A stretch of DNA of 64,000 nucleotides, from contig JBGAJA010000003.1 of assembly GCA_044225175.1 (NCBI GenBank), positions 69,428 through 133,427 on the forward strand, written 5' to 3'. The notes under the pieces are model-generated. The model was not told where the DNA came from and did not search any database. It saw only the letters and a program-made list of their open reading frames with translations. This DNA is from Candidatus Omnitrophota bacterium (GTDB lineage Bacteria; Omnitrophota; Gorgyraeia; Zapsychrales; Fredricksoniimonadaceae). Shown one piece after another: positions 1 through 64,000 of the stretch (position 1 is its first letter; each line of letters starts with the position of its first letter). The translations under genes were made by a program, and so were the position numbers.

Positions 1-2400
1 TTTGATTTTGCTGTCTTCTTGATTTACATCAACATTCAAATTGTTAAGTTTGAATCCTGAGATTGTTACAAGGTCGCTGGATGCATTCGCATCGATGTTC
101 CACTGCATCCATTGAGAAGCAGGACCGCTAAGTGAAGCTTTCATGGATAACAACCCAGTGAGTTTTAAGGGTTCAAGGGTGCTTTTAAGCTGGGGAAGAA
201 ATCTAGAGGCGTCCTCTAGATTACATTTGAAGGTGCTTTTGATGCTCAGTTGCGGAGTTTTGCCAGAGATATCGACGGATCCAGAAGCATTTAATTGGGC
301 TGATAAAAATTCTCCTGAAAGACTCTTTAGTTCAATGAGATTATCGTTCTTATTAATCTCTCCTTTAATTTCAATTCCATCAAAAGATAAAGATGTCTTG
401 ATTTGTGGATTTTTGAAGTCCATGAGATGTCCGGTGAGTGTTAAGGCTTTATCCATGAATACAGCTGTAAAATTATCCCAGGAGAGAGAATTGCCATCGG
501 CCTTAATTGTTCCTGAAATATGATTAAGTTTTTGTTTAAGAGTTGAGCTTTCTAGGTTGACATCCTTCAGGACAGCCTGGGCATTGATTTTGGCTGTCAG
601 GGGGTCTAAAGCTGGTCCTTCAAATTTAATCATAAAGGAAGTTGTGCCATCTACGGTTAACCCTTGAGCTTTTAGAAGATCAGGGGCCAGGGTTTGAAGT
701 TTACTTAAATCAAATCGTTCACTTTGGGCTTGGATATTTAAAAGAGGCTTAGAGAAATCGCTAATATTCCCAGAGGCAATAATGGTGGTATCAAGAACCA
801 TCAGAGATAAACTTTGAAGATCAATAGAATTTGTTTTCACATCCGCTGTTAATTTAACGTTATTGATTGGACCAAAAGGAAGGCCTTGAACATCGGTATT
901 TTCAAGAGCAAGAGTTCCGCTATATTTCATTCCTGAGGGATTTTTTAAAGGATAAAGGGTTTTTAAATCAAAATGGGCATTGGTATGGATTTCTTTTTTA
1001 TCTTCGAGTTTTATGGTCAAGCCTTCGAGGATGCCTCTGCTTTGAGCATCTAAGATCTGTTGAGTTTGATCGAAGTTGATTTTCAGTTGATCACAATGCA
1101 ACTTTCCCTGCAAGATTGTTTTGTCAAACGCCGCATCATCAGCCATAACATCTAAAGTTCCGTCCATCCTGACAATATTCTTAGAATCTAAGGAAATGAG
1201 CATTTGAGGGGCATGGATTGTTCCCACAAATTTTTTTTCAGGAAGATTTACGTTCAATTGGTCTAAATTTAATTCAAAATTTGCTTGGGTGAGATTCTTG
1301 TCTTTGCTGACTTTGATTTTATTGATTTGAACTTCCCCGGTAATCTTCTCATGTTCACCCAGTGATACGACGCCTTGTTTTAGAGCAACACTGCCTTCCA
1401 ATGAGCCTGCATTTTCCTGCCACCTACCGTGCTCAATTCGAGCGCTCAATGTTCCGCTGCCGGAAAGAAGAGGGGTCGTAATCTGGGTATTGAGCAATGA
1501 GAAGTTACCTTTGAAGGCAATATCATTCTTCTTTAATGTGATGTCAGCATTGGTTGCTTGAAGCTCTCCTTTGAAGCTTTGTTGATCAAAGGCAGTTTCA
1601 ACATTTTTGATACTCCAGCTACCAGTGAGCCTCATATCATCAGGAGCATATTGAATGTGGGCATTGACTTGTTCCATCAGGCCGTTAGTTAAGCTGAAGG
1701 GAAGGGGGCCTGGATAAAATCTGAAATAATCTTGAGGCTTAATATTTTTAATATTCACTTGAGCTTTCAGAGATTGATTAGGGATTTGATAGCTTCCTTG
1801 TAAAGAAATGGAGGCTTGTTTTTGGGGGATAGTAAGTTGCCCATCAAAGCTGATGCCTGAAAGAGACAGGCCTACTTTAAGGTTAATAGGATCAATAATT
1901 TCACTCCAAACACTTTGGCCTTGAATGTCATCAACACGGAACTTCCCATTGTTAATCGTAATTCCACCGACGGAAACATCGACAGGAGAAGGTCTGGAAG
2001 ATGGAGATGTTTGAGGAATAATTAATAAATCTGAGAAGTTCCAAGTGTCTGTTTGATGGACCAAAAGGACGGATAAAGAATCGATGTTAAGAGAAGTTAA
2101 GATGAGTTTATGTGTTTTAACACCTGGAACAAAAAGAATGCCCGAGGAGATTCTTTCAGCTTGAAGGAAGACTTTATCAAGAGAGTCCTTCTGGTAAATC
2201 TTGATATTATTAATAACAATCCCTTTAACCCAGCTAAAGTGAATAGACTCGATTTCAACTTTGCGTTTAAGAAAATTTTGGGCCTGTTCAATGGCGATTT
2301 TTTTAACAATGGTAGGTAGAAAAACTTGATTGGCCCAGAATGTCAAGGAGCCTAAGAAGAAGATGATACTGAGGGTTATGATAATCCATTTGTGTTTCAT
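1..2400 (-). CDS. AsmA-family (AsmA/TamB-like) outer-membrane biogenesis protein. The N-terminal ~800 aa lie in the window and the C-terminus runs off the left edge.
   Basis: Hand translation of the reverse complement from ATG at 2400 gives MKHKWIIITLSIIFFLGSLTFWANQVFLPTIVKKIAIEQAQNFLKRKVEIESIHFSWVKG. Spot checks of this frame at 2221-2400, 61-120 and 1-60 are stop-free. A single N-terminal TM followed by a long beta-rich repeat region is typical of AsmA-like proteins. It is absent from the ORF track because it has no in-window stop. Confidence 0.6.
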   Translation of the reverse strand, partial: MKHKWIIITLSIIFFLGSLTFWANQVFLPTIVKKIAIEQAQNFLKRKVEIESIHFSWVKGIVINNIKIYQKDSLDKVFLQAERISSGILFVPGVKTHKLILTSLNIDSLSVLLVHQTDTWNFSDLLIIPQTSPSSRPSPVDVSVGGITINNGKFRVDDIQGQSVWSEIIDPINLKVGLSLSGISFDGQLTIPQKQASISLQGSYQIPNQSLKAQVNIKNIKPQDYFRFYPGPLPFSLTNGLMEQVNAHIQYAPDDMRLTGSWSIKNVETAFDQQSFKGELQATNADITLKKNDIAFKGNFSLLNTQITTPLLSGSGTLSARIEHGRWQENAGSLEGSVALKQGVVSLGEHEKITGEVQINKIKVSKDKNLTQANFELNLDQLNVNLPEKKFVGTIHAPQMLISLDSKNIVRMDGTLDVMADDAAFDKTILQGKLHCDQLKINFDQTQQILDAQSRGILEGLTIKLEDKKEIHTNAHFDLKTLYPLKNPSGMKYSGTLALENTDVQGLPFGPINNVKLTADVKTNSIDLQSLSLMVLDTTIIASGNISDFSKPLLNIQAQSERFDLSKLQTLAPDLLKAQGLTVDGTTSFMIKFEGPALDPLTAKINAQAVLKDVNLESSTLKQKLNHISGTIKADGNSLSWDNFTAVFMDKALTLTGHLMDFKNPQIKTSLSFDGIEIKGEINKNDNLIELKSLSGEFLSAQLNASGSVDISGKTPQLSIKSTFKCNLEDASRFLPQLKSTLEPLKLTGLLSMKASLSGPASQWMQWNIDANASSDLVTISGFKLNNLNVDVNQEDSKIK

Positions 2401-2413
2401 AGGATTAAGCTAG

Positions 2414-2452
2414 CCCTGCGAAGCCCCAACTTTCGTTAAAAGGCTTCGCAGG
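2414..2452 (-). other. 12-bp perfect stem-loop (CCCTGCGAAGCC ... GGCTTCGCAGGG) between tRNA-Pro and the AsmA-like gene start. It may be a tRNA 3' processing or terminator hairpin.
   Basis: Inverted repeat seen directly in the sequence. There is no obvious U-tract, so the function is uncertain. Confidence 0.3.
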
Positions 2453-2460
2453 GACTAAAG

Positions 2461-2534
2461 TCGGGAAGCCGGGGGTCGAACCCGGGACCTCTTGCTCCCA
2501 AAGCAAGCGCGCTAGCCAACTGCGCTACTCCCCG
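2461..2534 (-). tRNA. tRNA-Pro (anticodon TGG)
   Basis: The reverse complement CGGGGAGTAGCGCAGTTGGCTAGCGCGCTTGCTTTGGGAGCAAGAGGTCCCGGGTTCGACCCCCGGCTTCCCGA folds as a 74-nt cloverleaf: 7-bp acceptor, GCGC/GCGC D-stem, anticodon loop TTTGGGA (TGG, G37), TTCGACC T-loop. CCA is not encoded. Confidence 0.9.
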
Positions 2535-2644
2535 TAAATTTTGAGTCGATAGTATACCATGCAAAATTTAATTTTGTAAATAATATAAAAAGAGTGGCAT
2601 TAAATGCATTGCAGGGGCTTTTGCTTTCGTATAGAATTTTTGAA

Positions 2645-4381
2645 ATGAAAATCCAGCCTAATAGTCTCCTGCAAGTTTCACCTCTTTGGCTTTGCCTTTT
2701 CCAGTGGTCTAGCTTGATTTTTTTGGGTTTATTGATTTATGGCCAGAGTTTTGGTTTTGGCTTTGTTTTTGATGATGATCAATTCATCGTTAATAATCCT
2801 TACATTCATAACTTAAGCAAGGTCCATGAGATAGAACAAGCTCTTCCTTTGACGCGTTTGGTGGGGATTTATACATTTGCTTTAAATTATCATTTCCATG
2901 GTTTAAATCCCACCGGGTATCACCTCTTTAATGTTGTTCTCCATCTTGTCGTTACCGGATTAGTTTGGGCTTTGGCAAATTTATTGTTTAAGATCGTGGG
3001 GAAAGAACCAAAACAATTGCCATTTTTCATGGCCTTACTTTTTCTTGTTCATCCACTTCAAACCCAGGCAGTTACCTACATTTCTCAACGATTCGAATCG
3101 CTGGCCACATTATTTTATCTAACCACCATTTATTGTTATTTATCTGCCCGAATTTCTAAGGACATGCTGTCAAAGGTGATTCTTTTTTTGATTGCAGCTG
3201 TGAGTGCTTTTCTTGGGATTATGACTAAAGAGGTAGCAATCACTATTCCTTTAATGCTTTTAGCATGTGAATGGATTTTACTGCCTTCTAAGAATCCATC
3301 GGCAAAGTCATCTAGAAATTTAATGATCAGTGTAGGAGGCGTTTTATTCTTATTGGTATTTTTGAAACTTCTTCGAAGCGGTTTCAATATGTTTATTACA
3401 GCTTTACCGTCGCAATCCCACGATGGTGATACCATTGTGCTTGGAAATTATCTTTTGACTCAAATGAGAGTTTTTCTGACTTTTGTACGGTTATTTTTTG
3501 TTCCATATCCGCAGAATGTTGACTATGATTACCCTCTTTCAGTAAGTATTATTGATCCCTTATTGACCCTTGTAGGGGCAGGTCTGGTTTCTTTTCTAAT
3601 CCTGGCCATGATTAGAATCCGCCATAAATGGCCACTCATTTCTTTTGGGTTGGCTTGGGTTTTAATCACATTTTCAATTAATCTTGCACCTCGTGCGAAT
3701 GTCATTTGGGAACATAAATTTTATTTGATGTCATTTGGCTTCTTAATTGCAACGGTGAGTGTTTTAGCAAATTTGATCCACAAAAGGAGTTCATTAATCT
3801 TTATTGTATGTGCTGTAACGGCCGGGTTTACTTTCTTGAGTTTCCAGAGAAACCATATTTGGCAAAATGATTTTACACTTTGGGAAGATGGCATCAAACG
3901 GTCCCCAAATAAGGTTCGTGTGTATGTAGATTTAGCCAAAGCTAAAGGCACCCATGGGCAATTACAGCAAGCAATCACCCTACTTACCCAGAAATTATCT
4001 GTAACTCCTAATCATTATGGGTCCCTCATGGCTAGGGCAGGATTACAGTACCGCTTAGGGAATTATGATTTAGCGACGGAAGACCTCAGGCAAGCGGTCA
4101 TCGTAAGGCCTAATTTTATTGATTTTTATAAGCTCTCTTTGATTTACAGTGAACAAAAACAGATGGATAAAGCATTAGATGCCTTAAATACATCCATCTT
4201 ATTGAATGATAATTTTCTTCCAGCTTATATTGATCGAGCTATGATTTTTGTGCAGAAAAAGAATTATATTTTTGCTGTGGGAGATCTTGTGAAGGCCCAG
4301 AAGATACAGCCTCAAAATAAAGTTATCCAGAACAATATAGAATATTGTTTTTCAAAATTAAGGGTGCAGAAATCGCCTTAA
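2645..4381 (+). CDS. TPR-repeat membrane protein of the protein O-mannosyltransferase-like (GT39/TMTC-like) type
   Basis: Polytopic N-terminal region with an FDDDQFIVNNP (DD loop) motif typical of PMT/TMTC-like glycosyltransferases, and C-terminal TPR-like repeats. The ORF opens at GTG 2594; the first ATG is at 2645, so the start is uncertain. Confidence 0.55.
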   Translation: MKIQPNSLLQVSPLWLCLFQWSSLIFLGLLIYGQSFGFGFVFDDDQFIVNNPYIHNLSKVHEIEQALPLTRLVGIYTFALNYHFHGLNPTGYHLFNVVLHLVVTGLVWALANLLFKIVGKEPKQLPFFMALLFLVHPLQTQAVTYISQRFESLATLFYLTTIYCYLSARISKDMLSKVILFLIAAVSAFLGIMTKEVAITIPLMLLACEWILLPSKNPSAKSSRNLMISVGGVLFLLVFLKLLRSGFNMFITALPSQSHDGDTIVLGNYLLTQMRVFLTFVRLFFVPYPQNVDYDYPLSVSIIDPLLTLVGAGLVSFLILAMIRIRHKWPLISFGLAWVLITFSINLAPRANVIWEHKFYLMSFGFLIATVSVLANLIHKRSSLIFIVCAVTAGFTFLSFQRNHIWQNDFTLWEDGIKRSPNKVRVYVDLAKAKGTHGQLQQAITLLTQKLSVTPNHYGSLMARAGLQYRLGNYDLATEDLRQAVIVRPNFIDFYKLSLIYSEQKQMDKALDALNTSILLNDNFLPAYIDRAMIFVQKKNYIFAVGDLVKAQKIQPQNKVIQNNIEYCFSKLRVQKSP

Positions 4382-4423
4382 GAATATTCTTGTAAATCAT
4401 CTAAAAATGTACAGAATGGTTTT

Positions 4424-6673
4424 ATGTTTAGACGTTCCCATGCAAAATTAATTTGCGGCATCAGCGAACTTTCCGGTTTATTTCATGACACTCCTAGCAT
4501 GGAAGTCTTCCTGCAAAAAATCACATTCATGGTCACCCACCACATGGAATGTGAAGTCTGTTCCATTTATCTTTATTATGAAGATCAAAATGAATTAGTC
4601 CTCAAAGCCACAACCGGCCTCAGTCCATCTTCTCTAGGTGAGGTCAAAATGAAACCTGGCGAGGGATTAACAGGACTAGCATTCAAGGAAAAACGTCCTA
4701 TTTGCGAGGGACAGGCGAAAGAAAGTCCTAATTTCCGTTTATTTCCAGGTATCGGAGAAGAACGTTTTGAGTCCTTTTTAGCAGTGCCTATTCTTCGAGG
4801 ATCTATGGAAATAGGTGTTATGGTCATTCAGAGTCAGAAAAAACATTCTTTTGCTTCCGATGAGATTGAGATTCTTCGCGCTATCACATCACAGCTGGCA
4901 ACCACTATTGAAACCGCCAGACTTTTAATTACCCTTAATGATCAGAAACAAAAGAAAGTTCAACCGCTGTCTGATCTGAAGCTCATCAAAGGCAGGAGCG
5001 GTTCTCAAGGAGTCGCTTTAGCCCAAAGTGTGGTGATTGGTAAGCTCCTGACAGATGTCGAATATTTAGCTAAATTATCCAAGGATACAACTGAAGAGAC
5101 TTTTCATAAGGCCGTGGAAGATTCTGAGAAGCAGCTGCAGCAGCTGCAGAAGCAAATTGAAAAAGACCTCTTCGATGCCAGTGGTCTTATATTTACCGCC
5201 CAGATCTTAATGCTCAAAGATAAAGGTTTTCTTGATGCCATTGTGGCGCATATTCGTGTGGGAGTGAATCCTCCTCAGGCCGTAGCTGGAGTGGTGAATG
5301 AGTATGTCCGCAAATTTAGTGCCATCGCAGATAATTACCTTCGAGACAAGATTTATGATGTTAAAGATGTGGGCCGTAGATTGCTCGAGAATATGACAGG
5401 CTTAAGCCACCATCAAGGCGACTTAGAGGGGCGTATCGTTATTGCACATGAGCTTCTGCCTTCCGATACGATCAAACTTTTTTCTCAAAATGTTAAAGGG
5501 ATCATTCTTCTAAGCGGGGGAGTGACGTCTCATGTGTCCATTCTCTCGAGATCTCTAAACATTCCTTTGGTCGTGGCCGATGAAGATGGCCTTTTATTAG
5601 TAGAGGATGGAACAAAAATACTTTTGGATGCCGAGATGGGTTATATTCATTTAAATCCATCTGCTGACACAATTAAGAAAACTTTTGATCGTGAGGACCT
5701 GCATAAAGATCTCGAGGAATTGAAGAAATCTATTCGTTTAAAACCTTTCACCAAAGATGGAACTCCCATTAAATTGATGGCAAACATTAATCTCTTAGGG
5801 GATTTGAAGGCTGCAACTGAGTTTAAAGCAAGCGGCATTGGCTTGTATAGAAGCGAGTTTCCTTTTCTTATTAGGAGTAGTTTTCCGTCGGAAGAAGAGC
5901 AGTATTTGATCTATCGAAAGCTTATGGAAGCTATGCCGGATAAGGATGTGACTCTGCGCACGCTGGATGTAGGGGGAGATAAGGTGCTTTCTTATTATGA
6001 CTATGGTCATGAAGAAAATCCATTTCTTGGCCTTCGCTCCATACGTTTTACTTTAAGGCATAAAGATGTTTTTATTACACAAATCCGTGCCATGCTTCGT
6101 GCAGGAGGTGGGACATCGGCCCGTTTAAAGATTATGTTTCCTATGATTTCTTCGATTGATGAATTTCAAGAAGCCAAAGGCATTGTTCAGGAATGTATTT
6201 TTCAAATGGAAAAAGAAAAGTATAAGATTGCCTATCCAAAGCTTGGCACCATGGTTGAGCTTCCCTCTGTCGTTGAGATCATTGATCAACTAGCTCAAGA
6301 AGCGGATTTCTTAAGTATTGGAACCAATGATTTTGTTCAGTATATGCTGGCGATTGACCGCACTAATGAACGCGTTGCCAATTTGTACTATCCTCAGCAT
6401 CCTTCTGTGTTAAGGTCACTTAAAAAGATTGTGGATGCGGCCTTGAAGCATGATAAAGAAATCTCAGTATGTGGGGATATGGCATCTAACCTTAAGTTTT
6501 TGCCTTTTTTGATTGGAATAGGTATTCGCACCTTAAGTGTGGATGCTCGTTATCTGCCAAAATTACATGAGAATCTCCAAGAGATCATTACGACTGATGC
6601 CCATAGGCTCAGTGAAGAAGTGCTCAAGCAGCATACCATTGAGCGAACCTCCCATCTTTTGAAAATCGAATAA
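4424..6673 (+). CDS. ptsP: Phosphoenolpyruvate-protein phosphotransferase with N-terminal GAF domain (EI-Ntr)
   Basis: GAF-like N-terminus; active-site His motif GGVTSHVSILSRSLNIPLVV; C-terminal PEP-utilizer motif SIGTNDFVQYMLAIDRTNE. Confidence 0.85.
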   Translation: MFRRSHAKLICGISELSGLFHDTPSMEVFLQKITFMVTHHMECEVCSIYLYYEDQNELVLKATTGLSPSSLGEVKMKPGEGLTGLAFKEKRPICEGQAKESPNFRLFPGIGEERFESFLAVPILRGSMEIGVMVIQSQKKHSFASDEIEILRAITSQLATTIETARLLITLNDQKQKKVQPLSDLKLIKGRSGSQGVALAQSVVIGKLLTDVEYLAKLSKDTTEETFHKAVEDSEKQLQQLQKQIEKDLFDASGLIFTAQILMLKDKGFLDAIVAHIRVGVNPPQAVAGVVNEYVRKFSAIADNYLRDKIYDVKDVGRRLLENMTGLSHHQGDLEGRIVIAHELLPSDTIKLFSQNVKGIILLSGGVTSHVSILSRSLNIPLVVADEDGLLLVEDGTKILLDAEMGYIHLNPSADTIKKTFDREDLHKDLEELKKSIRLKPFTKDGTPIKLMANINLLGDLKAATEFKASGIGLYRSEFPFLIRSSFPSEEEQYLIYRKLMEAMPDKDVTLRTLDVGGDKVLSYYDYGHEENPFLGLRSIRFTLRHKDVFITQIRAMLRAGGGTSARLKIMFPMISSIDEFQEAKGIVQECIFQMEKEKYKIAYPKLGTMVELPSVVEIIDQLAQEADFLSIGTNDFVQYMLAIDRTNERVANLYYPQHPSVLRSLKKIVDAALKHDKEISVCGDMASNLKFLPFLIGIGIRTLSVDARYLPKLHENLQEIITTDAHRLSEEVLKQHTIERTSHLLKIE

Positions 6674-6678
6674 CTCTT

Positions 6679-8181
6679 ATGATAAAGAAAATTATCTTTG
6701 CCCTGATTTTAATTTGGTTGGGCTGGCATTTGGCGCATCCAATTTATTTGATTCAAGCTGATTTGGGGCGACACATCAAAAATGGGGAGATGCTTTTTAA
6801 GGGAGTTTGGGAGGTTCTTTTTAGCAATTATTATTCTTATACGATTCCTCATTATCCTGTCATCAATCACCACTGGCTCTTTGGTATCTGTTCCTATCTT
6901 GTTTGGCTTTGTACTGGGTTTGCGGGACTTTCTATGGTGTATGTGGCCCTTGTTCTTATCGTGTTTGTTCTTTTTGTTTCAAGGGCACAGTCTATTTCAT
7001 TTCCTCTTCTATGCGCTTTTAGTCTAATAAGTTTTCCTCTGATATCTTCCAGGCCAGAAATTCGTCCAGAAGGCTTTAGCATGCTATTTTGCGGGCTCTT
7101 CTGGCTGTTAGCGGACTTATATAATCAAGGAAGACTGAAAGCCAATGGTTTTAAAATAGCTGTATTTTTCTTGCAGATCCTTTGGGTCAATTCTCATAGT
7201 TATTTTCCTTTAGGACCTGTAATGATGTTTGCTTTGTGGCTGCAGGCTAAGTGCAATCGTCAAGAACAAGCTAAGACCTTTTTGGAGAGTTATTTCATTC
7301 TTCTTTTTGCTTGTTTGATTAACCCTTCAGGGTTATCTGGAGCTTTGTATCCTTTGCAGGGAAGGGCAGGGCTTGGGTATTCGATTATTGAAGAGCAGTC
7401 ACTTGATCTCATGATGAAAGGCCATCCATCGGACTTAGTGTATCCCTATTTTATTGGTTCATTTGTATTTACTCTGCTTGGGCTGGGACTTCTAATTAAA
7501 AGACAGGGATTAAAGAAGCATCTTTTTATGCTTATTATGTTTGGGGTGATGTCTTATGCAGCCTTTAATGCGGTCAGATTTATTTCTCCATATGCATTTT
7601 TTTGGGTTCCTATTACAGTTTATTGCTGGGGACACTTGATTAATGCGTGGCCTGTGAATCTGCGAAAGATGGCAGCAGTGGTTCTTGTGATTTTCGGAGT
7701 TGTGACGGCAGCCTTTGTCAACTTTAGTCTTACAACTCCACCTGGATTTGGTCTTGTAAAGGGTAATAGCCAGGCAGGGGAATTCTTTAAGGCCGAGCGT
7801 TTAAAAGGACCTATCTTTAATAACTATGATATTGGCGGTTATCTTATATTTTATTTAAGTCCTCATGAGAGGTTGTTTGTTGATAATCGAGTGGAAGCCT
7901 TTCCAGCAGATTTCTTTAAGAAAATTTATGTGCCTATGCAGATCCATGATGAGGTATGGAAAATTTTGGATCATCAAATTGATTTTAATGTGATTTTCTT
8001 TGCCCGCGTCGATCAGACTCCCTGGTCATATGATTTTATTACTCGGCGCTTTGAAGACCCTAGCTGGGCGGTTGTGTTTATTGATGACAATGCTGTCATT
8101 TTGCTCAAGAGAAACCAACAGAATGCAGATGTTATCAAGAACCACGAGATCCTCGTCACTAAAAGACCTAAATCTTCCTAA
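6679..8181 (+). CDS. Polytopic inner-membrane protein (about 12 TM), function unknown, possibly a GT-C-like glycosyltransferase
   Basis: Strongly hydrophobic 500-aa ORF starting 6 nt after the ptsP stop, so it is in the same operon. No motif I can name. Confidence 0.5.
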   Translation: MIKKIIFALILIWLGWHLAHPIYLIQADLGRHIKNGEMLFKGVWEVLFSNYYSYTIPHYPVINHHWLFGICSYLVWLCTGFAGLSMVYVALVLIVFVLFVSRAQSISFPLLCAFSLISFPLISSRPEIRPEGFSMLFCGLFWLLADLYNQGRLKANGFKIAVFFLQILWVNSHSYFPLGPVMMFALWLQAKCNRQEQAKTFLESYFILLFACLINPSGLSGALYPLQGRAGLGYSIIEEQSLDLMMKGHPSDLVYPYFIGSFVFTLLGLGLLIKRQGLKKHLFMLIMFGVMSYAAFNAVRFISPYAFFWVPITVYCWGHLINAWPVNLRKMAAVVLVIFGVVTAAFVNFSLTTPPGFGLVKGNSQAGEFFKAERLKGPIFNNYDIGGYLIFYLSPHERLFVDNRVEAFPADFFKKIYVPMQIHDEVWKILDHQIDFNVIFFARVDQTPWSYDFITRRFEDPSWAVVFIDDNAVILLKRNQQNADVIKNHEILVTKRPKSS

Positions 8182-8260
8182 GTATTCTGTTCATGCTTTT
8201 TTAACCTTTCCTTAATCCTTGTTGTGTTAATTTGGTGATAGTTCTTTTAAAGGAGGACAT

Positions 8261-8554
8261 ATGCTAAAAACTAAGAATTATAAGGAAAGTTTGTGGATAG
8301 GTGTTTGGTTCGGAGTTGTGTTCTTTGCGGTCAGTGCTTTTGCAGCGATTAAGGATCCTACACCCGTTTTGACCGACAATAATTATTCTTCTGATGTCTA
8401 CGAAAGAAATAAAGCAGCCGCCAAGGAAGATGAAGGATCAGTATCTTTAACTGTTGTTAATAATTTCCAGGTCACCTATGAAAATTCTTCAAATGAGGAG
8501 CTTAATTCTCAAGCTAATCAGGAAGGAGGCCAAAATGATTACAAAAACCGCTAA
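8261..8554 (+). CDS. Small membrane-anchored/secreted hypothetical protein
   Basis: Strong SD AAAGGAGG 7 nt upstream of the ATG; N-terminal TM (LWIGVWFGVVFFAVSAFAA). Confidence 0.55.
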   Translation: MLKTKNYKESLWIGVWFGVVFFAVSAFAAIKDPTPVLTDNNYSSDVYERNKAAAKEDEGSVSLTVVNNFQVTYENSSNEELNSQANQEGGQNDYKNR

Positions 8555-8666
8555 AGGATACGTGGTCAAATCAGAAAAAGGCAAAAACCTAGGCGGCCCC
8601 TACAAAAGCCGCGAAGAAGCTCAAAAAAGACTGCAACAGGTTGAATACTTTAAGCATAAGAAATAA
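8535..8666 (+). CDS. 43-aa basic small protein (MITKTAKGYVVKSEKGKNLGGPYKSREEAQKRLQQVEYFKHKK)
   Basis: SD GGAAGGAGG 5 nt upstream of ATG 8535. It overlaps the preceding ORF by 20 nt. The track lists it only as part of the longer 8454..8666 frame. Confidence 0.45.
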   Translation: MITKTAKGYVVKSEKGKNLGGPYKSREEAQKRLQQVEYFKHKK

Positions 8667-8685
8667 ACAATCTACCCTTCCCCAA

Positions 8686-8724
8686 CTCCTGTTTTCGGAA
8701 TATTAGAGACAGGAGTTTTCTATT
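8686..8724 (+). terminator. Rho-independent terminator (CTCCTGT ... ACAGGAG followed by TTTTCTATTGTTTT)
   Basis: 7-bp stem plus T-run directly after the small ORF. Confidence 0.55.
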
Positions 8725-8864
8725 GTTTTAGATCGTCATGAAACTAGACTTTGTCACCAAAATCTGATATAAGATTACTCTTCCAACCTCAAGGAAATTA
8801 GATACAAGAGATGTAAGGGGTTGTTAAGGGGAACAAAAAACGCAGTTTTCTGAGAGCGAGTTTT

Positions 8865-8938
8865 GTCCCAGTAGCTCAGTTGGATAGAGCATCTGCCTTC
8901 TAAGCAGAGGGTCGCACGTTCGATTCGTGCCTGGGACG
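8865..8938 (+). tRNA. tRNA-Arg (anticodon TCT)
   Basis: GTCCCAGTAGCTCAGTTGGATAGAGCATCTGCCTTCTAAGCAGAGGGTCGCACGTTCGATTCGTGCCTGGGACG folds as a 74-nt cloverleaf with anticodon loop CTTCTAA. Confidence 0.9.
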
Positions 8939-8989
8939 TTTATATTTGTTGAGAATCGAAGCTGTTTTTGATATTCTAGTGCCTCTTGT

Positions 8990-9066
8990 GGTGGCTGTAG
9001 CTCAGTTGGTAGAGTACTTGATTGTGGTTCAAGTTGTCGCGGGTTCAAATCCCGTCAGCCACCCCA
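8990..9066 (+). tRNA. tRNA-His (anticodon GTG) with encoded G(-1) and 3' CCA
   Basis: G-1 plus GTGGCTGTAGCTCAGTTGGTAGAGTACTTGATTGTGGTTCAAGTTGTCGCGGGTTCAAATCCCGTCAGCCACC, then CCA. Anticodon loop TTGTGGT. The extra 5' G pairing with discriminator C is the tRNA-His hallmark. Confidence 0.9.
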
Positions 9067-10629
9067 TATTTCGTTTTTGAGGTATAAATCCTCCCAACCA
9101 GTTGTATTTGCAATAGTTTGCAGAGGTTCGAACCGGTTGTGGAGGATTTTTATTTCAGGAGCGAGTCCCAAAAGGAAAGAAAATTTTTGCTCGACGGTAA
9201 TATCAAGTTTTCGATCTTGTAAGAGAAGGTTCGAACTTAACTCCGCAGTAATACTTTGTTTGACCTGCCAGTCGCCTTCCTGAAACCGTTTTTTGGCCGA
9301 TTCTGCAAAGTTAAAGGCCTTTTCCGCCGCATCAATCCAATTAGGGCTAGAAGAAGCGTTTAAAGAAGACTCTAGGCTTTCTTTTTCTTTTAAGAGGGCG
9401 CTCCGTTTAGCCGCGTATTCTTCTGCAGTGATTTCTTCATTTACTCGGAGGCTGAGAAGGGTATCGAGTTTTCTTATCGCTGTTACCACCTTTTCTTGGA
9501 TGGCATTTTTGCTGTTAAGGGATGCGGTATCATCGTGTTCATTTTCTGCCCTTAGCTGTTTAATAGCCCATTGATGGAAAGGGAGAGGAATGGAAATTTG
9601 ATCCAAGACCCCCAAGATTTGTTGATCTATTTCATCATTGCGGACGGCGGGTTGAGAGCAATCACGATTGATGCGTTTGGTGCAATGGTAATAAGTATAG
9701 TTATGAATATTCCCGTTCTTTTGATGTTTTGTTCGATGCTCAGAAGTGATCGATGCGCCACATTCTCCACAGCGAACTAACCCTCTAAAAGCAAAACCGC
9801 CGCGTTTCTTCAGCTGTTTAACCCGACCGTCCAGAATATCTTGGGCAAGATCAAACTCCGCTTTTGAAATCATGGGTTCATGGACACCTTTATATCTTTT
9901 GCCTTGCCAATCGAATTCGCCATAATAAAAAGGATTTCTTAATATCCTATAAAAACTGCTACGACCAAATTCTTTTCCAGCTCTTCCTCTAAGGCCCATT
10001 TTGGTCGCTCTCAAATAGATTTGTTCAGCCGAACATTTTTCTTCTAACAGGATGTTCCAGACTTGTTTCATGATTGGAAAGAGGTGGGGATCCGAATAGA
10101 TGGGAAGGTGTTCCGGTAAATTATGGCGATTGTTTAAATAACCGATTGGAGGCTTATGGGGGAGCCAACCTTTCTCAGCCTTAGCCCGTTGACCACGTTT
10201 GGTATTTAGGCTTAGATCCAAGATAAACTGATTGGCCATCCCGAATTCGACACTCATCATTAAGACGTTATCGGAAGGAAGGTAGCCTTTTTGGAAGGTC
10301 TGGATGTGCTGTAGGACGCCTTGTTGAAGCATCCAGGTGATATTGCCGCCATCAACCGGATTACGTGCTAGGCGGTCTAGTTTCCAACACAGAATGCCAT
10401 TTGCTTTGCCCTCATGGATCTGCTGGAGCATTTGATTAAAAACTGTTCGACCTGGTGCTTTGGCAGACTTTTCTTCAGTGCAAGTGCCGATGATATTTAA
10501 ATTAAGGTCTTTAGCCAGTCTTTTGAGCTCTTCGATTTGGGAGGGAATAGATGCGACTTGCTTATCTTCATTTTCTGATGATTTGCGTGCGTACAGTAGG
10601 TATTTATTAGCTATAGATAAAGATGTCAT
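9055..10629 (-). mobile_element. Large serine recombinase (resolvase/invertase N-domain, recombinase domain and Zn-ribbon); island integrase
   Basis: The N-terminus LLYARKSSENEDKQVASIPSQIEELK carries the catalytic Ser context of serine recombinases. At 524 aa it has the large C-terminal extension. The gene's 3' end overlaps the last 9-12 nt of tRNA-His. Confidence 0.8.
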
Positions 10630-10799
10630 TTTTCAATACGTTTAAGTAATTTTAGTAGATCCGATTTCTTATATAAACGGTAATTGTTCATAGGATGCCG
10701 GTGGGGTGTTAATTTGCCTTGCTTGTCCCAATTTCGTAGTGTTTGACTGGTTATTTTAAGTAGTTTTGCAGCATCTTTGATGCGAAATAGTTCAGACAT
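10626..10799 (-). CDS. 57-aa MerR/excisionase-family HTH protein, candidate recombination directionality factor
   Basis: MSELFRIKDAAKLLKITSQTLRNWDKQGKLTPHRHPMNNYRLYKKSDLLKLLKRIEK. Its stop overlaps the recombinase start as ATGA. It is below the ORF-track size cutoff. Confidence 0.6.
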   Translation of the reverse strand: MSELFRIKDAAKLLKITSQTLRNWDKQGKLTPHRHPMNNYRLYKKSDLLKLLKRIEK

Positions 10800-10863
10800 T
10801 GGGATCTCCTAACCTTATAAAACATTATAAATTATAACTCGAGTTATCATTGTATTCAACGAC

Positions 10864-11361
10864 TTATTTTTGTGATTCTTTTAAATATGCTTTGGCTTCT
10901 TTAGGTGAATATCCATATTGGAAAAGACGTTCAAATTGGTGGCTGTTTCTGCAACTTTGGTAAGTTAAATCATGACAGTGTCTGCAACCAAAGTATTTAT
11001 CTACTAAATAAAGTATTCCCACGCGTTTTAGGCAAGGAACACTGTTCTTTACAAGGGGACAAATAAACCACCATTTTTTATCTCCTATAAAGTGGCTGGG
11101 GGTAGAGGTGAGTTTGACCTTGTAATCCATAGTATTTCGTCCATCCATTTCTTGATTTGTAAAAGTGTACATAAGGCGCATATATTTATCATTAGGATTA
11201 ATTGATATGATGAATTGAATGCTTCCTAATTCTTGACCAGAAGGGTCTTGCCAAGACATCACCCCTTTCTTTATGCCAGTAAAAAAGCCTTTTTTATTTA
11301 GTCTTACAGTACTTATGGAATTGCACTCTTCCACAGTTAATTTCTTAGCATGACGCCCCAT
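10864..11361 (-). CDS. Cys/His-rich hypothetical protein (possible Zn-binding)
   Basis: 165-aa ORF with CxxxxxxxxC and CRHCH clusters. No known family recognised. Confidence 0.4.
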   Translation of the reverse strand: MGRHAKKLTVEECNSISTVRLNKKGFFTGIKKGVMSWQDPSGQELGSIQFIISINPNDKYMRLMYTFTNQEMDGRNTMDYKVKLTSTPSHFIGDKKWWFICPLVKNSVPCLKRVGILYLVDKYFGCRHCHDLTYQSCRNSHQFERLFQYGYSPKEAKAYLKESQK

Positions 11362-11414
11362 TTGCGATCTCCTTTTTTCTAAATCATCGATGATTTATTT
11401 AATCTTATTTACTT

Positions 11415-12077
11415 TTATGTAACGCTATCTACTGTGCCGTTAAATGTTCTTTTGATTTCATGGATTTTCTTAAGACTTTCATCATCAATATCTTTAAGCT
11501 TTACCATTTCTTCATGCGTGTATATGATCCCATCTTCAAAATGGATACAACCGTCTTTAGACACAAAATGTAATTCCAGCTTCTCTGAGAAAAATCTTCT
11601 GGGGAGCTTTGGGACGTTTGGGACGGCATTAACAAGACTACTTTTCAAAGAGAAGTCAGCAGGTTTGGTTATAGATTCTTTTCGTGTGTGAGTCTCATTA
11701 ACATGTCCCAAGTGTCCCAACACATTCTTCTCAATGACCAATGGTTTATGTTTTTCTGCGGGTTTAATCTTCATTAAAGATCCAGTTCTTGGGTGAAGGG
11801 ATACTTTGTCATTTTTGGTAAAACTATTTTCTTTAATGCCAACAAGTGCGAATATTCGTTGATAATGATTTCCACCCTTGCCGCCGGCATTAACCACACA
11901 TCCAAATGCCCCAGTAGAAGCAACAAAAAGGTGGTTGCCTTTTTGATCATGCCCAGTCTCCGCGCAAGCCGGACACTGGGCAATGATATTATTTCCTTGA
12001 TGTTTGACTTTTGAAAGTTTACTGATGTCCAACATCTTTGAGCCTAACTTTTCTATAACCTTTATGGTCTTTTCCAT
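11415..12077 (-). CDS. Zn-ribbon protein (primase-type CPxC ... FGC zinc-binding domain) encoded downstream of the primase-helicase
   Basis: Motif AQCPACAETGHDQKGNHLFVASTGAFGCVVNAGG resembles the primase zinc-binding domain. The track ORF (to 12206) overlaps the upstream gene by 188 nt, so an internal Met start (12077 or 12035) is more likely. Confidence 0.45.
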   Translation of the reverse strand: MEKTIKVIEKLGSKMLDISKLSKVKHQGNNIIAQCPACAETGHDQKGNHLFVASTGAFGCVVNAGGKGGNHYQRIFALVGIKENSFTKNDKVSLHPRTGSLMKIKPAEKHKPLVIEKNVLGHLGHVNETHTRKESITKPADFSLKSSLVNAVPNVPKLPRRFFSEKLELHFVSKDGCIHFEDGIIYTHEEMVKLKDIDDESLKKIHEIKRTFNGTVDSVT

Positions 12078-14109
12078 TTCTGGGAATGGATCCAGATTTA
12101 GGTGTTGAGAATAATTCCAACATGTATTTTTCCAATTCTTTGGGAATAACGGTTGGAGGCTTTGGATTCCATTGTTTCTCAGCGCAGTATTCAGAATAGG
12201 CGTCAATGATTTCTTGAGTAGTTAGAGTAGAGGGGGCATCTTTTATTACTCTGTCATTGAGGAAATGTCTGATGCTATCGCTTTCTGATAACAACGCTTC
12301 TACGATGGATTTTTGATTATCTTCAAGGTGAATATCACCATATTTATTGATATCATTAAAGATCATAGCAAGGCCATGAAGCGCCCAATTCAGAATGCCA
12401 GATCCTTCTTCTTTGATGAGTAAATCTGCAAAATCAGGGATCTTTTTAATTGGAGGAGGGCATTCAAATCTTACTATTAAAAGACGCCGTCTCCAAGCGC
12501 CGGCATCAGAGTATAAGCGTATTTGAAGGCGAGAATTAGAGGTGATTACAACGCAGAATTTACCTTGGATTGGAAAATTTCCAGTTCCTCCTTTTTGTTC
12601 CGCATCAAACCAATCGCCACCGACTAACCCTTTGATAACGTGGGCACCTTTCTCAGAGAGGAAGTTCCCCGGAACATCAACTCCAACCAAGAGGGTTTTC
12701 TTTAAGTAACGATATAGTTCAAATCGTTCGCTGAGGTGTTTTGTACGTAATTCGGTAAAGTTTGCTCTTCCTATCAGATGTTGAATGATTAAAGATAATT
12801 GTGATTTTCCCCGACCAGATTCTCCATCAAGGATAAGGAATCGCTGAATAAGATTTCTTCCCAATAAGCAGAGGCCAAAATACTTTTGGATGATCGTTGA
12901 ATCAGACGCACTAACAGCAGGGAGGAGTAGTTCATTTAGGAATCTGGGGCATTTTGCATCTTTATCGTATGGGATTGGACATTGGTTTCTCGAATAAAAA
13001 TCAGGAGAGAAACTAACAAAATCTGCTTCATTGGTGTCGTTAAATACAATGATCCCATTTGCAAGATGTACAAATTTCTTATTTTCTTTGTCAAAGGCAT
13101 TTTGTTTTTCACTAATACCTTTTAATTGAGTGACGATATGAGTAAGGCAGGTGTTATACCTTTTTAATTCAAGTGATGGGATTTCTTGTTCGCGGGAGAC
13201 TTCCAATATTCTAGAAGAGATTTCTTGCTTAATTTGATCAATTGAGAGAGTCTCACGGAGGCCTGTTTCTGGATTATAAATATAGAAAGCCTTTTCATTA
13301 GGCTCAAAAAGTAAAATGTGTTCATGGTTGTACGTGCCCGCCCAAAAACATTCATTAATGGCGTAAACAATTCTTTTATCGTTTATATAATATGGTTCAC
13401 CGTAAAGATTAATTAATTCTTTGAGATCCCCCGTTGATTCTATTTCTTCAGACACTGTTTCTTTTTCAAGAGGGGGTTCATAGTAAGGCGTGTTTTGTAT
13501 TATTTCTTCGAAGTCTGATTTTTGTCCTCCAGCTTCTATCCAATCGGAAATATCTTTCACAGCAGTGTTGTTAATATCAGGTAATTCAATTATTTTTAGT
13601 TTGATCCCTTGGGGGGCTAATTTATTAGTAATATCAAATGCATGGTTACGTCCAACCTCATCTTTATCGGGCAGTATAATAACCTCCTGAGCGTCCTTAA
13701 TTGAATCTGTGTAGTTATTTTTCCATTTGCCAGCTCCCATGGCGCATGTAGTGGTAGCGTAACCCCATGAGGCAAGGTTATCTGCATCTTTTTCTCCCTC
13801 GCAAATAAAGATTGGTTGGCCCTGTTTAATCGCTTCAATTATTTCTGGTAAGTGGTATAAAACTGGTTCCACGGTCTCTAACCAGACTGCATTCGCTGAA
13901 GGAGGGGCAGACTTATCATTTGAACAATTCTTTATTAGCGAATAAGATCCCAAAGGCTCACGTTGTTCATACCAACCTTCATTACGTCCATAGGCAAAAA
14001 ATCCATTGCAGGGGCGCCCTTGAAAGAAATCTTTCTTGTCTGTGCGTAAAATTTGAAAAATAATATTTCCTCGAGTGTCTCTGTAGTCATACTTTTTTAC
14101 TATGTTCAT
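12019..14109 (-). CDS. Bifunctional DNA primase (TOPRIM) / SF3 (D5-like) helicase, replication protein of an integrative element
   Basis: TOPRIM motifs IFICEGEKDADNL and IILPDKDEVGRN; Walker A GESGRGKSQLSL in the C-terminal half. Confidence 0.75.
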   Translation of the reverse strand: MNIVKKYDYRDTRGNIIFQILRTDKKDFFQGRPCNGFFAYGRNEGWYEQREPLGSYSLIKNCSNDKSAPPSANAVWLETVEPVLYHLPEIIEAIKQGQPIFICEGEKDADNLASWGYATTTCAMGAGKWKNNYTDSIKDAQEVIILPDKDEVGRNHAFDITNKLAPQGIKLKIIELPDINNTAVKDISDWIEAGGQKSDFEEIIQNTPYYEPPLEKETVSEEIESTGDLKELINLYGEPYYINDKRIVYAINECFWAGTYNHEHILLFEPNEKAFYIYNPETGLRETLSIDQIKQEISSRILEVSREQEIPSLELKRYNTCLTHIVTQLKGISEKQNAFDKENKKFVHLANGIIVFNDTNEADFVSFSPDFYSRNQCPIPYDKDAKCPRFLNELLLPAVSASDSTIIQKYFGLCLLGRNLIQRFLILDGESGRGKSQLSLIIQHLIGRANFTELRTKHLSERFELYRYLKKTLLVGVDVPGNFLSEKGAHVIKGLVGGDWFDAEQKGGTGNFPIQGKFCVVITSNSRLQIRLYSDAGAWRRRLLIVRFECPPPIKKIPDFADLLIKEEGSGILNWALHGLAMIFNDINKYGDIHLEDNQKSIVEALLSESDSIRHFLNDRVIKDAPSTLTTQEIIDAYSEYCAEKQWNPKPPTVIPKELEKYMLELFSTPKSGSIPRNGKDHKGYRKVRLKDVGHQ

Positions 14110-14290
14110 GACGGGTTTCCTTTTTGTGTACTATTTTGTAGAATCTGATTAAATGCATAGCCAGCTCAGCAGCTTCGTCTGTTGATAAATCAATTCCGAA
14201 GGTTGATTTATAAATATTACGGAATTCGTTGGTAGCTTCTTTAGTTAACATTGTCAGACAATAAAAAACCCTATAAGTTAAGATGCTCAT
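14087..14290 (-). CDS. Small hypothetical protein upstream of the primase gene
   Basis: 67-aa ORF overlapping the primase start by 23 nt. No homolog recognised. Confidence 0.3.
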   Translation of the reverse strand: MSILTYRVFYCLTMLTKEATNEFRNIYKSTFGIDLSTDEAAELAMHLIRFYKIVHKKETRHEHSKKV

Positions 14291-14406
14291 AGGGTAATAC
14301 GAAAATATCCGTTTGTGATCGCACTAGAAAATGATTTCTTTAATGCGGGGTTAGAGCTTAGGGATTGTTAGGTGGGCTTGGATGTAATTGATTGATAAAT
14401 ATGAAG

Positions 14407-15159
14407 TTATAGTTTTAATAGATCAGATAGATAAACAGGATGATCGTCATCTAGGAGTCCCATTTCTGCATAAAATTCTATTTGCTTTTTTGGTCGATCT
14501 CTATACTCGGCGAGAATTCTTTGAATTTGAGACTCGCTAAGATCATATTTATTGAATTCATTTTCAGGAATATTCTTTTCAAGATAATTCGCTAGACGTA
14601 TTTTTATTTCTTTGAGAGGAAAACGACCTTTTTTCCAGCCTAAATCTTTAAGACATTTTATAAGGTAATTATTTCGCATTTGAGTGGCATGGTTAGCCCG
14701 AGGATTCTTTCTACCATCATTAAGAAATTCAAGTTTTCGCAGAATGGTTTTTGTGTCGGTCAAATATTTGGGCCCATCGATCGGTATTCTTTTGTTCTTA
14801 AAAATGGAAATAGGTAGTTCAATGGAGTCTTTAGGAAAGCTATCTTGATAAATATAGGTGGGAATTGAATCTTGAATTATTTTGTGAAAAAAATCTCCGT
14901 ATTGTTTTTGAACAATTTTCGGCAGCATATGGTTTAGGTATTTACCCTTCCAGTAAACCATGAAATTATTATGCTCTGTTTTTTGTCCTTCTGGTTTAAG
15001 GGAATTAGAAGGAAGTTCAGAATAAAAGGCGGCAGAAAAATCTTTGAAGATTAAAACAGGTGGTTGATGCTTAATGGGAATAATAACCACACCATTAAGG
15101 TTTTTAAAGTGCCAGTAATCGATGGAGAAGCGTTCAGATTCGGTATCCATATAAAACAT
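14407..15159 (-). CDS. Hypothetical protein (island cargo)
   Basis: 250-aa ORF with typical coding composition. No family recognised. Confidence 0.45.
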   Translation of the reverse strand: MFYMDTESERFSIDYWHFKNLNGVVIIPIKHQPPVLIFKDFSAAFYSELPSNSLKPEGQKTEHNNFMVYWKGKYLNHMLPKIVQKQYGDFFHKIIQDSIPTYIYQDSFPKDSIELPISIFKNKRIPIDGPKYLTDTKTILRKLEFLNDGRKNPRANHATQMRNNYLIKCLKDLGWKKGRFPLKEIKIRLANYLEKNIPENEFNKYDLSESQIQRILAEYRDRPKKQIEFYAEMGLLDDDHPVYLSDLLKL

Positions 15160-15311
15160 TATAAATGCAGTAATAATTTTGACCAGTTTTGATTTAGTGT
15201 TTAATTTACAAAAACATCCGAAGGTGATAATCTAATTACAATTACCATGGAGGCGGTATCGATTAATAGCCTTTAAATACATATTTAGGAACACGCTTTC
15301 CTAATTTCCAC

Positions 15312-15396
15312 CAACTTGCAGGAGGAAAGGACTGTGTCCCGACGCACTTTATTGTGCGTTCGGGGCAGGCGGTCTTTCGCTTTTACCTGCAAGTTG
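15312..15396. other. GC-rich nested stem-loop element: 11-bp outer helix enclosing a 10-bp inner hairpin. Candidate structured RNA or origin/regulatory site of the island.
   Basis: Perfect 11-bp outer inverted repeat CAACTTGCAGG at 15312-15322 / CCTGCAAGTTG at 15386-15396. Inner hairpin CCCGACGCAC (15338-15347) / GTGCGTTCGGG (15354-15364) with one bulge. It lies in a 257-nt divergent intergenic region. Confidence 0.35.
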
Positions 15397-15467
15397 GGCG
15401 ATCGACTTAAAAATGCTTGCCCCTTTTTTATTTGTTCAAGGGGAAGCAAAATAAAAAAGGGGGCAAG

Positions 15468-16019
15468 GTGAGAAATATTTTATTAGTTTTAATGAGTTTT
15501 TTGTTAGCTGGCTGTGCTGCTCTAGGCATCGAAAATTTACCTGGAACTATAAGTGAGCGTGTTTCTGGTTTTGATAACACTAAAGAAATAACTATGGAAC
15601 CAGCATGGATTACCGGTGGCCCCATTAAGCTGAATTTATATAAAACTTCTAAAATGGCAGAGAATGAAGCGATTTTAGTGGTCACCGTAAAAGGCGCCTA
15701 TAATTTTTCTAATAAAAGTTCCTTACAGATTAATATTGATGGGAATATAGTCACACTTGAGTCTATAGATGTGCTTACTGATGTTTCAACAGATCCGGGG
15801 GTGTACAATTCAGTTGTCTCTATTTCAGCAGAAAATTGGTCATCTAAACGGTATGAGGTTACAAAAGATCTTGTGAAGAAATTAATTGATGCTAAGGAGG
15901 CCTGGGTAAAAGTTAATTTATTTAAAGATTATGTTGAGGGGAACTTCTCAACAGATAAGCCTATGATGGCGCGACCAGCATTTAGGGAGTTTTATAAAAA
16001 AGCTTGGGAAGCTAAATAA
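15468..16019 (+). CDS. Lipoprotein (lipobox LLAGC)
   Basis: GTG start 15468 preceded by GGGGG; signal peptide (M)RNILLVLMSFLLAGC. The track ORF starts further upstream at TTG 15417. Confidence 0.55.
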   Translation: MRNILLVLMSFLLAGCAALGIENLPGTISERVSGFDNTKEITMEPAWITGGPIKLNLYKTSKMAENEAILVVTVKGAYNFSNKSSLQINIDGNIVTLESIDVLTDVSTDPGVYNSVVSISAENWSSKRYEVTKDLVKKLIDAKEAWVKVNLFKDYVEGNFSTDKPMMARPAFREFYKKAWEAK

Positions 16020-16110
16020 GAAGGGGGCAGATGAAGTAGATTATTTGTGCAGTAGGCATATTTTCTAGTATTTCTTTAAATGTTTTTGCTGCAGGAATAT
16101 AGGGAGGATT

Positions 16111-16380
16111 ATGAAAAATAAGATAAATAACTTGGATGTCGGTAAGAATAAGATGAAAGTGAGCCTGGAGTTAATGTTTGTGGTGGGAGCAATAGTATTC
16201 GTAGTTTTTTTTACATGGGTAACATTATTTTCAGGATTTCATGTAGCTCCATCTCAGGTGGGAACTGTGTTTATGACAATGGGTGTTTCGGTAATTGTAT
16301 TAATATTCTTTATAAATAGATTGATGCAACCAAAGATTCTTGAAGGGGGAATAAGGAGCTTGTTCTTAAGGAAGTCGTAG
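16111..16380 (+). CDS. Small two-TM membrane protein
   Basis: SD AGGGAGGATT immediately upstream of the ATG; two hydrophobic helices. Confidence 0.5.
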   Translation: MKNKINNLDVGKNKMKVSLELMFVVGAIVFVVFFTWVTLFSGFHVAPSQVGTVFMTMGVSVIVLIFFINRLMQPKILEGGIRSLFLRKS

Positions 16381-16400
16381 GAGTTGTTGGGCGTTTAGAA

Positions 16401-16814
16401 TTGCTGCCTGATAAGATTAGGATTTCAAGAAAAGGGGCTGGAGCGCTATTTACTCATGGATTTAAGGGTGATAAAGAAATCTTTATAAAGTATATTTCTT
16501 CAATTCAGTTTAAAAAGGCGGGTTTAATAATCAATGGATACATTCAGTTTGCCTTTTTAGGGGGACAGGAGTCAAAATCAGGTTTATATAGTGCCGTTCA
16601 AGATGAAAATACTATAGTGTTTAATTCTTATCAGCAGAAGGATTTTGAAGAAATAAAGGCTATGATTGAGTCTAAGATGGCGACCACAGAGAATAATAAT
16701 TCCTCAATAGATAAAAATTTGGAAGATTTAGAAAGATTGGCTAATTTGAAACAAAAGGGGATTCTTACTGAAGAAGAGTTTCAATTAAAGAAAGAACAAA
16801 TTTTGCGATTGTAA
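16401..16814 (+). CDS. SHOCT-domain protein with bacterial PH-like N-terminal domain
   Basis: C-terminal LERLANLKQKGILTEEEFQLKKEQIL matches the SHOCT motif. TTG start. Confidence 0.55.
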   Translation: MLPDKIRISRKGAGALFTHGFKGDKEIFIKYISSIQFKKAGLIINGYIQFAFLGGQESKSGLYSAVQDENTIVFNSYQQKDFEEIKAMIESKMATTENNNSSIDKNLEDLERLANLKQKGILTEEEFQLKKEQILRL

Positions 16815-16864
16815 AATAGTGGGATATTTTTGATTTATAAATTAAAAATGAAAGGTGAATAGAT

Positions 16865-17290
16865 ATGAAAAGAATTCTAGTTTTACTCTTGTGTTTTGGA
16901 TTGGTAGGGTGTGCGACGGTTCCATCTTTAGGAGAAAAATCAACATTATTAAAAGTTGGAATGTCTAAAAGTGAGGTTACTCAACTTTTGGGAGTTCCTA
17001 AGACTACTTCAGTGAATAAGACAGATGATGGTATTGTTGAGAAATGGTCATATTGGGTGAAAAAAATGGTTGGGTATGTAATGTTTGATGATCCCAATTT
17101 AGCTGGATTAGGCAATCGGTTAACGGTAACATTTAAGAATGACGTTGTTCAATCATGGGGTGATCAACTAGATTACAGTAATATGATTGATCAAAGTACA
17201 CAGGTCATGAAAGAAGCAATGAAGAATATGCAGCCAATTCAAGTTGAGCAAACAGTCTATCAAAGCAATAAAGCGGATTCTAAGAAGTAG
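16865..17290 (+). CDS. Lipoprotein (lipobox LVGC)
   Basis: MKRILVLLLCFGLVGCAT signal peptide/lipobox; SD AAAGGTGAA upstream. Confidence 0.6.
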   Translation: MKRILVLLLCFGLVGCATVPSLGEKSTLLKVGMSKSEVTQLLGVPKTTSVNKTDDGIVEKWSYWVKKMVGYVMFDDPNLAGLGNRLTVTFKNDVVQSWGDQLDYSNMIDQSTQVMKEAMKNMQPIQVEQTVYQSNKADSKK

Positions 17291-17449
17291 GCGTAGCACG
17301 CTGTCTTTTGACTTTTGTATTAGGATAAATAAGACCCTCTGGGATTTAATAAATTGCAGGGGGTTTTTATTTGGAGTAGACTTATAAGAATATGAATCGG
17401 GGGATATTGCTATTCGAATTTAAAGAACAGATGATAAAATTAAAGATCA

Positions 17450-18394
17450 TTGATGAATAAGAATTCTATTAAAAAACAATTAGCACAAGACCTGCCGGAT
17501 CGAATTAGATTTCTTTCTAGGAAGATTGCAAGAAAACCATCCTCATTTAGGTCAAGATGGGCCGTCTCTATAGATCAATCTTTTGATCTTTATACTAATA
17601 CAAGTACGGTCAATCTTATACAAAGCATCAATAATATGTTGGCTGAGGAAAATTGGCCTTTACCAGCATATCTTAATGCAAAGGGCGAAATATATAGACT
17701 TTCTCCTCTTCCAGGATTGATCAATTCTTTAAAGAGCTTCATTGGACTTAGCAGGCTTGTTTTAATTCTGATGTCTCTAAATGTTGGTCTAAATAAGAAG
17801 AAGACTTTTGATGCTCACATGTCTAACTTTTCTAGATTTTATGCAAAAGACATTTTCAGTGATTTAAAACTCAATCCTTTATTAAAAGAGAAAAGACTAA
17901 TTATTAATGAGATTGAGAAAGCGTATAGATTAAGAATGTGGGCAACATGTATTACTACTATGGTGCCTATATTTGATTTTGTTATGAGATCTTACTTTGG
18001 TTCTCAAGACCTGAAGATTTCTATTCAGACATTACGGGACGCTTTTGGAAAATCTGGTCTCAAGCCAAAAGATTTGAAGCCAGGTCATGCTATTTGGGAG
18101 GCGCGTGAAAATCCTCATAAAGGTAATACCTTTACCAAATCGATAGAAGAGGATCTTCGGCTTCCAGGCGTTTATTTATCTTCATTCTTTGAGTTCGCAG
18201 ATAGATACTACGGATGGTATGAATCTACGGATAACCCCGATGCTCTTCTCAATAGACATGCTATTATACATTGTTCTACAGGATGTTGGAACGAGCCTAA
18301 TGCGATCAGGCTGCTGACATTCTTAGATTTAACCCTTAAACTTGAGAATGTATTAAAAACTTTAATACATGGGGACACTTTTGTTGATACTTAA
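17450..18394 (+). CDS. Hypothetical protein, possible partner of the downstream DUF4238 protein
   Basis: 314-aa ORF. No recognised family. Confidence 0.45.
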   Translation: MMNKNSIKKQLAQDLPDRIRFLSRKIARKPSSFRSRWAVSIDQSFDLYTNTSTVNLIQSINNMLAEENWPLPAYLNAKGEIYRLSPLPGLINSLKSFIGLSRLVLILMSLNVGLNKKKTFDAHMSNFSRFYAKDIFSDLKLNPLLKEKRLIINEIEKAYRLRMWATCITTMVPIFDFVMRSYFGSQDLKISIQTLRDAFGKSGLKPKDLKPGHAIWEARENPHKGNTFTKSIEEDLRLPGVYLSSFFEFADRYYGWYESTDNPDALLNRHAIIHCSTGCWNEPNAIRLLTFLDLTLKLENVLKTLIHGDTFVDT

Positions 18395-18593
18395 ATAAGA
18401 TTAAACATTTAGTGAGATCCCGGTCTTGGAAATTTTTGTTTTTCAGAAGGGAAGATGCCCGACGGACTTTGTTACTAGGGTTTGTAATGAAACAACGTCG
18501 GTGTATGACTGTTTCAGTCATGGTGTAGCGTTCTAGACGGCTAACTTACCTCTCCCACAGACCTGATATTCACAAACAAGCAACGCGGAAAAT

Positions 18594-21098
18594 ATGGATA
18601 CAACCCGCAAAAATCATTATGTCCCTAAATGGTATCAGAAGCGATTCTTATCTTCGGAGAAGAGTGCTTTTCATTACCTGAATCTCAACCCATCTTTAAT
18701 TAAGATTTCTAATGGCACAAAGCTAAGCAAGGCTATTGACTGGCCGTGTAGTCCTAGACAATGTTTTTGGGAACAGGATCTTTATAACACGTCGTATTTC
18801 GGCTTTATTGATGATGAAATCGAAAGGCGTCTGTTTGGGGAAATTGATCGTACTGGGGCCAAAGCGATTGATGCCATGGCCGCTCAGGATATGAGGCGGA
18901 TGCACGCAACGTTCGAGGACTTCTTTGAGTATATTGATGGACAGAGAATCCGCACTCCCAAAGGGCTGGCATGGCTTAAATCTAAATATCCTAATCTGAC
19001 ACATAATCAATTGCTGATGGAAATGCAGCGTATACGGCAAATGCACTGCACCCTTTGGGTGGAGGCAGTTCGGGAAATAGTGTACGCGGACACTTCTGCT
19101 GTGAAGTTCCTTGTCTCGGACAATCCCGTTACTTTTTATAACCACGCTTGTAATCCTGATTCAGAAGAATGTCGTTACCCGGATGACCCAAGAATTGAGA
19201 TGAAAGCGACGCAGACCATTTTTCCTTTAGACAGCAATCGTTGCCTTATTTTGACCAATTTGGACTATGCTCGTAATCCAAATCTAGCGGATCCCAAGGC
19301 TTGGAGACCCAATGCTAATCCTTTTCGTCCGACTATGGGAAGAATTGATACAACGATTTGTGAGCGACACTTGCAAGATCACGAAGTGGTGGCTATCAAC
19401 TACATAATCAAAAGTAGGGCAAAGCAATACATAGCTGCGGAAAAAAGGGAATGGCTTGAGCCCGAGAAGATTTTTAAAGGCGATTGGAAAGTAGCGGGTA
19501 AGGTGTTATTGCCTCCAAAAGATGAGTTGCACCATTTCGGTGGAGAAATGTATGGTCAGTATGAAGATGGCCGATATTTCTATCGTGATGCGTATGGCAG
19601 AACTCATGGGGAAGCAGAACACTTAAAGAAAGATCCTCCAAAAGGCAAGATTGGTGCCAACCATCCTTGTACGTGCGGCAGTGGTAAGAAGTACAAGAAA
19701 TGTTGTCGTGATAAGGCTGAGGAAGATAGACCTTCTAGCTCCCAACGCAGTATTCGGGAGAGAAATTTGATGTTTTTCAGCATTGTCTCCAAGATTCTAG
19801 GACTTGAAGAAAATAATTGGACCGAAGTAAGAAGGCAACTTACTGACAAGAAGGTCGTTGATGTTCATAAGGCTGTTGCGGCATTGTGGCCTCCGGATAC
19901 GGACTTAATGGCTTTGCTACCGCGACCGGATGCCAAAGTTTCACGGGCTCTTTATTCAGGATTATTAGATCCCAGGGTCACATACAAAGATATTGCGGCA
20001 CTTTTGCCTTATGTGGACGAGATTTTGTTGATAAATCCATTTTTAAACCCAAATGTACTTCAGAAGAAATTTAATCCCATTGATAATCCTGCTCAATTTA
20101 GGTATGAAACGCTAAAGAATGTGCTTTTCTTAATGCCTTTGATGCCTTTGATCTCAGCCGGAAGGGTTAATGTGATTCCTGATCCCTTACATTTTAATCC
20201 TGCTTTAAGACAACAAATTTGGGCAGAAGCTGAAAAGCGTCGGGGAAAAGTTCAGATAGACGAAAAGATGATGAAATCAAATACAGAATTTGCAAAGGAT
20301 GACTTCAGGCGATTCATTTTTAGCGGTCCGGAAGATCGAATAAGGAGATTTGTTAAGAAAACAAATCCCGACATGACGGATGTAGAAATGGAGAAGTTTC
20401 TTGCTTATACACGGAAGCAGAACGAAGAAGATCCTCTCGTTTTGCTTGATCCAGCCACCGCTCAAGATGGTCAAGGCCAAGTCATGGTATTTCATCTAAA
20501 CCCTAATTTTGAATTAGGGATGTTTTTAGCTCAAGCGACAGGATCATTTATTGTCACATCCCATCCGTATAGATGGTCTGAGATTTGCTCATCAATAGAC
20601 TATTTCTATAGTGGTGCTCAATCAGCATGGGATCCTATCGCCAAATACATAATGGATTTTGAAATGGATTTTGCGCATTTCTCAGATCAAAGAGACTTTG
20701 TGTCTATGCTTAATGGCGGCGGGTTTCCAGACATGAAAAGCGCTTTAAGAAATGTCTGGAATATGGTGCAGACTGAAAGGCCCGTAGATGCTTCACAAAT
20801 AGACGGGCTTTTGAAAGATATTGACCATGGGCGAGAAAAAACGAAAGTGTCGATCGACAAACTAATGCAGCAGAAAAATGACGATCAGGCAGAATATTTG
20901 AGAGTAATAAAAACCAAAGCAAAGCTAAGTGCTAAGATTGCACCTGCTGGACATAGTACTAGTTTGGTGTATCGGCAGCTTTTGGCTCATGCGGGGCATG
21001 ATAAGTATCTAAAGGCTTTACCGTTGGCATTGTACATTGAACATGAAGAAATCAATGAAGATGGACTGGCTAAACAGCCAGAACAAGCGCCTTCTTAA
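18594..21098 (+). CDS. Large DUF4238-like N-terminal domain protein with an internal SEC-C metal-binding motif; candidate anti-phage/abortive-infection protein
   Basis: The N-terminus NHYVPKWYQKRF matches the HYVP..Y...F signature I associate with DUF4238. HPCTCGSGKKYKKCC at about aa 355 is a SEC-C motif. About 470 aa of unassigned C-terminal sequence follow. Confidence 0.55.
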   Translation: MDTTRKNHYVPKWYQKRFLSSEKSAFHYLNLNPSLIKISNGTKLSKAIDWPCSPRQCFWEQDLYNTSYFGFIDDEIERRLFGEIDRTGAKAIDAMAAQDMRRMHATFEDFFEYIDGQRIRTPKGLAWLKSKYPNLTHNQLLMEMQRIRQMHCTLWVEAVREIVYADTSAVKFLVSDNPVTFYNHACNPDSEECRYPDDPRIEMKATQTIFPLDSNRCLILTNLDYARNPNLADPKAWRPNANPFRPTMGRIDTTICERHLQDHEVVAINYIIKSRAKQYIAAEKREWLEPEKIFKGDWKVAGKVLLPPKDELHHFGGEMYGQYEDGRYFYRDAYGRTHGEAEHLKKDPPKGKIGANHPCTCGSGKKYKKCCRDKAEEDRPSSSQRSIRERNLMFFSIVSKILGLEENNWTEVRRQLTDKKVVDVHKAVAALWPPDTDLMALLPRPDAKVSRALYSGLLDPRVTYKDIAALLPYVDEILLINPFLNPNVLQKKFNPIDNPAQFRYETLKNVLFLMPLMPLISAGRVNVIPDPLHFNPALRQQIWAEAEKRRGKVQIDEKMMKSNTEFAKDDFRRFIFSGPEDRIRRFVKKTNPDMTDVEMEKFLAYTRKQNEEDPLVLLDPATAQDGQGQVMVFHLNPNFELGMFLAQATGSFIVTSHPYRWSEICSSIDYFYSGAQSAWDPIAKYIMDFEMDFAHFSDQRDFVSMLNGGGFPDMKSALRNVWNMVQTERPVDASQIDGLLKDIDHGREKTKVSIDKLMQQKNDDQAEYLRVIKTKAKLSAKIAPAGHSTSLVYRQLLAHAGHDKYLKALPLALYIEHEEINEDGLAKQPEQAPS

Positions 21099-21232
21099 TT
21101 GTCATATGGAGATTAGATTCTTTCCTTGGGGCAGGGGGCATGTTTCTTCTTTGCTATTTTTGGGGTTGAGAGTAAAATTACTTTATGATTAACATACTCA
21201 TGCAATTGAGCGTCTTTTAGTTATGGGAACTA

Positions 21233-21865
21233 ATGAACATTGAGATTTTAAGTAAGATTAGCGGGTATTTACAAATTGGTATCTTTGTGTGCGGGATCCT
21301 CACCACTGGGTTAGCATTTGTTAAATATAAAATTGATAAACAAATTGGATCTTCCAAAGATCTCCAGATTAAACAGCTTGATAGTTATTCTGAATTTTAT
21401 CGTTTAAGTGTATCTGTCCGAGCCGATAGTAGAGCGGCTCTCGACAAGCTCAAAGAGATATCTCAAAATAAATATGATGTTAGACAATCTTTGGTTGCCG
21501 ACACGCTAAAAGATTTTCCTAAAGAAGCAGAGCACATAAATCTCTTAGAATACCCCATTGATTGGCAACAGATTGGTATTGATCCCACAAAAGCTACGCT
21601 AGAAGTCTTTCAAGAACTATATAATCATGCTGCGCCAGTGTACCAAAGTAAAATAATGCAGACTGTTTGGGGCGCTACACAGATTCAAAAGAAAGAAAAG
21701 ATTCAGTTCTTGATTGATATTATACGTACCACTCCATCCGTTAGGTGTTTAAGGGAGGCATGTATTCTTTTGAATCCAGAAGCAAAGCTGGGCAGGAATT
21801 TTATGCTATGGGAAGAATATATTAAATGGTGGGATAATAACAAGGATAAGTATCAGAAGTCATAA
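21233..21865 (+). CDS. Membrane-anchored hypothetical protein
   Basis: N-terminal TM ISGYLQIGIFVCGILTTGLAFV; 210 aa. Confidence 0.45.
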   Translation: MNIEILSKISGYLQIGIFVCGILTTGLAFVKYKIDKQIGSSKDLQIKQLDSYSEFYRLSVSVRADSRAALDKLKEISQNKYDVRQSLVADTLKDFPKEAEHINLLEYPIDWQQIGIDPTKATLEVFQELYNHAAPVYQSKIMQTVWGATQIQKKEKIQFLIDIIRTTPSVRCLREACILLNPEAKLGRNFMLWEEYIKWWDNNKDKYQKS

Positions 21866-21884
21866 AACGTATACGGAGATCATT

Positions 21885-22196
21885 ATGAAGAATATAATGC
21901 TTTGCCTTTTGGTGTCATTATTTTTAGTTGGCTGCGGCGAGAATGACGGAAGATTTGAAGTGAAGAATGTTAAATTACCTGTGCGGACCACAATCGCAGC
22001 AAATACGGTAAATGCGGGGGGTTCAAGAATTGAATACCAGGAAGAACTTATAAAGGTTGATACCAAAACCGGTAAGGTATGGAAGCTACAGCATGGTTCT
22101 AGCCAGATTGGAGGAAGTATTTCTGAGTTCAGCTTATGGGATGAACTGGGCAATACTTATCGTGAGAACGGCAAAGATGTAAGGAAGCCTCAGTAA
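21885..22196 (+). CDS. Small lipoprotein (lipobox LVGCG)
   Basis: MKNIMLCLLVSLFLVGCGEN; SD ACGGAGAT upstream. Confidence 0.55.
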   Translation: MKNIMLCLLVSLFLVGCGENDGRFEVKNVKLPVRTTIAANTVNAGGSRIEYQEELIKVDTKTGKVWKLQHGSSQIGGSISEFSLWDELGNTYRENGKDVRKPQ

Positions 22197-22271
22197 GAGC
22201 TCTTATTAATTAGTCGATGAGTAATCGGTAGCTTTAAATGTAGCTTAAAAGTTCTTTCTTTTAACCAGACT

Positions 22272-22284
22272 GGGACCCCATTTC
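22272..22284 (+). repeat. Degenerate copy (GGGACCCCATTTC) of the tRNA-His 3'-end / att core, at the 5' truncation point of the ATPase remnant
   Basis: It shares ACCCCAT(A)TTTC with the tRNA-His end (gccACCCCATaTTTCg at 9058-9073). Confidence 0.3.
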
Positions 22285-22329
22285 TATCGCCCTGTCCCTA
22301 TTTAGGGGACTGGCCCTTTCTACTTTCTA

Positions 22330-22679
22330 CGTTATCTGGTAAGGCGTATATTTCTTTATTTAAAGAAGCTAAAGCCAAAGGTTACAGAATTACAGTTTTT
22401 TATTTAAGTATTCCAAGTAATAAGCTTGCTCAAGAGAGAGTGAAGCAGCGCGTTAAAGAGGGTGGGCATAATGTGCCAATAGTTGATATTAATAGGCGAT
22501 TTATTAGAAGTTGGCAGAATTTCATTAACCTTTATATGCCACTAACAGATTCTTGGTTGTTACTTGATAATTCAATGCTTAAACCAATTGAAGTAGCAAA
22601 ATGTGATCATGGTAAGATCAAAGTTTTGAATAAATCTTTATATAAAGAATTAATGGAGGGTAGAGATGACAAGTCTTAA
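22330..22679 (+). pseudogene. 5'-truncated paralog of the zeta-toxin-like ATPase gene (C-terminal ~110 codons only)
   Basis: Translation KEAKAKGYRITVFYLSIPSNKLAQERVKQRVKEGGHNVPIVDINRRF... aligns with the C-terminal half of the 23518..24090 protein (KEVKSKGYSVHIFFLWIPSEDLAKQRIKQRVKQGGHHVPDADVKRRL). The Walker-A N-terminal half is missing. Confidence 0.65.
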
Positions 22680-22833
22680 ATCTAGTACATTAATTTTAAA
22701 TAAAGCAGGAAAAGCAATGCGAAGTGCTGTACGTAAGGTTTTAGCAGAAAAGAAATTGAGAGGTGAGCCTGCTATTATTTGGAAGGATGGCAAGGTTGTA
22801 AAAGTCCCTGCAAGTCAATTAAGCAAAGCTTAA
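22666..22833 (+). CDS. 55-aa small protein, paralog A of the partner gene downstream of the zeta-like ATPase
   Basis: MTSLKSSTLILNKAGKAMRSAVRKVLAEKKLRGEPAIIWKDGKVVKVPASQLSKA, with SD GGAGGG 6 nt upstream. It is paralogous to 24087..24257 (shared core RGEPxIIWKxGKVVKxPA). Confidence 0.5.
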   Translation: MTSLKSSTLILNKAGKAMRSAVRKVLAEKKLRGEPAIIWKDGKVVKVPASQLSKA

Positions 22834-22834
22834 G

Positions 22835-22866
22835 CAGGTACGGATAACGTCCCGCCAGCGACCCCA
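22835..22866 (+). repeat. att-like degenerate copy of the tRNA-His 3' half (core CCCGCCAGCGACCCCA)
   Basis: 14/16 identity to the tRNA-His 3' end CCCGTCAGCCACCCCA (9051-9066). Preceded by GGTACGGATAAC, which resembles the T-arm. Confidence 0.5.
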
Positions 22867-22973
22867 GCTCTTGTAACACCTTGAATTTTATGAAGTTAAA
22901 AAGTTCGAGGCTGTCCCATGACCCTTCGCAATTAATTTTGCGAAGGGTTTAATTTTTGTGATATGCTTTCTCT

Positions 22974-23435
22974 ATGCCCTCCCAAGAAAACAAGATTCTT
23001 CAAGAAGCATTTAGCCCAATCTTTAAAAGATACGGGTATAAGAAGCATGGTGCAACATGGCATCATGATAATAAGGAATTGATCTCGTGTTTCAACATAC
23101 AAGGATCGCAATGGTCAAAAGCATTCTATTTAAACTTGGGGATTTATATTAAAGCTTTGGGTGATAAATCTTTTCCTAATGAATATGAATGTCATGTGCG
23201 ATTGCGAATAGAAGGGCTTGTGGATGAGAGATCAAAAGTGCATCAATTGCTAGATTTTGAGAATTCTCTGCCTCAAGAGTCTCGGCTTAAAGAATTAACC
23301 AAGATCGTTGAAGATAAAGTTATTCCGTGGTTTCAGAAAATTAGCACCTCGGAAGATTTGCGGAAGATGATTTTAGAAATGAAGCTACAAGTAGTAACAA
23401 AGATCGCTAAAGAACATCTTGGCATTATTGATTAA
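22974..23435 (+). CDS. DUF4304-like hypothetical protein
   Basis: KKHGATWHHDNKELISCFNIQGSQWSKAFYLNLGIYIKAL matches the pattern (KkGnnWyr...NlQkSqws..fyiNlGi) I recall for DUF4304. Confidence 0.45.
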   Translation: MPSQENKILQEAFSPIFKRYGYKKHGATWHHDNKELISCFNIQGSQWSKAFYLNLGIYIKALGDKSFPNEYECHVRLRIEGLVDERSKVHQLLDFENSLPQESRLKELTKIVEDKVIPWFQKISTSEDLRKMILEMKLQVVTKIAKEHLGIID

Positions 23436-23459
23436 AGATAAAATAGTTACAAAACTCGT

Positions 23460-23475
23460 CCCGTAAGTGACCCCA
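23460..23475 (+). repeat. Third degenerate att-like core (CCCGTAAGTGACCCCA)
   Basis: 13/16 match to the tRNA-His 3' end. Extended similarity (16/21) to copy A including the preceding CGTCCCG. Confidence 0.3.
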
Positions 23476-23517
23476 GTTTTTTCCTCTCAAGCTTAGGTTT
23501 TATGGTAGACTTTAATC

Positions 23518-24090
23518 ATGCCTAAGCTTTATATAATTGCTGGTCCTAATGGCGCCGGAAAAACTACATTTGCTAAAGAATTTCTTCCTTCCTATGCGAA
23601 ATGTTCCAATTTTGTCAATGCAGATTTGATTGCGTTAGGTCTTTCTCCTTTCAGTCCAGCTCAAGTCAGTATTAAGGCTGGTAAATTGTTACTCGGTGAA
23701 ATCGATAATTTCATAATCCGTAAGATGGATTTCGCCTTTGAAACAACTCTCGCTGGAAGAACATATATAAATTTAATCAAAGAAGTTAAATCTAAAGGAT
23801 ATTCTGTACACATTTTCTTTTTGTGGATACCCAGCGAGGATTTAGCTAAACAAAGAATAAAGCAACGGGTCAAACAAGGTGGGCATCATGTGCCTGATGC
23901 AGATGTCAAAAGAAGGTTACGCCGTAGTCTGAAGAATTTTTTTAATCACTATAGTCCCTTGGTTGATGGATGGGACATTTTTGATAATTCCGGATCAGAG
24001 CCAAAATTGGTGGTTAAATCTAATGAAAAAGGGTTTCAGATTATTGATAAAGAACTTTATCGATATTTGCTCAACAAGGAGAACATATGA
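23518..24090 (+). CDS. Zeta-toxin-like / AAA_33-type P-loop kinase-fold ATPase
   Basis: Walker A IIAGPNGAGKTTFA. The overall fold matches zeta-toxin/UDP-GlcNAc-kinase-like proteins. 190 aa. Confidence 0.6.
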   Translation: MPKLYIIAGPNGAGKTTFAKEFLPSYAKCSNFVNADLIALGLSPFSPAQVSIKAGKLLLGEIDNFIIRKMDFAFETTLAGRTYINLIKEVKSKGYSVHIFFLWIPSEDLAKQRIKQRVKQGGHHVPDADVKRRLRRSLKNFFNHYSPLVDGWDIFDNSGSEPKLVVKSNEKGFQIIDKELYRYLLNKENI

Positions 24091-24257
24091 TTAAGAAAGT
24101 CGAAGGTGATGTTCTTTCTAAGAAAGCAGAAAAAGCCATGAAGAAGGCTGTGCAAGGTGTGATTGCAGACCGCAAAATGCGAGGCGAGCCTTTGATCATT
24201 TGGAAGAACGGTAAAGTTGTAAAGATTCCTGCTAAGGACTTAAAGCGGTTCGGATAA
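24087..24257 (+). CDS. 56-aa small protein, paralog B, translationally coupled (ATGA) to the ATPase
   Basis: MIKKVEGDVLSKKAEKAMKKAVQGVIADRKMRGEPLIIWKNGKVVKIPAKDLKRFG. Its start overlaps the ATPase stop. Its 3' end overlaps the att-like repeat. Confidence 0.5.
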   Translation: MIKKVEGDVLSKKAEKAMKKAVQGVIADRKMRGEPLIIWKNGKVVKIPAKDLKRFG

Positions 24258-24276
24258 CCTCCCGCCAGCGACCCCA
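24245..24276 (+). repeat. att-like degenerate copy of the tRNA-His 3' half (GCGGTTCGGATAACCTCCCGCCAGCGACCCCA)
   Basis: The core CCCGCCAGCGACCCCA is identical to copy A. The upstream GGTTCGGATAACC mimics the tRNA T-arm GGGTTCAAATCCC. Confidence 0.5.
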
Positions 24277-24284
24277 TTTTTAGA

Positions 24285-24318
24285 CCCTTATAACTAAAAA
24301 GTTATAAGGGTTTTTTAT
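24285..24318 (+). terminator. Rho-independent terminator (11-bp perfect stem CCCTTATAACT/AGTTATAAGGG plus TTTTTT)
   Basis: Seen directly in the sequence. Confidence 0.7.
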
Positions 24319-24370
24319 TTAGAGCTATAATGGGGGCACTTTTGAATTAAATCATATATGGAGGTAAGCT

Positions 24371-24802
24371 ATGGCATCAATAAATCCACACATTAATTTC
24401 AACGGAAATGCCGAAGAAGCATTTACATTTTACAAATCGATGTTCGGCGGAGAATTTGCAAAGGTGATGCGTTTTAAAGACCTCGCAAGCCCGGGATTTG
24501 AAATCGCAGAAAAAGATAAGAATAAGATTATGCACATTGCTTTGCCTATCGGTAAAAGCAGTATGTTAATGGCAAACGACGTGCCAGAATTTATGGGAAA
24601 GACTAATGAGCGTGAGAATAGAAGCAAGATTGTCATAAGTGCAGATAGCAAAGAAGAGGCAGATAAATTATTTCATGGTCTTTCAGCTGGTGGAGAAGTA
24701 GAGATGCCAATTGGGAAAAGCCCCTGGGGTTCATACTTTGGTATGTTTAGAGATAAATACGGTATTGAATGGATAGTAGATTTTGACCCTAAGAGGTTTT
24801 AA
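24371..24802 (+). CDS. VOC-superfamily protein (PhnB/YjdN-like glyoxalase-fold)
   Basis: The pattern INFNGNAEEAFTFYKSMFGG ... EEADKLFHGLSAGGEVEMP ... YGIEWIV is typical of PhnB-like proteins. SD GGAGGTAAGC upstream. Confidence 0.6.
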   Translation: MASINPHINFNGNAEEAFTFYKSMFGGEFAKVMRFKDLASPGFEIAEKDKNKIMHIALPIGKSSMLMANDVPEFMGKTNERENRSKIVISADSKEEADKLFHGLSAGGEVEMPIGKSPWGSYFGMFRDKYGIEWIVDFDPKRF

Positions 24803-24840
24803 CAGCTATAGGCCATGGCCCGTTTTCAATAACATAAACC

Positions 24841-24871
24841 CCTGTGACGTAAGAAGTTACAGGTTTTTTTT
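24841..24871 (+). terminator. Rho-independent terminator (CCTGTGAC ... GTTACAGG plus T8)
   Basis: 8-bp stem with one G-U wobble followed by eight T's. Confidence 0.65.
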
Positions 24872-24983
24872 GACCGGTAGCGGAACCCGCAGCAAATGAA
24901 ATAGTTTTTATAGGATTTGAAGTTGATGAAGAGTTCTCTATAATGCAATTAACAAAGAAATAGAACTGCATAGGGGCATTTCA

Positions 24984-25691
24984 ATGAATAATAAAATATC
25001 TGTGGTTGTTGCATTTCTTTTTCTGTTGATGTTTATTATCTGGAGTCAAATCAAAACTCCTGTCACCGATCAGGAGAATCAACCTACCGTTATTAATTCC
25101 CAGTCAGTCCCCATAGAAGAAAAAAAGATTCCTGAGGGAGATGTCATTCGAAAAACACGCGTCCAGCGAGGAGGAGATTTTACAGAAAACATTTTTTATG
25201 TGGGAGAAGTGGTCATTGCAGCTCAAAAGGTCTATGTGAACGGAACAATTGAAGAGACCGATCAAATCCCTGATGGAAAAGTCAAGTTTGAGGATGAATA
25301 CGAACAGACATATGGAGAAGAATATTATGAAAATGGGAAAAAGCACGGTAGTGTCACTGTTTATTACAACAGTGGGAAGTTAAAATCTGAGCAATTGTAC
25401 CAATACGGACAACTCATGAAAAATAAAGAGTATTATGAAAATGGATCCGTGCGTTTTGAGGTTGATTATTCGAATGCTATAACTGGGATTGATCAAAAAG
25501 AATCAGGGATTGGAAAACTTTATTATCCCAATGGCCTGCTTAAATATGAATGGAATCATACAACAACTCAAAATGAGGGTTATAAGCGGTCTTATAATCA
25601 GGATGGAACCTTAAGGGCAGAAAGCAAATTTGATTCTCAAGGGCATTTTATTGAAAATTCAAAGATTCAGGCTCCCCCACAGGAACTGTAA
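24984..25691 (+). CDS. MORN-variant (YwqK-like) repeat protein with N-terminal signal anchor
   Basis: Repeated YYENGK.K / YY.NG.L motifs (MORN_2-like). N-terminal TM. Confidence 0.5.
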   Translation: MNNKISVVVAFLFLLMFIIWSQIKTPVTDQENQPTVINSQSVPIEEKKIPEGDVIRKTRVQRGGDFTENIFYVGEVVIAAQKVYVNGTIEETDQIPDGKVKFEDEYEQTYGEEYYENGKKHGSVTVYYNSGKLKSEQLYQYGQLMKNKEYYENGSVRFEVDYSNAITGIDQKESGIGKLYYPNGLLKYEWNHTTTQNEGYKRSYNQDGTLRAESKFDSQGHFIENSKIQAPPQEL

Positions 25692-25730
25692 ATAGGAAAG
25701 AATATGGTATACTTGTATTGGACGGTTAGT

Positions 25731-25903
25731 CCGTTTGACGAAACGGCAAACCCATCGTAAGGTGGGGACCCTCATAGGCAGGTTCTATGAGGCCATGGCA
25801 AAATCCATGGGCAAAGCTATAGAGTCCTTAATTCAAAGGATAGTCAGCTGTCGAAACAAACAGTGTAACGACCTATTCTTTTATTTAAGGGATAGGTTTT
25901 TTT
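25731..25903 (+). promoter_or_regulatory. Structured 5' leader of the minor-pilin operon: four consecutive hairpins plus a terminator/attenuator; riboswitch-like
   Basis: H1 CCGTTT-gacg-AAACGG (25731-25746). GGCAAACC at 25745-25752 overlaps H1 and leads into H2 CCCATC-GTAA-GGTGGG (25751-25766, GNRA loop). H3 is CCTCATAG-gcaggtt-CTATGAGG (25770-25792). H4 is CCATGG-caaaat-CCATGG (25793-25810). Terminator stem at 25871-25896 followed by 7 T's at 25897-25903, 19 nt before the pilin ATG. Confidence 0.35.
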
Positions 25904-25921
25904 ATTGAGGCTTATGAAAAA

Positions 25922-26302
25922 ATGAAAAGAAAAAATCAAAAAGGATTTACCCTGGTAGAAGTTATGGTTTCGGTTTTTATTGTTTTTATAACGATGGTGG
26001 GGACTCTGCAGCTATACGTGCATACTTCGCGCCTGGCGGAAATTGCTGGAGATAAGAGTATCGTTCTTAACGAAGCCCAAAATAAGATGGATGAAATTCG
26101 TAATACCGCCTTTAGTTTGATCGCCTCAACTTATCCTACAGGAACAACATTTGCTTTGCCCTCACAATTAACAGGAAGCGCCACGATTACCTTAGATACA
26201 TCTAACAGTAACATCTATGGTGTCACCATCACGATGACATGGAAGAATAAGAAAGGGTTCGGCTCAACGTTAACACTTGTTAGCAGGATTGCAAATAAAT
26301 GA
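25922..26302 (+). CDS. Prepilin-type N-terminal cleavage/methylation domain protein (PilV/GspH-like minor pilin)
   Basis: KGFTLVEVMVSVFIVFI prepilin signature. Confidence 0.7.
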   Translation: MKRKNQKGFTLVEVMVSVFIVFITMVGTLQLYVHTSRLAEIAGDKSIVLNEAQNKMDEIRNTAFSLIASTYPTGTTFALPSQLTGSATITLDTSNSNIYGVTITMTWKNKKGFGSTLTLVSRIANK

Positions 26303-26829
26303 TAAATACAAATAGAAACACTCAAGGAATCAGTTTGACGGAAATTTTGGTAACAGTGGCTTTATTGACGTTGCTTTCAGGAGGGGCAGTACAGCTTTTA
26401 ATAGTCGGCTCGGATTCTTATGTTGTTAACAAAAATAAAATAGAATTACAACAGGAGCTTCGAAAATCCGTCGATTGGATCAAAGAGGATTTGCGTCAGA
26501 CAGGTATAAATGGTTTGGTGAATATGAATACAGACACGACCTATACTCAAATCACTTTTCGTGTGGCTGTGGGAGCTGTGGCAGGTGGAACAACCACATG
26601 GTCAAACAACACGATTCAATATATGTTAGGGGGAACAGGAGGGGTACAACTGCGAAGGATCTCTGGTGCTACGACTCAAATTATTGCGCAGAATATAACC
26701 ACATTGCAGTTTAGACGCAATTCCAGCGCCCCCAATATTATTATTGTGACCATAACATCATCCAACAATCAGGGAAAAGGAGGAACAATTTCTCTTAATT
26801 ACAGTGCTAAAATAAATATACGTAATTAA
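26299..26829 (+). CDS. Prepilin-type minor pilin (PilW/GspJ-like)
   Basis: QGISLTEILVTVALLTLL prepilin signature. The start overlaps the upstream stop (ATGA). Confidence 0.6.
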   Translation: MINTNRNTQGISLTEILVTVALLTLLSGGAVQLLIVGSDSYVVNKNKIELQQELRKSVDWIKEDLRQTGINGLVNMNTDTTYTQITFRVAVGAVAGGTTTWSNNTIQYMLGGTGGVQLRRISGATTQIIAQNITTLQFRRNSSAPNIIIVTITSSNNQGKGGTISLNYSAKINIRN

Positions 26830-26852
26830 ATAATGAGAAATTGTAAAAAAAT

Positions 26853-28322
26853 ATGAAAATAAAAATAATATCTAATGATCGAGCAAGCATACTGATGTTG
26901 TGCATTATGGTAGTGGCCATGCTTGTAAGCTTTGGAGGTGCTTTTATGCTTTTAAGCTTAGGCGAGGCCAGGGTGGTTGAAAGAGGGCGGATCAACACGA
27001 TTGCTTTTAATATCGCTGAAGCTGGACTTGAACAGGCTATGTATGCAGTCAGGGCAGATTTTTTAAATGATCGAAGCTGGAGTACGGTGACGGTGGGTTC
27101 CACATATACGCCGTCGACGGCAAACTGGACCGATATTTATTCTGGCGTCAGCTTAAACGGTGGAACATATACTTCTTCCATTAAGGCCACAGAGCAACCA
27201 CAAGAGCTCTGGCTTCAATCTACAGGAACTTATAGCGGCCAAACCCAGACAATCAGGACTTATGTCAAAATGGTCAGCTCTTCTCCTTGGGACAATGCCA
27301 TTTTTACTGGGTCGGGTTTTATGGGTGCTGCGGTCAACGGGAACGTCAATATTAGAGGTTCTGTCGTTATTCTAGGGACGGGACTCAAAAGTACTGATCA
27401 TGCCATTGATCTAGGAGGGACGGCGGAGCTTGTGGGCAATAATTACAATACTTTACCAGATTCAATTTTGCCAAAAATTCCTGCCTTACCAACCATAGTT
27501 TTTGGTAATGAGACGATATCAACGCTTAATGCAACTTTGCGTGTTAAACGGGGCAAGGTAGCACTGAGTGGATCATCTGCCGTTGGAGAAGCAAATGTCA
27601 TCGGCAACAGTGTCAAAGAAACAGTTGACGGTGTGTATGTTACAGATGGTTTTGCAGGCAACCAAGGAAGTGCCAATGTCCATTCAGATAATGGTTGGTC
27701 CAACGCTTTTGATCTTTCCAATGTTGTTTTCCCAACTTTAGGCTGCGGAGCCACGTATTGTGATGGGTATTACACATCCTCAACAGGATATAACTCCGAT
27801 GCTGTTATTATTAATGGAAATGTTAACATTACTCCGACGACCACGATTGCCCCGGTCACTAGCGGATCAAACAGTTTTAGGGTAGACAATGGCAATATTA
27901 CTATTGTCGGCAAGGTTTATATTAAAGGGACTTTATCCATGAATAAGTCTGGTCCTAATAAAACCGTTACTTATAGTGGGAACGGTTCTATTTTAACTTC
28001 TGGCACTGTCCAGATTAATGCTGACTTACTGACCAACGGCGATAATTCCTACCCAACAAATGTTATGGCTATTATGACTCCAGCGTCTGTTTTCTTTAAT
28101 GAAGCGAATATTAATGTGATGGGGTTATTTTATGGTGGGACAAATATAATTGTACAAAAGCAGACCAATATTATAGGAACACTCGTTTCGAATTGGGTTA
28201 GTGTGGGACAAAACGTTCCTTCTGTATATCAGGTTCCCGATACCGCCAACCATTTGCCAGCAGGTCTTATCGGTGCAGACTCAGGATGGTCTTTAAGGGT
28301 AGTATCTTGGCAGAAGATGTGA
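26853..28322 (+). CDS. PilX-like (PilX_N domain) type IV pilus / pseudopilus assembly protein
   Basis: The N-terminal hydrophobic segment followed by NTIAFNIAEAGLEQA matches the PilX_N signature. Gly/Thr/Asn-rich beta-helix-like remainder. Confidence 0.55.
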   Translation: MKIKIISNDRASILMLCIMVVAMLVSFGGAFMLLSLGEARVVERGRINTIAFNIAEAGLEQAMYAVRADFLNDRSWSTVTVGSTYTPSTANWTDIYSGVSLNGGTYTSSIKATEQPQELWLQSTGTYSGQTQTIRTYVKMVSSSPWDNAIFTGSGFMGAAVNGNVNIRGSVVILGTGLKSTDHAIDLGGTAELVGNNYNTLPDSILPKIPALPTIVFGNETISTLNATLRVKRGKVALSGSSAVGEANVIGNSVKETVDGVYVTDGFAGNQGSANVHSDNGWSNAFDLSNVVFPTLGCGATYCDGYYTSSTGYNSDAVIINGNVNITPTTTIAPVTSGSNSFRVDNGNITIVGKVYIKGTLSMNKSGPNKTVTYSGNGSILTSGTVQINADLLTNGDNSYPTNVMAIMTPASVFFNEANINVMGLFYGGTNIIVQKQTNIIGTLVSNWVSVGQNVPSVYQVPDTANHLPAGLIGADSGWSLRVVSWQKM

Positions 28323-28346
28323 CCAGCGACCCTATGATTTTACAAG

Positions 28347-28380
28347 CCTCTGTAACTTAAGAAGTTGCAGAGGTTTTATT
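28347..28380 (+). terminator. Rho-independent terminator (CCTCTGTAAC/GTTGCAGAGG plus TTTTATTT)
   Basis: 10-bp stem with one wobble. Its loop is similar to the terminator at 24841. Confidence 0.6.
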
Positions 28381-28533
28381 TGATTATCGACTAGAAGAAA
28401 ACATTGAGACCCTTTTTGCCTATCGGCTGAAGGGCTTTTTTATGATTTTAATTATGTTTTAACCTTCTCTTAATTCGGTGGAACTTATACTTTTTAATGA
28501 TATTTAATCTAGGATTAAAAAAGGAGATAAAAT

Positions 28534-29196
28534 ATGGCATTACAAACAACGATTCGAGAAGAGGTAACCGTCGTGAACGAATTACCTCGAGTGGTATGGG
28601 GTGCAGTTTTGGCTGGGGGAGTAATCGTTATAGCAATTGAACTAGCATTAGGTTTATTAGGGGCTGGTATTGGTTTAAGTTTAACAAATCCAGCCAGAGA
28701 TCCAGAGCATGTCAAAGCATTAGGGATCAGTGCCGTCATCTGGTGGTTTTCAAGCAGCTTAGTTGCAATATATATTGGTTCATGGGTGGCCGGTCATTTT
28801 GCTCGCAACCATGGTGGTTTTCATGGACTATTAGTGTGGGCCCTTAAAGCTGTGCTTATGTTCGTATTTTTGGCCACGTCGGTTGGAGTAATATCGGGTG
28901 GAGTATTTGCGCTTACTAATCCTAACTCTACAGCCGATGACATTAGGATTACGACTCAGTCTTTGGATGATTCGAATTTAAGCGCGGAACAAAAAAGACA
29001 AGAATTGGTCAATGCTACTGCACTTAATACACAAATGAATTCGGAAGAAGCTAAAGCCGCTGCCGCAAAGGCAGCCAAGAAGGCTGCACAGATGTCTTTA
29101 TTAGCATTCTCGATATTGGGGCTTGGTGCCATCGTTTCTTCTGCTGGAGGAGCCCATGGAGCTAGAGATGCGCAAAAAGAAGTTGCCTTCTTTTAA
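28534..29196 (+). CDS. Membrane protein, hypothetical (about 4 TM, Ala/Lys-rich C-terminal segment)
   Basis: Strong SD AAAAAGGAGAT upstream; hydrophobic helices. Confidence 0.5.
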   Translation: MALQTTIREEVTVVNELPRVVWGAVLAGGVIVIAIELALGLLGAGIGLSLTNPARDPEHVKALGISAVIWWFSSSLVAIYIGSWVAGHFARNHGGFHGLLVWALKAVLMFVFLATSVGVISGGVFALTNPNSTADDIRITTQSLDDSNLSAEQKRQELVNATALNTQMNSEEAKAAAAKAAKKAAQMSLLAFSILGLGAIVSSAGGAHGARDAQKEVAFF

Positions 29197-29236
29197 TGAA
29201 TGAAAGATTGGGAAGACAGGCTTTGTACTTAAAATA

Positions 29237-29374
29237 GTTACAGGGCAGCAGCTCGGATTAGCCATTGTTCAACGCATCATCCGGCGTCATAATGGAAAAA
29301 TTTGGGCTGAAGGCCATATTGGTCAAGGAGCCAAATTTTCTTTTGCCTTGCCTATAAAAGTGGGGAGATACTGA
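29237..29374 (+). pseudogene. Orphan C-terminal fragment of a histidine kinase (HATPase_c G2-box region) with no start codon
   Basis: The frame opens just after the preceding gene and reads ...[44 protein letters not shown]. It is homologous to the C-termini of the histidine kinases at 57436..58194 and 36565..40179. There is no in-frame Met. Confidence 0.55.
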
Positions 29375-29393
29375 TAGGTTTATTTTATATTCT

Positions 29394-29422
29394 TTGACTG
29401 CCTTCTTAGATCAGAGTAGTAT
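29394..29422 (+). promoter_or_regulatory. Sigma70-like promoter TTGACT-17-TAGTAT upstream of blc
   Basis: Hexamers at 29394-29399 and 29417-29422 with a 17-nt spacer. Confidence 0.4.
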
Positions 29423-29451
29423 TCCTTAAGCTTCAATTAACAGGGAGGAAT

Positions 29452-29985
29452 ATGATGATCAAGACATCGGTAGTTTTCTTATTGGCGATATTACTTACCG
29501 GCTGTGCTCACACACGTCCTCCCTTAAAGACTGTTGATCAAGTAGACCTGAAACGTTATATGGGGCCTTGGTATGTGATCGCTTGTATTCCAACCTTTAT
29601 TGAAACTAAAGCTTACAATGCTATCGAAGAATATCAGCTGCTCCCAGATGGTACCATTGATACCGTTTTTACTTTTAATAATGGTAGTTTTGAAGGGCCC
29701 AAGAAACGATTTAATCCGCATGGGTTTGTTGTAGATAAGATTAATAACTCAACTTGGGGAATGCAGTTTATCTGGCCTTTCAAAGCAGAATTTCTTATTA
29801 CCTACCTCACGCCAGACTATAGCCAAACTATTATCGGCCGCAATAAACGTGATTATTTCTGGATTCAAGCCCGCACTCCTCAAATTTCAGATGATGATTA
29901 TCAAAGTTTGCTTATGATGTTGAAGGCTCAAGGATATGACATTACTAAGGTTCGTAAGGTTCCTCAGCATTGGCCCAATAAGTAA
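29452..29985 (+). CDS. blc: Bacterial lipocalin (outer-membrane lipoprotein Blc)
   Basis: Lipobox LLTGC; lipocalin SCR1 YMGPWYVIA; C-terminal DYFWIQARTPQISDDDY, similar to E. coli Blc. Confidence 0.75.
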   Translation: MMIKTSVVFLLAILLTGCAHTRPPLKTVDQVDLKRYMGPWYVIACIPTFIETKAYNAIEEYQLLPDGTIDTVFTFNNGSFEGPKKRFNPHGFVVDKINNSTWGMQFIWPFKAEFLITYLTPDYSQTIIGRNKRDYFWIQARTPQISDDDYQSLLMMLKAQGYDITKVRKVPQHWPNK

Positions 29986-30021
29986 TAAGTTTGCATTAGG
30001 AAATTCGGAGTCCACAAAAGA

Positions 30022-30612
30022 ATGACACTCTACAAAGTGATTTATATTCTTTTGTTAACAGTGATCCTGTGGATAGGAAACCTTGAATTATCCTATGCGT
30101 CAAATACTATTGAATTTGGACCTAAAGAAACAAAAATCAATGGCTCAATCAAATATTCTGTGGTGGGGAAATACCAAGCGTCTTTTGATCATTTTAAAGG
30201 CAAGATTGCCATTGATGAGAAATCTTACACTGTACAATCCGTTGAATTAGAGATTCAAGTTTCAAGTATTCGTTCGAATTGCAGTTGGTGTGATAAAATC
30301 GTTTGTTCCAAAAGATTGTTATACACAGAGAAATATCCCGAAATCATATTTAAAAGCAATGCCATTATAAAAGACGGATCTGGTTATCATGTCCGAGGTG
30401 TATTAAAGATGCATGGCGTCGAAAAATCTATGACCTTTCCTTTTAAGGCTAACATCATCGAAGATCATGGTCAGAAGTTTCTCGATTTATCCGGCAATTG
30501 GGAGATTTACCGTAAAGATTTCGGAATCATTTGGAATGCCCTACTAGATCAAGGCGGTGTCCTTGTTGGGAATAATGTTAATGTTCAGTGGGCGATAAGG
30601 AGGGCTTTATGA
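30022..30612 (+). CDS. YceI-like periplasmic (polyisoprenoid-binding) family protein
   Basis: Signal peptide. The length and beta-rich pattern, with GSGYHVRGVLKMHGVEKSMTFPF, resemble YceI-like domains. Confidence 0.45.
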   Translation: MTLYKVIYILLLTVILWIGNLELSYASNTIEFGPKETKINGSIKYSVVGKYQASFDHFKGKIAIDEKSYTVQSVELEIQVSSIRSNCSWCDKIVCSKRLLYTEKYPEIIFKSNAIIKDGSGYHVRGVLKMHGVEKSMTFPFKANIIEDHGQKFLDLSGNWEIYRKDFGIIWNALLDQGGVLVGNNVNVQWAIRRAL

Positions 30613-30968
30613 GCGCAGTATCAATTGTAATTTTAAGCAGCTTAATTTTATGCTCTTCTGTCTCGTATGCCCAGAATATGCCTGTTAAGAAATTATCACG
30701 AGGATTTGTCAATATTGTGACTGCACCCATTGAGATTCCTAAACAAGCTCGCGCCTATTGGATTAAAGGGGCACAAAAGACTCCGCACATCTTGGCGTGG
30801 ATTGGCTGTGGTGTGGTATGGGGAGGAGTGCAAGTAATTAAAAGAACAGGCTCTGGAATATGGGATGTGATTAGTTTTCCATTCTCTAAACCTGCAAATT
30901 ATGAACCGTTATTAAAGCCTAATTTCGTTTTTCAAGAATGGCCTAGAAATCCTAATAGTGGGCGTTAA
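30608..30968 (+). CDS. Secreted small protein resembling the exosortase-associated TIGR04073 family
   Basis: Motif KLSRGFVNIVTAPIEIPKQA after a signal peptide. SD AAGGAGG 6 nt before ATG 30608. Confidence 0.45.
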
Positions 30969-30974
30969 TTTAAA

Positions 30975-32990
30975 ATGAAAACTAAGAAAATCATCGTATT
31001 AGGTGCTACAGGTTACGTGGGAGGAAGACTTGTTGCTAAGCTGCTTGAAGAAGGATATCAAGTTAGAGCAACAGGGCGCTCTAAGGAGAAATTAAAAAGC
31101 AGATTCTGGGCTGATCATCCGCAAGTCGAATTATTTGATGCTGATGTTCAAAACTTGGATTCCTTGCGTAAGGCTCTTAAAGACATGGATATTGCCTACT
31201 ACCTTGTTCATTCCATGAATCCACAGAGTTCTGATTTCGAAGAAGCAGATCGACTCGCTGCGAACAACATGATTAAAATCTCCCAAGAATGTAACGTTAA
31301 AAGAATTATTTATTTGGGAGGCTTAGGTGAAGATAACCCACAATTAAGCAAACATTTAAAATCCCGCCATGAAGTTTGCGAAATACTAAACTCTGGTCCT
31401 GTTCCAGTTACAACGTTAAGAGCAGCCATGATTATTGGTTCTGGTAGTGCTTCTTTTGAAATTTTAAGATATCTAGTTGAACGTCTTCCAATCATGATTA
31501 CCCCTCGCTGGGTCAACACCCCCAATCAACCGATTGGCATTCGAAACGTCATAGAGTATCTTTGTGGCTGCGCGCAAAAAGATGAAACATCAGGGCAAAC
31601 GTACGATATTGGTGGTAAAGAAATTCTTTCGTATTTGGAATTGATGAAGATTTATGCGGACGTTGCGGGTTTAGCCCCAAGAATCTTTATTCAAGTACCC
31701 ATCTTAACCCCTCGATTAAGTTCTCTATGGATTCATTTGGTAACACCCGTGCCCAGCTATATCGCACGACCTTTAGCTGAAGGATTAAGAAATCCAGTCA
31801 TTTGTAAAGATCTTCGTATCAGAGAAATTATTCCTCAAGATTTATTGGATTGCAAAGAGGCGATAACACGAGCCTTACATCTTGTTCATCTTAATGATGT
31901 TAAAACGTACTGGGCGGATGCAGGAAAGGTCCCTCAAATTGCTATAGCGCAAAGGGGAGATCCCAACTGGGCAGGAGGAACGCTCTTACAGGATAAAAGA
32001 ACGCGAATTGTCAAAGCTTCTAAAGAAAGAATATGGGAGGTGATTTCTCATATTGGTGGTGAAACAGGTTGGTATCATGGAACGTGGCTATGGGGGCTTC
32101 GAGGTTCTCTTGATCGACTCGTGGGTGGTGTAGGTTCTTCCCGAGGACGAAGAAATGCGGTAGAAATAGCCGTGGGTGATGTACTCGATTTTTGGCGAGT
32201 GATCGGTGTAAAAAATAATGAGTCCTTAACCCTTGCTGCAGAAATGAAGGTTCCAGGAATAGCTACTTTAGATTTTCAGATCAAAGAAATTGATGCTACG
32301 ACTTGCGAGCTTACTCAACATGCCCGTTTTAGACCCAGAGGATTATTTGGTTTAGTGTATTGGTATTGCTTGGTTCCACTTCACGAATATATCTTTGGGG
32401 GAATGATTAAGAAGGTAGCTGTTCTTTCCACCAAAAAGATACTCGTTATTATTTTCTTAACAGCTTTTTTAAGTATGTCTCCGGCTTGGGCTTATAAAAT
32501 TGGTCCGGTAGAATTTAACGAGAAATATAATAGAGATTCGAACGCATTGTCTTTAAGAGGAGCTGGGCTTAAGAAATTCTTAGGAATACAAGTTGTGGCA
32601 GCAGCGCTTTATATGCCTGAGAATATTTCATCAGCAGACGCTCTGTCTGATTGTCCCAAACGTCTGGAAGTTGTCTATCTTCAGAATATTCCCAAGCAAG
32701 AGCTCCAACGAGCAACGGTTAAAGGTATTCGTAGCAATGTAAGCAAAAATGAATATGGTATTCTGGAACCAAAGATCAATCTTATTAATAATGCTTACAC
32801 CGACGTGCGAAAAGGGGATAGGATTTCAATTGCTTATATTCCATCAAAAGGTTTACAAATTACTGTTAATAGCGATGATAAAGGGTTTGTTGAAGGTCCT
32901 GAGATCGCCCGTGCATTTTTTGCTATTTGGTTAGGTGAACATCCGGTAGATCCTGTAATTAAAGATCTTCTCTTGGGAGGAAAGAAATGA
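30975..32990 (+). CDS. Composite ORF: NAD(P)-binding SDR-type domain plus DUF2867, fused in frame to a signal-peptide-bearing chalcone-isomerase-like (CHI-like) domain
   Basis: N-terminus IIVLGATGYVGGRLV (Rossmann fold). DUF2867-like segment GWYHGTWLWGLRGSLDRLVGGVGSSRGRR ... HEYIFGGM. This is followed directly by MIKKVAVLSTKKILVIIFLTAFLSMSPAWA (signal-peptide-like) and a CHI-like domain. Internal Met at 32403. Confidence 0.55.
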   Translation: MKTKKIIVLGATGYVGGRLVAKLLEEGYQVRATGRSKEKLKSRFWADHPQVELFDADVQNLDSLRKALKDMDIAYYLVHSMNPQSSDFEEADRLAANNMIKISQECNVKRIIYLGGLGEDNPQLSKHLKSRHEVCEILNSGPVPVTTLRAAMIIGSGSASFEILRYLVERLPIMITPRWVNTPNQPIGIRNVIEYLCGCAQKDETSGQTYDIGGKEILSYLELMKIYADVAGLAPRIFIQVPILTPRLSSLWIHLVTPVPSYIARPLAEGLRNPVICKDLRIREIIPQDLLDCKEAITRALHLVHLNDVKTYWADAGKVPQIAIAQRGDPNWAGGTLLQDKRTRIVKASKERIWEVISHIGGETGWYHGTWLWGLRGSLDRLVGGVGSSRGRRNAVEIAVGDVLDFWRVIGVKNNESLTLAAEMKVPGIATLDFQIKEIDATTCELTQHARFRPRGLFGLVYWYCLVPLHEYIFGGMIKKVAVLSTKKILVIIFLTAFLSMSPAWAYKIGPVEFNEKYNRDSNALSLRGAGLKKFLGIQVVAAALYMPENISSADALSDCPKRLEVVYLQNIPKQELQRATVKGIRSNVSKNEYGILEPKINLINNAYTDVRKGDRISIAYIPSKGLQITVNSDDKGFVEGPEIARAFFAIWLGEHPVDPVIKDLLLGGKK

Positions 32991-33538
32991 GTCAAATGTT
33001 TAAGGCAAGAGACATTGCGCTTTTATTGTTCTCCATTATGGTCATTTATTTCTTGGCGCCATCCTTAGATCGCAATCAAGGCATTTATGTTAGTACGATG
33101 TTTGCCATTATTAACATTTGTTCTGCTCGTCCCCTCTGGGATAAACCCCATCGTATCAAATATTTGAGTTATGTATTTGTATCAGTGGTCACCTATTATA
33201 TTTTATTTAATGATGAGCCATGGGGTATGATTTTTCACGGCGGTTTGTTTGAGAGTTCTCCTTGGCCTTTGATTGTTTGCTCTCTACTCATGACCTTCAA
33301 TGGGTGGTTATTATTTAATAATTGGCGCCAACGGCGTTTATATGCTTTGATCACATTGGGCATCCAAATTCCAATTGCCATTTTTATCGGCAGCCAGTAT
33401 TTGCAAGAGTCATTCACCGGTATGTCTCACGGGCTAAAATTCGTTGAGCACTATTCAGGATCCTGGCAAGTTTGGCAATTTGAATGGATGTTAACATATT
33501 ATCTTCCTATATATGCACTGAGTCGTCTCAAAGCATAA
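32987..33538 (+). CDS. Membrane protein, hypothetical
   Basis: ATGA overlap with the upstream gene; 5-6 hydrophobic helices. Confidence 0.45.
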   Translation: MSQMFKARDIALLLFSIMVIYFLAPSLDRNQGIYVSTMFAIINICSARPLWDKPHRIKYLSYVFVSVVTYYILFNDEPWGMIFHGGLFESSPWPLIVCSLLMTFNGWLLFNNWRQRRLYALITLGIQIPIAIFIGSQYLQESFTGMSHGLKFVEHYSGSWQVWQFEWMLTYYLPIYALSRLKA

Positions 33539-33668
33539 AGTCCCACCAGTGCAAAACTAAGCGTTTTTTCAATTACTTTTATAAATTACTTGAATAATGG
33601 ATTAAGTTTTGCCAATATGACTCGTTTTCAATCTACAATTTTTTACAAAATAACTAAAAGGAACTGCC

Positions 33669-36401
33669 ATTAAAGACTATATTTCTCTGACTCTCAAGGA
33701 AGATGTACGTTTTCTAACCACACTTTTAGGAGACAACATCCGCGAACAGGAAGGTGAGGCTTTCTTTAATAAGATTGAAAGCATCCGCAAGCTTGCTATC
33801 CAAATCCGCGAAGGCGGCAACAACGATAAAATTGAGACTCAACGAAAGATGATTGATTCGTTGTCGCTGGAGGAGGCTTACAAAGTTGCCCGCGCATTTA
33901 GTATTTATTTCCAGCTGGTCAATATTGCGGAGGAGCGTCAGCGTATCCGCCGTCTGCGTGAATACGCCAAAGACCAATCCAGCCTTCTTGACATGTCCCT
34001 TAGAAAAGTTTTTCATGATTTGAAAGAAATGAAAGTTCCAGCTAGTCGGATTACTGAACTTTTGGGAAACATGGAAATCGAACTTGTTCTAACCGCCCAT
34101 CCTACTGAAGCGAAACGCCATTCAGTGCTTGATCATCTATTACATATTGCTGTTGATTTAGCCAGGCTAGGAAACAATGATCTGCCTGTTATTGAACGCC
34201 ATCAAAATATCGAAAGTATCAAAGCTACGTTAGAGATTCTCTGGCAAACCTCTGAGATCCGCTTGCGTAAAGTGGAGGTGGTGGACGAAATCGATCATAC
34301 GTTGTTTTATTTCCGTCGAACTATTCTCAAACTTGTTAATAATGTTTACGATAAGGCTGTTGCTGAATTTCAGCATTCTTATGGGGATCGTGATCTTAAA
34401 TTTAAACCGTTTTTATATTTTGGTTCATGGGTGGGGGCTGACCGTGATGGGAATCCTAATGTTACGGCTGAAGTGACGAAAGAAGCAGTGCGCCGCCAGA
34501 AGGCATTGATACTGAATTTTTACCAGGATCGCATTCAAGGTTTTATCCGTGTGCTCAGTCAGTCGATGTCGCTTGCGAAAGCCAGTAAATCCCTATTAGA
34601 TTCCCTTAAAAAAGACGCACGTCTTTTGCCTGATGTGGCCAAGACGCTGGAAGGCTATGAATCCACCGAAATTTACCGCAAGAAGGTTACCTACATTCAT
34701 CGTAAACTGCATAATACATTAAGCGGCAAAGGTCATGGTTATCGATCAGCAGATGAATTTAAGGCTGATATTCTGCTCATGCAGCAAAGTCTTGAGAAAA
34801 ATAAAGGCGTATTGGCTAGTCAGTATTTTTTGAAATATTTGCTCGTGCAGGTGGAAACGTTTGGTTTTTATCTGGCGAGAATGGATTTTCGTGATCATAG
34901 CCGCAAGATTCGCCAGACGCTGGTAGAAATGTTTCCAGAAGACAATGCCATGGATAAAGATTTTCTTTTGAATCAAATTGAGCAGGAGAAAAAGAAAAGC
35001 CGCACTAAGATCTTTAGTCCTGAATCAAAAGACATTTTGGATCAATTGAAAGCCTTTCATGAAATTCAAAAGAGCGGCGGAAGTCAGTTAGTTAGCGATT
35101 ACATCATCAGCATGACGGAAAACACCAATGATATGCTGGCCCTATTTTATTTGGCCAAACGTCAGGGATTGATTAAGTTTAAAAATAAGAAAGTGGTAAA
35201 AGCTGATATCGGCATTGTTCCGTTATTTGAAGTCATTGATATTCTCGATAGTAGCCATGAAATTCTTGATGAGTTATTTTCAATTCCAATGTATCGCGAG
35301 TATCTCAAAGCGCGGGGCGATTTTCAGCAAGTGATGTTGGGATATTCTGACAGCAGTAAAGATGGTGGTTATCTTGCAGCCAACTGGAAGATTTATATCG
35401 CACAGAAAAAGCTTTTGGAGACAGCTCAAAAACATAACGTTAAACTGCAAATTTTTCATGGTAAGGGTGGCACCATTGATCGTGGAGGTGGCCAGTCTCA
35501 CAAAGCAATTTTGGCTCAGCCAGCCTCCGCCCCATTGGGACAAATTAAAATTACTGAACAGGGGGAGGTCATTTCACAAAAGTATTCCAATCCTGTTACC
35601 GCTGAACGAAATATAGAACAGCTAATAACCGCAGTCTTGTGGACAAATCTCGTCAGTCGTAAAGAAGTGAAAAATAATCCCCGCATTCCCGTTTGGGAAA
35701 AACGCCTGGAGGAGTTGTCGGCCTATTCTCTTAGTTTTTATCGACAGCTGATTGGAACTGAAGGATTTGTTGAGTTTTATAATCAGGCAACGCCGGTACA
35801 AATTTTAGAATTTGCAAAGATTGGTTCGCGTCCCGTCCGGCGAGGCAAGAGAGAATTAAAAGATCTAAGGGCTATTCCGTGGGTCTTCAGCTGGATTCAA
35901 TCCCGTTACATCATTTCATCCTGGTATGGAGTAGGATACGCTATTGAACGATTTATTGAAGAATATGGCCCAGAGGCTATTGAAGAATTACGTGAAATGT
36001 ACGCAGAGTGGCCGTATTTTAGATCGGTGATTGATAACGCGCAGATTTCGTTGGAAAAGACAGAAATGTATATTGCCGACCAGTATGGAGTGCTAGTCGA
36101 AGATAAAGTTATTCGAGACAACATCATGCAGCAGATCCATAGCGAATATAAGCGTTCAATTGAAAAGTTGATCGAGGTTTCACTTGATAAAAAATTGCTT
36201 GATTCTAAACCAATTCTTAAGAATTCAATCCGCCTGCGCAATCCGTATATCGACCCCTTACATTACATTCAAATCCGTTTCTTAAAAGAAATCCGTCAGA
36301 AAGAATTCTTGTCTCAGAACGAAAGTGTTCGCATCAAGATGTATGAAACACTCTTGCTCACGATGAATGGAATCGCAGCAGGGATGAAGAGTACAGGTTA
36401 G
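33669..36401 (+). CDS. ppc: Phosphoenolpyruvate carboxylase
   Basis: LAHPTEAKRHS, VGYSDSSKDGG and FHGKGGTIDRGGG motifs. The conserved N-terminus (LKEDVRFLTTLLGDNIREQEGEAFFNKIESIRKL) lies in frame upstream of the first ATG (33849). The likely start is ATT 33669 (SD AAAAGGA at 33656-33662) or CTG 33687. Confidence 0.85.
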   Translation: MKDYISLTLKEDVRFLTTLLGDNIREQEGEAFFNKIESIRKLAIQIREGGNNDKIETQRKMIDSLSLEEAYKVARAFSIYFQLVNIAEERQRIRRLREYAKDQSSLLDMSLRKVFHDLKEMKVPASRITELLGNMEIELVLTAHPTEAKRHSVLDHLLHIAVDLARLGNNDLPVIERHQNIESIKATLEILWQTSEIRLRKVEVVDEIDHTLFYFRRTILKLVNNVYDKAVAEFQHSYGDRDLKFKPFLYFGSWVGADRDGNPNVTAEVTKEAVRRQKALILNFYQDRIQGFIRVLSQSMSLAKASKSLLDSLKKDARLLPDVAKTLEGYESTEIYRKKVTYIHRKLHNTLSGKGHGYRSADEFKADILLMQQSLEKNKGVLASQYFLKYLLVQVETFGFYLARMDFRDHSRKIRQTLVEMFPEDNAMDKDFLLNQIEQEKKKSRTKIFSPESKDILDQLKAFHEIQKSGGSQLVSDYIISMTENTNDMLALFYLAKRQGLIKFKNKKVVKADIGIVPLFEVIDILDSSHEILDELFSIPMYREYLKARGDFQQVMLGYSDSSKDGGYLAANWKIYIAQKKLLETAQKHNVKLQIFHGKGGTIDRGGGQSHKAILAQPASAPLGQIKITEQGEVISQKYSNPVTAERNIEQLITAVLWTNLVSRKEVKNNPRIPVWEKRLEELSAYSLSFYRQLIGTEGFVEFYNQATPVQILEFAKIGSRPVRRGKRELKDLRAIPWVFSWIQSRYIISSWYGVGYAIERFIEEYGPEAIEELREMYAEWPYFRSVIDNAQISLEKTEMYIADQYGVLVEDKVIRDNIMQQIHSEYKRSIEKLIEVSLDKKLLDSKPILKNSIRLRNPYIDPLHYIQIRFLKEIRQKEFLSQNESVRIKMYETLLLTMNGIAAGMKSTG

Positions 36402-36564
36402 GAAAGATTAAGAAGACAGAGCACGGGTGGGTCTAATCTCTACACGTATACATGGTGTTATGGATTATACGACTGGATTATTCTTGATAGCAGTTCCATG
36501 GCTATTAGGTTTTTACTGACTATGAATTAGGCGTGAAACATAGTATTCCCATCCGCATGGCAAA

Positions 36565-39500
36565 TTAAGATTTACTTGCTGTAAGACAAGGGAGGGTAAA
36601 AGAAAACACTGAACCTTTACCATATTCTGAAGTTACAATCATCTTGCCTCCATGCCGCTCTACGATTTTTCTACATATTGCTAAACCAATCCCAATCCCC
36701 GAGTATTCTTGGCCATGGAGGCGGTTGAAAATATCGAAGATTTTATTTAAATCTTCTGGCTTAATTCCTATTCCATTGTCTGTGATGGAAATAAGCCATT
36801 CTTGATCTTGTCGAACGGCAGAGACATTGATAAGAGGGGTCGTATTACTTTTATATTTTAAAGCATTACTGATCAAGTTTTGGAAAAGTTGTATAAGTTG
36901 GGTTTTATTGCCTAAAACTACCGGAAGTTTATCGAAGGTGATCTTAGCACCAGTTTTTTTGATCTTAATTTGTAGATTAGTTAGAACCTGCTTCAAGCAT
37001 TGTTTGCAATCAACTTCTTTTAAAGGGGTTTTTACCTGTTCAATTTGGCAGAATTCAAGCAATTTGCTGATAAGTTCCTGCATGTGCGAAACGCTTGAGT
37101 TAATGTGGCTTATAAATTCTTTGGCTTTCTCATCTAATACTTTACCTACATATTTCTTCTCCAAGAGTTGAAGATAAGAGGAGACCACATTCAGTGGTTC
37201 TTTAAGATCATGAGAGGCCATAAAAGCAAATTGTTCAAGATCGGTATTACTCCGTTTAAGCTCTACGGCATCATTTCGAAAGCGGTTGAGGGATTGCCTG
37301 TGCTTAGTCACATCTTCAATTCCAATCAAGATTAAAGCATCTTTACCCTGTTTTTGTTCTAATCGTGTCGCATTAAGCAGCATGATACGATGACCCAGGT
37401 TTTGAAAATTGTGCTCAATTTCATAATTATCAATTCTTTGCTTTTGTGGCAATATTTCTTCAAGTAGAGTGCGTAATTCTGCAATGTCCCACTGTCCATT
37501 TCCTAAATTGTAGAAACATTTGCCTTCTGTCTCTTTCTCTAAGACTTCAAACGTCTTATAGAAGGAATGGTTAGCGATTTTAACCCGTAGGTCTTTGTCT
37601 AAGACGACCAAGTTTTCTCTTGCTGTCTGTACCATAGCCCTACAAAAATCATTCATTTCTTGAAGATGCAAATTAGTACGTTTAATTCCTTCGATGTCAT
37701 TTAATGTAAGAATAGCTCCTTCAATCTTATTATCGGCAGTTTTATTAGGAAGCACCCGAAGCATAAACCACTGTCCATCTGAAGTCTGTATTTCTTGTTC
37801 TTTAACAATCACTTTATGGATAACATCAAGAAGGATGCGATTTAAGTTGATAGCTTTGATAGCATGTAAATCATTCAGTGGCCTATTCAATTCATTTGGA
37901 AGGAATTGAAGAATTTGAGAAGCAGCCTCATTAAAGCGACGGATCTTAAGATCGTTTCCGATCATGATGATTGGGATTTTAGTGCCGTTAAGCAAATTTG
38001 TTAAATCATTGTTAAGTAAGTTTATCTCCCTACTTTGGGTCTGAAGTTCTTCATTGATCGTCGTGAGTTCTTCATTGGCAGATTGAAGTTCTTCCTTGGA
38101 CGTTTCTAATTCTTCATTAGTGCTTTGCAGTTCTTCATTGCTGGATAGAATTTCTTCATTAGCTGCATCCTGCTGTTCAATGATGGATTGAAGATATTCT
38201 CGGGCAGCAGTCAAATCCCTTCTTAATTGGATAATTTCCTTTTTCTGTTCATTAGGAGTTTGATTTTTTTCTTGAGAAACAGGAGCTTCAATATCTACGG
38301 GTTTTGAGGCTTCAAACAAGATTAAGAAACAGCTTTCATTTGTTTCCGGTAATTTAACCGGAATGATCTCGAGATGGGCAACATGTTCTTTAGATCCATC
38401 TTTAAATTTTATATTAGGCCTATTAACTGTGACATGGGTTTCTTTGGCTTCTCGGATCGCTGTTCCAAGTTCCAATGCCAAGTTTTCTTTAGCCATTCTA
38501 AGAATATGAAAAACTGCTTCACCTGTGGGAGGCTCTAAATACAAATTAGTCTTTCCTCGAAACTGTAGAATCTCAAGATTTTCATTAATCAATACTCCAG
38601 AAGGGGAGTAACGCCCAACAATGATGCGATCAGCTTCTTTTTGGAAATCTGCAGTTGTAGGTACTCTTTGACTATTAGCAGGGGAAGAAAGAACGTAATT
38701 TTTTGTATTCTTATCCATATAAAAATACGTCTCAGGACGAAGAGCAATAAGCTTTTTAGTATAAATATTAAGTTTTTTATCCAGGACATTGAATAAATTG
38801 GAATGAATGCCTACTGTTTCTGAATTTCCCAACACCAGAAAACCATTCGGATTAAGAGCGTAATGAAAAGTTTTCAAGACTCTTTGCTGGAGAGGATTGC
38901 TTAAGTAAATTAATAAATTACGGCATGTGATAACATCCACTCTGGAAAAGGGCGGGTCAGCCATAACGTTTTGTTTGGCGAATATGCACATTTCTCTAAT
39001 GAATTTATTGATACGGTATCCCCCAGTCTCTTTTGTAAAAAAACGGCGAAGACGACTTTCTGATACCTCTGTTTCAATACTTTCGGTGTAAAGCCCCAAC
39101 CGGGCCTTTTCGATGCATTTAGGATCATTGATATCTGTTCCAAAAATTTGGATGGTTGGAGGGGAAGGTTTATGATCAAAGTATTCAATAAGTAGCATAG
39201 CCAGAGAATATGCTTCTTGACCTGTAGAGCAACCAGGTGCCCACATACGGATAATAGAAGGATTATTTTTTGTTATCTCAGGCAGAACTTTATTTTTGAT
39301 TGCTTCAAATATTTCAGGATCTCTAAAGAAGCTGGTCACATTAATCAGGAGATCATGATGAAGAAGTTCGATCTCTTGGTGATTATTTTCCATGTAAGTC
39401 AAATATTCTGCCAGGGTTTGCTTGGCATGAAGGGTCATACGCCGCATAATCCTGCGTTTGATAGTGGTGTCTTTATAATTGGTAAAGTCAATACCAGTGG

Positions 39501-40179
39501 TTGTTCGCAAAAGGGACAGGATTTTATGGAAGTCATTTTCTTGTTCTGGAATTCTAGAATCTTCATCAGCAGTAGCTTTATTGCATAGATAAGGATGACG
39601 GACAATGTTGACTAATTCACGTGCAATTTCTTCAGGAGGCATAATAAAATCGATGGAACCGCTTTCAACAGCATTGCGAGGCATCAGCTGATATTCCGCT
39701 GACTTTTCATTTTGAGCAAAAGTAATGCCACCCGATGCTTTGATCTCTGCTACTCCTACAGTGCCATCGGATCCTGTGCCTGAAAGAATGACACCAATAG
39801 CTCGGTTCTTTTGCTCTGCTAAAGATCGGAATAAAAGATTAATAGGTAAATGTGGGGCTTGGGAATCTCCCCGAGGAGACAGCTTAAAAATATCCCCATT
39901 CAGTTCTACATTAACATTAGGAGGAGTTACATAAACATGATTAGGTTCTATCGTCATGCCATTTTTTATTTCACTTACTGGAATGTTCGTTGTTTTCGAT
40001 AGAATACTGGTGAGTTGACTTGGAAAATTTGGAGCAAGGTGCTGAACAAACACGAAGGCCATTTGAGGGTCTTCAGGTATGTTTGCTAGGAACTTTGTAA
40101 ATGCCTCTAAACCGCCTGCTGAAGCACCGATACCAACTATGGGAAATATTCTTTTTAATTTATTCATGACAAATATCAA
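36565..40179 (-). CDS. CheB methylesterase-CheR methyltransferase-PAS-coiled-coil-histidine kinase fusion protein
   Basis: CheB motif PIVGIGASAGGLEAF; CheR AdoMet-binding motif (RMWAPGCSTGQEAYS); PAS segments; heptad-like NEEL repeats (SNEELQSTNEELETSKEELQSANEELTTINEELQ); HisKA ASHDLKEPLN; HATPase_c GIGIGLAICRKIVERHGG. Confidence 0.8.
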   Translation of the reverse strand: MIFVMNKLKRIFPIVGIGASAGGLEAFTKFLANIPEDPQMAFVFVQHLAPNFPSQLTSILSKTTNIPVSEIKNGMTIEPNHVYVTPPNVNVELNGDIFKLSPRGDSQAPHLPINLLFRSLAEQKNRAIGVILSGTGSDGTVGVAEIKASGGITFAQNEKSAEYQLMPRNAVESGSIDFIMPPEEIARELVNIVRHPYLCNKATADEDSRIPEQENDFHKILSLLRTTTGIDFTNYKDTTIKRRIMRRMTLHAKQTLAEYLTYMENNHQEIELLHHDLLINVTSFFRDPEIFEAIKNKVLPEITKNNPSIIRMWAPGCSTGQEAYSLAMLLIEYFDHKPSPPTIQIFGTDINDPKCIEKARLGLYTESIETEVSESRLRRFFTKETGGYRINKFIREMCIFAKQNVMADPPFSRVDVITCRNLLIYLSNPLQQRVLKTFHYALNPNGFLVLGNSETVGIHSNLFNVLDKKLNIYTKKLIALRPETYFYMDKNTKNYVLSSPANSQRVPTTADFQKEADRIIVGRYSPSGVLINENLEILQFRGKTNLYLEPPTGEAVFHILRMAKENLALELGTAIREAKETHVTVNRPNIKFKDGSKEHVAHLEIIPVKLPETNESCFLILFEASKPVDIEAPVSQEKNQTPNEQKKEIIQLRRDLTAAREYLQSIIEQQDAANEEILSSNEELQSTNEELETSKEELQSANEELTTINEELQTQSREINLLNNDLTNLLNGTKIPIIMIGNDLKIRRFNEAASQILQFLPNELNRPLNDLHAIKAINLNRILLDVIHKVIVKEQEIQTSDGQWFMLRVLPNKTADNKIEGAILTLNDIEGIKRTNLHLQEMNDFCRAMVQTARENLVVLDKDLRVKIANHSFYKTFEVLEKETEGKCFYNLGNGQWDIAELRTLLEEILPQKQRIDNYEIEHNFQNLGHRIMLLNATRLEQKQGKDALILIGIEDVTKHRQSLNRFRNDAVELKRSNTDLEQFAFMASHDLKEPLNVVSSYLQLLEKKYVGKVLDEKAKEFISHINSSVSHMQELISKLLEFCQIEQVKTPLKEVDCKQCLKQVLTNLQIKIKKTGAKITFDKLPVVLGNKTQLIQLFQNLISNALKYKSNTTPLINVSAVRQDQEWLISITDNGIGIKPEDLNKIFDIFNRLHGQEYSGIGIGLAICRKIVERHGGKMIVTSEYGKGSVFSFTLPCLTASKS

Positions 40180-40340
40180 TCGACAATTCTCATAGTAGGC
40201 CTATTAAAGAAATAGCGCAATCTTTATTAAAGTTGTAGTAGCCGGTAAAAACACCATTCAAATCATTTTAGACAAGATGAAGCAAAGATTAATTTTAGAA
40301 CATATTGCCAGAAAAAATTTAACTTTATTGATAATGAATT

Positions 40341-40352
40341 GTTATTTATAAG
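40341..40352 (+). promoter_or_regulatory. Candidate Fur-family (Zur-like) box GTTATttATAAG inside GATAATGAATTGTTATTTATAAGTAATGA
   Basis: Imperfect palindrome TTAT-tt-ATAA ahead of the metal-uptake locus, about 30 nt upstream of the -35 element. Confidence 0.25.
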
Positions 40353-40380
40353 TAATGAGAATGGGGATAGAGCGAATTGT

Positions 40381-40408
40381 TTGACAAAAATCTTTATTTT
40401 GTTATAGT
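40381..40408 (+). promoter_or_regulatory. Near-consensus sigma70 promoter TTGACA-16-TATAGT
   Basis: Hexamers at 40381-40386 and 40403-40408. The predicted TSS is about 40415, coinciding with the ATG of the small His-rich ORF. Confidence 0.5.
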
Positions 40409-40414
40409 CCTCCC

Positions 40415-40714
40415 ATGATTCATTTGCGCAACAAATTTCTTCTCGCTTTTGCTTTCTTGGTGGCTTCGATATTTCTATCGATTTCATTAGGCGGTGAATT
40501 CTTTCACCACAAAATCCACCATCATCAAACAACAGTTTCTCATGATGAGTGTCCGTTGCATCAATTGTTGGTCCAAGCTTTTCTTCTTGCTGTTGCATTG
40601 GGGTGGGGACTGCAGCTAATCAAGTCTTGGTCAAATGTTTTATCCAATGTAGCATTAGTTTTTCCTCCACAATATCTCCTCCCGAGTCTTCGCGCACCAC
40701 CAGTTTCTCTCTAA
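40415..40714 (+). CDS. Small secreted His-rich protein (HHKIHHHQ), possibly a leaderless mRNA
   Basis: Signal-like N-terminus KFLLAFAFLVASIFLSISLG. No SD. The promoter places the TSS at the ATG. The antisense ORF 40263..40598 is the competing call. Confidence 0.35.
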   Translation: MIHLRNKFLLAFAFLVASIFLSISLGGEFFHHKIHHHQTTVSHDECPLHQLLVQAFLLAVALGWGLQLIKSWSNVLSNVALVFPPQYLLPSLRAPPVSL

Positions 40715-40803
40715 AACATAGGTAATACTATTTTAGTCCCTCGCTATTAGCTCGGGATCAATTTGTCCTGCTTACGACAGCAGGATTTCATTGAGGAGAA
40801 TCT

Positions 40804-42078
40804 ATGCGTACATTTGCTATTTTTATCATTCTTTTTTTTCAATTGTGCATTTTTAGCCAGCTTTCTTGGGCAGATTCATCTGTGCAAGAAGACATGAAAG
40901 TCATGAAGGAGCAATTGGTTGCCATGCAGGCCAAGATGAATGCCCTTGAAGATAAGGTGGCTTATCAGCAGGAACAAATCAATCAATATGAAGCATCCAA
41001 GCAAATAGCGCAGCCTGAGACTACTCTTGCACCTAATCGTCTCATCCGTGGCAAATGGACACCAGAAATTGGGGTGGTTGCTGATACCGTCTTAAAACTA
41101 GATAGTTCTAAAGCGGATGGGGAAGGCAATAATCGGCTTTCTTTACGTGAATTGGAATTAGTCTTAGGAAGTGACGTAGATCCTTTTTCACGTCTGGATA
41201 CGACGATTGCTTTTTCAGATGCGGAAGATGAAACTGTTTCTTTAGAGGAAGCTTATTTGACACGGTTTGGCTTACCTTTGGATACAACGGCACGGATCGG
41301 TAAATTTAAGCCTAAGATTGGTAAAGTTTTAGGTACTCATCGGGATGGTTTGGATACCGTTGATGAGCCTTTGGTGATTCAACGCTATTTTGGAACAGAA
41401 GGAATGAGTAAGGCGGGTATTGATGTTACAAAAACATTAGATTTGGCCTTGCCCGTGACTCAACAAGTTGTTTTGGGGGTTCTTGAGGGTGGCCATGGGG
41501 AGGATGGATCAGCCTTTGGGACCACCCACAGGTCTCCGACACTCTATGGTCATTTGAAAAACTACATTGATCTTAGCGAAACGACAGGATTGGAAGTGGG
41601 ATTCTCTCCTATGTTTGGTTCAGGTAGTGACAAACCTGGTTTTGACTCTCAAGTGTTAGGCGCTGATATGACTTTGATTCAGCATCTTGGATCCATTCAA
41701 ACCATCAAATGGCAGAACGAAGCCTTTAATGTCAACCATCGCAAAACTGCAGGCATTGATACTGACTCCGATGGCTTTGCAGATACAAAAGTCGACGGAA
41801 ATATATGGGGAGCATATAGTCTTTTAGATTACCATTTCCATTCGGCATGGTCGGTAGGGTTTCGCTACGATTACACACAGCTAGTCAATAATGATCCAAC
41901 GGTTAATCCCCGCAATAATGATCAGGGTGAAACAGGCTATCTCACTTTTTATCAAAGTGAATTTGCCCGTTGGCGATTACAGTATAGCCATGCAGCATTA
42001 GCAACTGGAAAAGATAATAATACTGTGTATCTCCAAGGCACATTTGCGATTGGTGATCATAAACATAAATTACAATAG
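40804..42078 (+). CDS. Secreted protein with N-terminal coiled coil and beta-rich C-terminal domain (putative outer-membrane/porin-like protein of the metal-uptake locus)
   Basis: Signal peptide MRTFAIFIILFFQLCIFSQLSWA. Gln/Glu-rich coiled coil, then alternating hydrophobic beta-strand pattern. Confidence 0.4.
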   Translation: MRTFAIFIILFFQLCIFSQLSWADSSVQEDMKVMKEQLVAMQAKMNALEDKVAYQQEQINQYEASKQIAQPETTLAPNRLIRGKWTPEIGVVADTVLKLDSSKADGEGNNRLSLRELELVLGSDVDPFSRLDTTIAFSDAEDETVSLEEAYLTRFGLPLDTTARIGKFKPKIGKVLGTHRDGLDTVDEPLVIQRYFGTEGMSKAGIDVTKTLDLALPVTQQVVLGVLEGGHGEDGSAFGTTHRSPTLYGHLKNYIDLSETTGLEVGFSPMFGSGSDKPGFDSQVLGADMTLIQHLGSIQTIKWQNEAFNVNHRKTAGIDTDSDGFADTKVDGNIWGAYSLLDYHFHSAWSVGFRYDYTQLVNNDPTVNPRNNDQGETGYLTFYQSEFARWRLQYSHAALATGKDNNTVYLQGTFAIGDHKHKLQ

Positions 42079-42091
42079 AAAGGTTCACTCT

Positions 42092-43009
42092 ATGAAATAT
42101 TTGTTCATTTATTTTGTTTTGATTGGCGCTTGCATGACATCTCATGTATTCGCAGCTGAAAGTTTAAACATTGTAACGACTCAAACCATCTTCGCGGATT
42201 TGGTCAAACAGATCGGAAAAGATAAGGTGAATGTGCAAGCGATAGCATCGCCTAAATACAACATTCATTTTATTCAGCCTAAACCTAGTGATGTTCGTAA
42301 GGTGTCCAAGGCTGACTTATACATTAATGCGGGTCTGGATTTAGAAGCATGGTCTGATCCATTGTTAGAGGCTGTGGGTAACCTTAAGCTTTTTAGAAAT
42401 AGTCCTCGAAATGTGGATTTATCTCAAGGTATTAAGCTTTTGGAGATTCCCGACCATCCCCTGAGTCGAGCTGAAGGAGATATCCATGCTTTCGGTAATC
42501 CACATTTTCAAATGAATCCCGAAAATGCAAAGGTCATGGCGCAGACTATCCTTAAGAAATTAGAGGAGATTGATCCTGCTAATACCTCTTATTATGAGAA
42601 CAATGCCAAAGCGTTCTTTACTAAGTTGGAGGAGAAAGTCGCCCAATGGAGAACTCTCTGCGCACATTGTAAGGGCAAGGAGATTATTTCCTACCACGAG
42701 GACATTGCGTATTTCGCAGACTTTTTAGGGCTCAAAGTGGAACAGTTTTTGGAGCCAAAGCCAGGAATTCCCCCTACGCCAAAGCATATGCGGTTCTTAG
42801 AAGAGTATGCCAAGGCCAATCACATCACAGCGGTTGTTCGGCCGACATATTACTCTCAAGATGCTGCTCAATCCTTGGCAGGAAAAATTGGGGGAACAGT
42901 TGTTACTATCTGTCAGTCAGTAGGGGAAATTCCAGGAACAGAAGACTTTTTTAGTTTTTTTGACCATAACTTTATGCAAATTAGCCAAGCCATGCCTGCG
43001 GGCAGATAA
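42092..43009 (+). CDS. Metal (Zn/Mn) ABC transporter substrate-binding protein, ZnuA/TroA family
   Basis: Signal peptide MKYLFIYFVLIGACMTSHVFA with SD AGAAAGG upstream. DIHAFGNPHFQMNP and HEDIAYFADFLGL are cluster-9 SBP motifs. Confidence 0.7.
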   Translation: MKYLFIYFVLIGACMTSHVFAAESLNIVTTQTIFADLVKQIGKDKVNVQAIASPKYNIHFIQPKPSDVRKVSKADLYINAGLDLEAWSDPLLEAVGNLKLFRNSPRNVDLSQGIKLLEIPDHPLSRAEGDIHAFGNPHFQMNPENAKVMAQTILKKLEEIDPANTSYYENNAKAFFTKLEEKVAQWRTLCAHCKGKEIISYHEDIAYFADFLGLKVEQFLEPKPGIPPTPKHMRFLEEYAKANHITAVVRPTYYSQDAAQSLAGKIGGTVVTICQSVGEIPGTEDFFSFFDHNFMQISQAMPAGR

Positions 43010-43017
43010 GGAGTTAA

Positions 43018-43863
43018 GTGATGGATGAATTCCTCCATGTGATGATGTTTCCTTTTTTAGCGTGCCTCATCCTTGTGGCTAGTCATGCATATTTGGGTTT
43101 TCATGTGATTGAGCGTCAGGTCATTTTTGTTGACCTGGCGCTAGCCCAAATTGCTGTACTAGGGGCAAGTGTAGCTCTGGTGATAGGGCATGACCTCAAT
43201 AGCTCTCAGGCCTACTGGACTTCTTTGGCCTTTACAATGGCAGGAGCAGCTATTTTCTCTTTAACGAGGTTAAAGAATGAACGTGTTCCCCATGAAGCCA
43301 TCATTGGGATTACCTATGTTGTTTCGGCGGCCTTATTAATTTTAGTACTAAGCCGTTCGGGAGAAGGTGATGAACATATCAAAGAAGCACTAGTCGGAAA
43401 CATTCTATTAGTCAGTAAGCCCGAATTGATCCGTCTAACAGTTATTTATACAATCCTTGGAGTTATTCATTTCTTTTACCGTAAATATTTCTTTATGATT
43501 TCTAGTGATCCTAATGCTGCATTTGCCAAAGGATTGAAGGTTCGAGGGTGGGACTTTCTATTTTATTTAACTTTTGGTGTGGCTGTGACTAATTCTGTGA
43601 GGATCGCAGGAGTTTTGTTGGTTTTTTCCTATCTGGTTGTGCCGTCCGTCTGTGCCATGTTTTTAGCTAATAATTTGAAAAGCCGCTTACTTATAGGATG
43701 GATGATTGGACTTGTTGCCAGTGTTCTAGGAATGGCCTTTTCTTATTACCTAGATTTTCCAACAGGTGCCAGTGTGGTATGTATGTTGGGATTGCTTTTA
43801 ATTGTCGTAGTGGTTCTCAAGAAAGTTTTAAGAATTAATCCTGAAGCAGGATATCGGAATTGA
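43018..43863 (+). CDS. Metal ABC transporter permease (ABC-3/ZnuB-like)
   Basis: 8-9 TM permease pattern immediately downstream of the SBP gene. No cognate ATPase gene adjacent. Confidence 0.65.
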   Translation: MMDEFLHVMMFPFLACLILVASHAYLGFHVIERQVIFVDLALAQIAVLGASVALVIGHDLNSSQAYWTSLAFTMAGAAIFSLTRLKNERVPHEAIIGITYVVSAALLILVLSRSGEGDEHIKEALVGNILLVSKPELIRLTVIYTILGVIHFFYRKYFFMISSDPNAAFAKGLKVRGWDFLFYLTFGVAVTNSVRIAGVLLVFSYLVVPSVCAMFLANNLKSRLLIGWMIGLVASVLGMAFSYYLDFPTGASVVCMLGLLLIVVVVLKKVLRINPEAGYRN

Positions 43864-44920
43864 TCTCTTTGAGATTTTTACAGCCGCACAAGGCCATGGC
43901 AATTTCCAACTCATCTCGCAGTAATTTAATTGCATGAGCCACACCATAGGCCCCATTGCAAGCAAGAGCATAGACCAAAGGTCTGCCTACCATGACGGCT
44001 GAAGCGCCCAAGGCAAGAGCCTTAAGAATATCTGTGCCCCTTCTAATGCCACCATCAACAATAATGGGCATGGACCCATTGATCACGCGAACTATTTCAG
44101 GTAGTAGTTCGGCAGTGGGTGCAACCGTATCTAAGATTCTGCCGCCATGATTGCTAACAATGATTCCTTTGGCTTTATATTTCTTTGCAAGCCTGGCATC
44201 ATCAGGATGGGTGATCCCTTTCAGAAGGACAGGCAATTTAGTATGGGAGATAAGCCATTTAAGACTATCCCAATCAGGAGCATAAGACATGATATCTAAA
44301 ACAGTATTGAGTCGCTCTTGATTGGAAGGTGCTCTATTCAGGTCTTTTAAATGCACAGGAGAAATTCCTGGTGGAAGACGAAAGCCAGCTCGTCGTTCCT
44401 CATCGCGGCTTCCATTGATAGGGGCATCGACCGTTAATACGATTGCCTCATACTTTGCTTCTTCTACTTCTTTGATCAACTGACGATTAAAAGCTTGATC
44501 GTGTTGTAAATAAAGTTGAAACCAAAGAGGCCCGCGTTCGGCTTCATTAAGAACAATTTTGGCAATTTCTTGCAAGGGGGTGCTGGTTTGAGTGCTTACG
44601 GTGACTCCTACTCCTTGAGCTGCTGCAGCTGTAGCCAGTGCAGATTCTCCCTCTGGATGGGCCAAACGCTGGTAAGCCATAGGGGCAGAAAAAATAGGAT
44701 AGGGGCATCGTTTACCTAATAACATGCTATGGGTATGGGCTCCTTTAAAATTCTTAAGCACCCGAGGATTTAATTGGATATTGGCCCAAGCTTTCAGATT
44801 GGAATGTGCTGTTAACTCATCTGCAGCCCCGCCATTAAAATAGGCCCAAATATCTTTGGGTAGAATTTTCTGGGCCTGCTTCTCGTAATCCATGAGATTG
44901 ATATATTGATTGGGTGTCAT
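43835..44920 (-). CDS. FMN-dependent alpha-hydroxy-acid dehydrogenase/oxidase (L-lactate dehydrogenase LldD / glycolate oxidase family)
   Basis: Family hallmarks SNHGGR and GGIRRGTD, plus the overall length. Confidence 0.75.
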   Translation of the reverse strand: MTPNQYINLMDYEKQAQKILPKDIWAYFNGGAADELTAHSNLKAWANIQLNPRVLKNFKGAHTHSMLLGKRCPYPIFSAPMAYQRLAHPEGESALATAAAAQGVGVTVSTQTSTPLQEIAKIVLNEAERGPLWFQLYLQHDQAFNRQLIKEVEEAKYEAIVLTVDAPINGSRDEERRAGFRLPPGISPVHLKDLNRAPSNQERLNTVLDIMSYAPDWDSLKWLISHTKLPVLLKGITHPDDARLAKKYKAKGIIVSNHGGRILDTVAPTAELLPEIVRVINGSMPIIVDGGIRRGTDILKALALGASAVMVGRPLVYALACNGAYGVAHAIKLLRDELEIAMALCGCKNLKEINSDILLQD

Positions 44921-45075
44921 AAGTCAAAAGATTATATATCTTTTCTTGAACTGTATAGATATTTTTTGTCATGAAGAAAGCAGGATTTTCTTTTGTTTGA
45001 CCATGCATGGTATGAATGATAAAGTTACCATCCTTTATGTGTTAGACCAAAATAAATGAAAATTTCAGGTGCAAG

Positions 45076-47130
45076 ATGAGTGAATTGATTTTTTTGCAAG
45101 ATATGGCTATTGTTATGGTCGTCAGCGCTGTGGCCATGGTTATTTGCAATCGTCTACATTTACCTGTTGTTTTAGGATATATTTTAGCAGGCCTTTTGAT
45201 TGGTCCGCATACCCCGCCGTATTCTCTTGTCACAGATATCCACAGCATCCATACTTTGGCCGCATTAGGTGTCATATTTCTTTTATTTTCCATTGGACTT
45301 GAATTTAGTTTTACAAAATTGTTAAAGGTTGGAGCAGTTGCGTTTGTCGCATCTACGTTTGAAATTATTTTGATGGTGTGGATTGGATACTCTTTAGGTA
45401 AATGCATGGGTTGGAAACAAATGGATAGCTTGTTCTTGGGAGCGATTTTATCTATTTCGAGTACGACTATTATCGCTAAGATTTTGATGGAGAATAAAAA
45501 GCTTAATGAGAAATTTGCTCAAGTCATTCTGGGGATATTGGTGGTAGAGGATTTATGGGCCATTGTTATCATAGCACTGCTTTCGGGTATTGCCACGACG
45601 GGAGCTTTGACATTGGGCGCTATCAGTTTTTCGATGGTCAAAGTCTTTATTTTTATTGGAGGCGTCCTGTTTTTTGGATTTTTATGTGTGCCACGATTAC
45701 TCCGATACATTGAGCGCCTGCAAAACCAGGAAATGATGGTCGTTATTGTGCTTGGTCTATGTTTTGGTATTTCTCTTTTAGCAGCTAAAGCAGGTTTTTC
45801 TATTGCTTTGGGGGCTTTTCTCATCGGCGCGGTCATTGCAGAAACTAAGCAAGGCCATTCCATCGTCTCAAGTATGGGATCAATACGGGACATGTTTACG
45901 GCCATCTTCTTTGTTTCTATAGGAATGCTCATTGAGCCCTCCGTGCTTGTGCAGTATTGGCTTCCTATTCTTCTGATAGCCTTGATCACGATTATAGGTA
46001 AAGTTTTTAGCTGTTCTTTAATCACATTTCTTACAGGCCATGATTCACAGACATCTATGAAGGTTGGCTTAGGGTTAGCCCAGATCGGTGAATTCTCTTT
46101 CATTATTGCTCAACTGGGTTTGGATACGAATGTCACGAGCTCATTTCTTTATCCGATCGCGGTGTCTGTTTCAGCACTGACAACTATCACGACACCTTTT
46201 TTAATGAATAATTCCACCTCTATTATTAAACAAATCAAGCGGTTTGCCCCCAAGCCTATTTTAACTTTCGGCCATTTTTATCCTTCATGGATATCTAAGA
46301 TCGGTGGTACGGATGTGAGCCAGCAGAAGAAAATGGTGATACTGTTGGATATCAAAAAGTATTTACCAAAGTTTATCCTTTATACAATGTGTGTAGTGGC
46401 TGCCTATTTTATGGGAAATACCTACCGCCATATCTTTAGCCAATTTAATGACAATGTTTTTTGGAGCATCATTACCTTGTTATCTTTTCCTTTTCTCATT
46501 GGTTTTGTCCATACTCTAGACAAGATGCTTTGGGAGGGGGTGTTTTTGAACCTTGTTAAGTCCAAGAGTGAGATCTATAAGGTCAAAGAAACGGAAGAAT
46601 TCTTTCACAGTACAATTCGTTTTATGGCAGCTATCACAAGCGGATTAGTTTTCATTTTTGTAACCTCTTTTATCATTCCAACGATTCCCTTGACCGTTTT
46701 TATTATTGTTCTGGTTGTGTCCACAGGGGGGTTCTTCTGGAAATCCACTAGCCGAGTCCATGAGAACATTGAAAAGGCTATATTAGGGGTCATGGATTAT
46801 GAGAAACCATTAAATGAGGAACAAGCTAGATCTACCCACGATCAATTAGTTGACTTGATCCGCACTAACTATCCATTATCTTTTGAAACCCAAGACGTAC
46901 TTTTACCTTATGAAAAATGTGCCGTTAATAAAACGATTAAGGACCTTGATCTGCGGTCTAAAACAGGGGTAAGTATTGTCGGTATCTATAGGGAAGAAAA
47001 AACTATTCCTAATCCTTCTGCCCAAGAAGAGCTTTTGCCAGGAGACGTTATTGTGATTATAGGCACACAGGAGCAAATTAAGATGGGAATGCAATATTTA
47101 CAAGAAAAAATGAGGGAACTTTCTGACTAA
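45076..47130 (+). CDS. Monovalent cation:proton antiporter-2 (CPA2, KefB-like) with C-terminal TrkA-C (RCK_C) domain
   Basis: Na+/H+ exchanger-like TM core, and a C-terminal segment SIVGIYREEKTIPNPSAQEELLPGDVIVIIG typical of RCK_C. Confidence 0.7.
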   Translation: MSELIFLQDMAIVMVVSAVAMVICNRLHLPVVLGYILAGLLIGPHTPPYSLVTDIHSIHTLAALGVIFLLFSIGLEFSFTKLLKVGAVAFVASTFEIILMVWIGYSLGKCMGWKQMDSLFLGAILSISSTTIIAKILMENKKLNEKFAQVILGILVVEDLWAIVIIALLSGIATTGALTLGAISFSMVKVFIFIGGVLFFGFLCVPRLLRYIERLQNQEMMVVIVLGLCFGISLLAAKAGFSIALGAFLIGAVIAETKQGHSIVSSMGSIRDMFTAIFFVSIGMLIEPSVLVQYWLPILLIALITIIGKVFSCSLITFLTGHDSQTSMKVGLGLAQIGEFSFIIAQLGLDTNVTSSFLYPIAVSVSALTTITTPFLMNNSTSIIKQIKRFAPKPILTFGHFYPSWISKIGGTDVSQQKKMVILLDIKKYLPKFILYTMCVVAAYFMGNTYRHIFSQFNDNVFWSIITLLSFPFLIGFVHTLDKMLWEGVFLNLVKSKSEIYKVKETEEFFHSTIRFMAAITSGLVFIFVTSFIIPTIPLTVFIIVLVVSTGGFFWKSTSRVHENIEKAILGVMDYEKPLNEEQARSTHDQLVDLIRTNYPLSFETQDVLLPYEKCAVNKTIKDLDLRSKTGVSIVGIYREEKTIPNPSAQEELLPGDVIVIIGTQEQIKMGMQYLQEKMRELSD

Positions 47131-47293
47131 ATAAGCCCCTATTAAGCTAAAGTCTCTTCAACTTGGCTTGTAGAGGTTTGAATAAGATTCTGTTTTAATT
47201 CTATTTTCATCTATGCTTTATTTTTCCTATATTAAAATCTCTTAATTTTAAAGAGGCAGATATGTCTACTAATTTTATTTTTAGGAGCCGGGG

Positions 47294-48772
47294 ATGACAC
47301 AATCCAAATGCAAAACAGGTATTGGTGAGTTGGATAATATTTTAAATGGGGGGTTACCTCTTCATCGATTTTATCTTATTCAAGGAGACCCTGGGGTCGG
47401 AAAAACAACATTGGCTTTGCAGTTTCTTTTGCAAGGTTTAGCTGAAAAGGAGAAGGTTTTATATATCACATTATCTGAAACCAAAGAAGAGATTCAGATG
47501 GTCGCTCAATCACATGGCTGGTCTTTAAATGGGGTAGAGGTTATAGAACTTTCTACCTTAGAGGAAAACCTCTCTCCTGAGAAACAGAATACCCTTTTTC
47601 ATCCCTCTGAAGTCGAATTAAACCAAACCATTAAATTAATCCTAGATAAGGTCAAAGAATTTAAACCTTCTCGAGTCGTATTTGACTCTTTATCAGAAAT
47701 CCGCCTTTTATCACAAAATTCATTGCGTTATCGAAGGCAGATGCTGGGTTTAAAACAATATTTTGCTAAACTTAACTGTACTGTGTTGGTATTAGATGAC
47801 TGTACGGCAGGAGAAGAGTTACAGATTCGAAGTATCGCTCACGGGGTCATTATTCTTGAGAAGAATATCTTGGAATATGGAGTTTATCGTAGGCAGTTAC
47901 ACGTAGATAAAATTAGAGGAAGTCTTTTTAGAGAGGGGCATCACGATTTTATCATTCGTCCAGGCGGAATCTCTGTATTCCCTCGCTTGATTGCGAAAGA
48001 AAATAGCAAGACGTTTGTGAGGGAAACTGTTTCTACAGGCTTAAGAGAGTTTGATGATCTTCTAGGAGGAGGAATGCAAAGAGGAACGAGTAATTTGTTC
48101 TTAGGACCTCCGGGGGTTGGAAAATCTACTTTGGCTATGCGTAGTGCAGTTGCTTTAGCTGATCGTGGAGAAGATGTTTCAATCTATTGTTTTGATGAAA
48201 ACATAGGAACATATACTTCGAGAGCTGCAGCTTTGGGCATGGATATGAGTAAATATATAAAATCGGGGAAGATAAATATTACACAAATTAATGTCTCTGA
48301 GCTTTCGCCAGGAGAGTTTGCTTACCAAATCAAAGAGAATGTGGAGAAGAAAAATACAAGGCTAGTCATTATTGATAGTTTAAATGGATATCTAAATGCC
48401 ATGACTGAAGAGAGTCATCTCATTGTTCAACTCCATGAATTATTTGCGTATTTAAGTCATCAGGGAGTTATTTCTATCTTAATTGTAACCAATCAGGGTC
48501 TGTTTGGCAGTGCTATGAGTACCCCTGTTGAAGCAACTTACTTAGCGGATACAGCGGTCATCCTGCGGTTTTTTGAGACAAGGGGGGCTGTGAAAAAAGC
48601 TATTTCTATCATTAAGAAAAGAAGCAGCAGTATCGAAGATTCTATTCGCGAATTTAGCATTGATAAAGATGGCATTCAGATTGGAAAACCGCTCATCGAA
48701 TTTAAAGGTATTTTAACAGGAAATCCGACTTATTATGGGCTAGAACAGGATATTCTAAAAAGGACTTCATGA
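47294..48772 (+). CDS. kaiC: KaiC-like double RecA-fold ATPase (circadian-clock protein KaiC homolog)
   Basis: Two P-loops: GDPGVGKTTLALQF and GPPGVGKSTLAMRS. GIGELDNILNGGLP and TGLREFDDLLGGGM are KaiC/RadA-like motifs. Confidence 0.75.
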   Translation: MTQSKCKTGIGELDNILNGGLPLHRFYLIQGDPGVGKTTLALQFLLQGLAEKEKVLYITLSETKEEIQMVAQSHGWSLNGVEVIELSTLEENLSPEKQNTLFHPSEVELNQTIKLILDKVKEFKPSRVVFDSLSEIRLLSQNSLRYRRQMLGLKQYFAKLNCTVLVLDDCTAGEELQIRSIAHGVIILEKNILEYGVYRRQLHVDKIRGSLFREGHHDFIIRPGGISVFPRLIAKENSKTFVRETVSTGLREFDDLLGGGMQRGTSNLFLGPPGVGKSTLAMRSAVALADRGEDVSIYCFDENIGTYTSRAAALGMDMSKYIKSGKINITQINVSELSPGEFAYQIKENVEKKNTRLVIIDSLNGYLNAMTEESHLIVQLHELFAYLSHQGVISILIVTNQGLFGSAMSTPVEATYLADTAVILRFFETRGAVKKAISIIKKRSSSIEDSIREFSIDKDGIQIGKPLIEFKGILTGNPTYYGLEQDILKRTS

Positions 48773-50799
48773 AACTAGAAGAGCGTGTTCTTATTCTTGC
48801 CCCATTGGGAGACGATGCTCAGAATGCTGCAAATGTGCTTAGTCAATCCAATATTTTTGGCGAAATTTGTTTCAATTTAGAGGAATTAAACCAGAAATTC
48901 TTGAAAGGAGCAGGGGCTCTTATAATTACCGAAGAATCTTTAACGCATTTAGAAACAATGACTTTTATAGATTCATTGAAAGGACAGGAAAAATGGTCTG
49001 ATATTCCAATCATTATTATTACCAGTGGTGGAGAAACTACTGCTTTAAGTGTATCTATGATCAATTTATTTAGCGGGGTTGGAAATATTAATCTTTTGGA
49101 AAGGCCATTGAGGAAAATCACTTTAACATCCGCTGCGCAAGTAGCCTTGCGTACTCGGCAAAGGCAATTTCAAATGAAAGATTTATTAGAGGCCCACAAG
49201 AAAGCGGAGCAAGAAATTATACATTATGCCAATGAACTTCTAGAAGCTAATAAAGGTATGGAGCTGTTAGCTTCGATTGTATCTTCCTCAGATGATGCCA
49301 TTATCAGTAAAAATCTTGAGGGAATTATTATTAGTTGGAATATTGGAGCTGAAAGAATCTTTGGTTATAAGGCCCACGAGGTTATTGGTAAGCCTATCCA
49401 TATATTGTTTCCTAAGGACCGCTTCAACGAGGAGCCTGTTTTCTTAGAGCGGATCAAAAAAGGAGAAAGAATAGACCACTATGACACTGTCCGCCAATGT
49501 AAAGATGGGCGCCTAGTGGACATTTCTTTGACTATTTCACCCATTAGAGATGACAAGGGGGTCATTATTGGCGCCTCCAAGATTGCTAGAGATGTTACTC
49601 AACGCAAGAAACAAGAAAAGGAATTAAGAAGCCTCACCTTTCATCTAGAACAACGTGTGGAAGAGCGCACACACCTTTTGGAGGAGCAGGCTGAACGTCT
49701 GAGGCAATTGGCAGTTGAATTAACTGAGGTCGAGCAAAAAGAGCGCCGTCGGCTGGCTGAAGTGTTGCATGATCATTTGCAGCAATATTTGGTTGCAGCC
49801 AAGATGCGACTAGAGATGGTTGAACGTAAGGCAATTAAAGTTGATAAAGGGGGACTTGAGGATGCTCGTTTGTATATTGAGAATGCTATCGAATCTTCTC
49901 GTGTGTTAACCGCAGAACTGCGTCCCCCCGTACTTTATGAGGGTGGATTAACCGCAGGGTTACGTTATTTAGGTCAGAAAATGCAAGATCAGCATAAGCT
50001 GCGGGTCCATCTTTCCTTCTTAGAGGACATAGAGCCTGGTTCTGAATTGATCAAAGTCATGGTCTATCAATGTGTCCAGGAATTGCTATTTAATGCGGTT
50101 AAGTATGCCAACGTTAATGAGATTTTTGTAACAGCGACTAGGCTAGAGAAGAATCATATCCAGGTTAAGGTAGAAGATCATGGGGTTGGCTTTAATGTAA
50201 AGAGCCTAGGAAACAATACGACTGGTGGTTTTGGCTTATTTAGTATTCGAGAAAGAATAAAAGCCTTAGGGGGGGAATTTAAAATATCATCAATACCGCA
50301 GGAAGGTTCAGTATTTACTCTTATCGTTCCAGATAGAATCCCAGTCCCTGTTATAGGAAAAATAGATTTCAACGAAGAAAAATTATTTATGCGAGAAAGA
50401 GTACATAAAGAAGGAATAGTTGTGCTGGTTGCTGATGATCATTTAATTGTTCGACAGTCTATAGCCAGTCTTTTGATGTCCCAGACATTTATTAAGGAGG
50501 TTATTGAAGCGGGAAATGGAGAGGAAGCGATACGAAAAGCTGAATCTTCTGATCCTGATATCATTCTTATGGATGTGAACATGCCTATCATGAATGGTAT
50601 TGAAGCAACTAGAGTTTTGAGTAACAGAAAATCTCGTTCTAAGGTGATAGGTCTTTCAGTACAAGCCAAAAGTGAGATGGCACAAGCCATGAAAGATGCA
50701 GGTGCAGTTGCTTACTTCAATAAAGGTGACAACACGACTAGTTTGATTGATGCCATAAGAGACTTGGCCTACCCGCAATTGCCTTCTTCAAATAATTAA
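48769..50799 (+). CDS. Hybrid sensor kinase: receiver-like N-terminal domain, PAS, HisKA_3-type dimerisation domain, HATPase_c, and C-terminal receiver
   Basis: ATGA overlap with kaiC. H-box RRRLAEVLHDHLQQYL (NarX/HisKA_3 type). C-terminal REC domain VLVADDH...ILMDVNMP. The N-terminal 120 aa are receiver-like, but Glu replaces the acceptor Asp. Confidence 0.7.
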   Translation: MKLEERVLILAPLGDDAQNAANVLSQSNIFGEICFNLEELNQKFLKGAGALIITEESLTHLETMTFIDSLKGQEKWSDIPIIIITSGGETTALSVSMINLFSGVGNINLLERPLRKITLTSAAQVALRTRQRQFQMKDLLEAHKKAEQEIIHYANELLEANKGMELLASIVSSSDDAIISKNLEGIIISWNIGAERIFGYKAHEVIGKPIHILFPKDRFNEEPVFLERIKKGERIDHYDTVRQCKDGRLVDISLTISPIRDDKGVIIGASKIARDVTQRKKQEKELRSLTFHLEQRVEERTHLLEEQAERLRQLAVELTEVEQKERRRLAEVLHDHLQQYLVAAKMRLEMVERKAIKVDKGGLEDARLYIENAIESSRVLTAELRPPVLYEGGLTAGLRYLGQKMQDQHKLRVHLSFLEDIEPGSELIKVMVYQCVQELLFNAVKYANVNEIFVTATRLEKNHIQVKVEDHGVGFNVKSLGNNTTGGFGLFSIRERIKALGGEFKISSIPQEGSVFTLIVPDRIPVPVIGKIDFNEEKLFMRERVHKEGIVVLVADDHLIVRQSIASLLMSQTFIKEVIEAGNGEEAIRKAESSDPDIILMDVNMPIMNGIEATRVLSNRKSRSKVIGLSVQAKSEMAQAMKDAGAVAYFNKGDNTTSLIDAIRDLAYPQLPSSNN

Positions 50800-50887
50800 G
50801 CTATACAGAAAAGTTGTTGTATGGCAACAGCTCGTTGTATATACTCATTTTCTAACATTAAGTTTCAGAAAATTGAGTTTCTCCCAC

Positions 50888-51634
50888 ATGATTACAACAA
50901 ACAAGATTACAAAATTCTTTGGTTCCTTCCAAGCTCTCAAGGATGTCTCTTTTGAAATTAAAAAAGGAGAGATCGTTGGGTTCTTAGGACAAAATGGTGC
51001 AGGTAAGACAACATTAATGCGCATTTTGACATCCTACCTTCCAGCTTCATCTGGTTCTGTAATCGTAGATGGTAAAGACCTGAGTAAAAGTTCTTTATCT
51101 ATTCGTCAAATAATTGGGTATTTACCCGAGACCCCGCCTCTTTATATGAATATGACGGTGAAAGACTATTTGAAATTCGCAGCAGAGATCAAAGATATCC
51201 CTGTTAATAAATTAACTCGTCAGCTAGACAAAGTTTTAGAAGAATGCCAGCTTGTGGATGTTAAGAATAAGACAATAGGCATACTTTCAAAAGGGTATAA
51301 ACAACGGGTGGGAATTGCCCAAGCAATCATCCATGAACCAAAGCTTTTAATTTTAGATGAGCCAACCAGTGGTCTTGATCCTATACAAAATCTTCAGGTA
51401 CGTAAACTCATCAAAAGCCTCAAAGATGAACGAACAGTCATTCTAAGTACTCATATCTTGTCGGAAATTGAACAAATTACCAAACGTGTGATGATCATAA
51501 AATCTGGAGAAATTATCGTGGATGATTCTCTTGATGTTCTTCTTGGAAACAATCAAGATGATCTATCTAAACGTTTAAGCTTAGAAGAATTCTTTGTGAA
51601 ATGTCATATGCAAGCAGGGGACGTCCATGAGTAA
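50888..51634 (+). CDS. ABC transporter ATP-binding protein (ABC-2 type, GldA-like)
   Basis: Walker A GQNGAGKTT; signature LSKGYKQRV; Walker B LLILDEPTSGLD. A TTG at 50873 is an alternative start. Confidence 0.8.
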   Translation: MITTNKITKFFGSFQALKDVSFEIKKGEIVGFLGQNGAGKTTLMRILTSYLPASSGSVIVDGKDLSKSSLSIRQIIGYLPETPPLYMNMTVKDYLKFAAEIKDIPVNKLTRQLDKVLEECQLVDVKNKTIGILSKGYKQRVGIAQAIIHEPKLLILDEPTSGLDPIQNLQVRKLIKSLKDERTVILSTHILSEIEQITKRVMIIKSGEIIVDDSLDVLLGNNQDDLSKRLSLEEFFVKCHMQAGDVHE

Positions 51635-52340
51635 AACGATGATCATTGCCAAAAAAGAACTGTTGTCTTATTTCAAATCGCCTATTGCTTATATTATTCT
51701 GATTTTGACCATCTCTATTTTTAATATATTTTTTTATATGATCATTGATCAGAACAAGGAAGTTGCTTTGAAAGATGTTTTTCAGGTGATGGAGTTTATG
51801 TTTATCTTTTTAATTCCGTTACTTACTATGGGTGCTTTTGCTCAGGAGAAAGCCAGCGGTACGATGGAATTTTTAATGACAGCGCCTTTGACGAATAGCG
51901 CCATTGTTTTTGGAAAATATATTGGAGCTTTGATTTTTTTCTCAAGCCTGGTTGTTATGACATTTGCGTATTATGGCATTGTTGAATATTTTGGAACGCC
52001 TGATCGCCTGACAATCCTGACAGGTTATATGGGTGTTTGGTTGGAGGGAGCATTCTTTCTATCTGTCGGTATCCTGACATCTTGTTGGACGCGTAATCAA
52101 ATTGTCGCTGCCATTTCTTCCTATGCCATCTTGTTTTTTTTATATTTCTCGACTGGTTTTCTTAAATACTTTACAGGATCCATGGAAGTTATGATTCGTG
52201 CGTTAGGGACAGGAAGTCATTTAGAAAATTTGGCTGTAGGCATTATTACTGTTTCAGATATTGTTTACTATCTCAGTGGGATATTGGTATGCCTGTTTTT
52301 AACTCGTTTAAGTATTGAAAATAGATTATGGCAATCATGA
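51627..52340 (+). CDS. ABC-2 family permease (GldF-like)
   Basis: 6-TM pattern overlapping the ATPase stop. Confidence 0.65.
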   Translation: MSKTMIIAKKELLSYFKSPIAYIILILTISIFNIFFYMIIDQNKEVALKDVFQVMEFMFIFLIPLLTMGAFAQEKASGTMEFLMTAPLTNSAIVFGKYIGALIFFSSLVVMTFAYYGIVEYFGTPDRLTILTGYMGVWLEGAFFLSVGILTSCWTRNQIVAAISSYAILFFLYFSTGFLKYFTGSMEVMIRALGTGSHLENLAVGIITVSDIVYYLSGILVCLFLTRLSIENRLWQS

Positions 52341-53719
52341 AAAAATTTATCTTTATGTTTGTATGTGTTGTGGTGTCTTTTGGGCTTTGGCTTGGAATTA
52401 ACTATTTTACTTATTTGATTCCCGGCCAATGGGACGTCACACGTGCTAAGCAGCATACTTTAAAGGCCGGTACAATTTCTACTCTTAACAATTTAACGCA
52501 AGATGTTAAAGTTTCGGCTCTTATGGCTGGAATACCACCCAAATATTTAGAAGACCTTTTTAAAGAATATACAAAAGCTTCACGCGGAAAAATCACCACA
52601 GAAATCATTGATCCTATTCAACAAATTGGTTATGCGGCACAATTTGGCAATGTCATCAATGCTAAGGAAAGAAAAGTGTTTGTTACATCAGGCCAGCAGA
52701 AGAAAGAAATTTATTTTACCGATGCCCCACTTTCCCAAGAACAGTTGAATAATGCCATCAGCCAAGTCAACCAAGACAGGCGTTATGTTTATTTTTTAAC
52801 AGGACATGGAGAATTAAATATTGAGAGTAAGGATGACAAAGGCTTAGAAAAATTGGCTCGACTCATGGATTCCAATAACTTTGAATCTAAAAGCTTGATG
52901 CTGGGAATAACCAAGGAGATTCCAAAGGATTGTGCATTGCTTATTATTGCAGGTCCCCAGAATGATTTAACAAAACAAGAGAATGAAATTATTGAAGCCT
53001 ATCTAGAAAATGGCGGTCATGCGTTGTTTTTGATTGAAAATGTTATTGTCACCACCCCAGATAAACCTTTGACTCCAGAAGAGTTTAATAAGAATCCGTC
53101 TGTAAATGAGATTTTGAATAGTTGGGGTCTTAATGTGGAGTCCGACGTGGTGGTAGACTTAGCCAGCCATGCTGGTGATGATGTTGGAAGCCCTGCCACC
53201 AAGAACTATGTTAAACATCCTGCTCTCACACAGGGATTGGACTACACCTTTTATGTGCGTCCACGTACTATTTCTGTTATCAAGGAGCACCGTCCAACCA
53301 TTCAACTTGCACCCATTGTTTTGACCGCTTCTAAGAAAGAAAGCTGGGGGGAGTCTAATCGAACATTGAACGTCCACTTTGATGAAATCGAAGATAGACC
53401 AGGTCCAGTGGCTATTGCCTATGTGGTTTTTGAAAAAAAAGAAAAAGGTGATTTTTCGGATACTCGTCTGATTGTATTTACTGACGCTGATTTTCTATCG
53501 AATGCGTATATTAATCAATATAGCAACTCCCAAATGGGACTTAATATGATCAACTGGCTTACCGAAACGGATTACAAGGTCTTTGTTGATCAAGAGAACT
53601 TAAAAGTTGAACGATTAGATTTGACAAGCCAGCAAAAACGCAGCATTGCTTTAATTCTTTTGCTTATTCCTATCCTTATTGCTTTAGCCGGAATCATTGT
53701 CTGGGTAAAAAGCAAATAG
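52328..53719 (+). CDS. ABC transporter auxiliary component, GldG-like (ABC_transp_aux)
   Basis: N- and C-terminal TM anchors with a large periplasmic domain. Gene order is ATPase-permease-auxiliary. Confidence 0.55.
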   Translation: MAIMKKFIFMFVCVVVSFGLWLGINYFTYLIPGQWDVTRAKQHTLKAGTISTLNNLTQDVKVSALMAGIPPKYLEDLFKEYTKASRGKITTEIIDPIQQIGYAAQFGNVINAKERKVFVTSGQQKKEIYFTDAPLSQEQLNNAISQVNQDRRYVYFLTGHGELNIESKDDKGLEKLARLMDSNNFESKSLMLGITKEIPKDCALLIIAGPQNDLTKQENEIIEAYLENGGHALFLIENVIVTTPDKPLTPEEFNKNPSVNEILNSWGLNVESDVVVDLASHAGDDVGSPATKNYVKHPALTQGLDYTFYVRPRTISVIKEHRPTIQLAPIVLTASKKESWGESNRTLNVHFDEIEDRPGPVAIAYVVFEKKEKGDFSDTRLIVFTDADFLSNAYINQYSNSQMGLNMINWLTETDYKVFVDQENLKVERLDLTSQQKRSIALILLLIPILIALAGIIVWVKSK

Positions 53720-53831
53720 ATCCGTTCGTGCATTAAATAATTATCATCTTATCTTCATCCCTTCTTAATTTAAATCTTGGTATAAATGTGTTTAGTTTTA
53801 ATCCACTAACATACATTGACAAGGAGGCATT

Positions 53832-53951
53832 ATGGATAAGCTAAGAAATATAAAATCAAACCAGGGAAAAGTAGGATGGGCTATTTTATGGTTATTAGGA
53901 GTTCCTATTCCTATTTTGTTTTTACTTTTTGTTCTTAGAGGATGTCAATAA
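53832..53951 (+). CDS. 39-aa small membrane protein
   Basis: Strong SD AAGGAGG 7 nt upstream. MDKLRNIKSNQGKVGWAILWLLGVPIPILFLLFVLRGCQ. Below the track cutoff. Confidence 0.5.
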   Translation: MDKLRNIKSNQGKVGWAILWLLGVPIPILFLLFVLRGCQ

Positions 53952-54033
53952 CTCTTGCAATACCTATATTCGACTATTAGTATCTAAATAGATTCCTGAA
54001 TTTATTGATCTTATTAAGAAAGGATATTTATTT

Positions 54034-54429
54034 ATGGTTGCAAAATTTCAAATGGGAGCAAGGTTTACTTTAGGTTTAATCTATTTTGTGTTCGGTGGGA
54101 TGGGATTAGCGATTGCATTAGGATTCATGCAAATGCCTCATTCTCCGATGCCCCAAGCAGCTGAAGGATTTATGAAGGGCATCATGGGAACAGGGTACTT
54201 TTTCCCACTCCTGAAGATAACTGAGGTCTCATGTGGTTTCCTTCTTTTAATTAATCGTGCAACACCATTAGCTCTTATTATCCTTGCCCCCATTACCCTA
54301 CATATCATTTTGTTCCATGTTAATTTAACTCCAGGAGTAGAAAATCTGATCCTTCCACTTTTTATGGGTCTGGCTCATATCCTTGCCATGAGTGGATGTT
54401 GGAAGTCGTATAAGCCATTGTTTAAATAG
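54034..54429 (+). CDS. DoxX-family membrane protein
   Basis: Four-TM DoxX-like pattern (GLIYFVFGGMGLAIALG ... ILAPITLHIILFH). Confidence 0.55.
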   Translation: MVAKFQMGARFTLGLIYFVFGGMGLAIALGFMQMPHSPMPQAAEGFMKGIMGTGYFFPLLKITEVSCGFLLLINRATPLALIILAPITLHIILFHVNLTPGVENLILPLFMGLAHILAMSGCWKSYKPLFK

Positions 54430-54562
54430 TGGAGATAATAGGAGAGCACTTCTTATTAAACATTGACTACCACCTGATAAGAGAGTACTATCCAACTTAA
54501 CATTCGAGGTGCTCTCCAAATTGTCCTTCCTCCAATGCCGCTCTAAGCGGTGAACGGATTAA

Positions 54563-55876
54563 ATGAAAACTACAAAGAAGAAGATTATTAAGTCTCTCCA
54601 GAAGTTGGTGCCTGGCAAGGTTTCAAAGACGGAACGTGTGCGATTTCAAGAGGAAGCCGCTGATTTAAATAAAAGCAAGGACAGCTTGGGAAGAAGGATT
54701 AAGCAGCAGTCGAATCAGTTAAGTCTCAAAAATAAGCAGTTAAGACACGGAGCAGACAAGGCCCTTAGAGCAGAAGAACAGATCCATATCCTTACTAAAG
54801 CAATGGAAGCAACGGCAGATGGCATTTTTATTATCGATGTCAAAAAAGTTAATTTTCCTGTTATTTATTCTAATCAATCTTTTCATACAATGACTGGTTA
54901 TGCTAAGAAGGAAATCTTAGGTCGAAATTATTTTTTACTTTATGGTGCTGATGCAGATACGCGTATCATCGAGGAAATAAAATCTACAATGAATCAAGGT
55001 GAGTCTTTCCATGGAGAGATGCTTAGTTTTCAAAAAAATGGTAAGAAATATTGGAATTTATTGCGTATGGCCCCGGTACGTGATTCGAATGGGGAAGTTA
55101 CTCATTACGTAGGTATTCAGACAGATATTTCGCTGATGCGGCAAAGAGATTTAGAAATTAAAGAACAACGTGAAGAACTCCTGCATGTCACACGGGTGGG
55201 AAGGCTTGCTGAATTTGTTTCTTCTTTAGCCCATGAAATTAGCCAACCTTTGACAGCTATTCTTTCCTATGCTCAAGCAGCACAGCGTATTCTTGGTGAG
55301 CGTGAGCCTCAACTCAAGGAAATTTTTCAATATATCATTAATGATGACAAGCGTGCATCTGAGGTCATACGAAGGCTACGGGCCCTTTTAAAGAAGAGCG
55401 AACCTGAAATGAAGTTGATGGACATGAACGCTCTTATTAAGGAAACGATTGTATTTATTGCGACCGATGCTTCCGTCAGGAATAATATTTTAAAAATAGA
55501 TCTAGATCCAAATCTTCCACTGATTTATGGTGATCGTATCCAACTACAACAGGTGATATTAAATTTAATCAGTAACAGTTTCGATGCTATAAAGCCTAAT
55601 CAAGTTGTTCGTGACATTTCAATCAGTACATCCCGTAAAGACCTTGAGACAATTATTGTAAAGGTTAGGGATTCCGGATGCGGCATTCCTGCAGAAAACT
55701 TACCTAAACTTTTTATTCATTTTTTCACAAGTAAAGCAGATGGTTTAGGTATGGGTTTATCCATCAGTCGTTCGATTATTGAGGCGCATGGAGGACATCT
55801 GGAAGGTAAGAATAACTCTGATCAAGGGGTCACATTTTCATTTACGCTTCCTATTATCACAAAGGGTGACTCATGA
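54563..55876 (+). CDS. PAS-domain sensor histidine kinase (FixL/NtrB-like: PAS-HisKA-HATPase_c)
   Basis: PAS segment GIFIIDVKKVNFPVIYSNQSFHTMTGYAKKEILGRN; H-box LAHEISQPLTAIL; G-boxes in the C-terminus. Confidence 0.8.
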   Translation: MKTTKKKIIKSLQKLVPGKVSKTERVRFQEEAADLNKSKDSLGRRIKQQSNQLSLKNKQLRHGADKALRAEEQIHILTKAMEATADGIFIIDVKKVNFPVIYSNQSFHTMTGYAKKEILGRNYFLLYGADADTRIIEEIKSTMNQGESFHGEMLSFQKNGKKYWNLLRMAPVRDSNGEVTHYVGIQTDISLMRQRDLEIKEQREELLHVTRVGRLAEFVSSLAHEISQPLTAILSYAQAAQRILGEREPQLKEIFQYIINDDKRASEVIRRLRALLKKSEPEMKLMDMNALIKETIVFIATDASVRNNILKIDLDPNLPLIYGDRIQLQQVILNLISNSFDAIKPNQVVRDISISTSRKDLETIIVKVRDSGCGIPAENLPKLFIHFFTSKADGLGMGLSISRSIIEAHGGHLEGKNNSDQGVTFSFTLPIITKGDS

Positions 55877-56496
55877 TTAAACAGCCCATTGTTTATGTCA
55901 TTGATGATGACATCTCTGTATGTCGAGCACTTACGTTATTACTGACAAATCATGGATTTAAGGTGAAAACCTTTACACGCGCCGCAGACTTTTTGATTTT
56001 TAAGCATCTTAAAGGGCCTTCCTGTCTGGTTCTCGATTTAAAAATGCCACAAATCAATGGAATTGTCCTTCAGGATATCATGGCAACTAAAGAATTATCT
56101 ATTCCTATTGTTTTTATGTCCGCGCATGGGAGTATCCCAATTAGTGTAAAAGCCATCCAAGCAGGGGCTATTGATTTTTTGACCAAACCATTTACTGCGA
56201 AGAAATTATTGAATGCCATTGGACGCGCTATTGAAAGAAATAAGATTTTGACTAAGAGTCAGGCTGAAATATTAAGAATTGAAAGTCGTATAAAAAAGCT
56301 ATCTCCCCGAGAATTGGAGGTCTTTCATTTCGTCGCTCAAGGAATGATGAATAAACAGATTGCTTCAAAGCGGGGTACTTCCCTTCAAACAATTAAAGTC
56401 CATCGTGGGCGTGTTATGCAAAAAATGCAAGCTAAGACCGTTACGGAACTTATCGGCTTCGCCCAAAAGATTGGCATTGTCTCCCCTAAAGATTAA
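55873..56496 (+). CDS. Response regulator, REC plus LuxR-type HTH (FixJ/NarL family)
   Basis: VYVIDDD...LDLKMP receiver. C-terminal LSPRELEVFHFVAQGMMNKQIASKRGTSLQTIKVHRGRVMQKM. Overlaps the kinase stop. Confidence 0.85.
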   Translation: MIKQPIVYVIDDDISVCRALTLLLTNHGFKVKTFTRAADFLIFKHLKGPSCLVLDLKMPQINGIVLQDIMATKELSIPIVFMSAHGSIPISVKAIQAGAIDFLTKPFTAKKLLNAIGRAIERNKILTKSQAEILRIESRIKKLSPRELEVFHFVAQGMMNKQIASKRGTSLQTIKVHRGRVMQKMQAKTVTELIGFAQKIGIVSPKD

Positions 56497-56565
56497 TTCT
56501 TCGTCGATATTGTATTATACCTCGGTACAATTGATTCATTTCTGTCTTTCCCTAAAATAACTTTT

Positions 56566-56967
56566 ATGCAACTCGAGAAAATGGAACTTAAAGGATGGAA
56601 CGAGGCGTCAGAAAAAAAACACATTTATATTGTCGATGACGATGACTCAGTGCGCCGCGCACTGAAATTGTTGCTTGTTACATATGGTTTTGAAGTAGAA
56701 ACTTTTTCTTCAGCAGAGGGATTCTTAAGAGAAGTTCCAGACAGCGCTATTGGATGTTTAATCTTAGATATTCATATGCCGGGATTAAATGGATGGGAAA
56801 CGCTGCAGCGTTTATATAATTCGGGATCTAAACGTACAGTCATTGTGGTTTCAGCTGCGAAAAATGGCGGCTTAACGGAACAAGCTTTAAAAGCAGGAGC
56901 CAAAGGCTTCTTACAAAAACCATTCAATGACCAAGATCTGATCAATATGGTTAATAAAGAGTGCTAA
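56566..56967 (+). CDS. Single-domain response regulator (REC only)
   Basis: IYIVDDDDSVRR ... LILDIHMPGLNG ... KPF receiver motifs. Confidence 0.75.
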   Translation: MQLEKMELKGWNEASEKKHIYIVDDDDSVRRALKLLLVTYGFEVETFSSAEGFLREVPDSAIGCLILDIHMPGLNGWETLQRLYNSGSKRTVIVVSAAKNGGLTEQALKAGAKGFLQKPFNDQDLINMVNKEC

Positions 56968-56976
56968 AAGGAATTC

Positions 56977-57426
56977 ATGATGGGGAAAAAGATTATTGTT
57001 ATTGATAATGAGCCATTGTTTCCAAACTTGATTAAACAATTGCTGGAAGATGAGAAGGACTTCAAAATTTCTAAGATTACGGCCACTAAAGAAGAGTTTT
57101 TGAAGGAGATTGAGCAAAACTCATTTGATGTTGCTCTTGTAGATATTTCTGTTGGAGAACGGGAAGGTGGTTTGGATATATTACAAATATTGAGAAATCA
57201 AAAAGTACCATTGCCCGCAATTGTTTTGTCCGCTCACAGTGAAATGGATTACGGTTTAAGATCTCTGCAAGCGGGAGCTAGAGGATATGTGAGTAAAGGA
57301 GAGATTAGTTCTTCTTTAATTAAAGCTTTAAGACAGGTATGTAACGGTGATTTATTTGTCGCAGGTGATAAGGGAATGGAGATTTTAAACCAATATAGAA
57401 AAGTGACGACTTTCCATATTAAGTGA
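56977..57426 (+). CDS. Single-domain response regulator (REC only, divergent)
   Basis: IIVIDNEP ... VALVDISVGEREGGLDIL ... AIVLSAH receiver-like pattern. Confidence 0.65.
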   Translation: MMGKKIIVIDNEPLFPNLIKQLLEDEKDFKISKITATKEEFLKEIEQNSFDVALVDISVGEREGGLDILQILRNQKVPLPAIVLSAHSEMDYGLRSLQAGARGYVSKGEISSSLIKALRQVCNGDLFVAGDKGMEILNQYRKVTTFHIK

Positions 57427-57435
57427 GAAAGAAGG

Positions 57436-58194
57436 ATGTTTATGGGTTCAGAGATTCTTCATATACCCAAAAATCGCATTGGCTCACAAGATAAGACCTT
57501 AACGACCGATGAACTAATCAGGTCCAATAGAGAACTTGAACAATTTGCTTTTACAGCATCTCACGATCTTCAGGAACCTTTAAAAGCTATTTCTCTTTAT
57601 CTTCAACTTTATCATAAGAAATATAGCGGAAAACTGGGTGATCAGGCTGATGAAGCTATTTCTAGAATTCTAGATAAGACGAACAGAATGCAAAAATTAA
57701 TTCAAAATATATTGAATTATTCTCGAGTTGGAAAAGAAGATGTTGAGTTGGTGAAGCTAAATTCAGATCTTATTCTTAAGCGTGCGATTGGAAATTTGAA
57801 TGCAACTATTAAAGAAAATTTAGCACAGATTACACACGAAACTCTTCCTATCGTTATGGGAAATAATATTCAATTGATGCAATTATTTCAGAACTTAATT
57901 AGTAATGCCATTAAGTTCTCCAAAGGTGACGATTTTCCTCGTATTCATATTTCTTTTGTGCAAAAAGATCGCCAGTGGGTATTTTTAGTTCAAGATAATG
58001 GAATAGGGATTGCTCAGAAAGATATTCAGAAGATCTTTGATATTTTTCATCGATTACACAGCTCTAGTGAATATGGAGGAAATGGAATAGGCCTTGCACT
58101 ATGTAAAAGAATTGTTGAATCTCATGGGGGAAAGATCTGGATCGAATCAGAAGTAGGGAAAGGAACAGCTGTTTATTTTACGATGGGGATTTAG
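57436..58194 (+). CDS. Soluble histidine kinase (HisKA plus HATPase_c, no sensor domain)
   Basis: The H-box [22 protein letters not shown] is the same ASHDL.EPL subtype as the CheB/CheR kinase. [24 protein letters not shown]. Confidence 0.8.
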
Positions 58195-58223
58195 GAATTT
58201 ATAAGTATAGAAAGGAGTGTTCT

Positions 58224-58388
58224 ATGTTGAATTGGTCTGTAACGTTTTTTATTGTTGCAATTATCGCTGCAGTGTTCGGATTCACTAGTATCGCTGGATC
58301 AGCCATTGATATTGCTAAGATTTTATTCTTAGTATTTTTAGTATTGGCTGTGCTTTCTTTTATTTTTGGTAAGAAAGTGAATACGTAG
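58224..58388 (+). CDS. UPF0391/DUF1328-family small membrane protein (YtjA-like), 54 aa
   Basis: [54 protein letters not shown] with SD AAAGGAG upstream. Below the track cutoff. Confidence 0.6.
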
Positions 58389-58454
58389 TTTTAAGGTTAA
58401 GGATACAGAAATGCGAAGCTATGTGCTATTGACGGAAAATAAATTGGAGATCAA

Positions 58455-58715
58455 ATGAAAGATTTAAAGGAACAATTAAAGGACAAAGAAAAGGAAGACC
58501 AACAATCCGCACAAGTGGTAAAACAAGCGATCAAGGATGATCAGGCATTGGCTCCTGTTGCCAGTGATATTCAAGTAATTGTCGAAGATGGTACTATTAC
58601 ATTAGAGGGTGAAGTTTCTACGAACCAGCAAGTGAATCTTGCCGATAACACAGCAAAAGCTGTTGGTGTCGATGAGCAAGTTAATAACCATTTGAAAATA
58701 AAACATAAGACATGA
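58455..58715 (+). CDS. BON-domain protein (OsmY-like)
   Basis: IQVIVEDGTITLEGEVSTNQQVNLADNTAKAVGVDEQVNNHLKI matches the BON consensus. Confidence 0.55.
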   Translation: MKDLKEQLKDKEKEDQQSAQVVKQAIKDDQALAPVASDIQVIVEDGTITLEGEVSTNQQVNLADNTAKAVGVDEQVNNHLKIKHKT

Positions 58716-58727
58716 GGTTTATTTGCA

Positions 58728-58994
58728 ATGATACAAGAATTGCCTATCAAACACCTCTCACTTGGAGTGTTTCGATTCAAAAGATATTTCGAGTCTCGGA
58801 ATAATAAAATTCGTATATTTGGCTTGTGTGAAGTAACAGGAAAGAACTTTGAAATGAATGTATCTGTAGAAGGTTTTTTTGTTTACTTACAAGGATTTAA
58901 AGATATTTCTGAAGCATTAAAATCCAATTCACAGGAAGAGCGTGATTTCGTTTTATCAGGAATATCCCCTGAGGGCCGCAAAACCCTTTCTTAA
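58728..58994 (+). CDS. Hypothetical small protein
   Basis: 88-aa ORF. No family recognised. Confidence 0.3.
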   Translation: MIQELPIKHLSLGVFRFKRYFESRNNKIRIFGLCEVTGKNFEMNVSVEGFFVYLQGFKDISEALKSNSQEERDFVLSGISPEGRKTLS

Positions 58995-59143
58995 GCTCAC
59001 CTAATAACTACTCCATCCATGTATTAACTAGTTCTTGATTTCCATTGAAACTTTTATGGGAACAGTATTGTCTAAATCAGTGAAGGACACACAGACTAGT
59101 ATTAAACAAACCTATTTAAGGGATAAAATTGAAGGAGATGGAT

Positions 59144-59815
59144 ATGCGACACGTGAGAAAAGTTTCAATTATTATTTTGGGACTGATGTTAGTTCTTCAG
59201 CCAAGACTATCTTATGCAGACTGGGCAGTAGGATTTGGTTTTGGAGGAGGTCATCATGATCGTCACGAGAGGCATCATCACTATCGTTATCATGATCATC
59301 CTCGCTTTGGTGTTCATGTCAACTATCTGCCTACAGGATATTTTACTATTCATTCGAGGGGTGGAAGATATTACTACTATGATGGTGTCTACTACAACAT
59401 GGTTGGTCGAGAATATGTCATCATCGCTCCTCCGGTTGGGGCCGTTGTGAATATGATTCCTCCTGATTATCGTGCGGTTAATATCAATGGGGTCACATAC
59501 TATACGGATAATGGAACATATTATGTTTATACTCTTAAGGGATTCCAAGTAGTTCCACCTCCGGTCATAGTTCAACCGACCCAAGTCCTTGTGACGCAGT
59601 CTGCACCTACTGTTGTAAGTGTGCCTACTACAGAGGTTACAACTCAGGTAAACGTCACAACAGATGACTCGTATAGTATTAATGTGCCTAATTCTAAAGG
59701 AGGATACAGTCCCGTTCTTATTAAAAGATCCGGAAATGGATTTATAGGTCCGCAAGGCGAGTTTTATGCAGAATTCCCTAAAGTATCGCAATTACAAGCC
59801 ATGTACGGAAAATAA
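59144..59815 (+). CDS. Secreted His- and Tyr-rich protein (possible periplasmic metal-binding protein)
   Basis: SD AAGGAG 7 nt before ATG 59144. Signal peptide MRHVRKVSIIILGLMLVLQPRLSYA. His cluster GGGHHDRHERHHHYRYHDH. Tyr-rich YYYYDGVYY. Confidence 0.55.
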   Translation: MRHVRKVSIIILGLMLVLQPRLSYADWAVGFGFGGGHHDRHERHHHYRYHDHPRFGVHVNYLPTGYFTIHSRGGRYYYYDGVYYNMVGREYVIIAPPVGAVVNMIPPDYRAVNINGVTYYTDNGTYYVYTLKGFQVVPPPVIVQPTQVLVTQSAPTVVSVPTTEVTTQVNVTTDDSYSINVPNSKGGYSPVLIKRSGNGFIGPQGEFYAEFPKVSQLQAMYGK

Positions 59816-59934
59816 GACCATTACCTCTCACCTTAACCCCTTGGAATTTATAGTGTTGCGAGGGGTTCTTTATTTCTTCCTGTAGGTTGGGGCTCCAAGT
59901 GGTTATATCTATATATATCGTGTAAACTTCCTAC

Positions 59935-62900
59935 ATGCCTTGGAATTTCGATATAAGAAAAGGAATATCTATTGGGATAGTGATGGCTTTTTTGGCTAAC
60001 ACTATGGCAGTTCCTCCGTCATATGCGCAAAGTAGAATTAATCTTCCTGCCCCCCAGCAGATGCTTTCTCCTAGTGTAAAATTTTCTCCTGCGATTCTGA
60101 CCGGTATGACCATTCATCCTGAAAATCCGCTTCAATTCGATTTTATTATTGATAGCGGAGATGATCATCTTAAAGATGAGACATTTAAAAGGGAATCTCA
60201 AAAACTGATCAATTATTTTATGGCGGCATTAACTGTCCCTGAAGATGAAATGTGGGTCAATCTTTCGCCCTATGAAAAAAACCGTATTATTGCAGATGGC
60301 TTAGGCAATACAGAGATGGGCCGGGACATGCTGGCCCAAGATTATCTCTTAAAACAATTGACTGCCTCGCTTCTGTATCCAGAAAAAGGTGTTGGAAAAG
60401 AGTTCTGGCAAAGAATTTATTCGGCAGCAAAAGAAAAGTTTGGCACTACTGATATTCCCACTCATCTATTTAATAAAGTCTGGATCATCCCTCAAGAAGC
60501 AGATATTTATGTGAATGCCAACAATGTCTTTGTCACCAAAAGCCATTTAAAAGTCATGTTAGAAGAAGATTATTTAGCAATGGATAAAAACATAGCGCTA
60601 ACCAGGGGACATGTTCATAACAAAACCAACAAGAACGTGTCCCCAAGCAGGTTGCCAAATGATGCAGTGTTGAATACGAAAGCACCCCAGGGAAACACCC
60701 TTAACGCTTTAAGCTCCCACATCATCCGCCAAATCATCCTTCCTGAAATTGAAAAAGAAGTTAATGAAGGTAAGAATTTTGCCAATCTCCGTCAAATTTA
60801 TCACTCGATGATTTTAGCGACCTGGTACAAATCGAAATTGAAGAACAGTCTGCTTTCAACCATTTATCTTGATAAGAATAAAACCAAAGGCATAGAACTT
60901 GAGGACAAGGCAGTTAAAGAGAAAATTTATGCCCAGTATTTAAAATCATTTAAGAAAGGTGTTTATAACTACATTAAAGAAGATTACGACTTTCAATCTC
61001 AAAAGATTGTGCCAAGGAAATATTTTTTGGGAGGATTAAAGTTTGAGGGTATTAGCCAGGCCATGTTAACGAAAGGAACACAGCCTTCACAGGAATGGAT
61101 TAAGGAACAAAGAAATCCAAAGAATATTGTTCGTGTGAATGCAGCGATGTTAGTCAATAATCCAAGTAAGGCTCTACGACAAATGGAAGAGGATAATAAA
61201 AAATTGATTGTATATCTGGCTTGGCAGAAACTGTATGCCCAGGTCAAGGAAGGAGATAGAACTGCTATTCTTAAGTTAAAAGTCCTTGTAAAGAACAGGC
61301 CTGGTTTCTTTAATTCCAGCCTCTTAGAGGACCTATTTAATGTCTCTGACAAGCCCGATTCATACGCATATGAGGCAATAGCTGAATTTGTTTCCCAAAG
61401 ACCAGATCTAATCAATGAACAATTTGTTACCAAGCTTTTGGATCGTTTAATTCACCATCCAGATAAATATAAAGACATAGCAAAAATCTTCGGATATGTG
61501 GCAAAAAGCAAGCCTCAACTCATCACGACCCATGTTGTTCAAACAATTCTCCAGTTTCAAAATACTTCGGATAGAGAGAAGTCTTTTGATTTTGATGTTA
61601 GAGGTAAACTTCTGGTTGAAATCATTAAAGCAAATCATAGCTTTGCTGACCAGATTGTCGCAAAACTTATGAACGAGCTGAAGGCAAAATCTATTCCGTT
61701 AAGACCTCGAGCATTATATGCCGCAGAGATCTTGGAAGAAATTCATGGCATAGTCCCAGGATCCACCAATATAAATGCCATATCATCTCAATTGGAACGC
61801 TTAAGTGTAGATCAAGATACTACACCGCTTTATTTAAGGATTGCTGCCAAGGTTAATCCTGTGTTAATCGAAAAAGATGATGTGCATGATTTGCTTTCTA
61901 AGATCACATCAGAAGGATCGACAGAGCATAAGATTGAGGTCTGGCAGGCAATTGGTGCTTTAGTAGAGACAAGACCGGATTTAATCAGCCAAGAGTTCGC
62001 TCAGGAAATTATTGTAAAATCCAGCTGGTTTATTGAAGAAGCTCAGCAAGAAATCATGATCAACGTTTTGTATGCAATAGCCAAGATCAGTCCTGAATTT
62101 CATGCTTTCATTGTATCAAAACTTTGGGAGGAATTGATTGGTGCAAAAGATTTTGTAAGTATTGGTGTTGCTCCCATTTTAAAAAAGCTTATCTTACAAG
62201 ATAAAGTGATTGGAAAAGAGGTGCTTGGCAAAATTCTTTTTGAATTAAAGGGAGGTTATAGTGAGAATTATACAATCGGTTCTTCTTCAATGTCCTTACT
62301 TAAGTCTATTTCACAAATTATGCCTGAGGAATTCAATGATGATGTGATGGAGCAAGTATTTGCTTACAAGAAATCTGCATTCTTTAATCATATTGAGAAA
62401 GAATTAACTGAAATTATTTACAATATTTCAAAAATTAATCGATTAAGAGCAAAGAGACTTATGGCACGGGCGATCAAGAAAGAAGATGGATTGGGGAGGT
62501 TTTTTGCTGACAATAATGATGATTTTTATATGGAATCTGGAGCTGTTCCGTTTGTATTAAAGGTCAGCCCTGAATTATTGACAGAGCAGATGGCCAATCG
62601 CCTAATGCAGGAGCTATTGACTTCTGAGGAGCATAGGTACCAATATATTGACACAGAGGAAGATCTCCTGGAGATATATAAACTTAGGCCGGATCTGATT
62701 AGCTCAAAATTTCTATTTGAATACTGCTTAAAAAAAGAGCGGGATCTGAATGTCTTAGTAGGTATTTTACAAGTAGATGGAATTGCATCAGAAGTAGTCG
62801 ATTCTTACCGTATGGACTTGATGTACCGCTGGAATATCTCGTCTTTAAGAAGGGAGGAAATGGATAATGCATTGTTTATTTACAGTTTTTTGATAACCCA

Positions 62901-64000
62901 AGGGGAAAACGCTGATTTTATTGGGAAGTTTGCCTATCAGGATGATAAACAGTTCGAGACTCTATTAAATTCCGTTTTGAGCTATATTAAGGCCGGAGAA
63001 TATGAAAAGCTTATTACATTGTTGCAAAGTTATTCCGACCTCAAAAGAACAAACAAAGCCCTCTCAGATACACAGCTTCTTTCAATTCATGGATTAGAAC
63101 TTTATCAACCTACACGCAGTTGGGACAATTTGGAGGAATGGGTCAACGCATTGACTCTATTACCTCATTTAAGCGATAAAATTGTCTCACACATTATTGT
63201 GACGATGGATTTGTTAAAACAAGGTGTGGGAGAGCAGGTTGGATTCAGGTCCCGAGATTCCGTTGAAAATAGGCTGCCACGAATTCGAAGATCTCTTGTG
63301 CAAGCCCTCAAAGTTGTTCCAAGTGTAACCGATAAGAAAAGATTAACGAAAGTTTTGTCCCTAGGTACATCGGGAGATGTAGATGCCTTACGCAAACAAG
63401 CCATCGTGATGGTTCAGGCTACAACAGGAGGAAGAGACTCTAGAGAAGGGATTGTTGGACGTATCCGTGATAGGATCCATAATCAACAAAGTCCCCAGGA
63501 TTTGCATGTTGTGAAAGCTTATCGGGATTTTGTTGCAAATGGAAATGAGCAAGGTCTTCGGTTCTATGAATATGAACCAACGGAGACAGACATTGTCAAT
63601 AAAACAAGAAAGAATGATGTTCTAAAGGCCATAGATCAATTGATAGTTACACTCGAGTTTATCTATGGAGATCAAAATCTAACCAGCATGAATGACTTTC
63701 TGGACAAATTAAATTTACGTAATCAAGAACAGTTGCCGAATAAAGTAAGGGATTTCATTGTTTCTAAGAATTTGGATCAGATGTCCAGACTCGAGGAACT
63801 TGTTGTAATCCGAAAGAATCTGCACGAATTTATCCTGCAGGCTGAAGGAGAGGATTTATTGTCAGCCATTCAATTGGATAACCGTTTGGAACTTCTTTAT
63901 TATAAGTTTTTTAACGAGGCGAAAGAAAACATTGATGTTGGAGATTTGTTTCAGGCCATGCAGTTTTTGAGGAATATTTTAAAAAATGTCGCGTTAAGCG
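59935..64000 (+). CDS. Very large secreted repeat protein (more than 1340 aa within the window; C-terminus beyond the right edge) with ARM/HEAT-like R/KPDLI..F repeats
   Basis: The frame from ATG 59935 (MPWNFDIRKGISIGIVMAFLANTMAVPPSYA-QS signal peptide) was hand-checked stop-free at 60961, 62041, 63001 and 63961 through position 64000. Recurrent VSQRPDLINEQF / VETRPDLISQEF / YKLRPDLISSKF / KSKPQLITTHVV units. Not in the ORF track because no stop lies in the window. Confidence 0.65.
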   Translation, partial: MPWNFDIRKGISIGIVMAFLANTMAVPPSYAQSRINLPAPQQMLSPSVKFSPAILTGMTIHPENPLQFDFIIDSGDDHLKDETFKRESQKLINYFMAALTVPEDEMWVNLSPYEKNRIIADGLGNTEMGRDMLAQDYLLKQLTASLLYPEKGVGKEFWQRIYSAAKEKFGTTDIPTHLFNKVWIIPQEADIYVNANNVFVTKSHLKVMLEEDYLAMDKNIALTRGHVHNKTNKNVSPSRLPNDAVLNTKAPQGNTLNALSSHIIRQIILPEIEKEVNEGKNFANLRQIYHSMILATWYKSKLKNSLLSTIYLDKNKTKGIELEDKAVKEKIYAQYLKSFKKGVYNYIKEDYDFQSQKIVPRKYFLGGLKFEGISQAMLTKGTQPSQEWIKEQRNPKNIVRVNAAMLVNNPSKALRQMEEDNKKLIVYLAWQKLYAQVKEGDRTAILKLKVLVKNRPGFFNSSLLEDLFNVSDKPDSYAYEAIAEFVSQRPDLINEQFVTKLLDRLIHHPDKYKDIAKIFGYVAKSKPQLITTHVVQTILQFQNTSDREKSFDFDVRGKLLVEIIKANHSFADQIVAKLMNELKAKSIPLRPRALYAAEILEEIHGIVPGSTNINAISSQLERLSVDQDTTPLYLRIAAKVNPVLIEKDDVHDLLSKITSEGSTEHKIEVWQAIGALVETRPDLISQEFAQEIIVKSSWFIEEAQQEIMINVLYAIAKISPEFHAFIVSKLWEELIGAKDFVSIGVAPILKKLILQDKVIGKEVLGKILFELKGGYSENYTIGSSSMSLLKSISQIMPEEFNDDVMEQVFAYKKSAFFNHIEKELTEIIYNISKINRLRAKRLMARAIKKEDGLGRFFADNNDDFYMESGAVPFVLKVSPELLTEQMANRLMQELLTSEEHRYQYIDTEEDLLEIYKLRPDLISSKFLFEYCLKKERDLNVLVGILQVDGIASEVVDSYRMDLMYRWNISSLRREEMDNALFIYSFLITQGENADFIGKFAYQDDKQFETLLNSVLSYIKAGEYEKLITLLQSYSDLKRTNKALSDTQLLSIHGLELYQPTRSWDNLEEWVNALTLLPHLSDKIVSHIIVTMDLLKQGVGEQVGFRSRDSVENRLPRIRRSLVQALKVVPSVTDKKRLTKVLSLGTSGDVDALRKQAIVMVQATTGGRDSREGIVGRIRDRIHNQQSPQDLHVVKAYRDFVANGNEQGLRFYEYEPTETDIVNKTRKNDVLKAIDQLIVTLEFIYGDQNLTSMNDFLDKLNLRNQEQLPNKVRDFIVSKNLDQMSRLEELVVIRKNLHEFILQAEGEDLLSAIQLDNRLELLYYKFFNEAKENIDVGDLFQAMQFLRNILKNVALS

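Follow-up and report, generated by a model that had tools for sequence, protein, structure and literature searches.

A putative tandem stack of integrative elements at tRNA-His, bordered by sequences that match the tail of a large serine recombinase

The DNA downstream of tRNA-His in the 64-kb stretch analyzed here (the window) is probably a series of integrative elements stacked in tandem on the tRNA-His 3' end, built by members of one family of large serine recombinases (LSRs) whose attachment site, attP, would lie inside the recombinase gene itself. The observations that carry this reading come from the sequence: a motif repeated downstream of tRNA-His has coding identity with the LSR tail, recombinase ORFs run into tRNA-His, one independent island has both of its ends, and the modules between motif copies vary among relatives. 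The features at the tRNA-proximal end are as follows.

8864-8939: tRNA-Arg, just 5' of tRNA-His
8991-9066, plus strand: tRNA-His (GUG), from ARAGORN and the sequence
9055-10629, minus strand: LSR of 524 aa adjoining tRNA-His, from Pfam domains and the sequence
10626-10799, minus strand: MerR/HTH_17 protein of 57 aa directly upstream of the LSR, from Pfam
9067-22280, no strand assigned: intact LSR island of 13.2 kb, from ORFs, Pfam and homologous backbones
12019-14109: Toprim/DUF5906 primase-helicase within the intact island
22272-22284, plus strand: J0, GGGACCCCA followed directly by TTTC, with a GACCCCA core at 22274-22280

The window LSR ends in WGG inside tRNA-His: the 3' end of the tRNA gene (CCCGTCAGCCACCCCA at 9051-9066), when reverse-complemented, supplies its W-G-G-stop codons (TGG GGT GGC TGA), so the ORF crosses attL. 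The tRNA-His 3' end, TCCCGTCAGCCACCCCA, is the predicted chromosomal half-site (B) of the attachment site. Per Pfam, the protein has the N-terminal Resolvase catalytic domain (PF00239, 3e-17), the Recombinase domain (PF07508, 4e-14) and the zinc ribbon (Zn_ribbon_recom, PF13408, 5e-13) by which LSR elements are recognized. The 57-aa MerR/HTH_17 protein encoded beside it may be an excisionase or directionality factor, and the same gene pair is present in the relatives L260, L261, L262, L263 and L265. The tRNA-proximal gene is a serine recombinase rather than the tyrosine integrase of a classical tRNA island, and a Pfam scan of 20 window ORFs turned up no tyrosine integrase (Phage_integrase domain). 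On the upstream side, the gene order PtsP, 500-aa membrane protein, tRNA-Arg, tRNA-His is common to the window, L236, L247 and L260, and the content 3' of tRNA-His varies between them, with the variable DNA located directly at the tRNA 3' end.

The intact island, whose cargo includes an 834-aa DUF4238/SEC-C protein (Pfam), has a backbone homologous to those of L209, L260, L262 and L265. Its right end (attR) is probably J0, going by position and by analogy with L209 and L236. The sequence GACCCCATTTC is located at 22274-22284, and the reverse strand of J0 reads WGPSLVKRKNF-stop. This tail relic departs from the family consensus, and what speaks for J0 is its position together with its outside flank, TTTCTATCG, which resembles TTTCTTATTGG, the flank at the attR of L209. 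Both island ends share the short core ACCCCA(T), with tRNA meeting P' at 9066/9067 and P meeting B' at 22280/22281; L263 likewise retains both ends, and in L261 and L262 P runs into P' uninterrupted. The free-form tail of the window LSR was reconstructed as one ending in NEIWGPSLVKRKNF, as opposed to the WGG of the integrated form.

Beyond J0, the following motif copies were located from the sequence.

22832-22866 (17-mer part 22850-22866), plus strand: copy A, AAGCAGGTACGGATAACGTCCCGCCAGCGACCCCA
23438-23475 (motif 23459-23475), plus strand: copy C, ending in TCCCGTAAGTGACCCCA
24242-24276 (17-mer part 24260-24276), plus strand: copy B, AAAGCGGTTCGGATAACCTCCCGCCAGCGACCCCA
24801-24889 (motif 24801-24821), plus strand: copy D, degenerate AACAGCTATAGGCCATGGCCC, after the VOC gene
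28323-28377 (motif 28323-28332), plus strand: copy E, truncated CCAGCGACCC, directly after a pilin-like operon

All copies are on the tRNA-His strand and downstream of that gene. The original prediction, which had taken the repeats for degenerate copies of the tRNA-His 3' end, quoted its sequences and positions correctly throughout: the identical 16-mer CCCGCCAGCGACCCCA occurs at both 22851-22866 and 24261-24276, and copy C has CCCGTAAGTGACCCCA at 23460-23475. The recurrence of these look-alikes is far above chance, as a search with the 16-mer allowing at most 3 mismatches returned 4 matches in the window against 0.14 expected, and none of 100 shuffles reached 4. Its remark on GACCCCA stands for the clustering (four same-strand occurrences within 2 kb, P ~5.5e-6, or ~3.5e-4 when corrected for 64 possible windows) and falls for the window as a whole, in which the heptamer alone is not enriched (7 matches versus 4.4 expected). 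The conserved unit is longer than first described, at ~35 nt (AAGCAGGTACGGATAACGTCCCGCCAGCGACCCCA). Copies A and B are identical at 28 of 31 positions overall and at 17 of 17 at the 3' end, with similarity down to 30% immediately beyond CCCCA. As matches, copies D and E are weak. Copy E, the weaker copy already pointed out at 28323, has behind it a hairpin belonging to the same family as that after copy D; it is a real, truncated member of the motif family and probably its oldest relic.

What these copies are becomes apparent when they are read on the opposite strand, where the motif yields WGRWRDVIRTCL, the native C-terminal tail of the LSR family. The reverse strand of copy A encodes WGRWRDVIRTCLSFA-stop and that of copy B WGRWREVIRTALSP-stop, while that of copy C encodes WGHLRDEF; all copies reverse-translate to WGRWRDVIRTCLM or a close variant, including a switch of the Arg codon family between CGT and AGA. 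A short forward-strand ORF (ending PLNRYG-stop) was dismissed as an artifact of this reverse-strand coding. Copy A is therefore read as a putative severed LSR tail and P half-site, and copy C as a putative, degenerate relic of the tail of another allele.

The same tail is found in intact genes. Among the best 120 LSR homologues, about 10 carry a tail of the form WGRW..VRTCL.. within an intact ORF (e.g., WGRWLEDVRTCLML and WGRWLHQVRTCLMS), and at least 67 end in W-G-[GERP]-stop; still others continue, in reverse, into tRNA T-arms (..RDSNP). The DNA encoding the intact tail of L261 and L262 is a homologue of the motif, with GTTCTAACATCCTCCAGCCACCGACCCCA running directly into TTTTTGATTTT. The homologues of L260, L263 and L265 end in KWGE-stop or KWGG-stop inside tRNA-His, so that recombinase ORFs crossing into tRNA-His were seen in four genomes. 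L263 has an independent, complete island of 9.7 kb, with the tail relic WGRWRDSVRTCLTHLIS-stop at one end and tRNA-His at the other. In low-GC contigs, a metagenome scan placed the ~35-nt extended element behind no fewer than 8 different upstream genes.

The identity of the motif as coding sequence bears directly on how the array was built. The original prediction saw serial site-specific integrations, each regenerating an att site. In the form of a classical tyrosine integrase acting at a tRNA island, each event would duplicate the 3' part of the local tRNA-His, with the repeats as decayed copies. The repeats do lie in register with the CCA end, downstream of the tRNA and on its strand, and match the tRNA-His end at 14 of 16 and 13 of 16 positions, and such tandem arrays are well known (PMC7192596). 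But the 17-mer TCCCGCCAGCGACCCCA is unchanged in hosts whose tRNA-His ends in CCCCTCACTCACCCCA or CCCGTCACTCACCCCA (three different 3' ends overall), which indicates that it is carried by the element and not copied from the host, and a distal repeat that copies the host tRNA 3' segment, as in a classical tRNA island, is not what is seen. With the motif conserved as serine recombinase coding sequence and the Phage_integrase domain absent from the ORFs scanned, we regard tyrosine integration as very improbable here. The proposed T-arm mimicry by GGTwCGGATAAC is likewise weak, the 'T-loop' part being 5 nt too long; Rfam, run on the window and on six relative contigs, gave no match at the motif and nothing tRNA-like. 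What survives of that proposal is that the repeats appear to be attachment-site remnants at right-hand module borders. The resemblance between motif and tRNA-His is best read as that of a P half-site (element) to a B half-site (chromosome), since both would be bound by the same recombinase.

The units between the copies are small and unlike one another.

22322-22833, plus strand: module 1 (TA1), a 5'-truncated zeta-toxin-like gene with a 55-aa partner, from a weak Pfam Zeta_toxin match
22974-23435, plus strand: module 2, a DUF4304 gene, from Pfam
23518-24257, plus strand: module 3 (TA2), a complete zeta-toxin-like ATPase of 190 aa with a 56-aa partner, from Pfam and homologues
24371-24802, plus strand: module 4, a VOC/glyoxalase-family gene, from Pfam

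A look-up of the VOC protein of the window gave no record. The TA1 of the window is orthologous to the full-length TA1 of L236 and L209. In L209, the LSR island terminates in a motif copy (9794-9810), beyond which an IS481-like element and TA1 follow; these are the sequence found directly 3' of tRNA-His in L236, and the junction between the two arrangements falls exactly after CCCCA. Among related genomes, each module occurs independently of the others: L236 has only TA1, L209 has the LSR island, the IS and TA1, and the window has the LSR island, a truncated TA1, DUF4304, TA2 and VOC. The tandem accretion of modules that had been proposed for this region is supported by these differences and by the motif borders. 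As a separate observation, the contigs with an identical toxin (L001 and L002 only) repeat the window layout, with no within-population variation.

In the mechanism that we favor, attP would be contained in the final 15-20 codons of the recombinase ORF, where the conserved Trp codon TGG would be the complement of the tRNA CCA end and crossover would take place within ACCCCA(T). Integration would fuse the gene body to the tRNA, giving a protein that ends in WGG or WGE, while the native tail codons (WGRW..VRTCL..) would come to rest at the opposite island end and form attR there. Copies A, B and C, the J0 core and the weaker copies D and E would then be severed recombinase tails, each motif marking a module boundary. 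Older elements may have lost their recombinase-proximal parts, with the distal cargo, including two addictive toxin-antitoxin pairs, and the tail relic staying behind, and the newest, intact island would be the one adjoining the tRNA. Against this mechanism, attL and attR are, to our knowledge, not used as targets by canonical serine integrases, so that stack growth does not follow readily from their behavior. Nor are copies A, C and B of the window followed by a recognizable recombinase-side (P') remnant, which was found in L240/L252 alone.

The size of the units raises the possibility, on the whole an unlikely one in our judgment, that TA1, DUF4304, TA2 and VOC are not eroded islands but non-autonomous cassettes with a minimal attP (a T-rich P' start and the P motif), inserted singly by the LSR acting in trans. 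At 0.6-0.8 kb the units are tiny, their borders are tight, and the DNA after each CCCCA is T-rich (TTTTTAGACC, GTTTTTTCC) like the P' arms TTTTTGATTTT and TTTTTTATTTT. The 17-mer is also kept perfectly in units without a recombinase, and the HicAB unit of L240/L252 has, after the motif, only a 13-codon LSR remnant (..LLYFGDSNEI, then WG). On the other hand, the window units have no conserved sequence of half-site length (20-25 nt) in common at their left ends, neither a circular form nor an empty-site pair was seen for any single cassette, and the truncated TA1 toxin and the IS remnant in relatives mean that erosion does occur here. As an LSR island adjoining a motif copy, L240 was rejected, its remnant having 13 codons only.

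The repeats were also considered as a structured intergenic repeat unrelated to the recombinase, either an attC site in an integrase-less array (CALIN) or a REP-like terminator. In relatives, many copies are followed by a hairpin and inverse-repeat module, in which the inverse segment CTGACGGGGCGTTAGAAC pairs with TAACGTCCCGCCAG at 13 of 14 positions. Copy D is followed in the same way by a conserved spacer, hairpin, T-run and inverse module, and hairpins of this family are also located at 17333 and 28344. Additionally, the sequences TTCTAAC and GTTAGAA are similar to RYYYAAC and GTTRRRY, the core sites of integrons, and the units have the size of cassettes, with toxin-antitoxin pairs abundant among them. 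However, the junctions fall right after CCCCA and not between the G and TT of the inverse segment, per the comparison of L236 with L209 and the recombinase frames; copies A, B and C of the window have no inverse partner; IntI was seen in no locus examined; and the motif belongs to intact LSR ORFs. Nor is the dispersal REP-like, the family being limited to 22.8-28.4 kb within the 64-kb window, only downstream of tRNA-His, with the copies of relatives near tRNA-His as well: 1.1-4.5 kb downstream and on the same strand in L208, L226, L236 and L247, and at most 5 kb from the single tRNA-His in four of about eight long relative contigs. We therefore consider an intergenic repeat improbable, and attC in particular was set aside for its junctions and for the coding identity of the motif. 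A single simple integration would not predict the hairpin and inverse-repeat module, one of which also follows the native tRNA-His of L226. Reading these modules as decayed LSR 3' ends was given up, as the alignment was unconvincing past the first ~10 nt. Variants of GGTwCGGATAAC inspected by eye showed no consistent pairing, and a covarying RNA hairpin was discarded; a dif/Xer site was dropped for having no XerD arm or dyad, although GGTGCGGATAA resembles the XerC arm of E. coli.

The genes that precede copies A and B are antitoxin-like and homologous to each other, which could suggest local duplication of a toxin-antitoxin module with its 3' flank. The flank is, however, far better kept (28 of 31 positions) than the TA1 and TA2 genes (56-59% DNA identity), and the motif is also found after genes of other kinds, in the window (DUF4304, VOC) as well as in relatives. 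It is missing at other loci with TA homologues, whether distant (80 GTDB loci) or close (three loci, 79-81% identity), and a motif belonging to the toxin-antitoxin genes themselves was rejected on the same grounds. With chance resemblance excluded by the shuffles, we give duplication or chance next to no credence. Among viral contigs, a scan with TCCCGNNAGNGACCCCA retrieved only a conserved phage coding motif and chance matches, a 20-nt pattern gave one chance match, and the LSR protein gave no match.

The arrangement resembles the tandem genomic islands at tRNA genes of the Islander/TIGER type (Hudson 2015, PMC4383910; Mageeney 2020, PMC7192596) in its stacking at one tRNA 3' end, its distal tRNA-like att remnants and the variability of its modules among relatives. 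In known arrays of this type, the enzyme is almost always a tyrosine integrase and the displaced fragment truly copies the host tRNA segment, whereas the enzyme in the window is an LSR and the 'fragment' is a host-invariant, element-borne coding sequence. According to Mageeney et al. (PMC7192596), no serine integrase had been reported to use a t(m)RNA gene ahead of their 14 candidates. The SSV-type 'suicidal' tyrosine integrases, which are described as exclusively archaeal and whose gene is destroyed by integration (Badel et al. 2021, PMC8371274), are similar in having an att site within the integrase gene, which is split upon insertion at a tRNA, and in leaving flanking fragments that serve as fossils. 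An attP within the recombinase ORF is likewise indicated here by the intact tails (L261, L262 and about 10 of the 120 best homologues) and by the split ends of L263. In contrast to the SSV type, the enzyme is a serine recombinase on bacterial contigs, and only a tail of ~15-20 residues would be exchanged, with all recognized Pfam domains retained.

With the phiC31, Bxb1 and A118 integrases, and large serine integrases of phages and mobile elements of this type, the window LSR shares the Resolvase, Recombinase and Zn ribbon domains, a small HTH partner gene beside the recombinase and attachment sites that have only a short core in common. In the phiC31/Bxb1/A118 type, attP lies outside the integrase ORF and attB is mostly in protein-coding genes, unlike the window LSR, in which attP would overlap the 3' end of the ORF and attB would be the tRNA-His CCA end. 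Integrons and CALINs are similar in having small, mostly single-operon units with a conserved 3' site, toxin-antitoxin and VOC cargo and, in some relatives, an imperfect palindrome; they differ in that here IntI was seen in no locus, the junction is off the GTTRRRY core, the site is recombinase coding sequence and the array is anchored at a tRNA.

The placement of the site suggests a possible use for it. We know of little documentation in bacteria of serine integrases at tRNA genes or of att sites within the integrase gene, and the only integrases that we know to have been described with att in their own gene are archaeal tyrosine enzymes. In the integration-dependent immunity of mycobacteriophages such as BPs (Broussard et al. 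2013), attP reportedly lies inside a phage gene, and integration alters the C-terminus of the protein and thereby its stability; there, the gene is a repressor and the integrase a tyrosine enzyme. With an attachment site in the recombinase ORF, the free-state protein would differ from the integrated-state protein, a possible principle of control, and a regulatory role for the tail swap is offered as a hypothesis. We tentatively suggest, with considerable doubt, that a widespread family of bacterial LSRs which keeps attP in its own last codons and targets the tRNA-His CCA end uses the replacement of its tail by 1-2 tRNA-templated residues as a sensor of integration state (through stability, activity or directionality), and that each attR, through the mimicry of the tRNA end by the element-side half-site, serves as a pseudo-attB or an alternative excision partner, leading to stacking and to the capture of neighboring modules as cargo. 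Severed tails may also point to a route by which toxin-antitoxin and other small modules become cargo.

Serine integrases are prized tools of genome engineering whose natural targets are rarely tRNA genes, and a large natural LSR family aimed at the tRNA-His end would supply a ready landing site in many bacteria. As compact and recognizable fossils, the severed tails would also make island borders and insertion order readable in uncultured genomes that have no close references. The contigs with this LSR family are labeled Omnitrophota, Scalindua, Elusimicrobia and Margulisiibacteriota.

All of the sequences cited in the original prediction, which took the repeats downstream of the tRNA-His gene to be degenerate tRNA-His 3′ ends left as att scars by tandem island accretion, are present at their positions. 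A 16-mer search of the window allowing up to 3 mismatches found 4 sites, compared to 0.14 expected from shuffles. GACCCCA by itself is not enriched in the whole window (7 copies vs. 4.4 expected); for four same-strand copies within 2 kb, the Poisson probability is ~5.5e-6, or ~3.5e-4 when corrected for window choice. The repeat unit exceeds its original description, as ~35 nt are common to copies A and B (AAGCAGGTACGGATAACGTCCCGCCAGCGACCCCA and AAAGCGGTTCGGATAACCTCCCGCCAGCGACCCCA), and members of this motif family and their associated hairpins occur in the 64-kb window only within 22.8-28.4 kb. From the tRNA-His gene rightwards, the region contains:

8991-9066, forward strand: tRNA-His gene, 3′ end TCCCGTCAGCCACCCCA
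9055-10629, reverse strand: large serine recombinase (LSR) gene, 524 aa, with Resolvase, Recombinase, and Zn-ribbon domains
9120-9135: T-loop-like palindrome within the LSR codons HNRFEP
17333-17366, 24836-24869, and 28344-28377: terminator-like hairpins
22272-22280: GGGACCCCA, then a 5′-truncated zeta-toxin-like gene and its 55-aa partner (toxin-antitoxin module TA1)
22850-22866: copy A, then a DUF4304 gene
23459-23475: copy C, then TA2, a complete zeta-toxin-like pair
24260-24276: copy B, then a VOC (glyoxalase-family) gene

Behind the LSR gene are a 57-aa MerR/HTH_17 gene and a Toprim/DUF5906 primase-helicase. The tRNA-His 3′ end, when reverse-complemented, reads as the final LSR codons, TGG GGT GGC TGA (W-G-G-stop).

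Duplication of a gene pair does not by itself account for the motif, since TA1 and TA2 share 28/31 motif positions after the stop codon (17/17 at the 3′ end), whereas the genes themselves are only 56-59% identical at the DNA level and similarity drops to 30% immediately past CCCCA. Homologues of the toxin number in the thousands, and many are source-labelled Candidatus Omnitrophica. The motif was absent both from 80 species-representative loci with distant toxin homologues and from loci with homologues of 79-81% identity, and its membership in the toxin-antitoxin family was rejected on these grounds. At several of the GTDB loci with distant homologues (L010, L011, L036, L040, L046, and L061), spread over several unrelated phyla, zeta-toxin-like pairs of the same family lie a few hundred bases from tRNA genes (Pro, Gln, Glu, Leu, and Asn); such pairs may frequently be carried by elements that target tRNA genes.

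A metagenome scan with ANNTCCCGCCAGCGACCCCA yielded 54 loci, ~15 of which are low-GC contigs carrying the full 35-nt element behind at least 8 unrelated upstream sequences. In the relatives' loci L208, L226, L236, and L247, tRNA-His lies 1.1-4.5 kb upstream of the motif on the same strand, and L236 and L247 also have the window's upstream synteny (PtsP, a ~505-aa membrane protein, tRNA-Arg, and tRNA-His). The tRNA-His 3′ ends of these four hosts read ..CCCCTCACTCACCCCA or ..CCCGTCACTCACCCCA, while the motif is unchanged in all of them (TCCCGCCAGCGACCCCA). The motif is therefore element-borne rather than copied from the host tRNA, which contradicts the classical duplication model, i.e., that the repeats are regenerated copies of the local tRNA-His end. 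The segments are independently present or absent among relatives, as accretion of modules had been predicted to produce:

L236: tRNA-His, IS481-like remnant, full TA1, motif, 1355-aa gene, degenerate motif
L209: LSR island homologous to the window's, motif copy (TCCCGCCAGTGACCCCA) at its end, full IS481-like element, TA1, motif
Window: LSR island, truncated TA1, DUF4304, TA2, VOC

One and the same sequence follows the CCCCA of tRNA-His in L236 and that of the motif in L209, which places the junction exactly at the end of CCCCA. The IS481-like element, with subterminal inverted repeats TACCGGAGACATAGGTAACA, is full length in L209 (9811-11120, oriented; 390-aa transposase) and a remnant in L236 (8143-8431, record orientation) and L247. 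Each of the three loci has it 11-12 nt past a CCCCA, belonging either to tRNA-His or to a motif copy, and the spacer differs in each, which suggests that the element itself prefers the CCCCA site. A promoter-like conserved element, ATACCnnnGTAyAATTGAyTCATTTT, precedes different genes in L226 (~7770-7800), L236 (~9750-9780, oriented), L227, L233, and L247.

When reverse-complemented and read in frame with the LSR W-G, every copy yields WGRWRDVIRTCLM.. or a close variant (for example, WGHWREDVRTCLMAS and WGRWRERVRTCLMV); the window copies read WGRWRDVIRTCLSFA-stop (A), WGRWREVIRTALSP-stop (B), and WGHLRDEF.. (C). Some copies use CGT and others AGA for the conserved Arg, a switch that points to protein-level constraint. 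Among the best 120 homologues of the window LSR, this tail lies within the called ORFs of ~10 (WGRWLHQVRTCLMS, WGRWLEDVRTCLMLLPTT, WGRWLKQVRNCLITEPATV, and WGPFLDEVRTCLLKVA), at least 67 end in W-G-[G/E/R/P]-stop, and others run on as ..RRDSNP.. or WWRIRDSNP, the tRNA T-arm read backwards. The two tRNA-His 3′ ends encountered here correspond exactly to the WGG-stop (TGG GGT GGC TGA) and WGE-stop (TGG GGT GAG TGA) endings. In L261 and L262, the DNA of the intact tail is an uninterrupted motif homologue (..GTTCTAACATCCTCCAGCCACCGACCCCA running directly into TTTTTGATTTT), and the LSR homologues of L260, L263, and L265 (53-67% identity) terminate inside tRNA-His. L263 holds a whole island, in which 9.7 kb separate the LSR, ending KKWGE-stop within tRNA-His, from the tail relic, TGGGGTCGCTGGCGGGAC.. 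(read as WGRWRDSVRTCLTHLIS-stop). The T-loop-like palindrome (GGTTCGAACC or GGTTCTAAC) falls in the conserved LSR codons ..HNR(L/F)EP.., ~60 nt from the crossover and at the same position in L260-L262; it may be a coincidence or part of an extended attachment site.

These sequence comparisons place attP inside the 3′ end of the LSR gene, with a core, ACCCCA(T), in common with attB. Integration joins the tRNA to P′-LSR at one island end and the tail (P) to B′ at the other. Binding of both half-sites by a single enzyme may explain why P resembles the tRNA end. We consider it rather probable that the repeats are severed LSR tails, i.e., att remnants. The original interpretation thus holds insofar as they mark accreted modules, and gives way to severed tails where it saw regenerated tRNA copies. 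Such elements would form a stack that starts at 9.07 kb of the window, reaches 24.3 kb at least, and probably extends to 28.4 kb, in which the intact island adjoining the tRNA is presumably youngest and older elements have been cut down to distal cargo plus a tail relic. The tail alleles differ (WGPS.. at 22272-22284, RDVIRT in A, REVIRT in B, and RDEF in C), which favours independent integration events over local duplication. Toxin-antitoxin pairs beside the relics would resist loss.

Our confidence in the route by which the stack formed is lower than in the identity of the sites. Canonical serine integrases are not known to use attL or attR as partners for attP; the stack may have grown by erosion and later re-use of the tRNA end, by attR acting as a pseudo-attB, or through small non-autonomous cassettes mobilized in trans. 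A single P-P′ junction with a 13-codon LSR remnant in L240 and L252 fits tandem insertion or a minimal cassette. In many relatives' copies and in the weaker window copy D (24801-24821), the motif is followed by a conserved module made up of spacer, hairpin, T-run, and an inverse segment, the last of which can pair with the motif at 13/14 positions. This module, which in L226 also lies directly 3′ of the native tRNA-His, may be the native terminator flank (B′), although two copies at one locus would be unexpected from a single integration. The terminator-like hairpins (..CTGTrAC-loop-GTyACAG..) recur in the window and in L226, L227, L233, L236, and L263, and in relatives they precede a T-run and CCCTGACGGGGCGTTAGAAC, 13/14 complementary to part of the motif. 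A sub-threshold c-di-GMP-I riboswitch match (30.8 bits vs. a gathering score of 35; E 0.007) lies just downstream of a motif copy in the relative contig L244 (1946-2017, reverse strand).

Tyrosine integrases are well known to build tandem arrays of islands at tRNA genes (PMC7192596). Mageeney et al. described tRNA-gene targeting by serine integrases as not previously known, with 14 candidates for which proof was still needed (PMC7192596), and integrases with an att site in their own gene have been described as exclusively archaeal tyrosine enzymes (PMC8371274). In incomplete literature coverage, we found no published serine recombinase whose attP lies within the 3′ end of its own gene and none targeting tRNA-His. 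The serine integrase, tRNA island, and tandem array are familiar machinery, but their arrangement here is unusual.

The cargo of the intact island includes an 834-aa protein (18594-21098) that combines an N-terminal DUF4238 with a SEC-C motif. Among other islands of the family, the one in L265 has a type I restriction system and the one in L261 has helicase/nuclease clusters; such cargo may serve in defence. A pilin-like operon (25922-28322), whose first gene bears a prepilin N-terminal methylation motif (N_methyl), has a truncated motif copy directly 3′ of it and may itself have been accreted as cargo long ago instead of belonging to the core genome.

Follow-up and report, generated by a model that had tools for sequence, protein, structure and literature searches.

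The leader of a minor-pilin operon in the 64-kb window (the whole stretch of DNA that was analysed) raises the question of whether its succession of hairpins is a riboswitch, and if so of which class and with what effect on the genes downstream. A preliminary description had suggested a riboswitch similar to c-di-GMP-I, "divergent or novel", that works by transcription attenuation, and this proposal is supported: the leader is almost certainly an aptamer derived from the GEMM-I (class I c-di-GMP) type, bearing an insertion of two hairpins, here called X and Y (Table 1). The full reading, in which a class I c-di-GMP riboswitch with an X+Y aptamer exerts OFF transcriptional control over a three-gene minor-pilin operon, is given a probability of about 0.72.

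Table 1. Features of the leader and of the operon that it precedes, in coordinates of the window.
Feature	Position	Strand	Basis
Putative extended -10 element TGGTATACT	25705..25713	+	TATACT-like boxes in orthologous leaders
Whole aptamer, c-di-GMP-I (GEMM-I) type, with two-hairpin insertion	25733..25861	+	R1 and Rfam RF01051 matches
P1, 5' strand	25733..25740	+	Direct sequence reading
J1/2, AAACG	25741..25745	+	G25745 = G20
P2 (also P1a)	25746..25769	+	Six upper pairs covary family-wide
Inserted hairpin X, 9 bp, CAGGU loop	25770..25792	+	Outer pairs covary
Inserted hairpin Y, 6 bp (CCAUGG/CCAUGG), CAAAAU loop	25793..25810	+	Outer pairs covary
G45 and C46 (closing lower P2 with 25746-47) and J2/3 AAA (A47-A49)	25811..25815	+	Invariant, 34/34
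P3 (also P1b)	25815..25849	+	Near-perfect Rfam alignment
Candidate antiterminator: P3 3' strand AAAGGAUAGUC (25835-45) with terminator 5' arm GACCUAUUCUUU (25870-81)	25835..25881	+	Duplex energies
J3/1	25850..25851	+	U25851 = position 92
P1, 3' strand (C93, G94, AAA, CAAAC)	25852..25861	+	Sequence reading and R1 alignment
Intrinsic terminator, 12-bp stem, 5-nt loop, U7	25870..25903	+	Terminator scan
Shine-Dalgarno GAGG (25907-10) and ATG of first gene (25922)	25907..25924	+	Sequence reading
Operon PilV-like / PilW/GspJ-like / PilX-like	25922..28322	+	N_methyl motif; weak PilV, GspJ and PilX_N matches

A scan of the window at the Rfam gathering score returned three tRNAs only and missed the leader, which is a false negative. 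The c-di-GMP-I family is the sole non-tRNA Rfam match at E <= 1 in the window: RF01051 matches 25781-25855 with 33.2 bits (E = 0.011 for the full 64 kb), 1.8 bits short of its gathering score of 35 bits, and most of this match is carried by P3. The shortfall is attributed to the 41-nt insertion, which forces the alignment into a wrong register. A covariance model (R1) of eight insertion-bearing aptamers outside the immediate clade of the window, with the window itself left out, matches 25737-25857 over all 125 model positions with 53.9 bits (E = 1.3e-11), where the orthologous leaders L003, L139 and L150 score 57.9-61.8 bits. The covariance-model check suggested in the preliminary description therefore yields nothing at Rfam's default threshold; the RF01051 match lies below that threshold, and the match to R1 is strong. 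The 234-nt leader folds with -72.5 kcal/mol versus -53.0 +/- 4.9 for shuffled sequences (z = -4.0), none of 200 shuffles being as good. Other candidates were rejected: matches to PyrR (21.9 bits, threshold 54), MIR5298 and BTnc231 in the leader fall far under threshold; a 57-aa ORF starting with TTG (25735-25908) is a mechanical reading frame overlying the RNA; and a second R1 match at 2591-2705 on the minus strand (11.3 bits, E = 0.43), without a P2 hairpin on direct reading, is taken as noise.

The core of the aptamer can be read nucleotide by nucleotide in the numbering of Vc2, taken here from secondary papers. In P1, GUUUG (25733-37) pairs with CAAAC (25857-61), and C25739-G25853 and G25740-C25852 correspond to C13-G94 and G14-C93, giving 2 + 5 bp with one A-A mismatch (25738 with 25856); relatives have UUUGA...UCAAA at the corresponding places, and the C13-G94 pair is C-G in 19 sequences and U-A in 10 of alignment A6. 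G20, which is in contact with one of the ligand's guanines (PMC5888326, PMC3764141), is conserved as G in 33 of the 34 aligned relatives, and a 5-nt J1/2 is present also in L125 and several canonical relatives. P2 of this class consists of 2-bp and 6-bp stems with a conserved AAA/GAC internal loop and a GNRA cap (PMC1950547), all of which are found in the window, with one strand interrupted by the insertion: the lower pairs join 25746-47 (G25746, C25747) to 25811-12, the AAA internal loop follows, and the upper stem CCCAUC/GGUGGG carries a GUAA tetraloop and leads into GAC (25767-69). GYRA loops occur without the 11-nt receptor (PMC1950547), and none is therefore expected here. The J2/3 adenines (25813-25815) are kept in 34/34 relatives, and one of them, A47, is sandwiched between both bases of the ligand (PMC3764141). 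In P3, 10 of 11 pairs covary (A6 alignment), and the bulge holds A25842 and G25843, equivalent to A82 and G83. In the Vc2 structure C44 of the P2 internal loop pairs with G83 of the P3 bulge (PMC3764141, PMC4744006); both bases are present in the window (C25769 and G25843) and invariant across the family (C in 33/33 sequences having a base at that column, G in 34/34), so by analogy with Vc2 the same inter-helix pair may form. Thus G20, C44, A47-A49 and G83 are all kept, and the exception among the core nucleotides is position 92.

The segment that first drew attention to the locus, GGCAAACC-CATC-GTAA-GGTG-GGGAC, lies at 25745-25769 and is P2 with its adjoining G20; the displaced element GGGCAAAGC that should follow it is indeed present, at 25809-25817, 41 nt after GAC (approximately 45 nt in the preliminary description). 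Of the "four hairpins" originally counted, the first (CCGTTTGACGAAACGG, 25731-25746) is not kept in L003 and is better assigned to P1, as its 5' strand, and to J1/2 with G20, and a fifth, P3 (25815-25849), had gone uncounted. The preliminary description had noticed neither P3 nor the recurrence of the X+Y insertion as a module across phyla.

The insertion (25770-25810) stands exactly between C44 and G45 and separates GAC from GCAAAGC, so that the 3' side of P2 (GAC-GC-AAA) is not contiguous in the window and the P2 internal loop is opened into a four-way junction. X begins directly after GAC in every family member, and Y adjoins both X and GCAAAGC with zero linker nucleotides in 27/27 members found by genome scan; the window has the same abutting, linker-free pair of hairpins in an otherwise complete GEMM-I core. 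In two alignments all 4-5 outer pairs of X covary (100% and 98.8% of cells paired), as do all 5-6 outer pairs of Y, and the loops of Y are unconserved across the family. In L003 the sequences of X and Y are wholly different from those of the window and the X hairpin still forms. Since length and sequence vary freely, X and Y are most likely peripheral scaffold helices rather than ligand contacts.

DNA-pattern scans turned up the X+Y module in approximately 35 aptamers, from bins assigned to Omnitrophota, Planctomycetia and delta-proteobacteria and from unclassified ones, the protein route being poor (7 PilV homologues in the protein collection); L035, from an Omnitrophota metagenome-assembled genome, is the nearest leader among those from named genomes. 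Each of the 27 inserts from the genome scan forms a pair of abutting hairpins, with a mean of 12.9 contiguous pairs versus 4.9 for shuffled inserts. Because MAFFT misplaces X and Y by at least one column in full-length aptamers, a trimmed equal-length core and a covariance-model alignment were used. The trimmed core (32 sequences) has 98.6% of its cells paired and a covariation score of 0.892, versus 0.213 for shuffled and at most 0.18 for slid controls; among the 34 full-length sequences aligned to the model, 96.2% of cells are paired and both partners vary in 27 of 31 pairs. These figures are to be read with the fact that alignment A3 was filtered for a perfect P2 and for an optimised boundary between X and Y, and that A6 was fitted to the model structure. 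The covariation in orthologous leaders that the preliminary description had asked for is exemplified by L003, which keeps every helix with compensatory changes, including C-G to G-C in the basal P2 pair and A-U to G-C in one P3 pair. Of 19 insertion-bearing leaders screened, 11 exceeded the RF01051 gathering score, with 36.8-48.4 bits; so did L150, L167 and L137, with 38.9-40.1 bits. Literature searches for an insertion in c-di-GMP-I or for a four-way-junction form found no description, and the architecture appears to be undescribed, the riboswitch class itself being ordinary.

Comparison with known systems places the leader closest to c-di-GMP-I (RF01051; Vc2 of Vibrio cholerae), with which it shares P1, P2 and P3, the GGCAAAC...GNRA...GGGAC pattern of P2, J2/3 AAA, G20, the potential C44-G83 pair, a GYRA tetraloop without 11-nt receptor, a Rho-independent terminator as expression platform and the association with pilus genes. 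It differs in the 41 nt and two hairpins that turn a 3-nt/3-nt internal loop into a four-way junction, in U92 in place of C92, in its score just under the Rfam gathering score, and in a terminator that does not overlap P3, unlike the ON arrangement stressed when the class was first described, and that likely follows OFF logic. The c-di-GMP-I-GGC variant (RF03167) has a consensus containing the P1 found in the window (C25739/G25740 with C25852/G25853), and insertion-free close relatives (L141, L173, L135 and L179) score 68.8-70.2 bits against it; the window itself gives a partial match at 25748-25769 (18.4 bits versus a threshold of 59). The RF03167 consensus GACGCGAA has G47, whereas the window (GCAAAGC) and all 34 aligned sequences have A47, and so the resemblance reflects shared scaffold ancestry and not the variant's distinguishing nucleotide. 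The 3',3'-cGAMP riboswitch of Geobacter (GEMM-Ib) has the same fold, belongs to the same clan and has a pocket altered at one position (PMC7288161). It combines A20 with C92, whereas the window combines G20 (G25745) with U92. Extra optional peripheral stems, variable and attached at a fixed point of the core, are found in TPP, cobalamin and SAM-I aptamers; X and Y resemble these in being covarying helices of variable length and sequence with no conserved loop, and differ in being two helices, without linkers, beside a cytosine (C44) engaged in tertiary pairing.

The genes downstream encode PilV-like (25922-26302), PilW/GspJ-like (26299-26829) and PilX-like (26853-28322) proteins. The same set of three lies 3' of the riboswitch in L003, L139, L150, L167 and L125, in L123 after a riboswitch with a different insertion, and in the canonical L172 after one extra first ORF, and so both canonical and insertion-bearing relatives precede a PilV/W/X-like operon; in L135 and L179, on short contigs, only a pilin-like first gene is readable. 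Elsewhere in the family the aptamer is followed by genes for pilins or secreted proteins or by a PilM-like gene. The gene associations of GEMM have been published (PMC1950547), and the link to pilus genes in the window and its relatives fits them, the leader having a 5' position before genes of the pili, motility, envelope and signalling group. Upstream of the aptamer, the 9-mer TGGTATACT occurs in two copies in the window versus 0.24 expected by chance, the other copy (2551-2559, minus strand) being just upstream of a tRNA gene, and orthologous leaders have TATACT-like boxes 15-20 nt 5' of the aptamer. A sigma-70 scan made no call at 25705-25713 because a -35 element is absent. If this putative extended -10 element is functional, the transcript would start approximately 7-10 nt downstream of it.

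A terminator ahead of the pilin gene, as first described, was confirmed by terminator scan: its stem spans 25870-25898, its U-run extends to 25903, and 18 nt separate the U-run from the ATG. L003 keeps both stem and U-run, and the terminators of relatives are similar (CCUAUYC...GRAUAGG). The terminator is downstream of the aptamer, which ends at 25861; as the two do not overlap, the bound aptamer cannot directly block it. The terminator's 5' arm can base-pair with the 3' strand of P3, which its 3' arm resembles. With c-di-GMP bound, P3 would be closed, the terminator would form and the operon would be OFF; without ligand, the 5' arm of the terminator would pair with the 3' strand of P3 as an antiterminator and permit read-through. 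This logic is proposed because the 3' strand of P3 is the sole significant alternative partner of the 5' arm (z = -2.4 versus shuffled arms). The candidate duplex has -9.5 kcal/mol versus -9.2 for P3 itself, and for a transcript ending at 25882 the antiterminator fold has -44.5 and the native aptamer fold -42.2 kcal/mol; the antiterminator is favoured over the native fold, taken in two dimensions, by only 2.3 kcal/mol, and a further non-native fold is 1.2 kcal/mol more stable than the antiterminator. Similar complementarity values are found in L003, L035, L150, L167, L151, L173 and L175. A test for an antiterminator across the family showed no overall signal (mean z = -0.57; z < -2 in 9 of 46, the window included), and the OFF model is for this reason claimed for the window's group only, for which OFF is somewhat the likelier direction.

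The same aptamer might also work by another logic, with c-di-GMP as an ON signal, or with translation or RNA-stability control added, the terminator not being governed by an antiterminator. Many GEMM-I riboswitches are ON switches in which the terminator competes with P3 (PMC1950547), and L043, L064 and L112 have aptamer-overlapping terminators of the ON type. The antiterminator signal is, moreover, modest and missing in the close relatives L139, L129 and L124, and the thermodynamic minimum keeps an aptamer-like fold without the antiterminator at every length examined up to 25886 and once more from 25898 onward; in between, at 25890, it passes transiently through a rearrangement in which the antiterminator pairing is present. 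The separation of terminator and aptamer in the window, and the singular complementarity of the 5' arm to P3, argue against these arrangements, which are considered rather unlikely.

The ligand is probably c-di-GMP, with position 92 as the point of doubt: U25851 is the single U among 34 aligned sequences, the other 33 having C, and the orthologues L003, L139, L150 and L035 have CC at J3/1. The same U92 is found in L001 and L002, from two independent metagenome assemblies, making three assemblies with the window. Smith and co-workers reportedly found in 2010 that C92U retains binding of c-di-GMP through a wobble pair. The C normally present at position 92 makes a Watson-Crick pair with a guanine of the ligand (PMC5888326), and the G20A/C92U double mutant binds c-di-AMP (PMC7288161), which would accord with an altered or relaxed specificity: a pocket of G20, A47 and U92 might prefer 3',3'-cGAMP or another dinucleotide, U92 pairing with an adenine where the second guanine normally sits, or might bind c-di-GMP much more weakly. 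Among natural class I riboswitches, however, A47 is reported to be better conserved than G20 and C92 (PMC9049102), and U92 thus lowers confidence in the ligand without excluding c-di-GMP. Since the orthologous operons of L003, L139, L150 and L167 are under C92 versions, a single transition is the simpler reading of U92, and a change of specificity is improbable. A broader proposal, that the X+Y aptamers are an undescribed four-way-junction subclass across phyla in which the extra helices, adjacent to the C44-G83 pair, alter the folding of the pocket or the speed and tightness of ligand binding, with U92 of the window retuned in its concentration range or its dinucleotide, is possible but doubtful.

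The sub-threshold Rfam score, U92 and the A-A mismatch in P1 could also be signs of a decaying relic that has lost ligand binding and left the terminator as a constitutive attenuator; this is very unlikely, as all helices and every other invariant nucleotide are intact, the R1 score is near those of the orthologues, and the 5-nt J1/2 occurs in other relatives also. It is more improbable still that the Rfam register is correct, with the aptamer confined to 25781-25855, P2 formed by Y, and the GNRA hairpin further upstream unrelated or vestigial: cmscan gave that very alignment, but Y has neither the AAA/GAC internal loop, nor C44, nor a GNRA loop, nor loops conserved in the family, whereas P2 at 25746-69 gains 20 bits under R1 and retains G20, C44 and P1, and the Rfam alignment of L082 shows non-standard P2 pairs from the same cause. 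The fallback of the preliminary description, a protein-dependent attenuator or hairpins unrelated to riboswitches, is equally remote, having nothing specific in its favour beyond the PyrR match over the terminator region, which is explained by the terminator hairpin, and facing conserved single-stranded nucleotides that all belong to the c-di-GMP-I pocket.

The biological surprise is moderate, because the riboswitch class, its ligand family and the link to pili are already well known. Default Rfam annotation nevertheless overlooks a genuine riboswitch here, the window's leader and 8 of the 19 insertion-bearing leaders being sub-threshold, and X+Y aptamers that do receive an Rfam score are aligned in a structurally wrong register. 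The natural tolerance of two helices beside C44 marks a permissive spot of the GEMM-I fold, and the X+Y aptamer makes a natural four-way-junction form available for work on structure and folding. In type IV pilus regulation, c-di-GMP appears to control the minor pilins in Omnitrophota and Planctomycetota, and a dedicated model would recover the missed aptamers and extend the c-di-GMP regulons of such poorly studied phyla.

The elements from which the preliminary description had argued for a riboswitch resembling c-di-GMP-I, namely GGCAAACCCATCGTAAGGTGGGGAC, a displaced GGGCAAAGC and a terminator, are all present where it had placed them (see the table), and folding of the 234-nt gap gives -72.5 kcal/mol, compared with -53.0 +/- 4.9 kcal/mol for shuffled sequence (z = -4.0). 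A 57-aa TTG-start ORF across aptamer and terminator was rejected as a leader peptide and considered a by-product of the RNA element, because indels inside it distinguish orthologous leaders. At gathering thresholds, an Rfam scan of the window returns three tRNAs and nothing else. With E-value reporting, the sole non-tRNA match with E <= 1 is to RF01051 (c-di-GMP-I) at 25781-25855 (E = 0.011 for 64 kb, both strands and 4227 families), at 33.2 bits, under the gathering score of 35; RF03167 (c-di-GMP-I-GGC) gives a separate partial match of 18.4 bits spanning exactly AAACCCATCGTAAGGTGGGGAC. The RF01051 alignment takes for P2 the hairpin CCATGG-CAAAAT-CCATGG, which has neither the AAA/GAC internal loop nor the GNRA loop, and a real-looking P2 sits 41 nt upstream, which suggests that an insertion interrupts an otherwise standard aptamer.

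Features of the leader and of the genes upstream of it
Feature	Position	Strand	Basis
Extended -10-like element TGGTATACT	25705-25713	+	
Further copy of TGGTATACT	2551-2559	-	
Aptamer	25733-25861		
P2-region segment GGCAAACCCATCGTAAGGTGGGGAC	25745-25769	+	read from sequence
Hairpin X	25770-25792		
Hairpin Y	25793-25810		
Displaced element GGGCAAAGC	25809-25817	+	read from sequence
Terminator stem, 12 bp	25870-25898, then seven U to 25903	+	terminator scan
Shine-Dalgarno GAGG	25907-25910	+	read from sequence
ATG of first gene	25922	+	read from sequence
57-aa TTG-start ORF	25735-25908	+	
MORN-repeat protein gene	24984-25691	+	
Two-gene module, first copy	22440-22833	+	
Two-gene module, second copy	23518-24257	+	

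In Vc2, G20 lies in J1/2, A47-49 form J2/3 and G14-C93 tops P1; P2 comprises G21-C22, A23-25, a stem with a GNRA loop, G42-A43-C44 and G45-C46, and C44 pairs with the bulged G83 of P3, C92 with the ligand (PMC3764141). The insertion, two hairpins designated X and Y, falls exactly between C44 and G45. The PilV-like protein encoded downstream has only seven homologues in the protein collection, one of which (65% identical, contig L003) follows a leader alignable to that of the window over its whole length: the terminator is retained, P2 keeps its shape with the basal pair swapped from C-G to G-C, P3 has one A-U to G-C swap, and the middle 44 nt, wholly different in sequence, form two hairpins nonetheless. 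A scan of species-representative genomes for GGCAAA-N6-GNRA-N6-GRC-N(15-45)-GGGCAAAGC, the matches listed being filtered for a perfect P2 stem, yielded at least about two dozen aptamers of the same layout, with sources among the matches listed in Omnitrophota, Planctomycetia, delta-proteobacterial and unclassified bins and a bin labelled Actinomycetota. The insert folds into two hairpins in 27/27 of the members listed, X beginning directly after GRC and Y stopping directly before GCAAAGC with zero linker between them, and contiguous outer pairs average 12.9 per insert versus 4.9 when inserts are shuffled and scored identically. Closer relatives came from a metagenome scan that used the lineage-specific P1 and J1/2 as its anchor (TTTGACGA-N3-4-GGCAAA...): some bear the insertion (L139, L150, L167, L125, L153 and L137), and many are canonical, with the same flanks, similar terminators and no insertion. 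Two long aptamer matches lie a few kb apart in each of L121 (2423-2596, 3975-4118) and L153 (4955-5131, 9020-9203). Canonical and insertion-bearing forms coexist in one genome, since contig L091 has one of each (sites 4391-4474 and 6134-6271; 81.9 bits in Rfam for the canonical copy).

Covariation shows that X and Y form a structured module. For an equal-length alignment, 32 distinct sequences were cut down to flank, P2, five outer nt per X and Y arm, and GCAAAGC; P2 was a selection criterion, the X/Y boundary was picked for maximal pairing, and the anchors set the outer limits of both hairpins. This alignment has 98.6% of its cells paired, two-sided changes in 5/5 X pairs and 5/5 Y pairs, and a covariation score of 0.892, against 0.213 in shuffles (0/500 as high) and <=0.18 with slid partners. 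A covariance model (R1) with hand-annotated structure, built from eight insertion-bearing aptamers all outside the window's immediate clade (L005, L034, L104, L059, L115, L112, L014 and L082), matches the window once, at 25737-25857; the match spans the whole 125-position model at 53.9 bits (E = 1.3e-11) and puts P1, P2, X, Y and P3 where the split-aptamer register has them. Over all fetched loci R1 gives 48-122 bits for insertion variants and 30-55 bits for canonical relatives; the window's orthologues score 57.9 (L003), 61.3 (L139), 61.8 (L150) and 64.4 bits (L035). An alignment of 34 sequences to R1, biased toward the model's structure because fitted to it, has 96.2% of cells paired and two-sided changes in 27/31 pairs (X 4/4, Y 6/6, P2 6/6, P3 10/11), with a covariation score of 0.732 versus 0.233 in shuffles and <=0.147 when slid.

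Loops and lengths are unconstrained (X 14-41 nt, Y 12-55 nt), several short X hairpins are capped by GNRA loops, and G-C richness is restricted to the junction-proximal pairs. In L125:24-330 (+) and L153:4955-5131 (-) X and Y are enlarged to 41-55 nt each, for an insert of 83-96 nt; L125 shares with the window an unusual 5-nt J1/2 (GACGAAACGGC). On the most economical view, X and Y are peripheral scaffold helices: with them the internal loop of P2 would become a four-way junction, and strands A23-25 and G42-C44 would keep their positions. The P3 5' strand is a second permissive insertion site of the same fold, tolerated in this lineage: in L123:1118-1256 (-), ahead of a minor-pilin operon of the same kind, GAC and GCAAAAC (its J2/3-P3 start, not GCAAAGC) are uninterrupted, and two extra hairpins lie within the P3 5' strand instead.

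Of the insertion variants that the genome scan supplied, eleven exceed the RF01051 gathering score (36.8-48.4 bits), as do L150, L167 and L137; the window, L003, L024, L027, L035, L037, L042, L076 and L106 fall below it. In those aptamers that Rfam does score, the bulk of the module becomes one giant P2 loop and a portion of Y is taken for the P2 3' arm, with non-standard pairs as a result. The match to L082:1998-2139 (-), at 48.4 bits with 43 nt made a P2 loop and part of Y the 3' arm, is right and its register structurally wrong.

C92 engages one c-di-GMP guanine in Watson-Crick pairing (PMC5888326), and conservation of G20 and C92 is reported to be lower than that of A47 (PMC9049102). Across the aligned set of 34, A47-A49, G83, G45 and C46 are present in 34/34, C44 in 33/33 and G20 in 33/34, and the window retains them all (among them G25745, C25769, A25813-15 and G25843). 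Position 92 is C in 33/34; the lone U is the window's U25851, its one core departure, which recurs in two other metagenome assemblies of the contig (L001 and L002), and the orthologues L003, L139, L150 and L035 read CC where the window reads UC. The Vc2 C92U mutant of Smith et al. (2010) reportedly still binds c-di-GMP, via a wobble pair. U92 therefore weakens the ligand assignment and does not overturn it. RF03167 is the best Rfam model for four canonical close relatives (L141:7536-7613, L173:1603-1681, L135:754-829 and L179:211-287; 68.8-70.2 bits, above its gathering score). In its consensus (GACGCGAA) position 47 is G, the mark of that variant, whereas all sequences here, these four included, have A47; the likeness is thus one of scaffold ancestry and not of the variant's pocket. 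Rfam family labels among these relatives track scaffold similarity, not pocket.

An extended -10-like element, TGGTATACT, precedes the aptamer, and orthologues have TATACT-like boxes 15-20 nt ahead of P1. Its one further copy in the window lies just upstream of a tRNA gene (chance expectation 0.24); it is probably the organism's extended -10 promoter element, from which transcription would start ~10 nt before P1. The terminator and the aptamer do not overlap, and both form together in the full-length minimum-energy fold (-58.7 kcal/mol). The terminator 3' arm AAGGGAUAGGUU resembles the P3 3' strand AAAGGAUAGUC, which gives the 5' arm GACCUAUUCUUU a choice of two pairing partners. Predicted duplex energies are -9.5 kcal/mol for the P3 3' strand with the terminator 5' arm, -9.2 kcal/mol for the two P3 strands and -13.7 kcal/mol for the two terminator arms; a transcript ending at 25882 gives -44.5 kcal/mol in the antiterminator fold, -42.2 kcal/mol in the native aptamer fold and -45.7 kcal/mol in another non-native fold. 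Ligand binding energy could readily shift this balance. On the simplest reading, ligand would keep P3 intact and let the terminator form, an OFF switch, a direction to which we would give somewhat better than even odds. Complementarity of the P3 3' strand to the terminator 5' arm stands out in the window (z = -2.4 versus shuffled arms), is comparable in L003, L035, L150, L167, L151, L173 and L175, is absent in L139, L129 and L124, and gives no general signal in a family-wide test; overlapping terminators (ON type) are clearly used by other family members.

Immediately ahead of the riboswitch, with no terminator in between, lies a gene for a MORN-repeat protein that has a hydrophobic segment at its N terminus. 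L003 has a gene of similar size at the same place, so gene order upstream of the riboswitch may be conserved. Farther upstream, a two-gene module occurs in two copies, each with a gene for a P-loop kinase-like protein (190 aa in the second copy, a 79-aa C-terminal fragment in the first) and, after it, one for a 55-56-aa protein that is similar in both copies (...RGEPxIIWKxGKVVKxPA...); the module resembles a toxin-antitoxin-type pair that has been duplicated, one copy being truncated.

Calling the downstream genes a minor-pilin operon was fair, because they bear a prepilin N-methylation motif and weak PilV, GspJ/PpdB and PilX_N signatures. A PilV/W/X-like operon likewise follows the riboswitch in insertion-bearing L003, L139, L150, L167 and L125 and in L123 with its different insertion; in canonical L172 an additional ORF comes first and these three genes follow it, and in canonical L135 and L179, on short contigs, a pilin-like first gene is all that is readable. 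Other insertion-bearing members precede genes for a pilin (L121), a PilM-like protein (L024), large secreted proteins and, in some, proteins PilZ-like in N-terminal sequence, in agreement with the published GEMM gene repertoire (PMC1950547). The X+Y architecture has no mention in the original GEMM description (PMC1950547), nor in the other literature searched, a set without the primary structural and variant papers. Because the riboswitch class, the ligand family and the pilus link are all well known, and Rfam's existing model already catches part of the X+Y subclass, what appears to be new is the X+Y insertion architecture, a variant within a known riboswitch class.

Follow-up and report, generated by a model that had tools for sequence, protein, structure and literature searches.

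A recent in-frame fusion of an SDR/DUF2867 reductase to a chalcone isomerase-fold domain, with a former signal peptide inside the protein, in an Omnitrophota-like bacterium

Introduction

How does a cytoplasmic-type reductase come to share one reading frame with a domain preceded by a signal peptide, and what would the cell make of the product? The question is raised by a 671-codon ORF in the window (the whole 64,000-nucleotide stretch of DNA that was analysed) of an Omnitrophota-like bacterium (PVC group), where the setting would be an oxidative/UV-stress, lipid-related gene cluster. The initial annotation described an in-frame fusion of an SDR/DUF2867 protein to a chalcone isomerase (CHI)-like domain. 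It offered two origins for the C-terminal part, either the loss of a stop codon or an independent start at an internal Met (32403), and considered both unusual. The features of the locus are collected in Table 1.

Table 1. Features of the fused ORF and of its neighbourhood (positions in the window).
Feature	Position	Strand	Basis or remark
Blc-type lipocalin lipoprotein, lipobox LLTGC	29452..29985	+	First gene of the block collinear with L001
YceI-like exported protein	30022..30612	+	In the conserved core YceI - TIGR04073 - SDR/DUF2867
TIGR04073-family small exported protein ("small119")	30609..30968	+	Directly 5' of SDR/DUF2867
Fused ORF	30975..32990	+	TGA stop shares bases with the ATG that follows (ATGA)
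SDR/NmrA-like Rossmann part, residues 1-331	30975..31967	+	Pfam
DUF2867 domain, residues 332-477	31968..32405	+	Pfam
Conserved SDR/DUF2867 C-terminal tail, M477-IKKVAVLSTK-487	32403..32435	+	Contains ATG 32403, candidate internal start
Putative deletion junction, AAA/AAG	32433..32438	+	Breakpoint ambiguous within the A-run
Former CHI signal peptide, now internal, ~K488-A506	32436..32492	+	Own Met lost
Mature CHI-fold domain (Pfam Chalcone_3), residues 507-671	32493..32987	+	Pfam, predicted fold, dN/dS
183-aa hydrophobic protein, no family match	32987..33538	+	Start overlaps the stop of the fused ORF

Domain Organisation of the Fused ORF

The reading frame is uninterrupted over its 671 amino acids, with no stop between the domains, and Pfam analysis distinguishes three parts: an SDR Rossmann domain, DUF2867, and Chalcone_3. 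The NAD_binding_10, NmrA, and Epimerase profiles match residues 3-147, with scores that pass the Pfam gathering threshold (65.3 bits for NAD_binding_10, cut-off 27.2; 51.1 bits for NmrA, cut-off 27), and the Rossmann GxxGxxG motif reads G10-ATGYVG. DUF2867 (PF11066) is matched over its full profile (1-142) by residues 332-477 (E-value 1e-30, 107.3 bits, cut-off 27), and Chalcone_3 (PF16036) by residues 508-668 (profile positions 3-165 of 165, E-value 1.7e-30, 106.8 bits, cut-off 27). Chance is excluded, since the frame is 671 codons long and contains two domain matches near 1e-30. The fusion that the initial annotation had recognised is thus a single ORF with Pfam domains on both sides.

The best solved relatives of the SDR part are the complex-I NDUFA9/39-kDa subunits. 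Where YxxxK would be expected, the sequence alignment, made without structural superposition, displays a conserved family motif, LSKHLKSRHEV, without an obvious YxxxK. No N-terminal export signal was found on the SDR part, in agreement with the cytoplasmic-type reductase originally proposed. The sole strongly hydrophobic segment of the protein is formed by residues 489-501 (13 amino acids, mean KD 2.84), located between DUF2867 and Chalcone_3.

The CHI-like nature of the C-terminal part, also proposed from the outset, is borne out by its Chalcone_3 match and by structure prediction. The AF2 model of the CHI domain (pLDDT 90.8, pTM 0.86) was compared with the PDB using Foldseek; the top matches are CHI, CHIL, FAP, and Aim18p (TM 0.66-0.80, E-values down to 3e-9). 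The predicted structure confirms that this domain adopts the open-faced β-sandwich CHI fold. Plant and fungal CHI, CHIL, the fatty-acid-binding FAP1/FAP3, and yeast Aim18p share the same predicted fold (probability 1.0), but the sequence identity is 12-20 %, and the bacterial domain is shorter (165 amino acids) and predicted to be exported. The match to AtFAP3 (PDB ID 4DOL) is weak (E-value 0.054), with an alignment gap at the position of the FAP "FRE" Arg, which makes the fatty-acid-binding type of the initial annotation a tentative label.

A Second Assembly and the Selection Acting on Both Halves

L001, an independent MAG contig with 92 % nucleotide identity to the window, exhibits the identical in-frame junction, and its h-region carries an in-frame 3-nt indel of its own. 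Since L001 is independent and 8 % divergent, the junction is not an artefact. A sequencing or assembly error is ruled out by these observations, and the stop near 32410 that a sequence correction might have introduced is unlikely.

Between the window and L001, dN/dS is 0.04 for the SDR part, 0.03 for DUF2867, 0.10 for the tail and signal peptide, and 0.13 for the CHI part (24 synonymous vs 12 non-synonymous changes); it ranges from 0.06 to 0.09 in the neighbouring genes. With a value of 0.13, the CHI part is still under selection, and purifying selection continues on both halves and on the linker. Replacements specific to L001 are not in excess in the CHI part (5 vs 3, outside the shifted h-region) relative to the SDR part (5 vs 2).

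To note, L001 has TGA in place of TGG (Trp505) inside the signal peptide. If real, this TGA would leave the CHI part untranslated in L001, and would argue that the fusion is decaying there. Recoding of TGA as Trp is ruled out, as the ORF ends in a TGA overlapping the next ATG both in the window and in L001.

The fusion is known from these two genomes. Scans of genome and metagenome contigs added no further member: all that matched were SDR relatives without the fusion or distant CHI relatives (25-34 %). The protein databases gave no other member of the fused lineage, and in a search of 1.84 billion representative proteins the SDR/DUF2867-Chalcone_3 architecture was absent from the best 150 matches. 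As a gene fusion, the 671-codon ORF is real and of recent evolutionary origin.

Stand-Alone Relatives of Each Half

When orthologues were compared, SDR/DUF2867 and CHI proved to be separate genes in every unfused relative. Close SDR/DUF2867 relatives, ~120 in number, are all 485-515 amino acids long and stop after a conserved tail; residues 1-487 of the ORF, tail included, share 57-95 % identity with the stand-alone proteins. Such YbjT-like proteins (NAD_binding_10/NmrA and PF11066), ~490-510 amino acids in length, also share the YceI - TIGR04073 - SDR/DUF2867 neighbourhood. Their stop comes 11-17 residues after GGM, whereas the ORF runs for 184 more residues, into the signal peptide and the CHI fold. 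Literature searches on the function of the DUF2867/YbjT family gave nothing functional.

Residues 488-671 share 48-77 % identity with stand-alone Chalcone_3 proteins. The CHI-like relatives that were read (12 full-length out of 13 found) are all stand-alone, 186-205 amino acids long, and possess their own Met and signal peptide, with the N-terminal pattern M-K(-K)-hydrophobic...(P/S)(A/S)WA/(Y/F)K. The signal peptide ends in ..WA in 7 of these 12 and in other small residues in the rest. Because these homologues start with M-K(-K)-hydrophobic, the ancestral signal peptide can be placed at about K488-A506. Bacterial Chalcone_3 proteins (PF16036) resemble the C-terminal part in their (Y/F)K(V/I)G mature N-terminus, their xWA motif, and their downstream membrane-protein partner of ~190 amino acids; they differ from the ORF in starting with an ATG of their own and in bearing the signal peptide at the N-terminus, whereas the ORF has lost this Met and carries the signal peptide inside.

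The boundary between the two halves lies further downstream than first described. HEYIFGGM had been taken as the characteristic end of the DUF2867 region, yet all SDR/DUF2867 relatives inspected run 11-25 residues further before their stop, with a conserved GGM-IKK(I/V)AxL(S/A).. tail. Since the relatives continue with this tail past HEYIFGGM, Met477 is part of the enzyme: as judged from the alignment, Met477 and MIKKVAVLSTK belong to the reductase tail and not to the n-region of the CHI signal peptide.

The segment MIKKVAVLSTKKILVIIFLTAFLSMSPAWA/YKIGP is located at 32403-32507, as originally reported. Every Sec/SPase I feature but the N-terminal position is present in the linker: a K487-K488 n-region; a 13-residue h-region, ILVIIFLTAFLSM, at 32439-32477, within the 7-15 residues of such peptides; a c-region, S-P-A-W-A, with small -3/-1 residues (A504-W-A506/Y); and, at 32492/32493, a predicted cleavage position for SPase I (AWA/YK). 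The position is internal, at residues 488-506 of 671, and N-terminal only given a translation start at Met477.

Origin of the Junction

The closest unfused relative, L002, displays the gene order SDR-stop, DUF1475, DUF1295, ATG-CHI, mem190. Adjacent SDR and CHI genes occur in no relative examined, and DUF1475, DUF1295, and the other missing cluster genes are absent from the whole window, as searched by tblastn with the L002 proteins. What the junction lacks is the end of the SDR gene (its last codons and stop), everything that lay in between, and the CHI ATG. The simple loss of a stop codon, one of the two origins first suggested, is ruled out by the presence of DUF1475 and DUF1295 between the two genes in L002 and by the lack of adjacency elsewhere; the junction reads instead as a deletion scar.

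Because DUF1475 and DUF1295 separate the genes in L002, the deletion would amount to ~1.2 kb if the ancestor resembled L002, its size and one-step nature depending on this one outgroup in a cluster whose gene order is fluid among relatives. Its left end would lie just before the SDR/DUF2867 stop and its right end shortly past the ATG of the exported CHI-fold gene, with AAA as the microhomology, and the frame would have been kept by chance. A single deletion would account for the loss of the SDR stop, of the intervening genes, and of the CHI start.

Gene Neighbourhood

The gene following the fused ORF has a good SD (GGGAGGA, 5 nt spacing), and in L001, L002, L003, and L004 this membrane-type gene likewise comes after the CHI-like gene, as a conserved partner. 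On the other side, 14 relatives were examined, and 13 of them have the TIGR04073 gene directly upstream of SDR/DUF2867; the remaining one, L010, is truncated by its contig start. The L002 YceI gene has an in-frame deletion of its own.

The locus relatives L002, L011, and L059 combine SDR, two CFA-synthase-like genes, a flavin amine oxidase, DUF1365, and DUF1295 with a lipocalin, UV-repair genes, and peroxidases. None of the CFA-synthase-like genes of L002 and L011 is left in the window. The gene content of the three clusters resembles that of the singlet-oxygen/sigmaE-ChrR lipid-modification regulons, R. sphaeroides RSP_1087-1091, P. syringae PSPTO_1116-1121, and S. maltophilia smlt2367-2375 (PMC5507510, PMC11832516). 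Unlike these regulons, no ECF sigma/ChrR pair was seen in the relatives, which exhibit PAS-GerE regulators instead.

Analogous Fusions of SDR/DUF2867

Fusions of SDR/DUF2867(-SRPBCC) to a lipocalin form more than 120 clusters (for example P0243, P0283, and P0398; JGI name "lipocalin/YbjT (DUF2867 family)/SRPBCC"). The 11 fusions inspected all possess an Arg-rich n-region and an h-region, WAAAVALVAATTL, and an A-x-A motif directly precedes the lipocalin domain in 10 of them. None has a conserved Met before the linker that could act as an internal start. Other fusion partners of SDR/DUF2867 are TspO and TM segments. The initial view that such arrangements are unusual was therefore overstated, as SDR/DUF2867 is repeatedly fused to exported or membrane partners.

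The lipocalin fusions share the logic of the ORF described here: an N-terminal SDR/DUF2867 of cytoplasmic type, an internal Arg/Lys-rich n-region, an h-region of ~13 residues, A-x-A, and a small lipid-binding domain of a kind that is normally exported. They end in Lipocalin_2 instead of Chalcone_3, and form a large and old family in a different, high-GC lineage with a different gene neighbourhood. Since the closest SDR relatives of the ORF are all unfused and the lipocalin fusions differ in lineage and neighbourhood, sequence comparison indicates that the CHI fusion arose independently. The CHI-fold partner sets the ORF apart; to an exported lipocalin, SDR/DUF2867 is fused in like manner in many other bacteria.

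Proposed Product and Its Alternatives

Taken as a whole, the locus is probably best explained by a recent deletion-made fusion that yields one precursor, of which the CHI part is exported with a probable SPase I cut. Each ribosome translating the reductase would read on into the old signal peptide. The KK pair, the 13-residue h-region, and A-W-A would act as an internal signal sequence with an N-in/C-out orientation; the NAD(P)-binding enzyme would remain on the cytoplasmic side of the membrane, and Sec would pass the CHI-fold domain through to the periplasm. Signal peptidase I probably cuts after A506, since the h-region has the length of a signal peptide and the -3/-1 Ala are kept. The cut would free a normal mature CHI-fold protein and leave the reductase with a short hydrophobic C-terminal tail. 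The fusion may be near-neutral, or mildly useful through a fixed 1:1 dosage and membrane tethering, either of which would explain its retention. An arrangement with the reductase in the cytoplasm and the binding domain in the periplasm is plausible, and the lipocalin fusions are a widespread natural analogue of it. The signal sequence would emerge only after ~490 residues of folded cytoplasmic enzyme, an observation that counts against the export model.

Internal signal segments cleaved by signal peptidase are found in the structural polyproteins of flaviviruses and HCV and in von Heijne-type Lep constructs. These cases display the features proposed here: an internal hydrophobic segment, small -3/-1 residues, translocation of the downstream part, and a cut on the trans side. 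They are eukaryotic-viral or artificial, whereas the present ORF is bacterial and natural, with a cleavage predicted from sequence. A literature search found no case of a natural bacterial internal signal peptide resolved by signal peptidase.

Initiation at ATG 32403, the second origin offered at the outset, would produce the CHI precursor from Met477, the read-through fusion being a tolerated by-product. The product, MIKKVAVLSTKKILVIIFLTAFLSMSPAWA/YK..., would have a 30-residue signal peptide with a positively charged n-region taken from the reductase tail, acceptable as a signal peptide. This ATG is indeed in frame, and is the only canonical in-frame start 5' of the h-region; GGGGGA stands just before it (anti-SD pairing predicted at -8.4 kcal/mol), and the mRNA around it is A/U-rich. 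However, Met477 and the G-run are the Gly-Gly-Met codons of the family, with a pairing equal or stronger in unfused relatives (-8.4 in L006, -9.3 in L002). Since the G-run is as strong in unfused relatives, nothing has evolved for an internal-start role, and an internal ribosome-binding site that evolved in the fused lineage is ruled out. The G-run also abuts the ATG (0-1 nt), as compared to 4-7 nt in the strong-SD genes of the window, although about half of the window genes have little or no SD, and initiation may not need SD spacing. The site would further be occluded by ribosomes elongating from the 476 upstream codons, and the lipocalin fusions are conserved without any conserved Met before their signal-peptide-like linker. 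A consensus scan for an internal promoter is not above chance (19 promoter-like matches vs 13.9 +/- 4.2 expected) and says nothing either way. Weakened on these points, the internal start is unlikely to be the source of the CHI protein.

A stable bitopic protein, in which the old signal peptide serves as a permanent signal-anchor tying the cytoplasmic-face reductase to the periplasmic lipid-binding domain, draws the same support as the cleaved precursor from the absence of a stop, the selection, and the lipocalin analogy. The direct fusions to TspO and TM segments suggest that membrane attachment is useful, and the NDUFA9 relatives are membrane-peripheral subunits. Yet the h-region, flanked by KK and S-P, has 13 residues, a length that established signal-peptide rules associate with cleaved peptides and that falls short of what a stable TM helix usually has, and the A-x-A kept in the window and in nearly all the lipocalin fusions inspected is unexpected if cleavage is unneeded. 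An uncleaved product thus appears quite improbable.

A neutral scar in a cluster under loss, with a CHI part that is or soon will be a pseudogene, would fit the loss of DUF1475, DUF1295, and the CFA-synthase-like genes, the L001 TGA, the L002 YceI deletion, and the restriction to two genomes, but this reading, like an assembly or sequencing error, is highly improbable in view of the junction kept in frame in two independent, divergent assemblies, the low dN/dS of the CHI part and linker, the lack of a replacement excess in L001, and the intact, translationally coupled downstream gene.

Meaning for the SDR/DUF2867 Family

The preferred reading, a cleaved precursor, may be extended to a bacterial two-compartment polyprotein split by SPase I into co-localised products at a 1:1 ratio, a principle that would also lie behind the lipocalin fusions and serve a trans-envelope pathway. 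This extension is tentative, and on balance rather doubtful. If true, a cytoplasmic NAD(P)-dependent reductase, tethered to the membrane, and a lipid-binding protein free in the periplasm would share the same membrane patch. The DUF2867 reductase would then act on a membrane lipid or isoprenoid exchanged with periplasmic carriers (CHI-fold, lipocalin, YceI) in photo-oxidative stress.

The ORF is a natural experiment in which a cleavable signal peptide has been placed ~490 residues inside a protein; if export and cleavage do occur, it would offer a rare case, natural and bacterial, of signal peptidase resolving a polyprotein. For annotation, fused ORFs of this kind should neither be split automatically at an internal Met nor "corrected" as frameshifts. 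As a "Rosetta stone", the CHI, lipocalin, SRPBCC, and TspO fusions tie the uncharacterised DUF2867/YbjT reductases to small exported or membrane proteins that bind lipids or tetrapyrroles. The fusion partners of SDR/DUF2867 come from the same stress gene clusters, which leads to a hypothesis, open to testing, on what several uncharacterised domains do.

Architecture of the fused ORF

The YbjT-like reductase half (SDR/DUF2867) and the chalcone-isomerase-fold half (CHI) lie in one frame, as the initial annotation described: the ORF listing, a direct reading of the DNA and Pfam agree on three domains, the second and third being separated by a hydrophobic stretch. The N-terminal part lacks an export signal and has its Rossmann motif at residue 10; among solved proteins, the membrane-peripheral NDUFA9/39-kDa subunits of complex I are its closest relatives. 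The CHI domain model adopts a confident CHI fold (pLDDT 90.8) resembling plant CHI, CHIL, Arabidopsis FAP1/FAP3 and yeast Aim18p (TM 0.66-0.80). AtFAP3 was the sole match of a PDB sequence search with this domain (E 0.054), and the earlier label "fatty-acid-binding type" is therefore a lead rather than a result.

Features of the fused ORF and of the surrounding window
Feature	Position	Strand	Remarks
DUF4238 + SEC-C-motif protein	18594-21098	+	834 aa, upstream of fused ORF
Zeta-toxin/AAA_33-like protein	23518-24090	+	190 aa, upstream of fused ORF
TIGR04073 protein	30588-30968		
Fused ORF	30975..32990	+	671 aa, uninterrupted
NAD_binding_10/NmrA/Epimerase	residues 3-147 of fused ORF		Pfam
DUF2867	residues 332-477 of fused ORF		Pfam, E 1e-30
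Chalcone_3	residues 508-668 of fused ORF		Pfam, E 1.7e-30
Hydrophobic protein	32987..33538		183 aa; ATG overlapped by TGA stop of fused ORF
PEP carboxylase N-terminus	33654-33850		in frame with ORF listed from ATG 33849
CheB methylesterase, CheR methyltransferase, PAS domains, histidine kinase	36565-40167	-	single chain, 1199 aa

The DUF2867 protein was initially taken to end at "...HEYIFGGM", but its relatives place the boundary further on. About 120 close SDR/DUF2867 relatives (57-95 % identity, 485-515 aa) align with no more than the first 71-75 % of the query, and all their sequences run on as GGM-IKK(I/V)AxL(S/A)..., reaching the stop after another 11-25 residues. This conserved tail assigns Met477 (ATG 32403) and the segment MIKKVAVLSTK to the reductase. 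Thirteen CHI-fold relatives were found; the 12 full-length sequences read are all separate proteins (186-205 aa) that begin at a Met of their own and have short signal peptides, mostly ending in ..(P/S)(A/S)WA before (Y/F)K(V/I)G. Aligned with them, K488-A506 of the fused ORF is the old CHI signal peptide, its initiator Met gone.

Origin of the fusion

The closest relative having both genes, L002 (identity 78 % for SDR, 74-77 % for CHI), keeps them apart in the order YceI - TIGR04073 - SDR/DUF2867 - DUF1475 - DUF1295 - CHI - 190-aa membrane protein - Pyr_excise - CMAS - amine oxidase - DUF1365 - CMAS. Its SDR gene ends "...tct act aaa gga gaa TAG" and its CHI gene starts "ATG aaa ata ata att...", whereas the window reads "...tcc acc aaa" directly followed by "aag ata ctc...". 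The comparison points to the loss of the SDR stop, the CHI start and ~1.2 kb with two genes, with a break at an AAA run common to both ends. When the L002 proteins served as tblastn queries, no DUF1475, DUF1295, CMAS, amine oxidase or DUF1365 turned up across the 64-kb window. In all 14 further relatives (L004-L015, L058, L059), the SDR gene terminates at its own stop and the CHI gene, if present, lies elsewhere within the cluster. The orthologue comparison initially proposed thus finds the genes unfused in L002 and these 14 loci and fused in L001 (see below); it indicates a derived state and a deletion scar, not the lost stop codon first suggested. With L002 as the single outgroup, we infer a one-step, 1.2-kb deletion. 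A second case of deletion-type remodelling within the same cluster is the YceI of the sister lineage L002 (L002:91-465), with an in-frame internal deletion of ~72 residues relative to that of the window (1-89 joined to 162-196).

Conservation in a second genome

L001, a 4.4-kb contig of GCA_020049755.1, is collinear with window positions 29253-33081 (92 % nucleotide identity). It possesses the same in-frame junction together with its own 3-nt deletion within the h-region, and an artefact is therefore rejected. The Trp codon of the AWA motif is TGG in the window (32487-32489) and TGA in L001 (3830-3832), so that gene callers predict for L001 an SDR of 503 aa and a truncated CHI. This TGA would leave the reductase with a hydrophobic C-terminal tail and the CHI domain without a start. 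A recoded TGA is improbable, given that TGA also terminates this ORF in both genomes; the codon may stem from an error, reflect a polymorphism or be a recent nonsense mutation.

Between the window and L001, dN/dS is 0.04 for SDR, 0.03 for DUF2867, 0.10 for the tail plus signal peptide and 0.13 for the CHI domain (24 synonymous, 12 non-synonymous changes), as compared to 0.06-0.09 for neighbouring genes. With L002 and L004 as outgroups, the L001 replacements (5 vs 3 in the CHI part outside the shifted h-region, 5 vs 2 in SDR) reveal no disproportionate excess in the CHI part relative to SDR. Both observations argue that, during most or all of the period since the split of these two genomes, both of which carried the fusion, the CHI frame was being translated and was required. 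A deletion-generated, in-frame gene fusion is thus present in two genomes and is itself under purifying selection.

Probable export role of the linker

The segment ILVIIFLTAFLSM (489-501, 13 residues, mean KD 2.84) is the sole strongly hydrophobic stretch of the 671 aa, flanked by KK before and by S-P-A-W-A, then Y, after. According to Sec/SPase I rules, such an h-region length and small -3/-1 residues favour a cleaved signal over a stable anchor, and the former is predicted here. We consider it fairly probable that this real in-frame fusion is translated as one precursor, that the old signal peptide would export the CHI domain and that SPase I would probably separate it from the reductase half.

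Internal initiation at Met477, put forward in the initial annotation, is unlikely. ATG 32403 is the sole canonical in-frame start 5' of the h-region and follows a GGGGGA with a predicted anti-SD pairing of -8.4 kcal/mol; an internal start also keeps some plausibility because the SD is weak or absent in about half of the genes of the window. However, the G-run and ATG encode the Gly-Gly-Met of the SDR/DUF2867 family, and the pairing is the same in the unfused relative L006 (-8.4 kcal/mol) and stronger in L002 (-9.3). The G-run abuts the ATG in every case compared, whereas strong-SD genes of the window have 4-7 nt spacing, and a promoter-like scan gave chance level. There is thus nothing here that evolved specifically for internal initiation. 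An uncleaved bitopic tether, disfavoured by the cleavage-compatible linker, is more doubtful still, and decay or artefact is highly improbable.

Gene cluster and surroundings

Upstream of the fused ORF are found a Blc-type lipocalin lipoprotein, a YceI-like protein and a small TIGR04073-family protein. The latter, an "exosortase system-associated" small exported protein whose gene start overlaps the YceI end, separates YceI from SDR/DUF2867 in 13 of the 14 relatives examined, the exception (L010) being truncated by its contig start; the conserved YceI - TIGR04073 - SDR/DUF2867 triad has no described function. The relatives' loci, annotated as Omnitrophota or "uncultured Planctomycetales" MAGs, harbor CFA-synthase-like genes, flavin amine oxidase, DUF1365, DUF1295, UvdE, pyrimidine-dimer glycosylase, peroxidases, SOUL and PAS-GerE regulators, a set resembling published singlet-oxygen/sigmaE-ChrR lipid-modification regulons (PMC5507510, PMC11832516).

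Further away, the zeta-toxin/AAA_33-like and DUF4238/SEC-C genes are possible markers of a mobile or defence-related region. The PEP carboxylase ORF as listed lacks ~53 N-terminal profile positions; the sequence for the canonical N-terminus (..LKEDVRFLTTLLGDNIREQEGEAFFNKIESIRKLA..) lies 5' of it in the same frame, where no ATG, GTG or TTG follows the preceding stop, and a non-canonical start may be used, either ATT 33669, which AAGGA (33658-33662) precedes with 6 nt spacing, or CTG 33687.

Other fusions of SDR/DUF2867

Among the best 150 matches of the 671-aa protein to 1.84 billion representative proteins, none reaches past residue ~506, and the SDR/DUF2867-CHI pairing was therefore not seen elsewhere in this comparison. 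The long matches carry other C-terminal partners: PNPOx, SRPBCC, TspO (an integral membrane protein), TM segments and Lipocalin_2. Across P0179 (654 aa), P0143 (625 aa) and P0135 (676 aa), the C-terminal partners of SDR/DUF2867 are the membrane protein TspO/MBR, extra TM segments and a PNPOx-like domain. These partners hint that the enzyme acts at the membrane and that its ligands are of the tetrapyrrole, flavin or lipid type.

The lipocalin protein P0243, used as query, retrieved >120 clusters of SDR/DUF2867(-SRPBCC)-lipocalin proteins (71-92 % identity, 640-830 aa). In all 11 inspected, the lipocalin domain is immediately preceded by a signal-peptide-like linker with an Arg-rich n-region, WAAAVALVAATTL and Q-P-A-x-A-Q-A before Q; A-x-A is present in 10, and no conserved Met was found at the linker. 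The neighbourhood of the one such gene examined differs from that of the window, so this fusion originated independently. Comparison of P0283/P0289 (~800 aa) with P0243, P0284, P0314, P0327 and P0296 (643-751 aa) indicates that the SRPBCC domain was seemingly lost, in whole or part, independently in several members by in-frame deletions with differing breakpoints, the linker and lipocalin domain always being retained.

Both kinds of fusion join SDR/DUF2867 to a signal-peptide-like linker and differ in their C-terminal partner, lipocalin or CHI fold; the design is therefore recurrent and stably inherited, and we found no paper describing it. What is new is the CHI fold as a partner, the architecture itself being already present in databases. 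The main value of the fusion is that it ties DUF2867 to envelope lipid carriers and provides a natural setting in which internal signal peptides can be tested.
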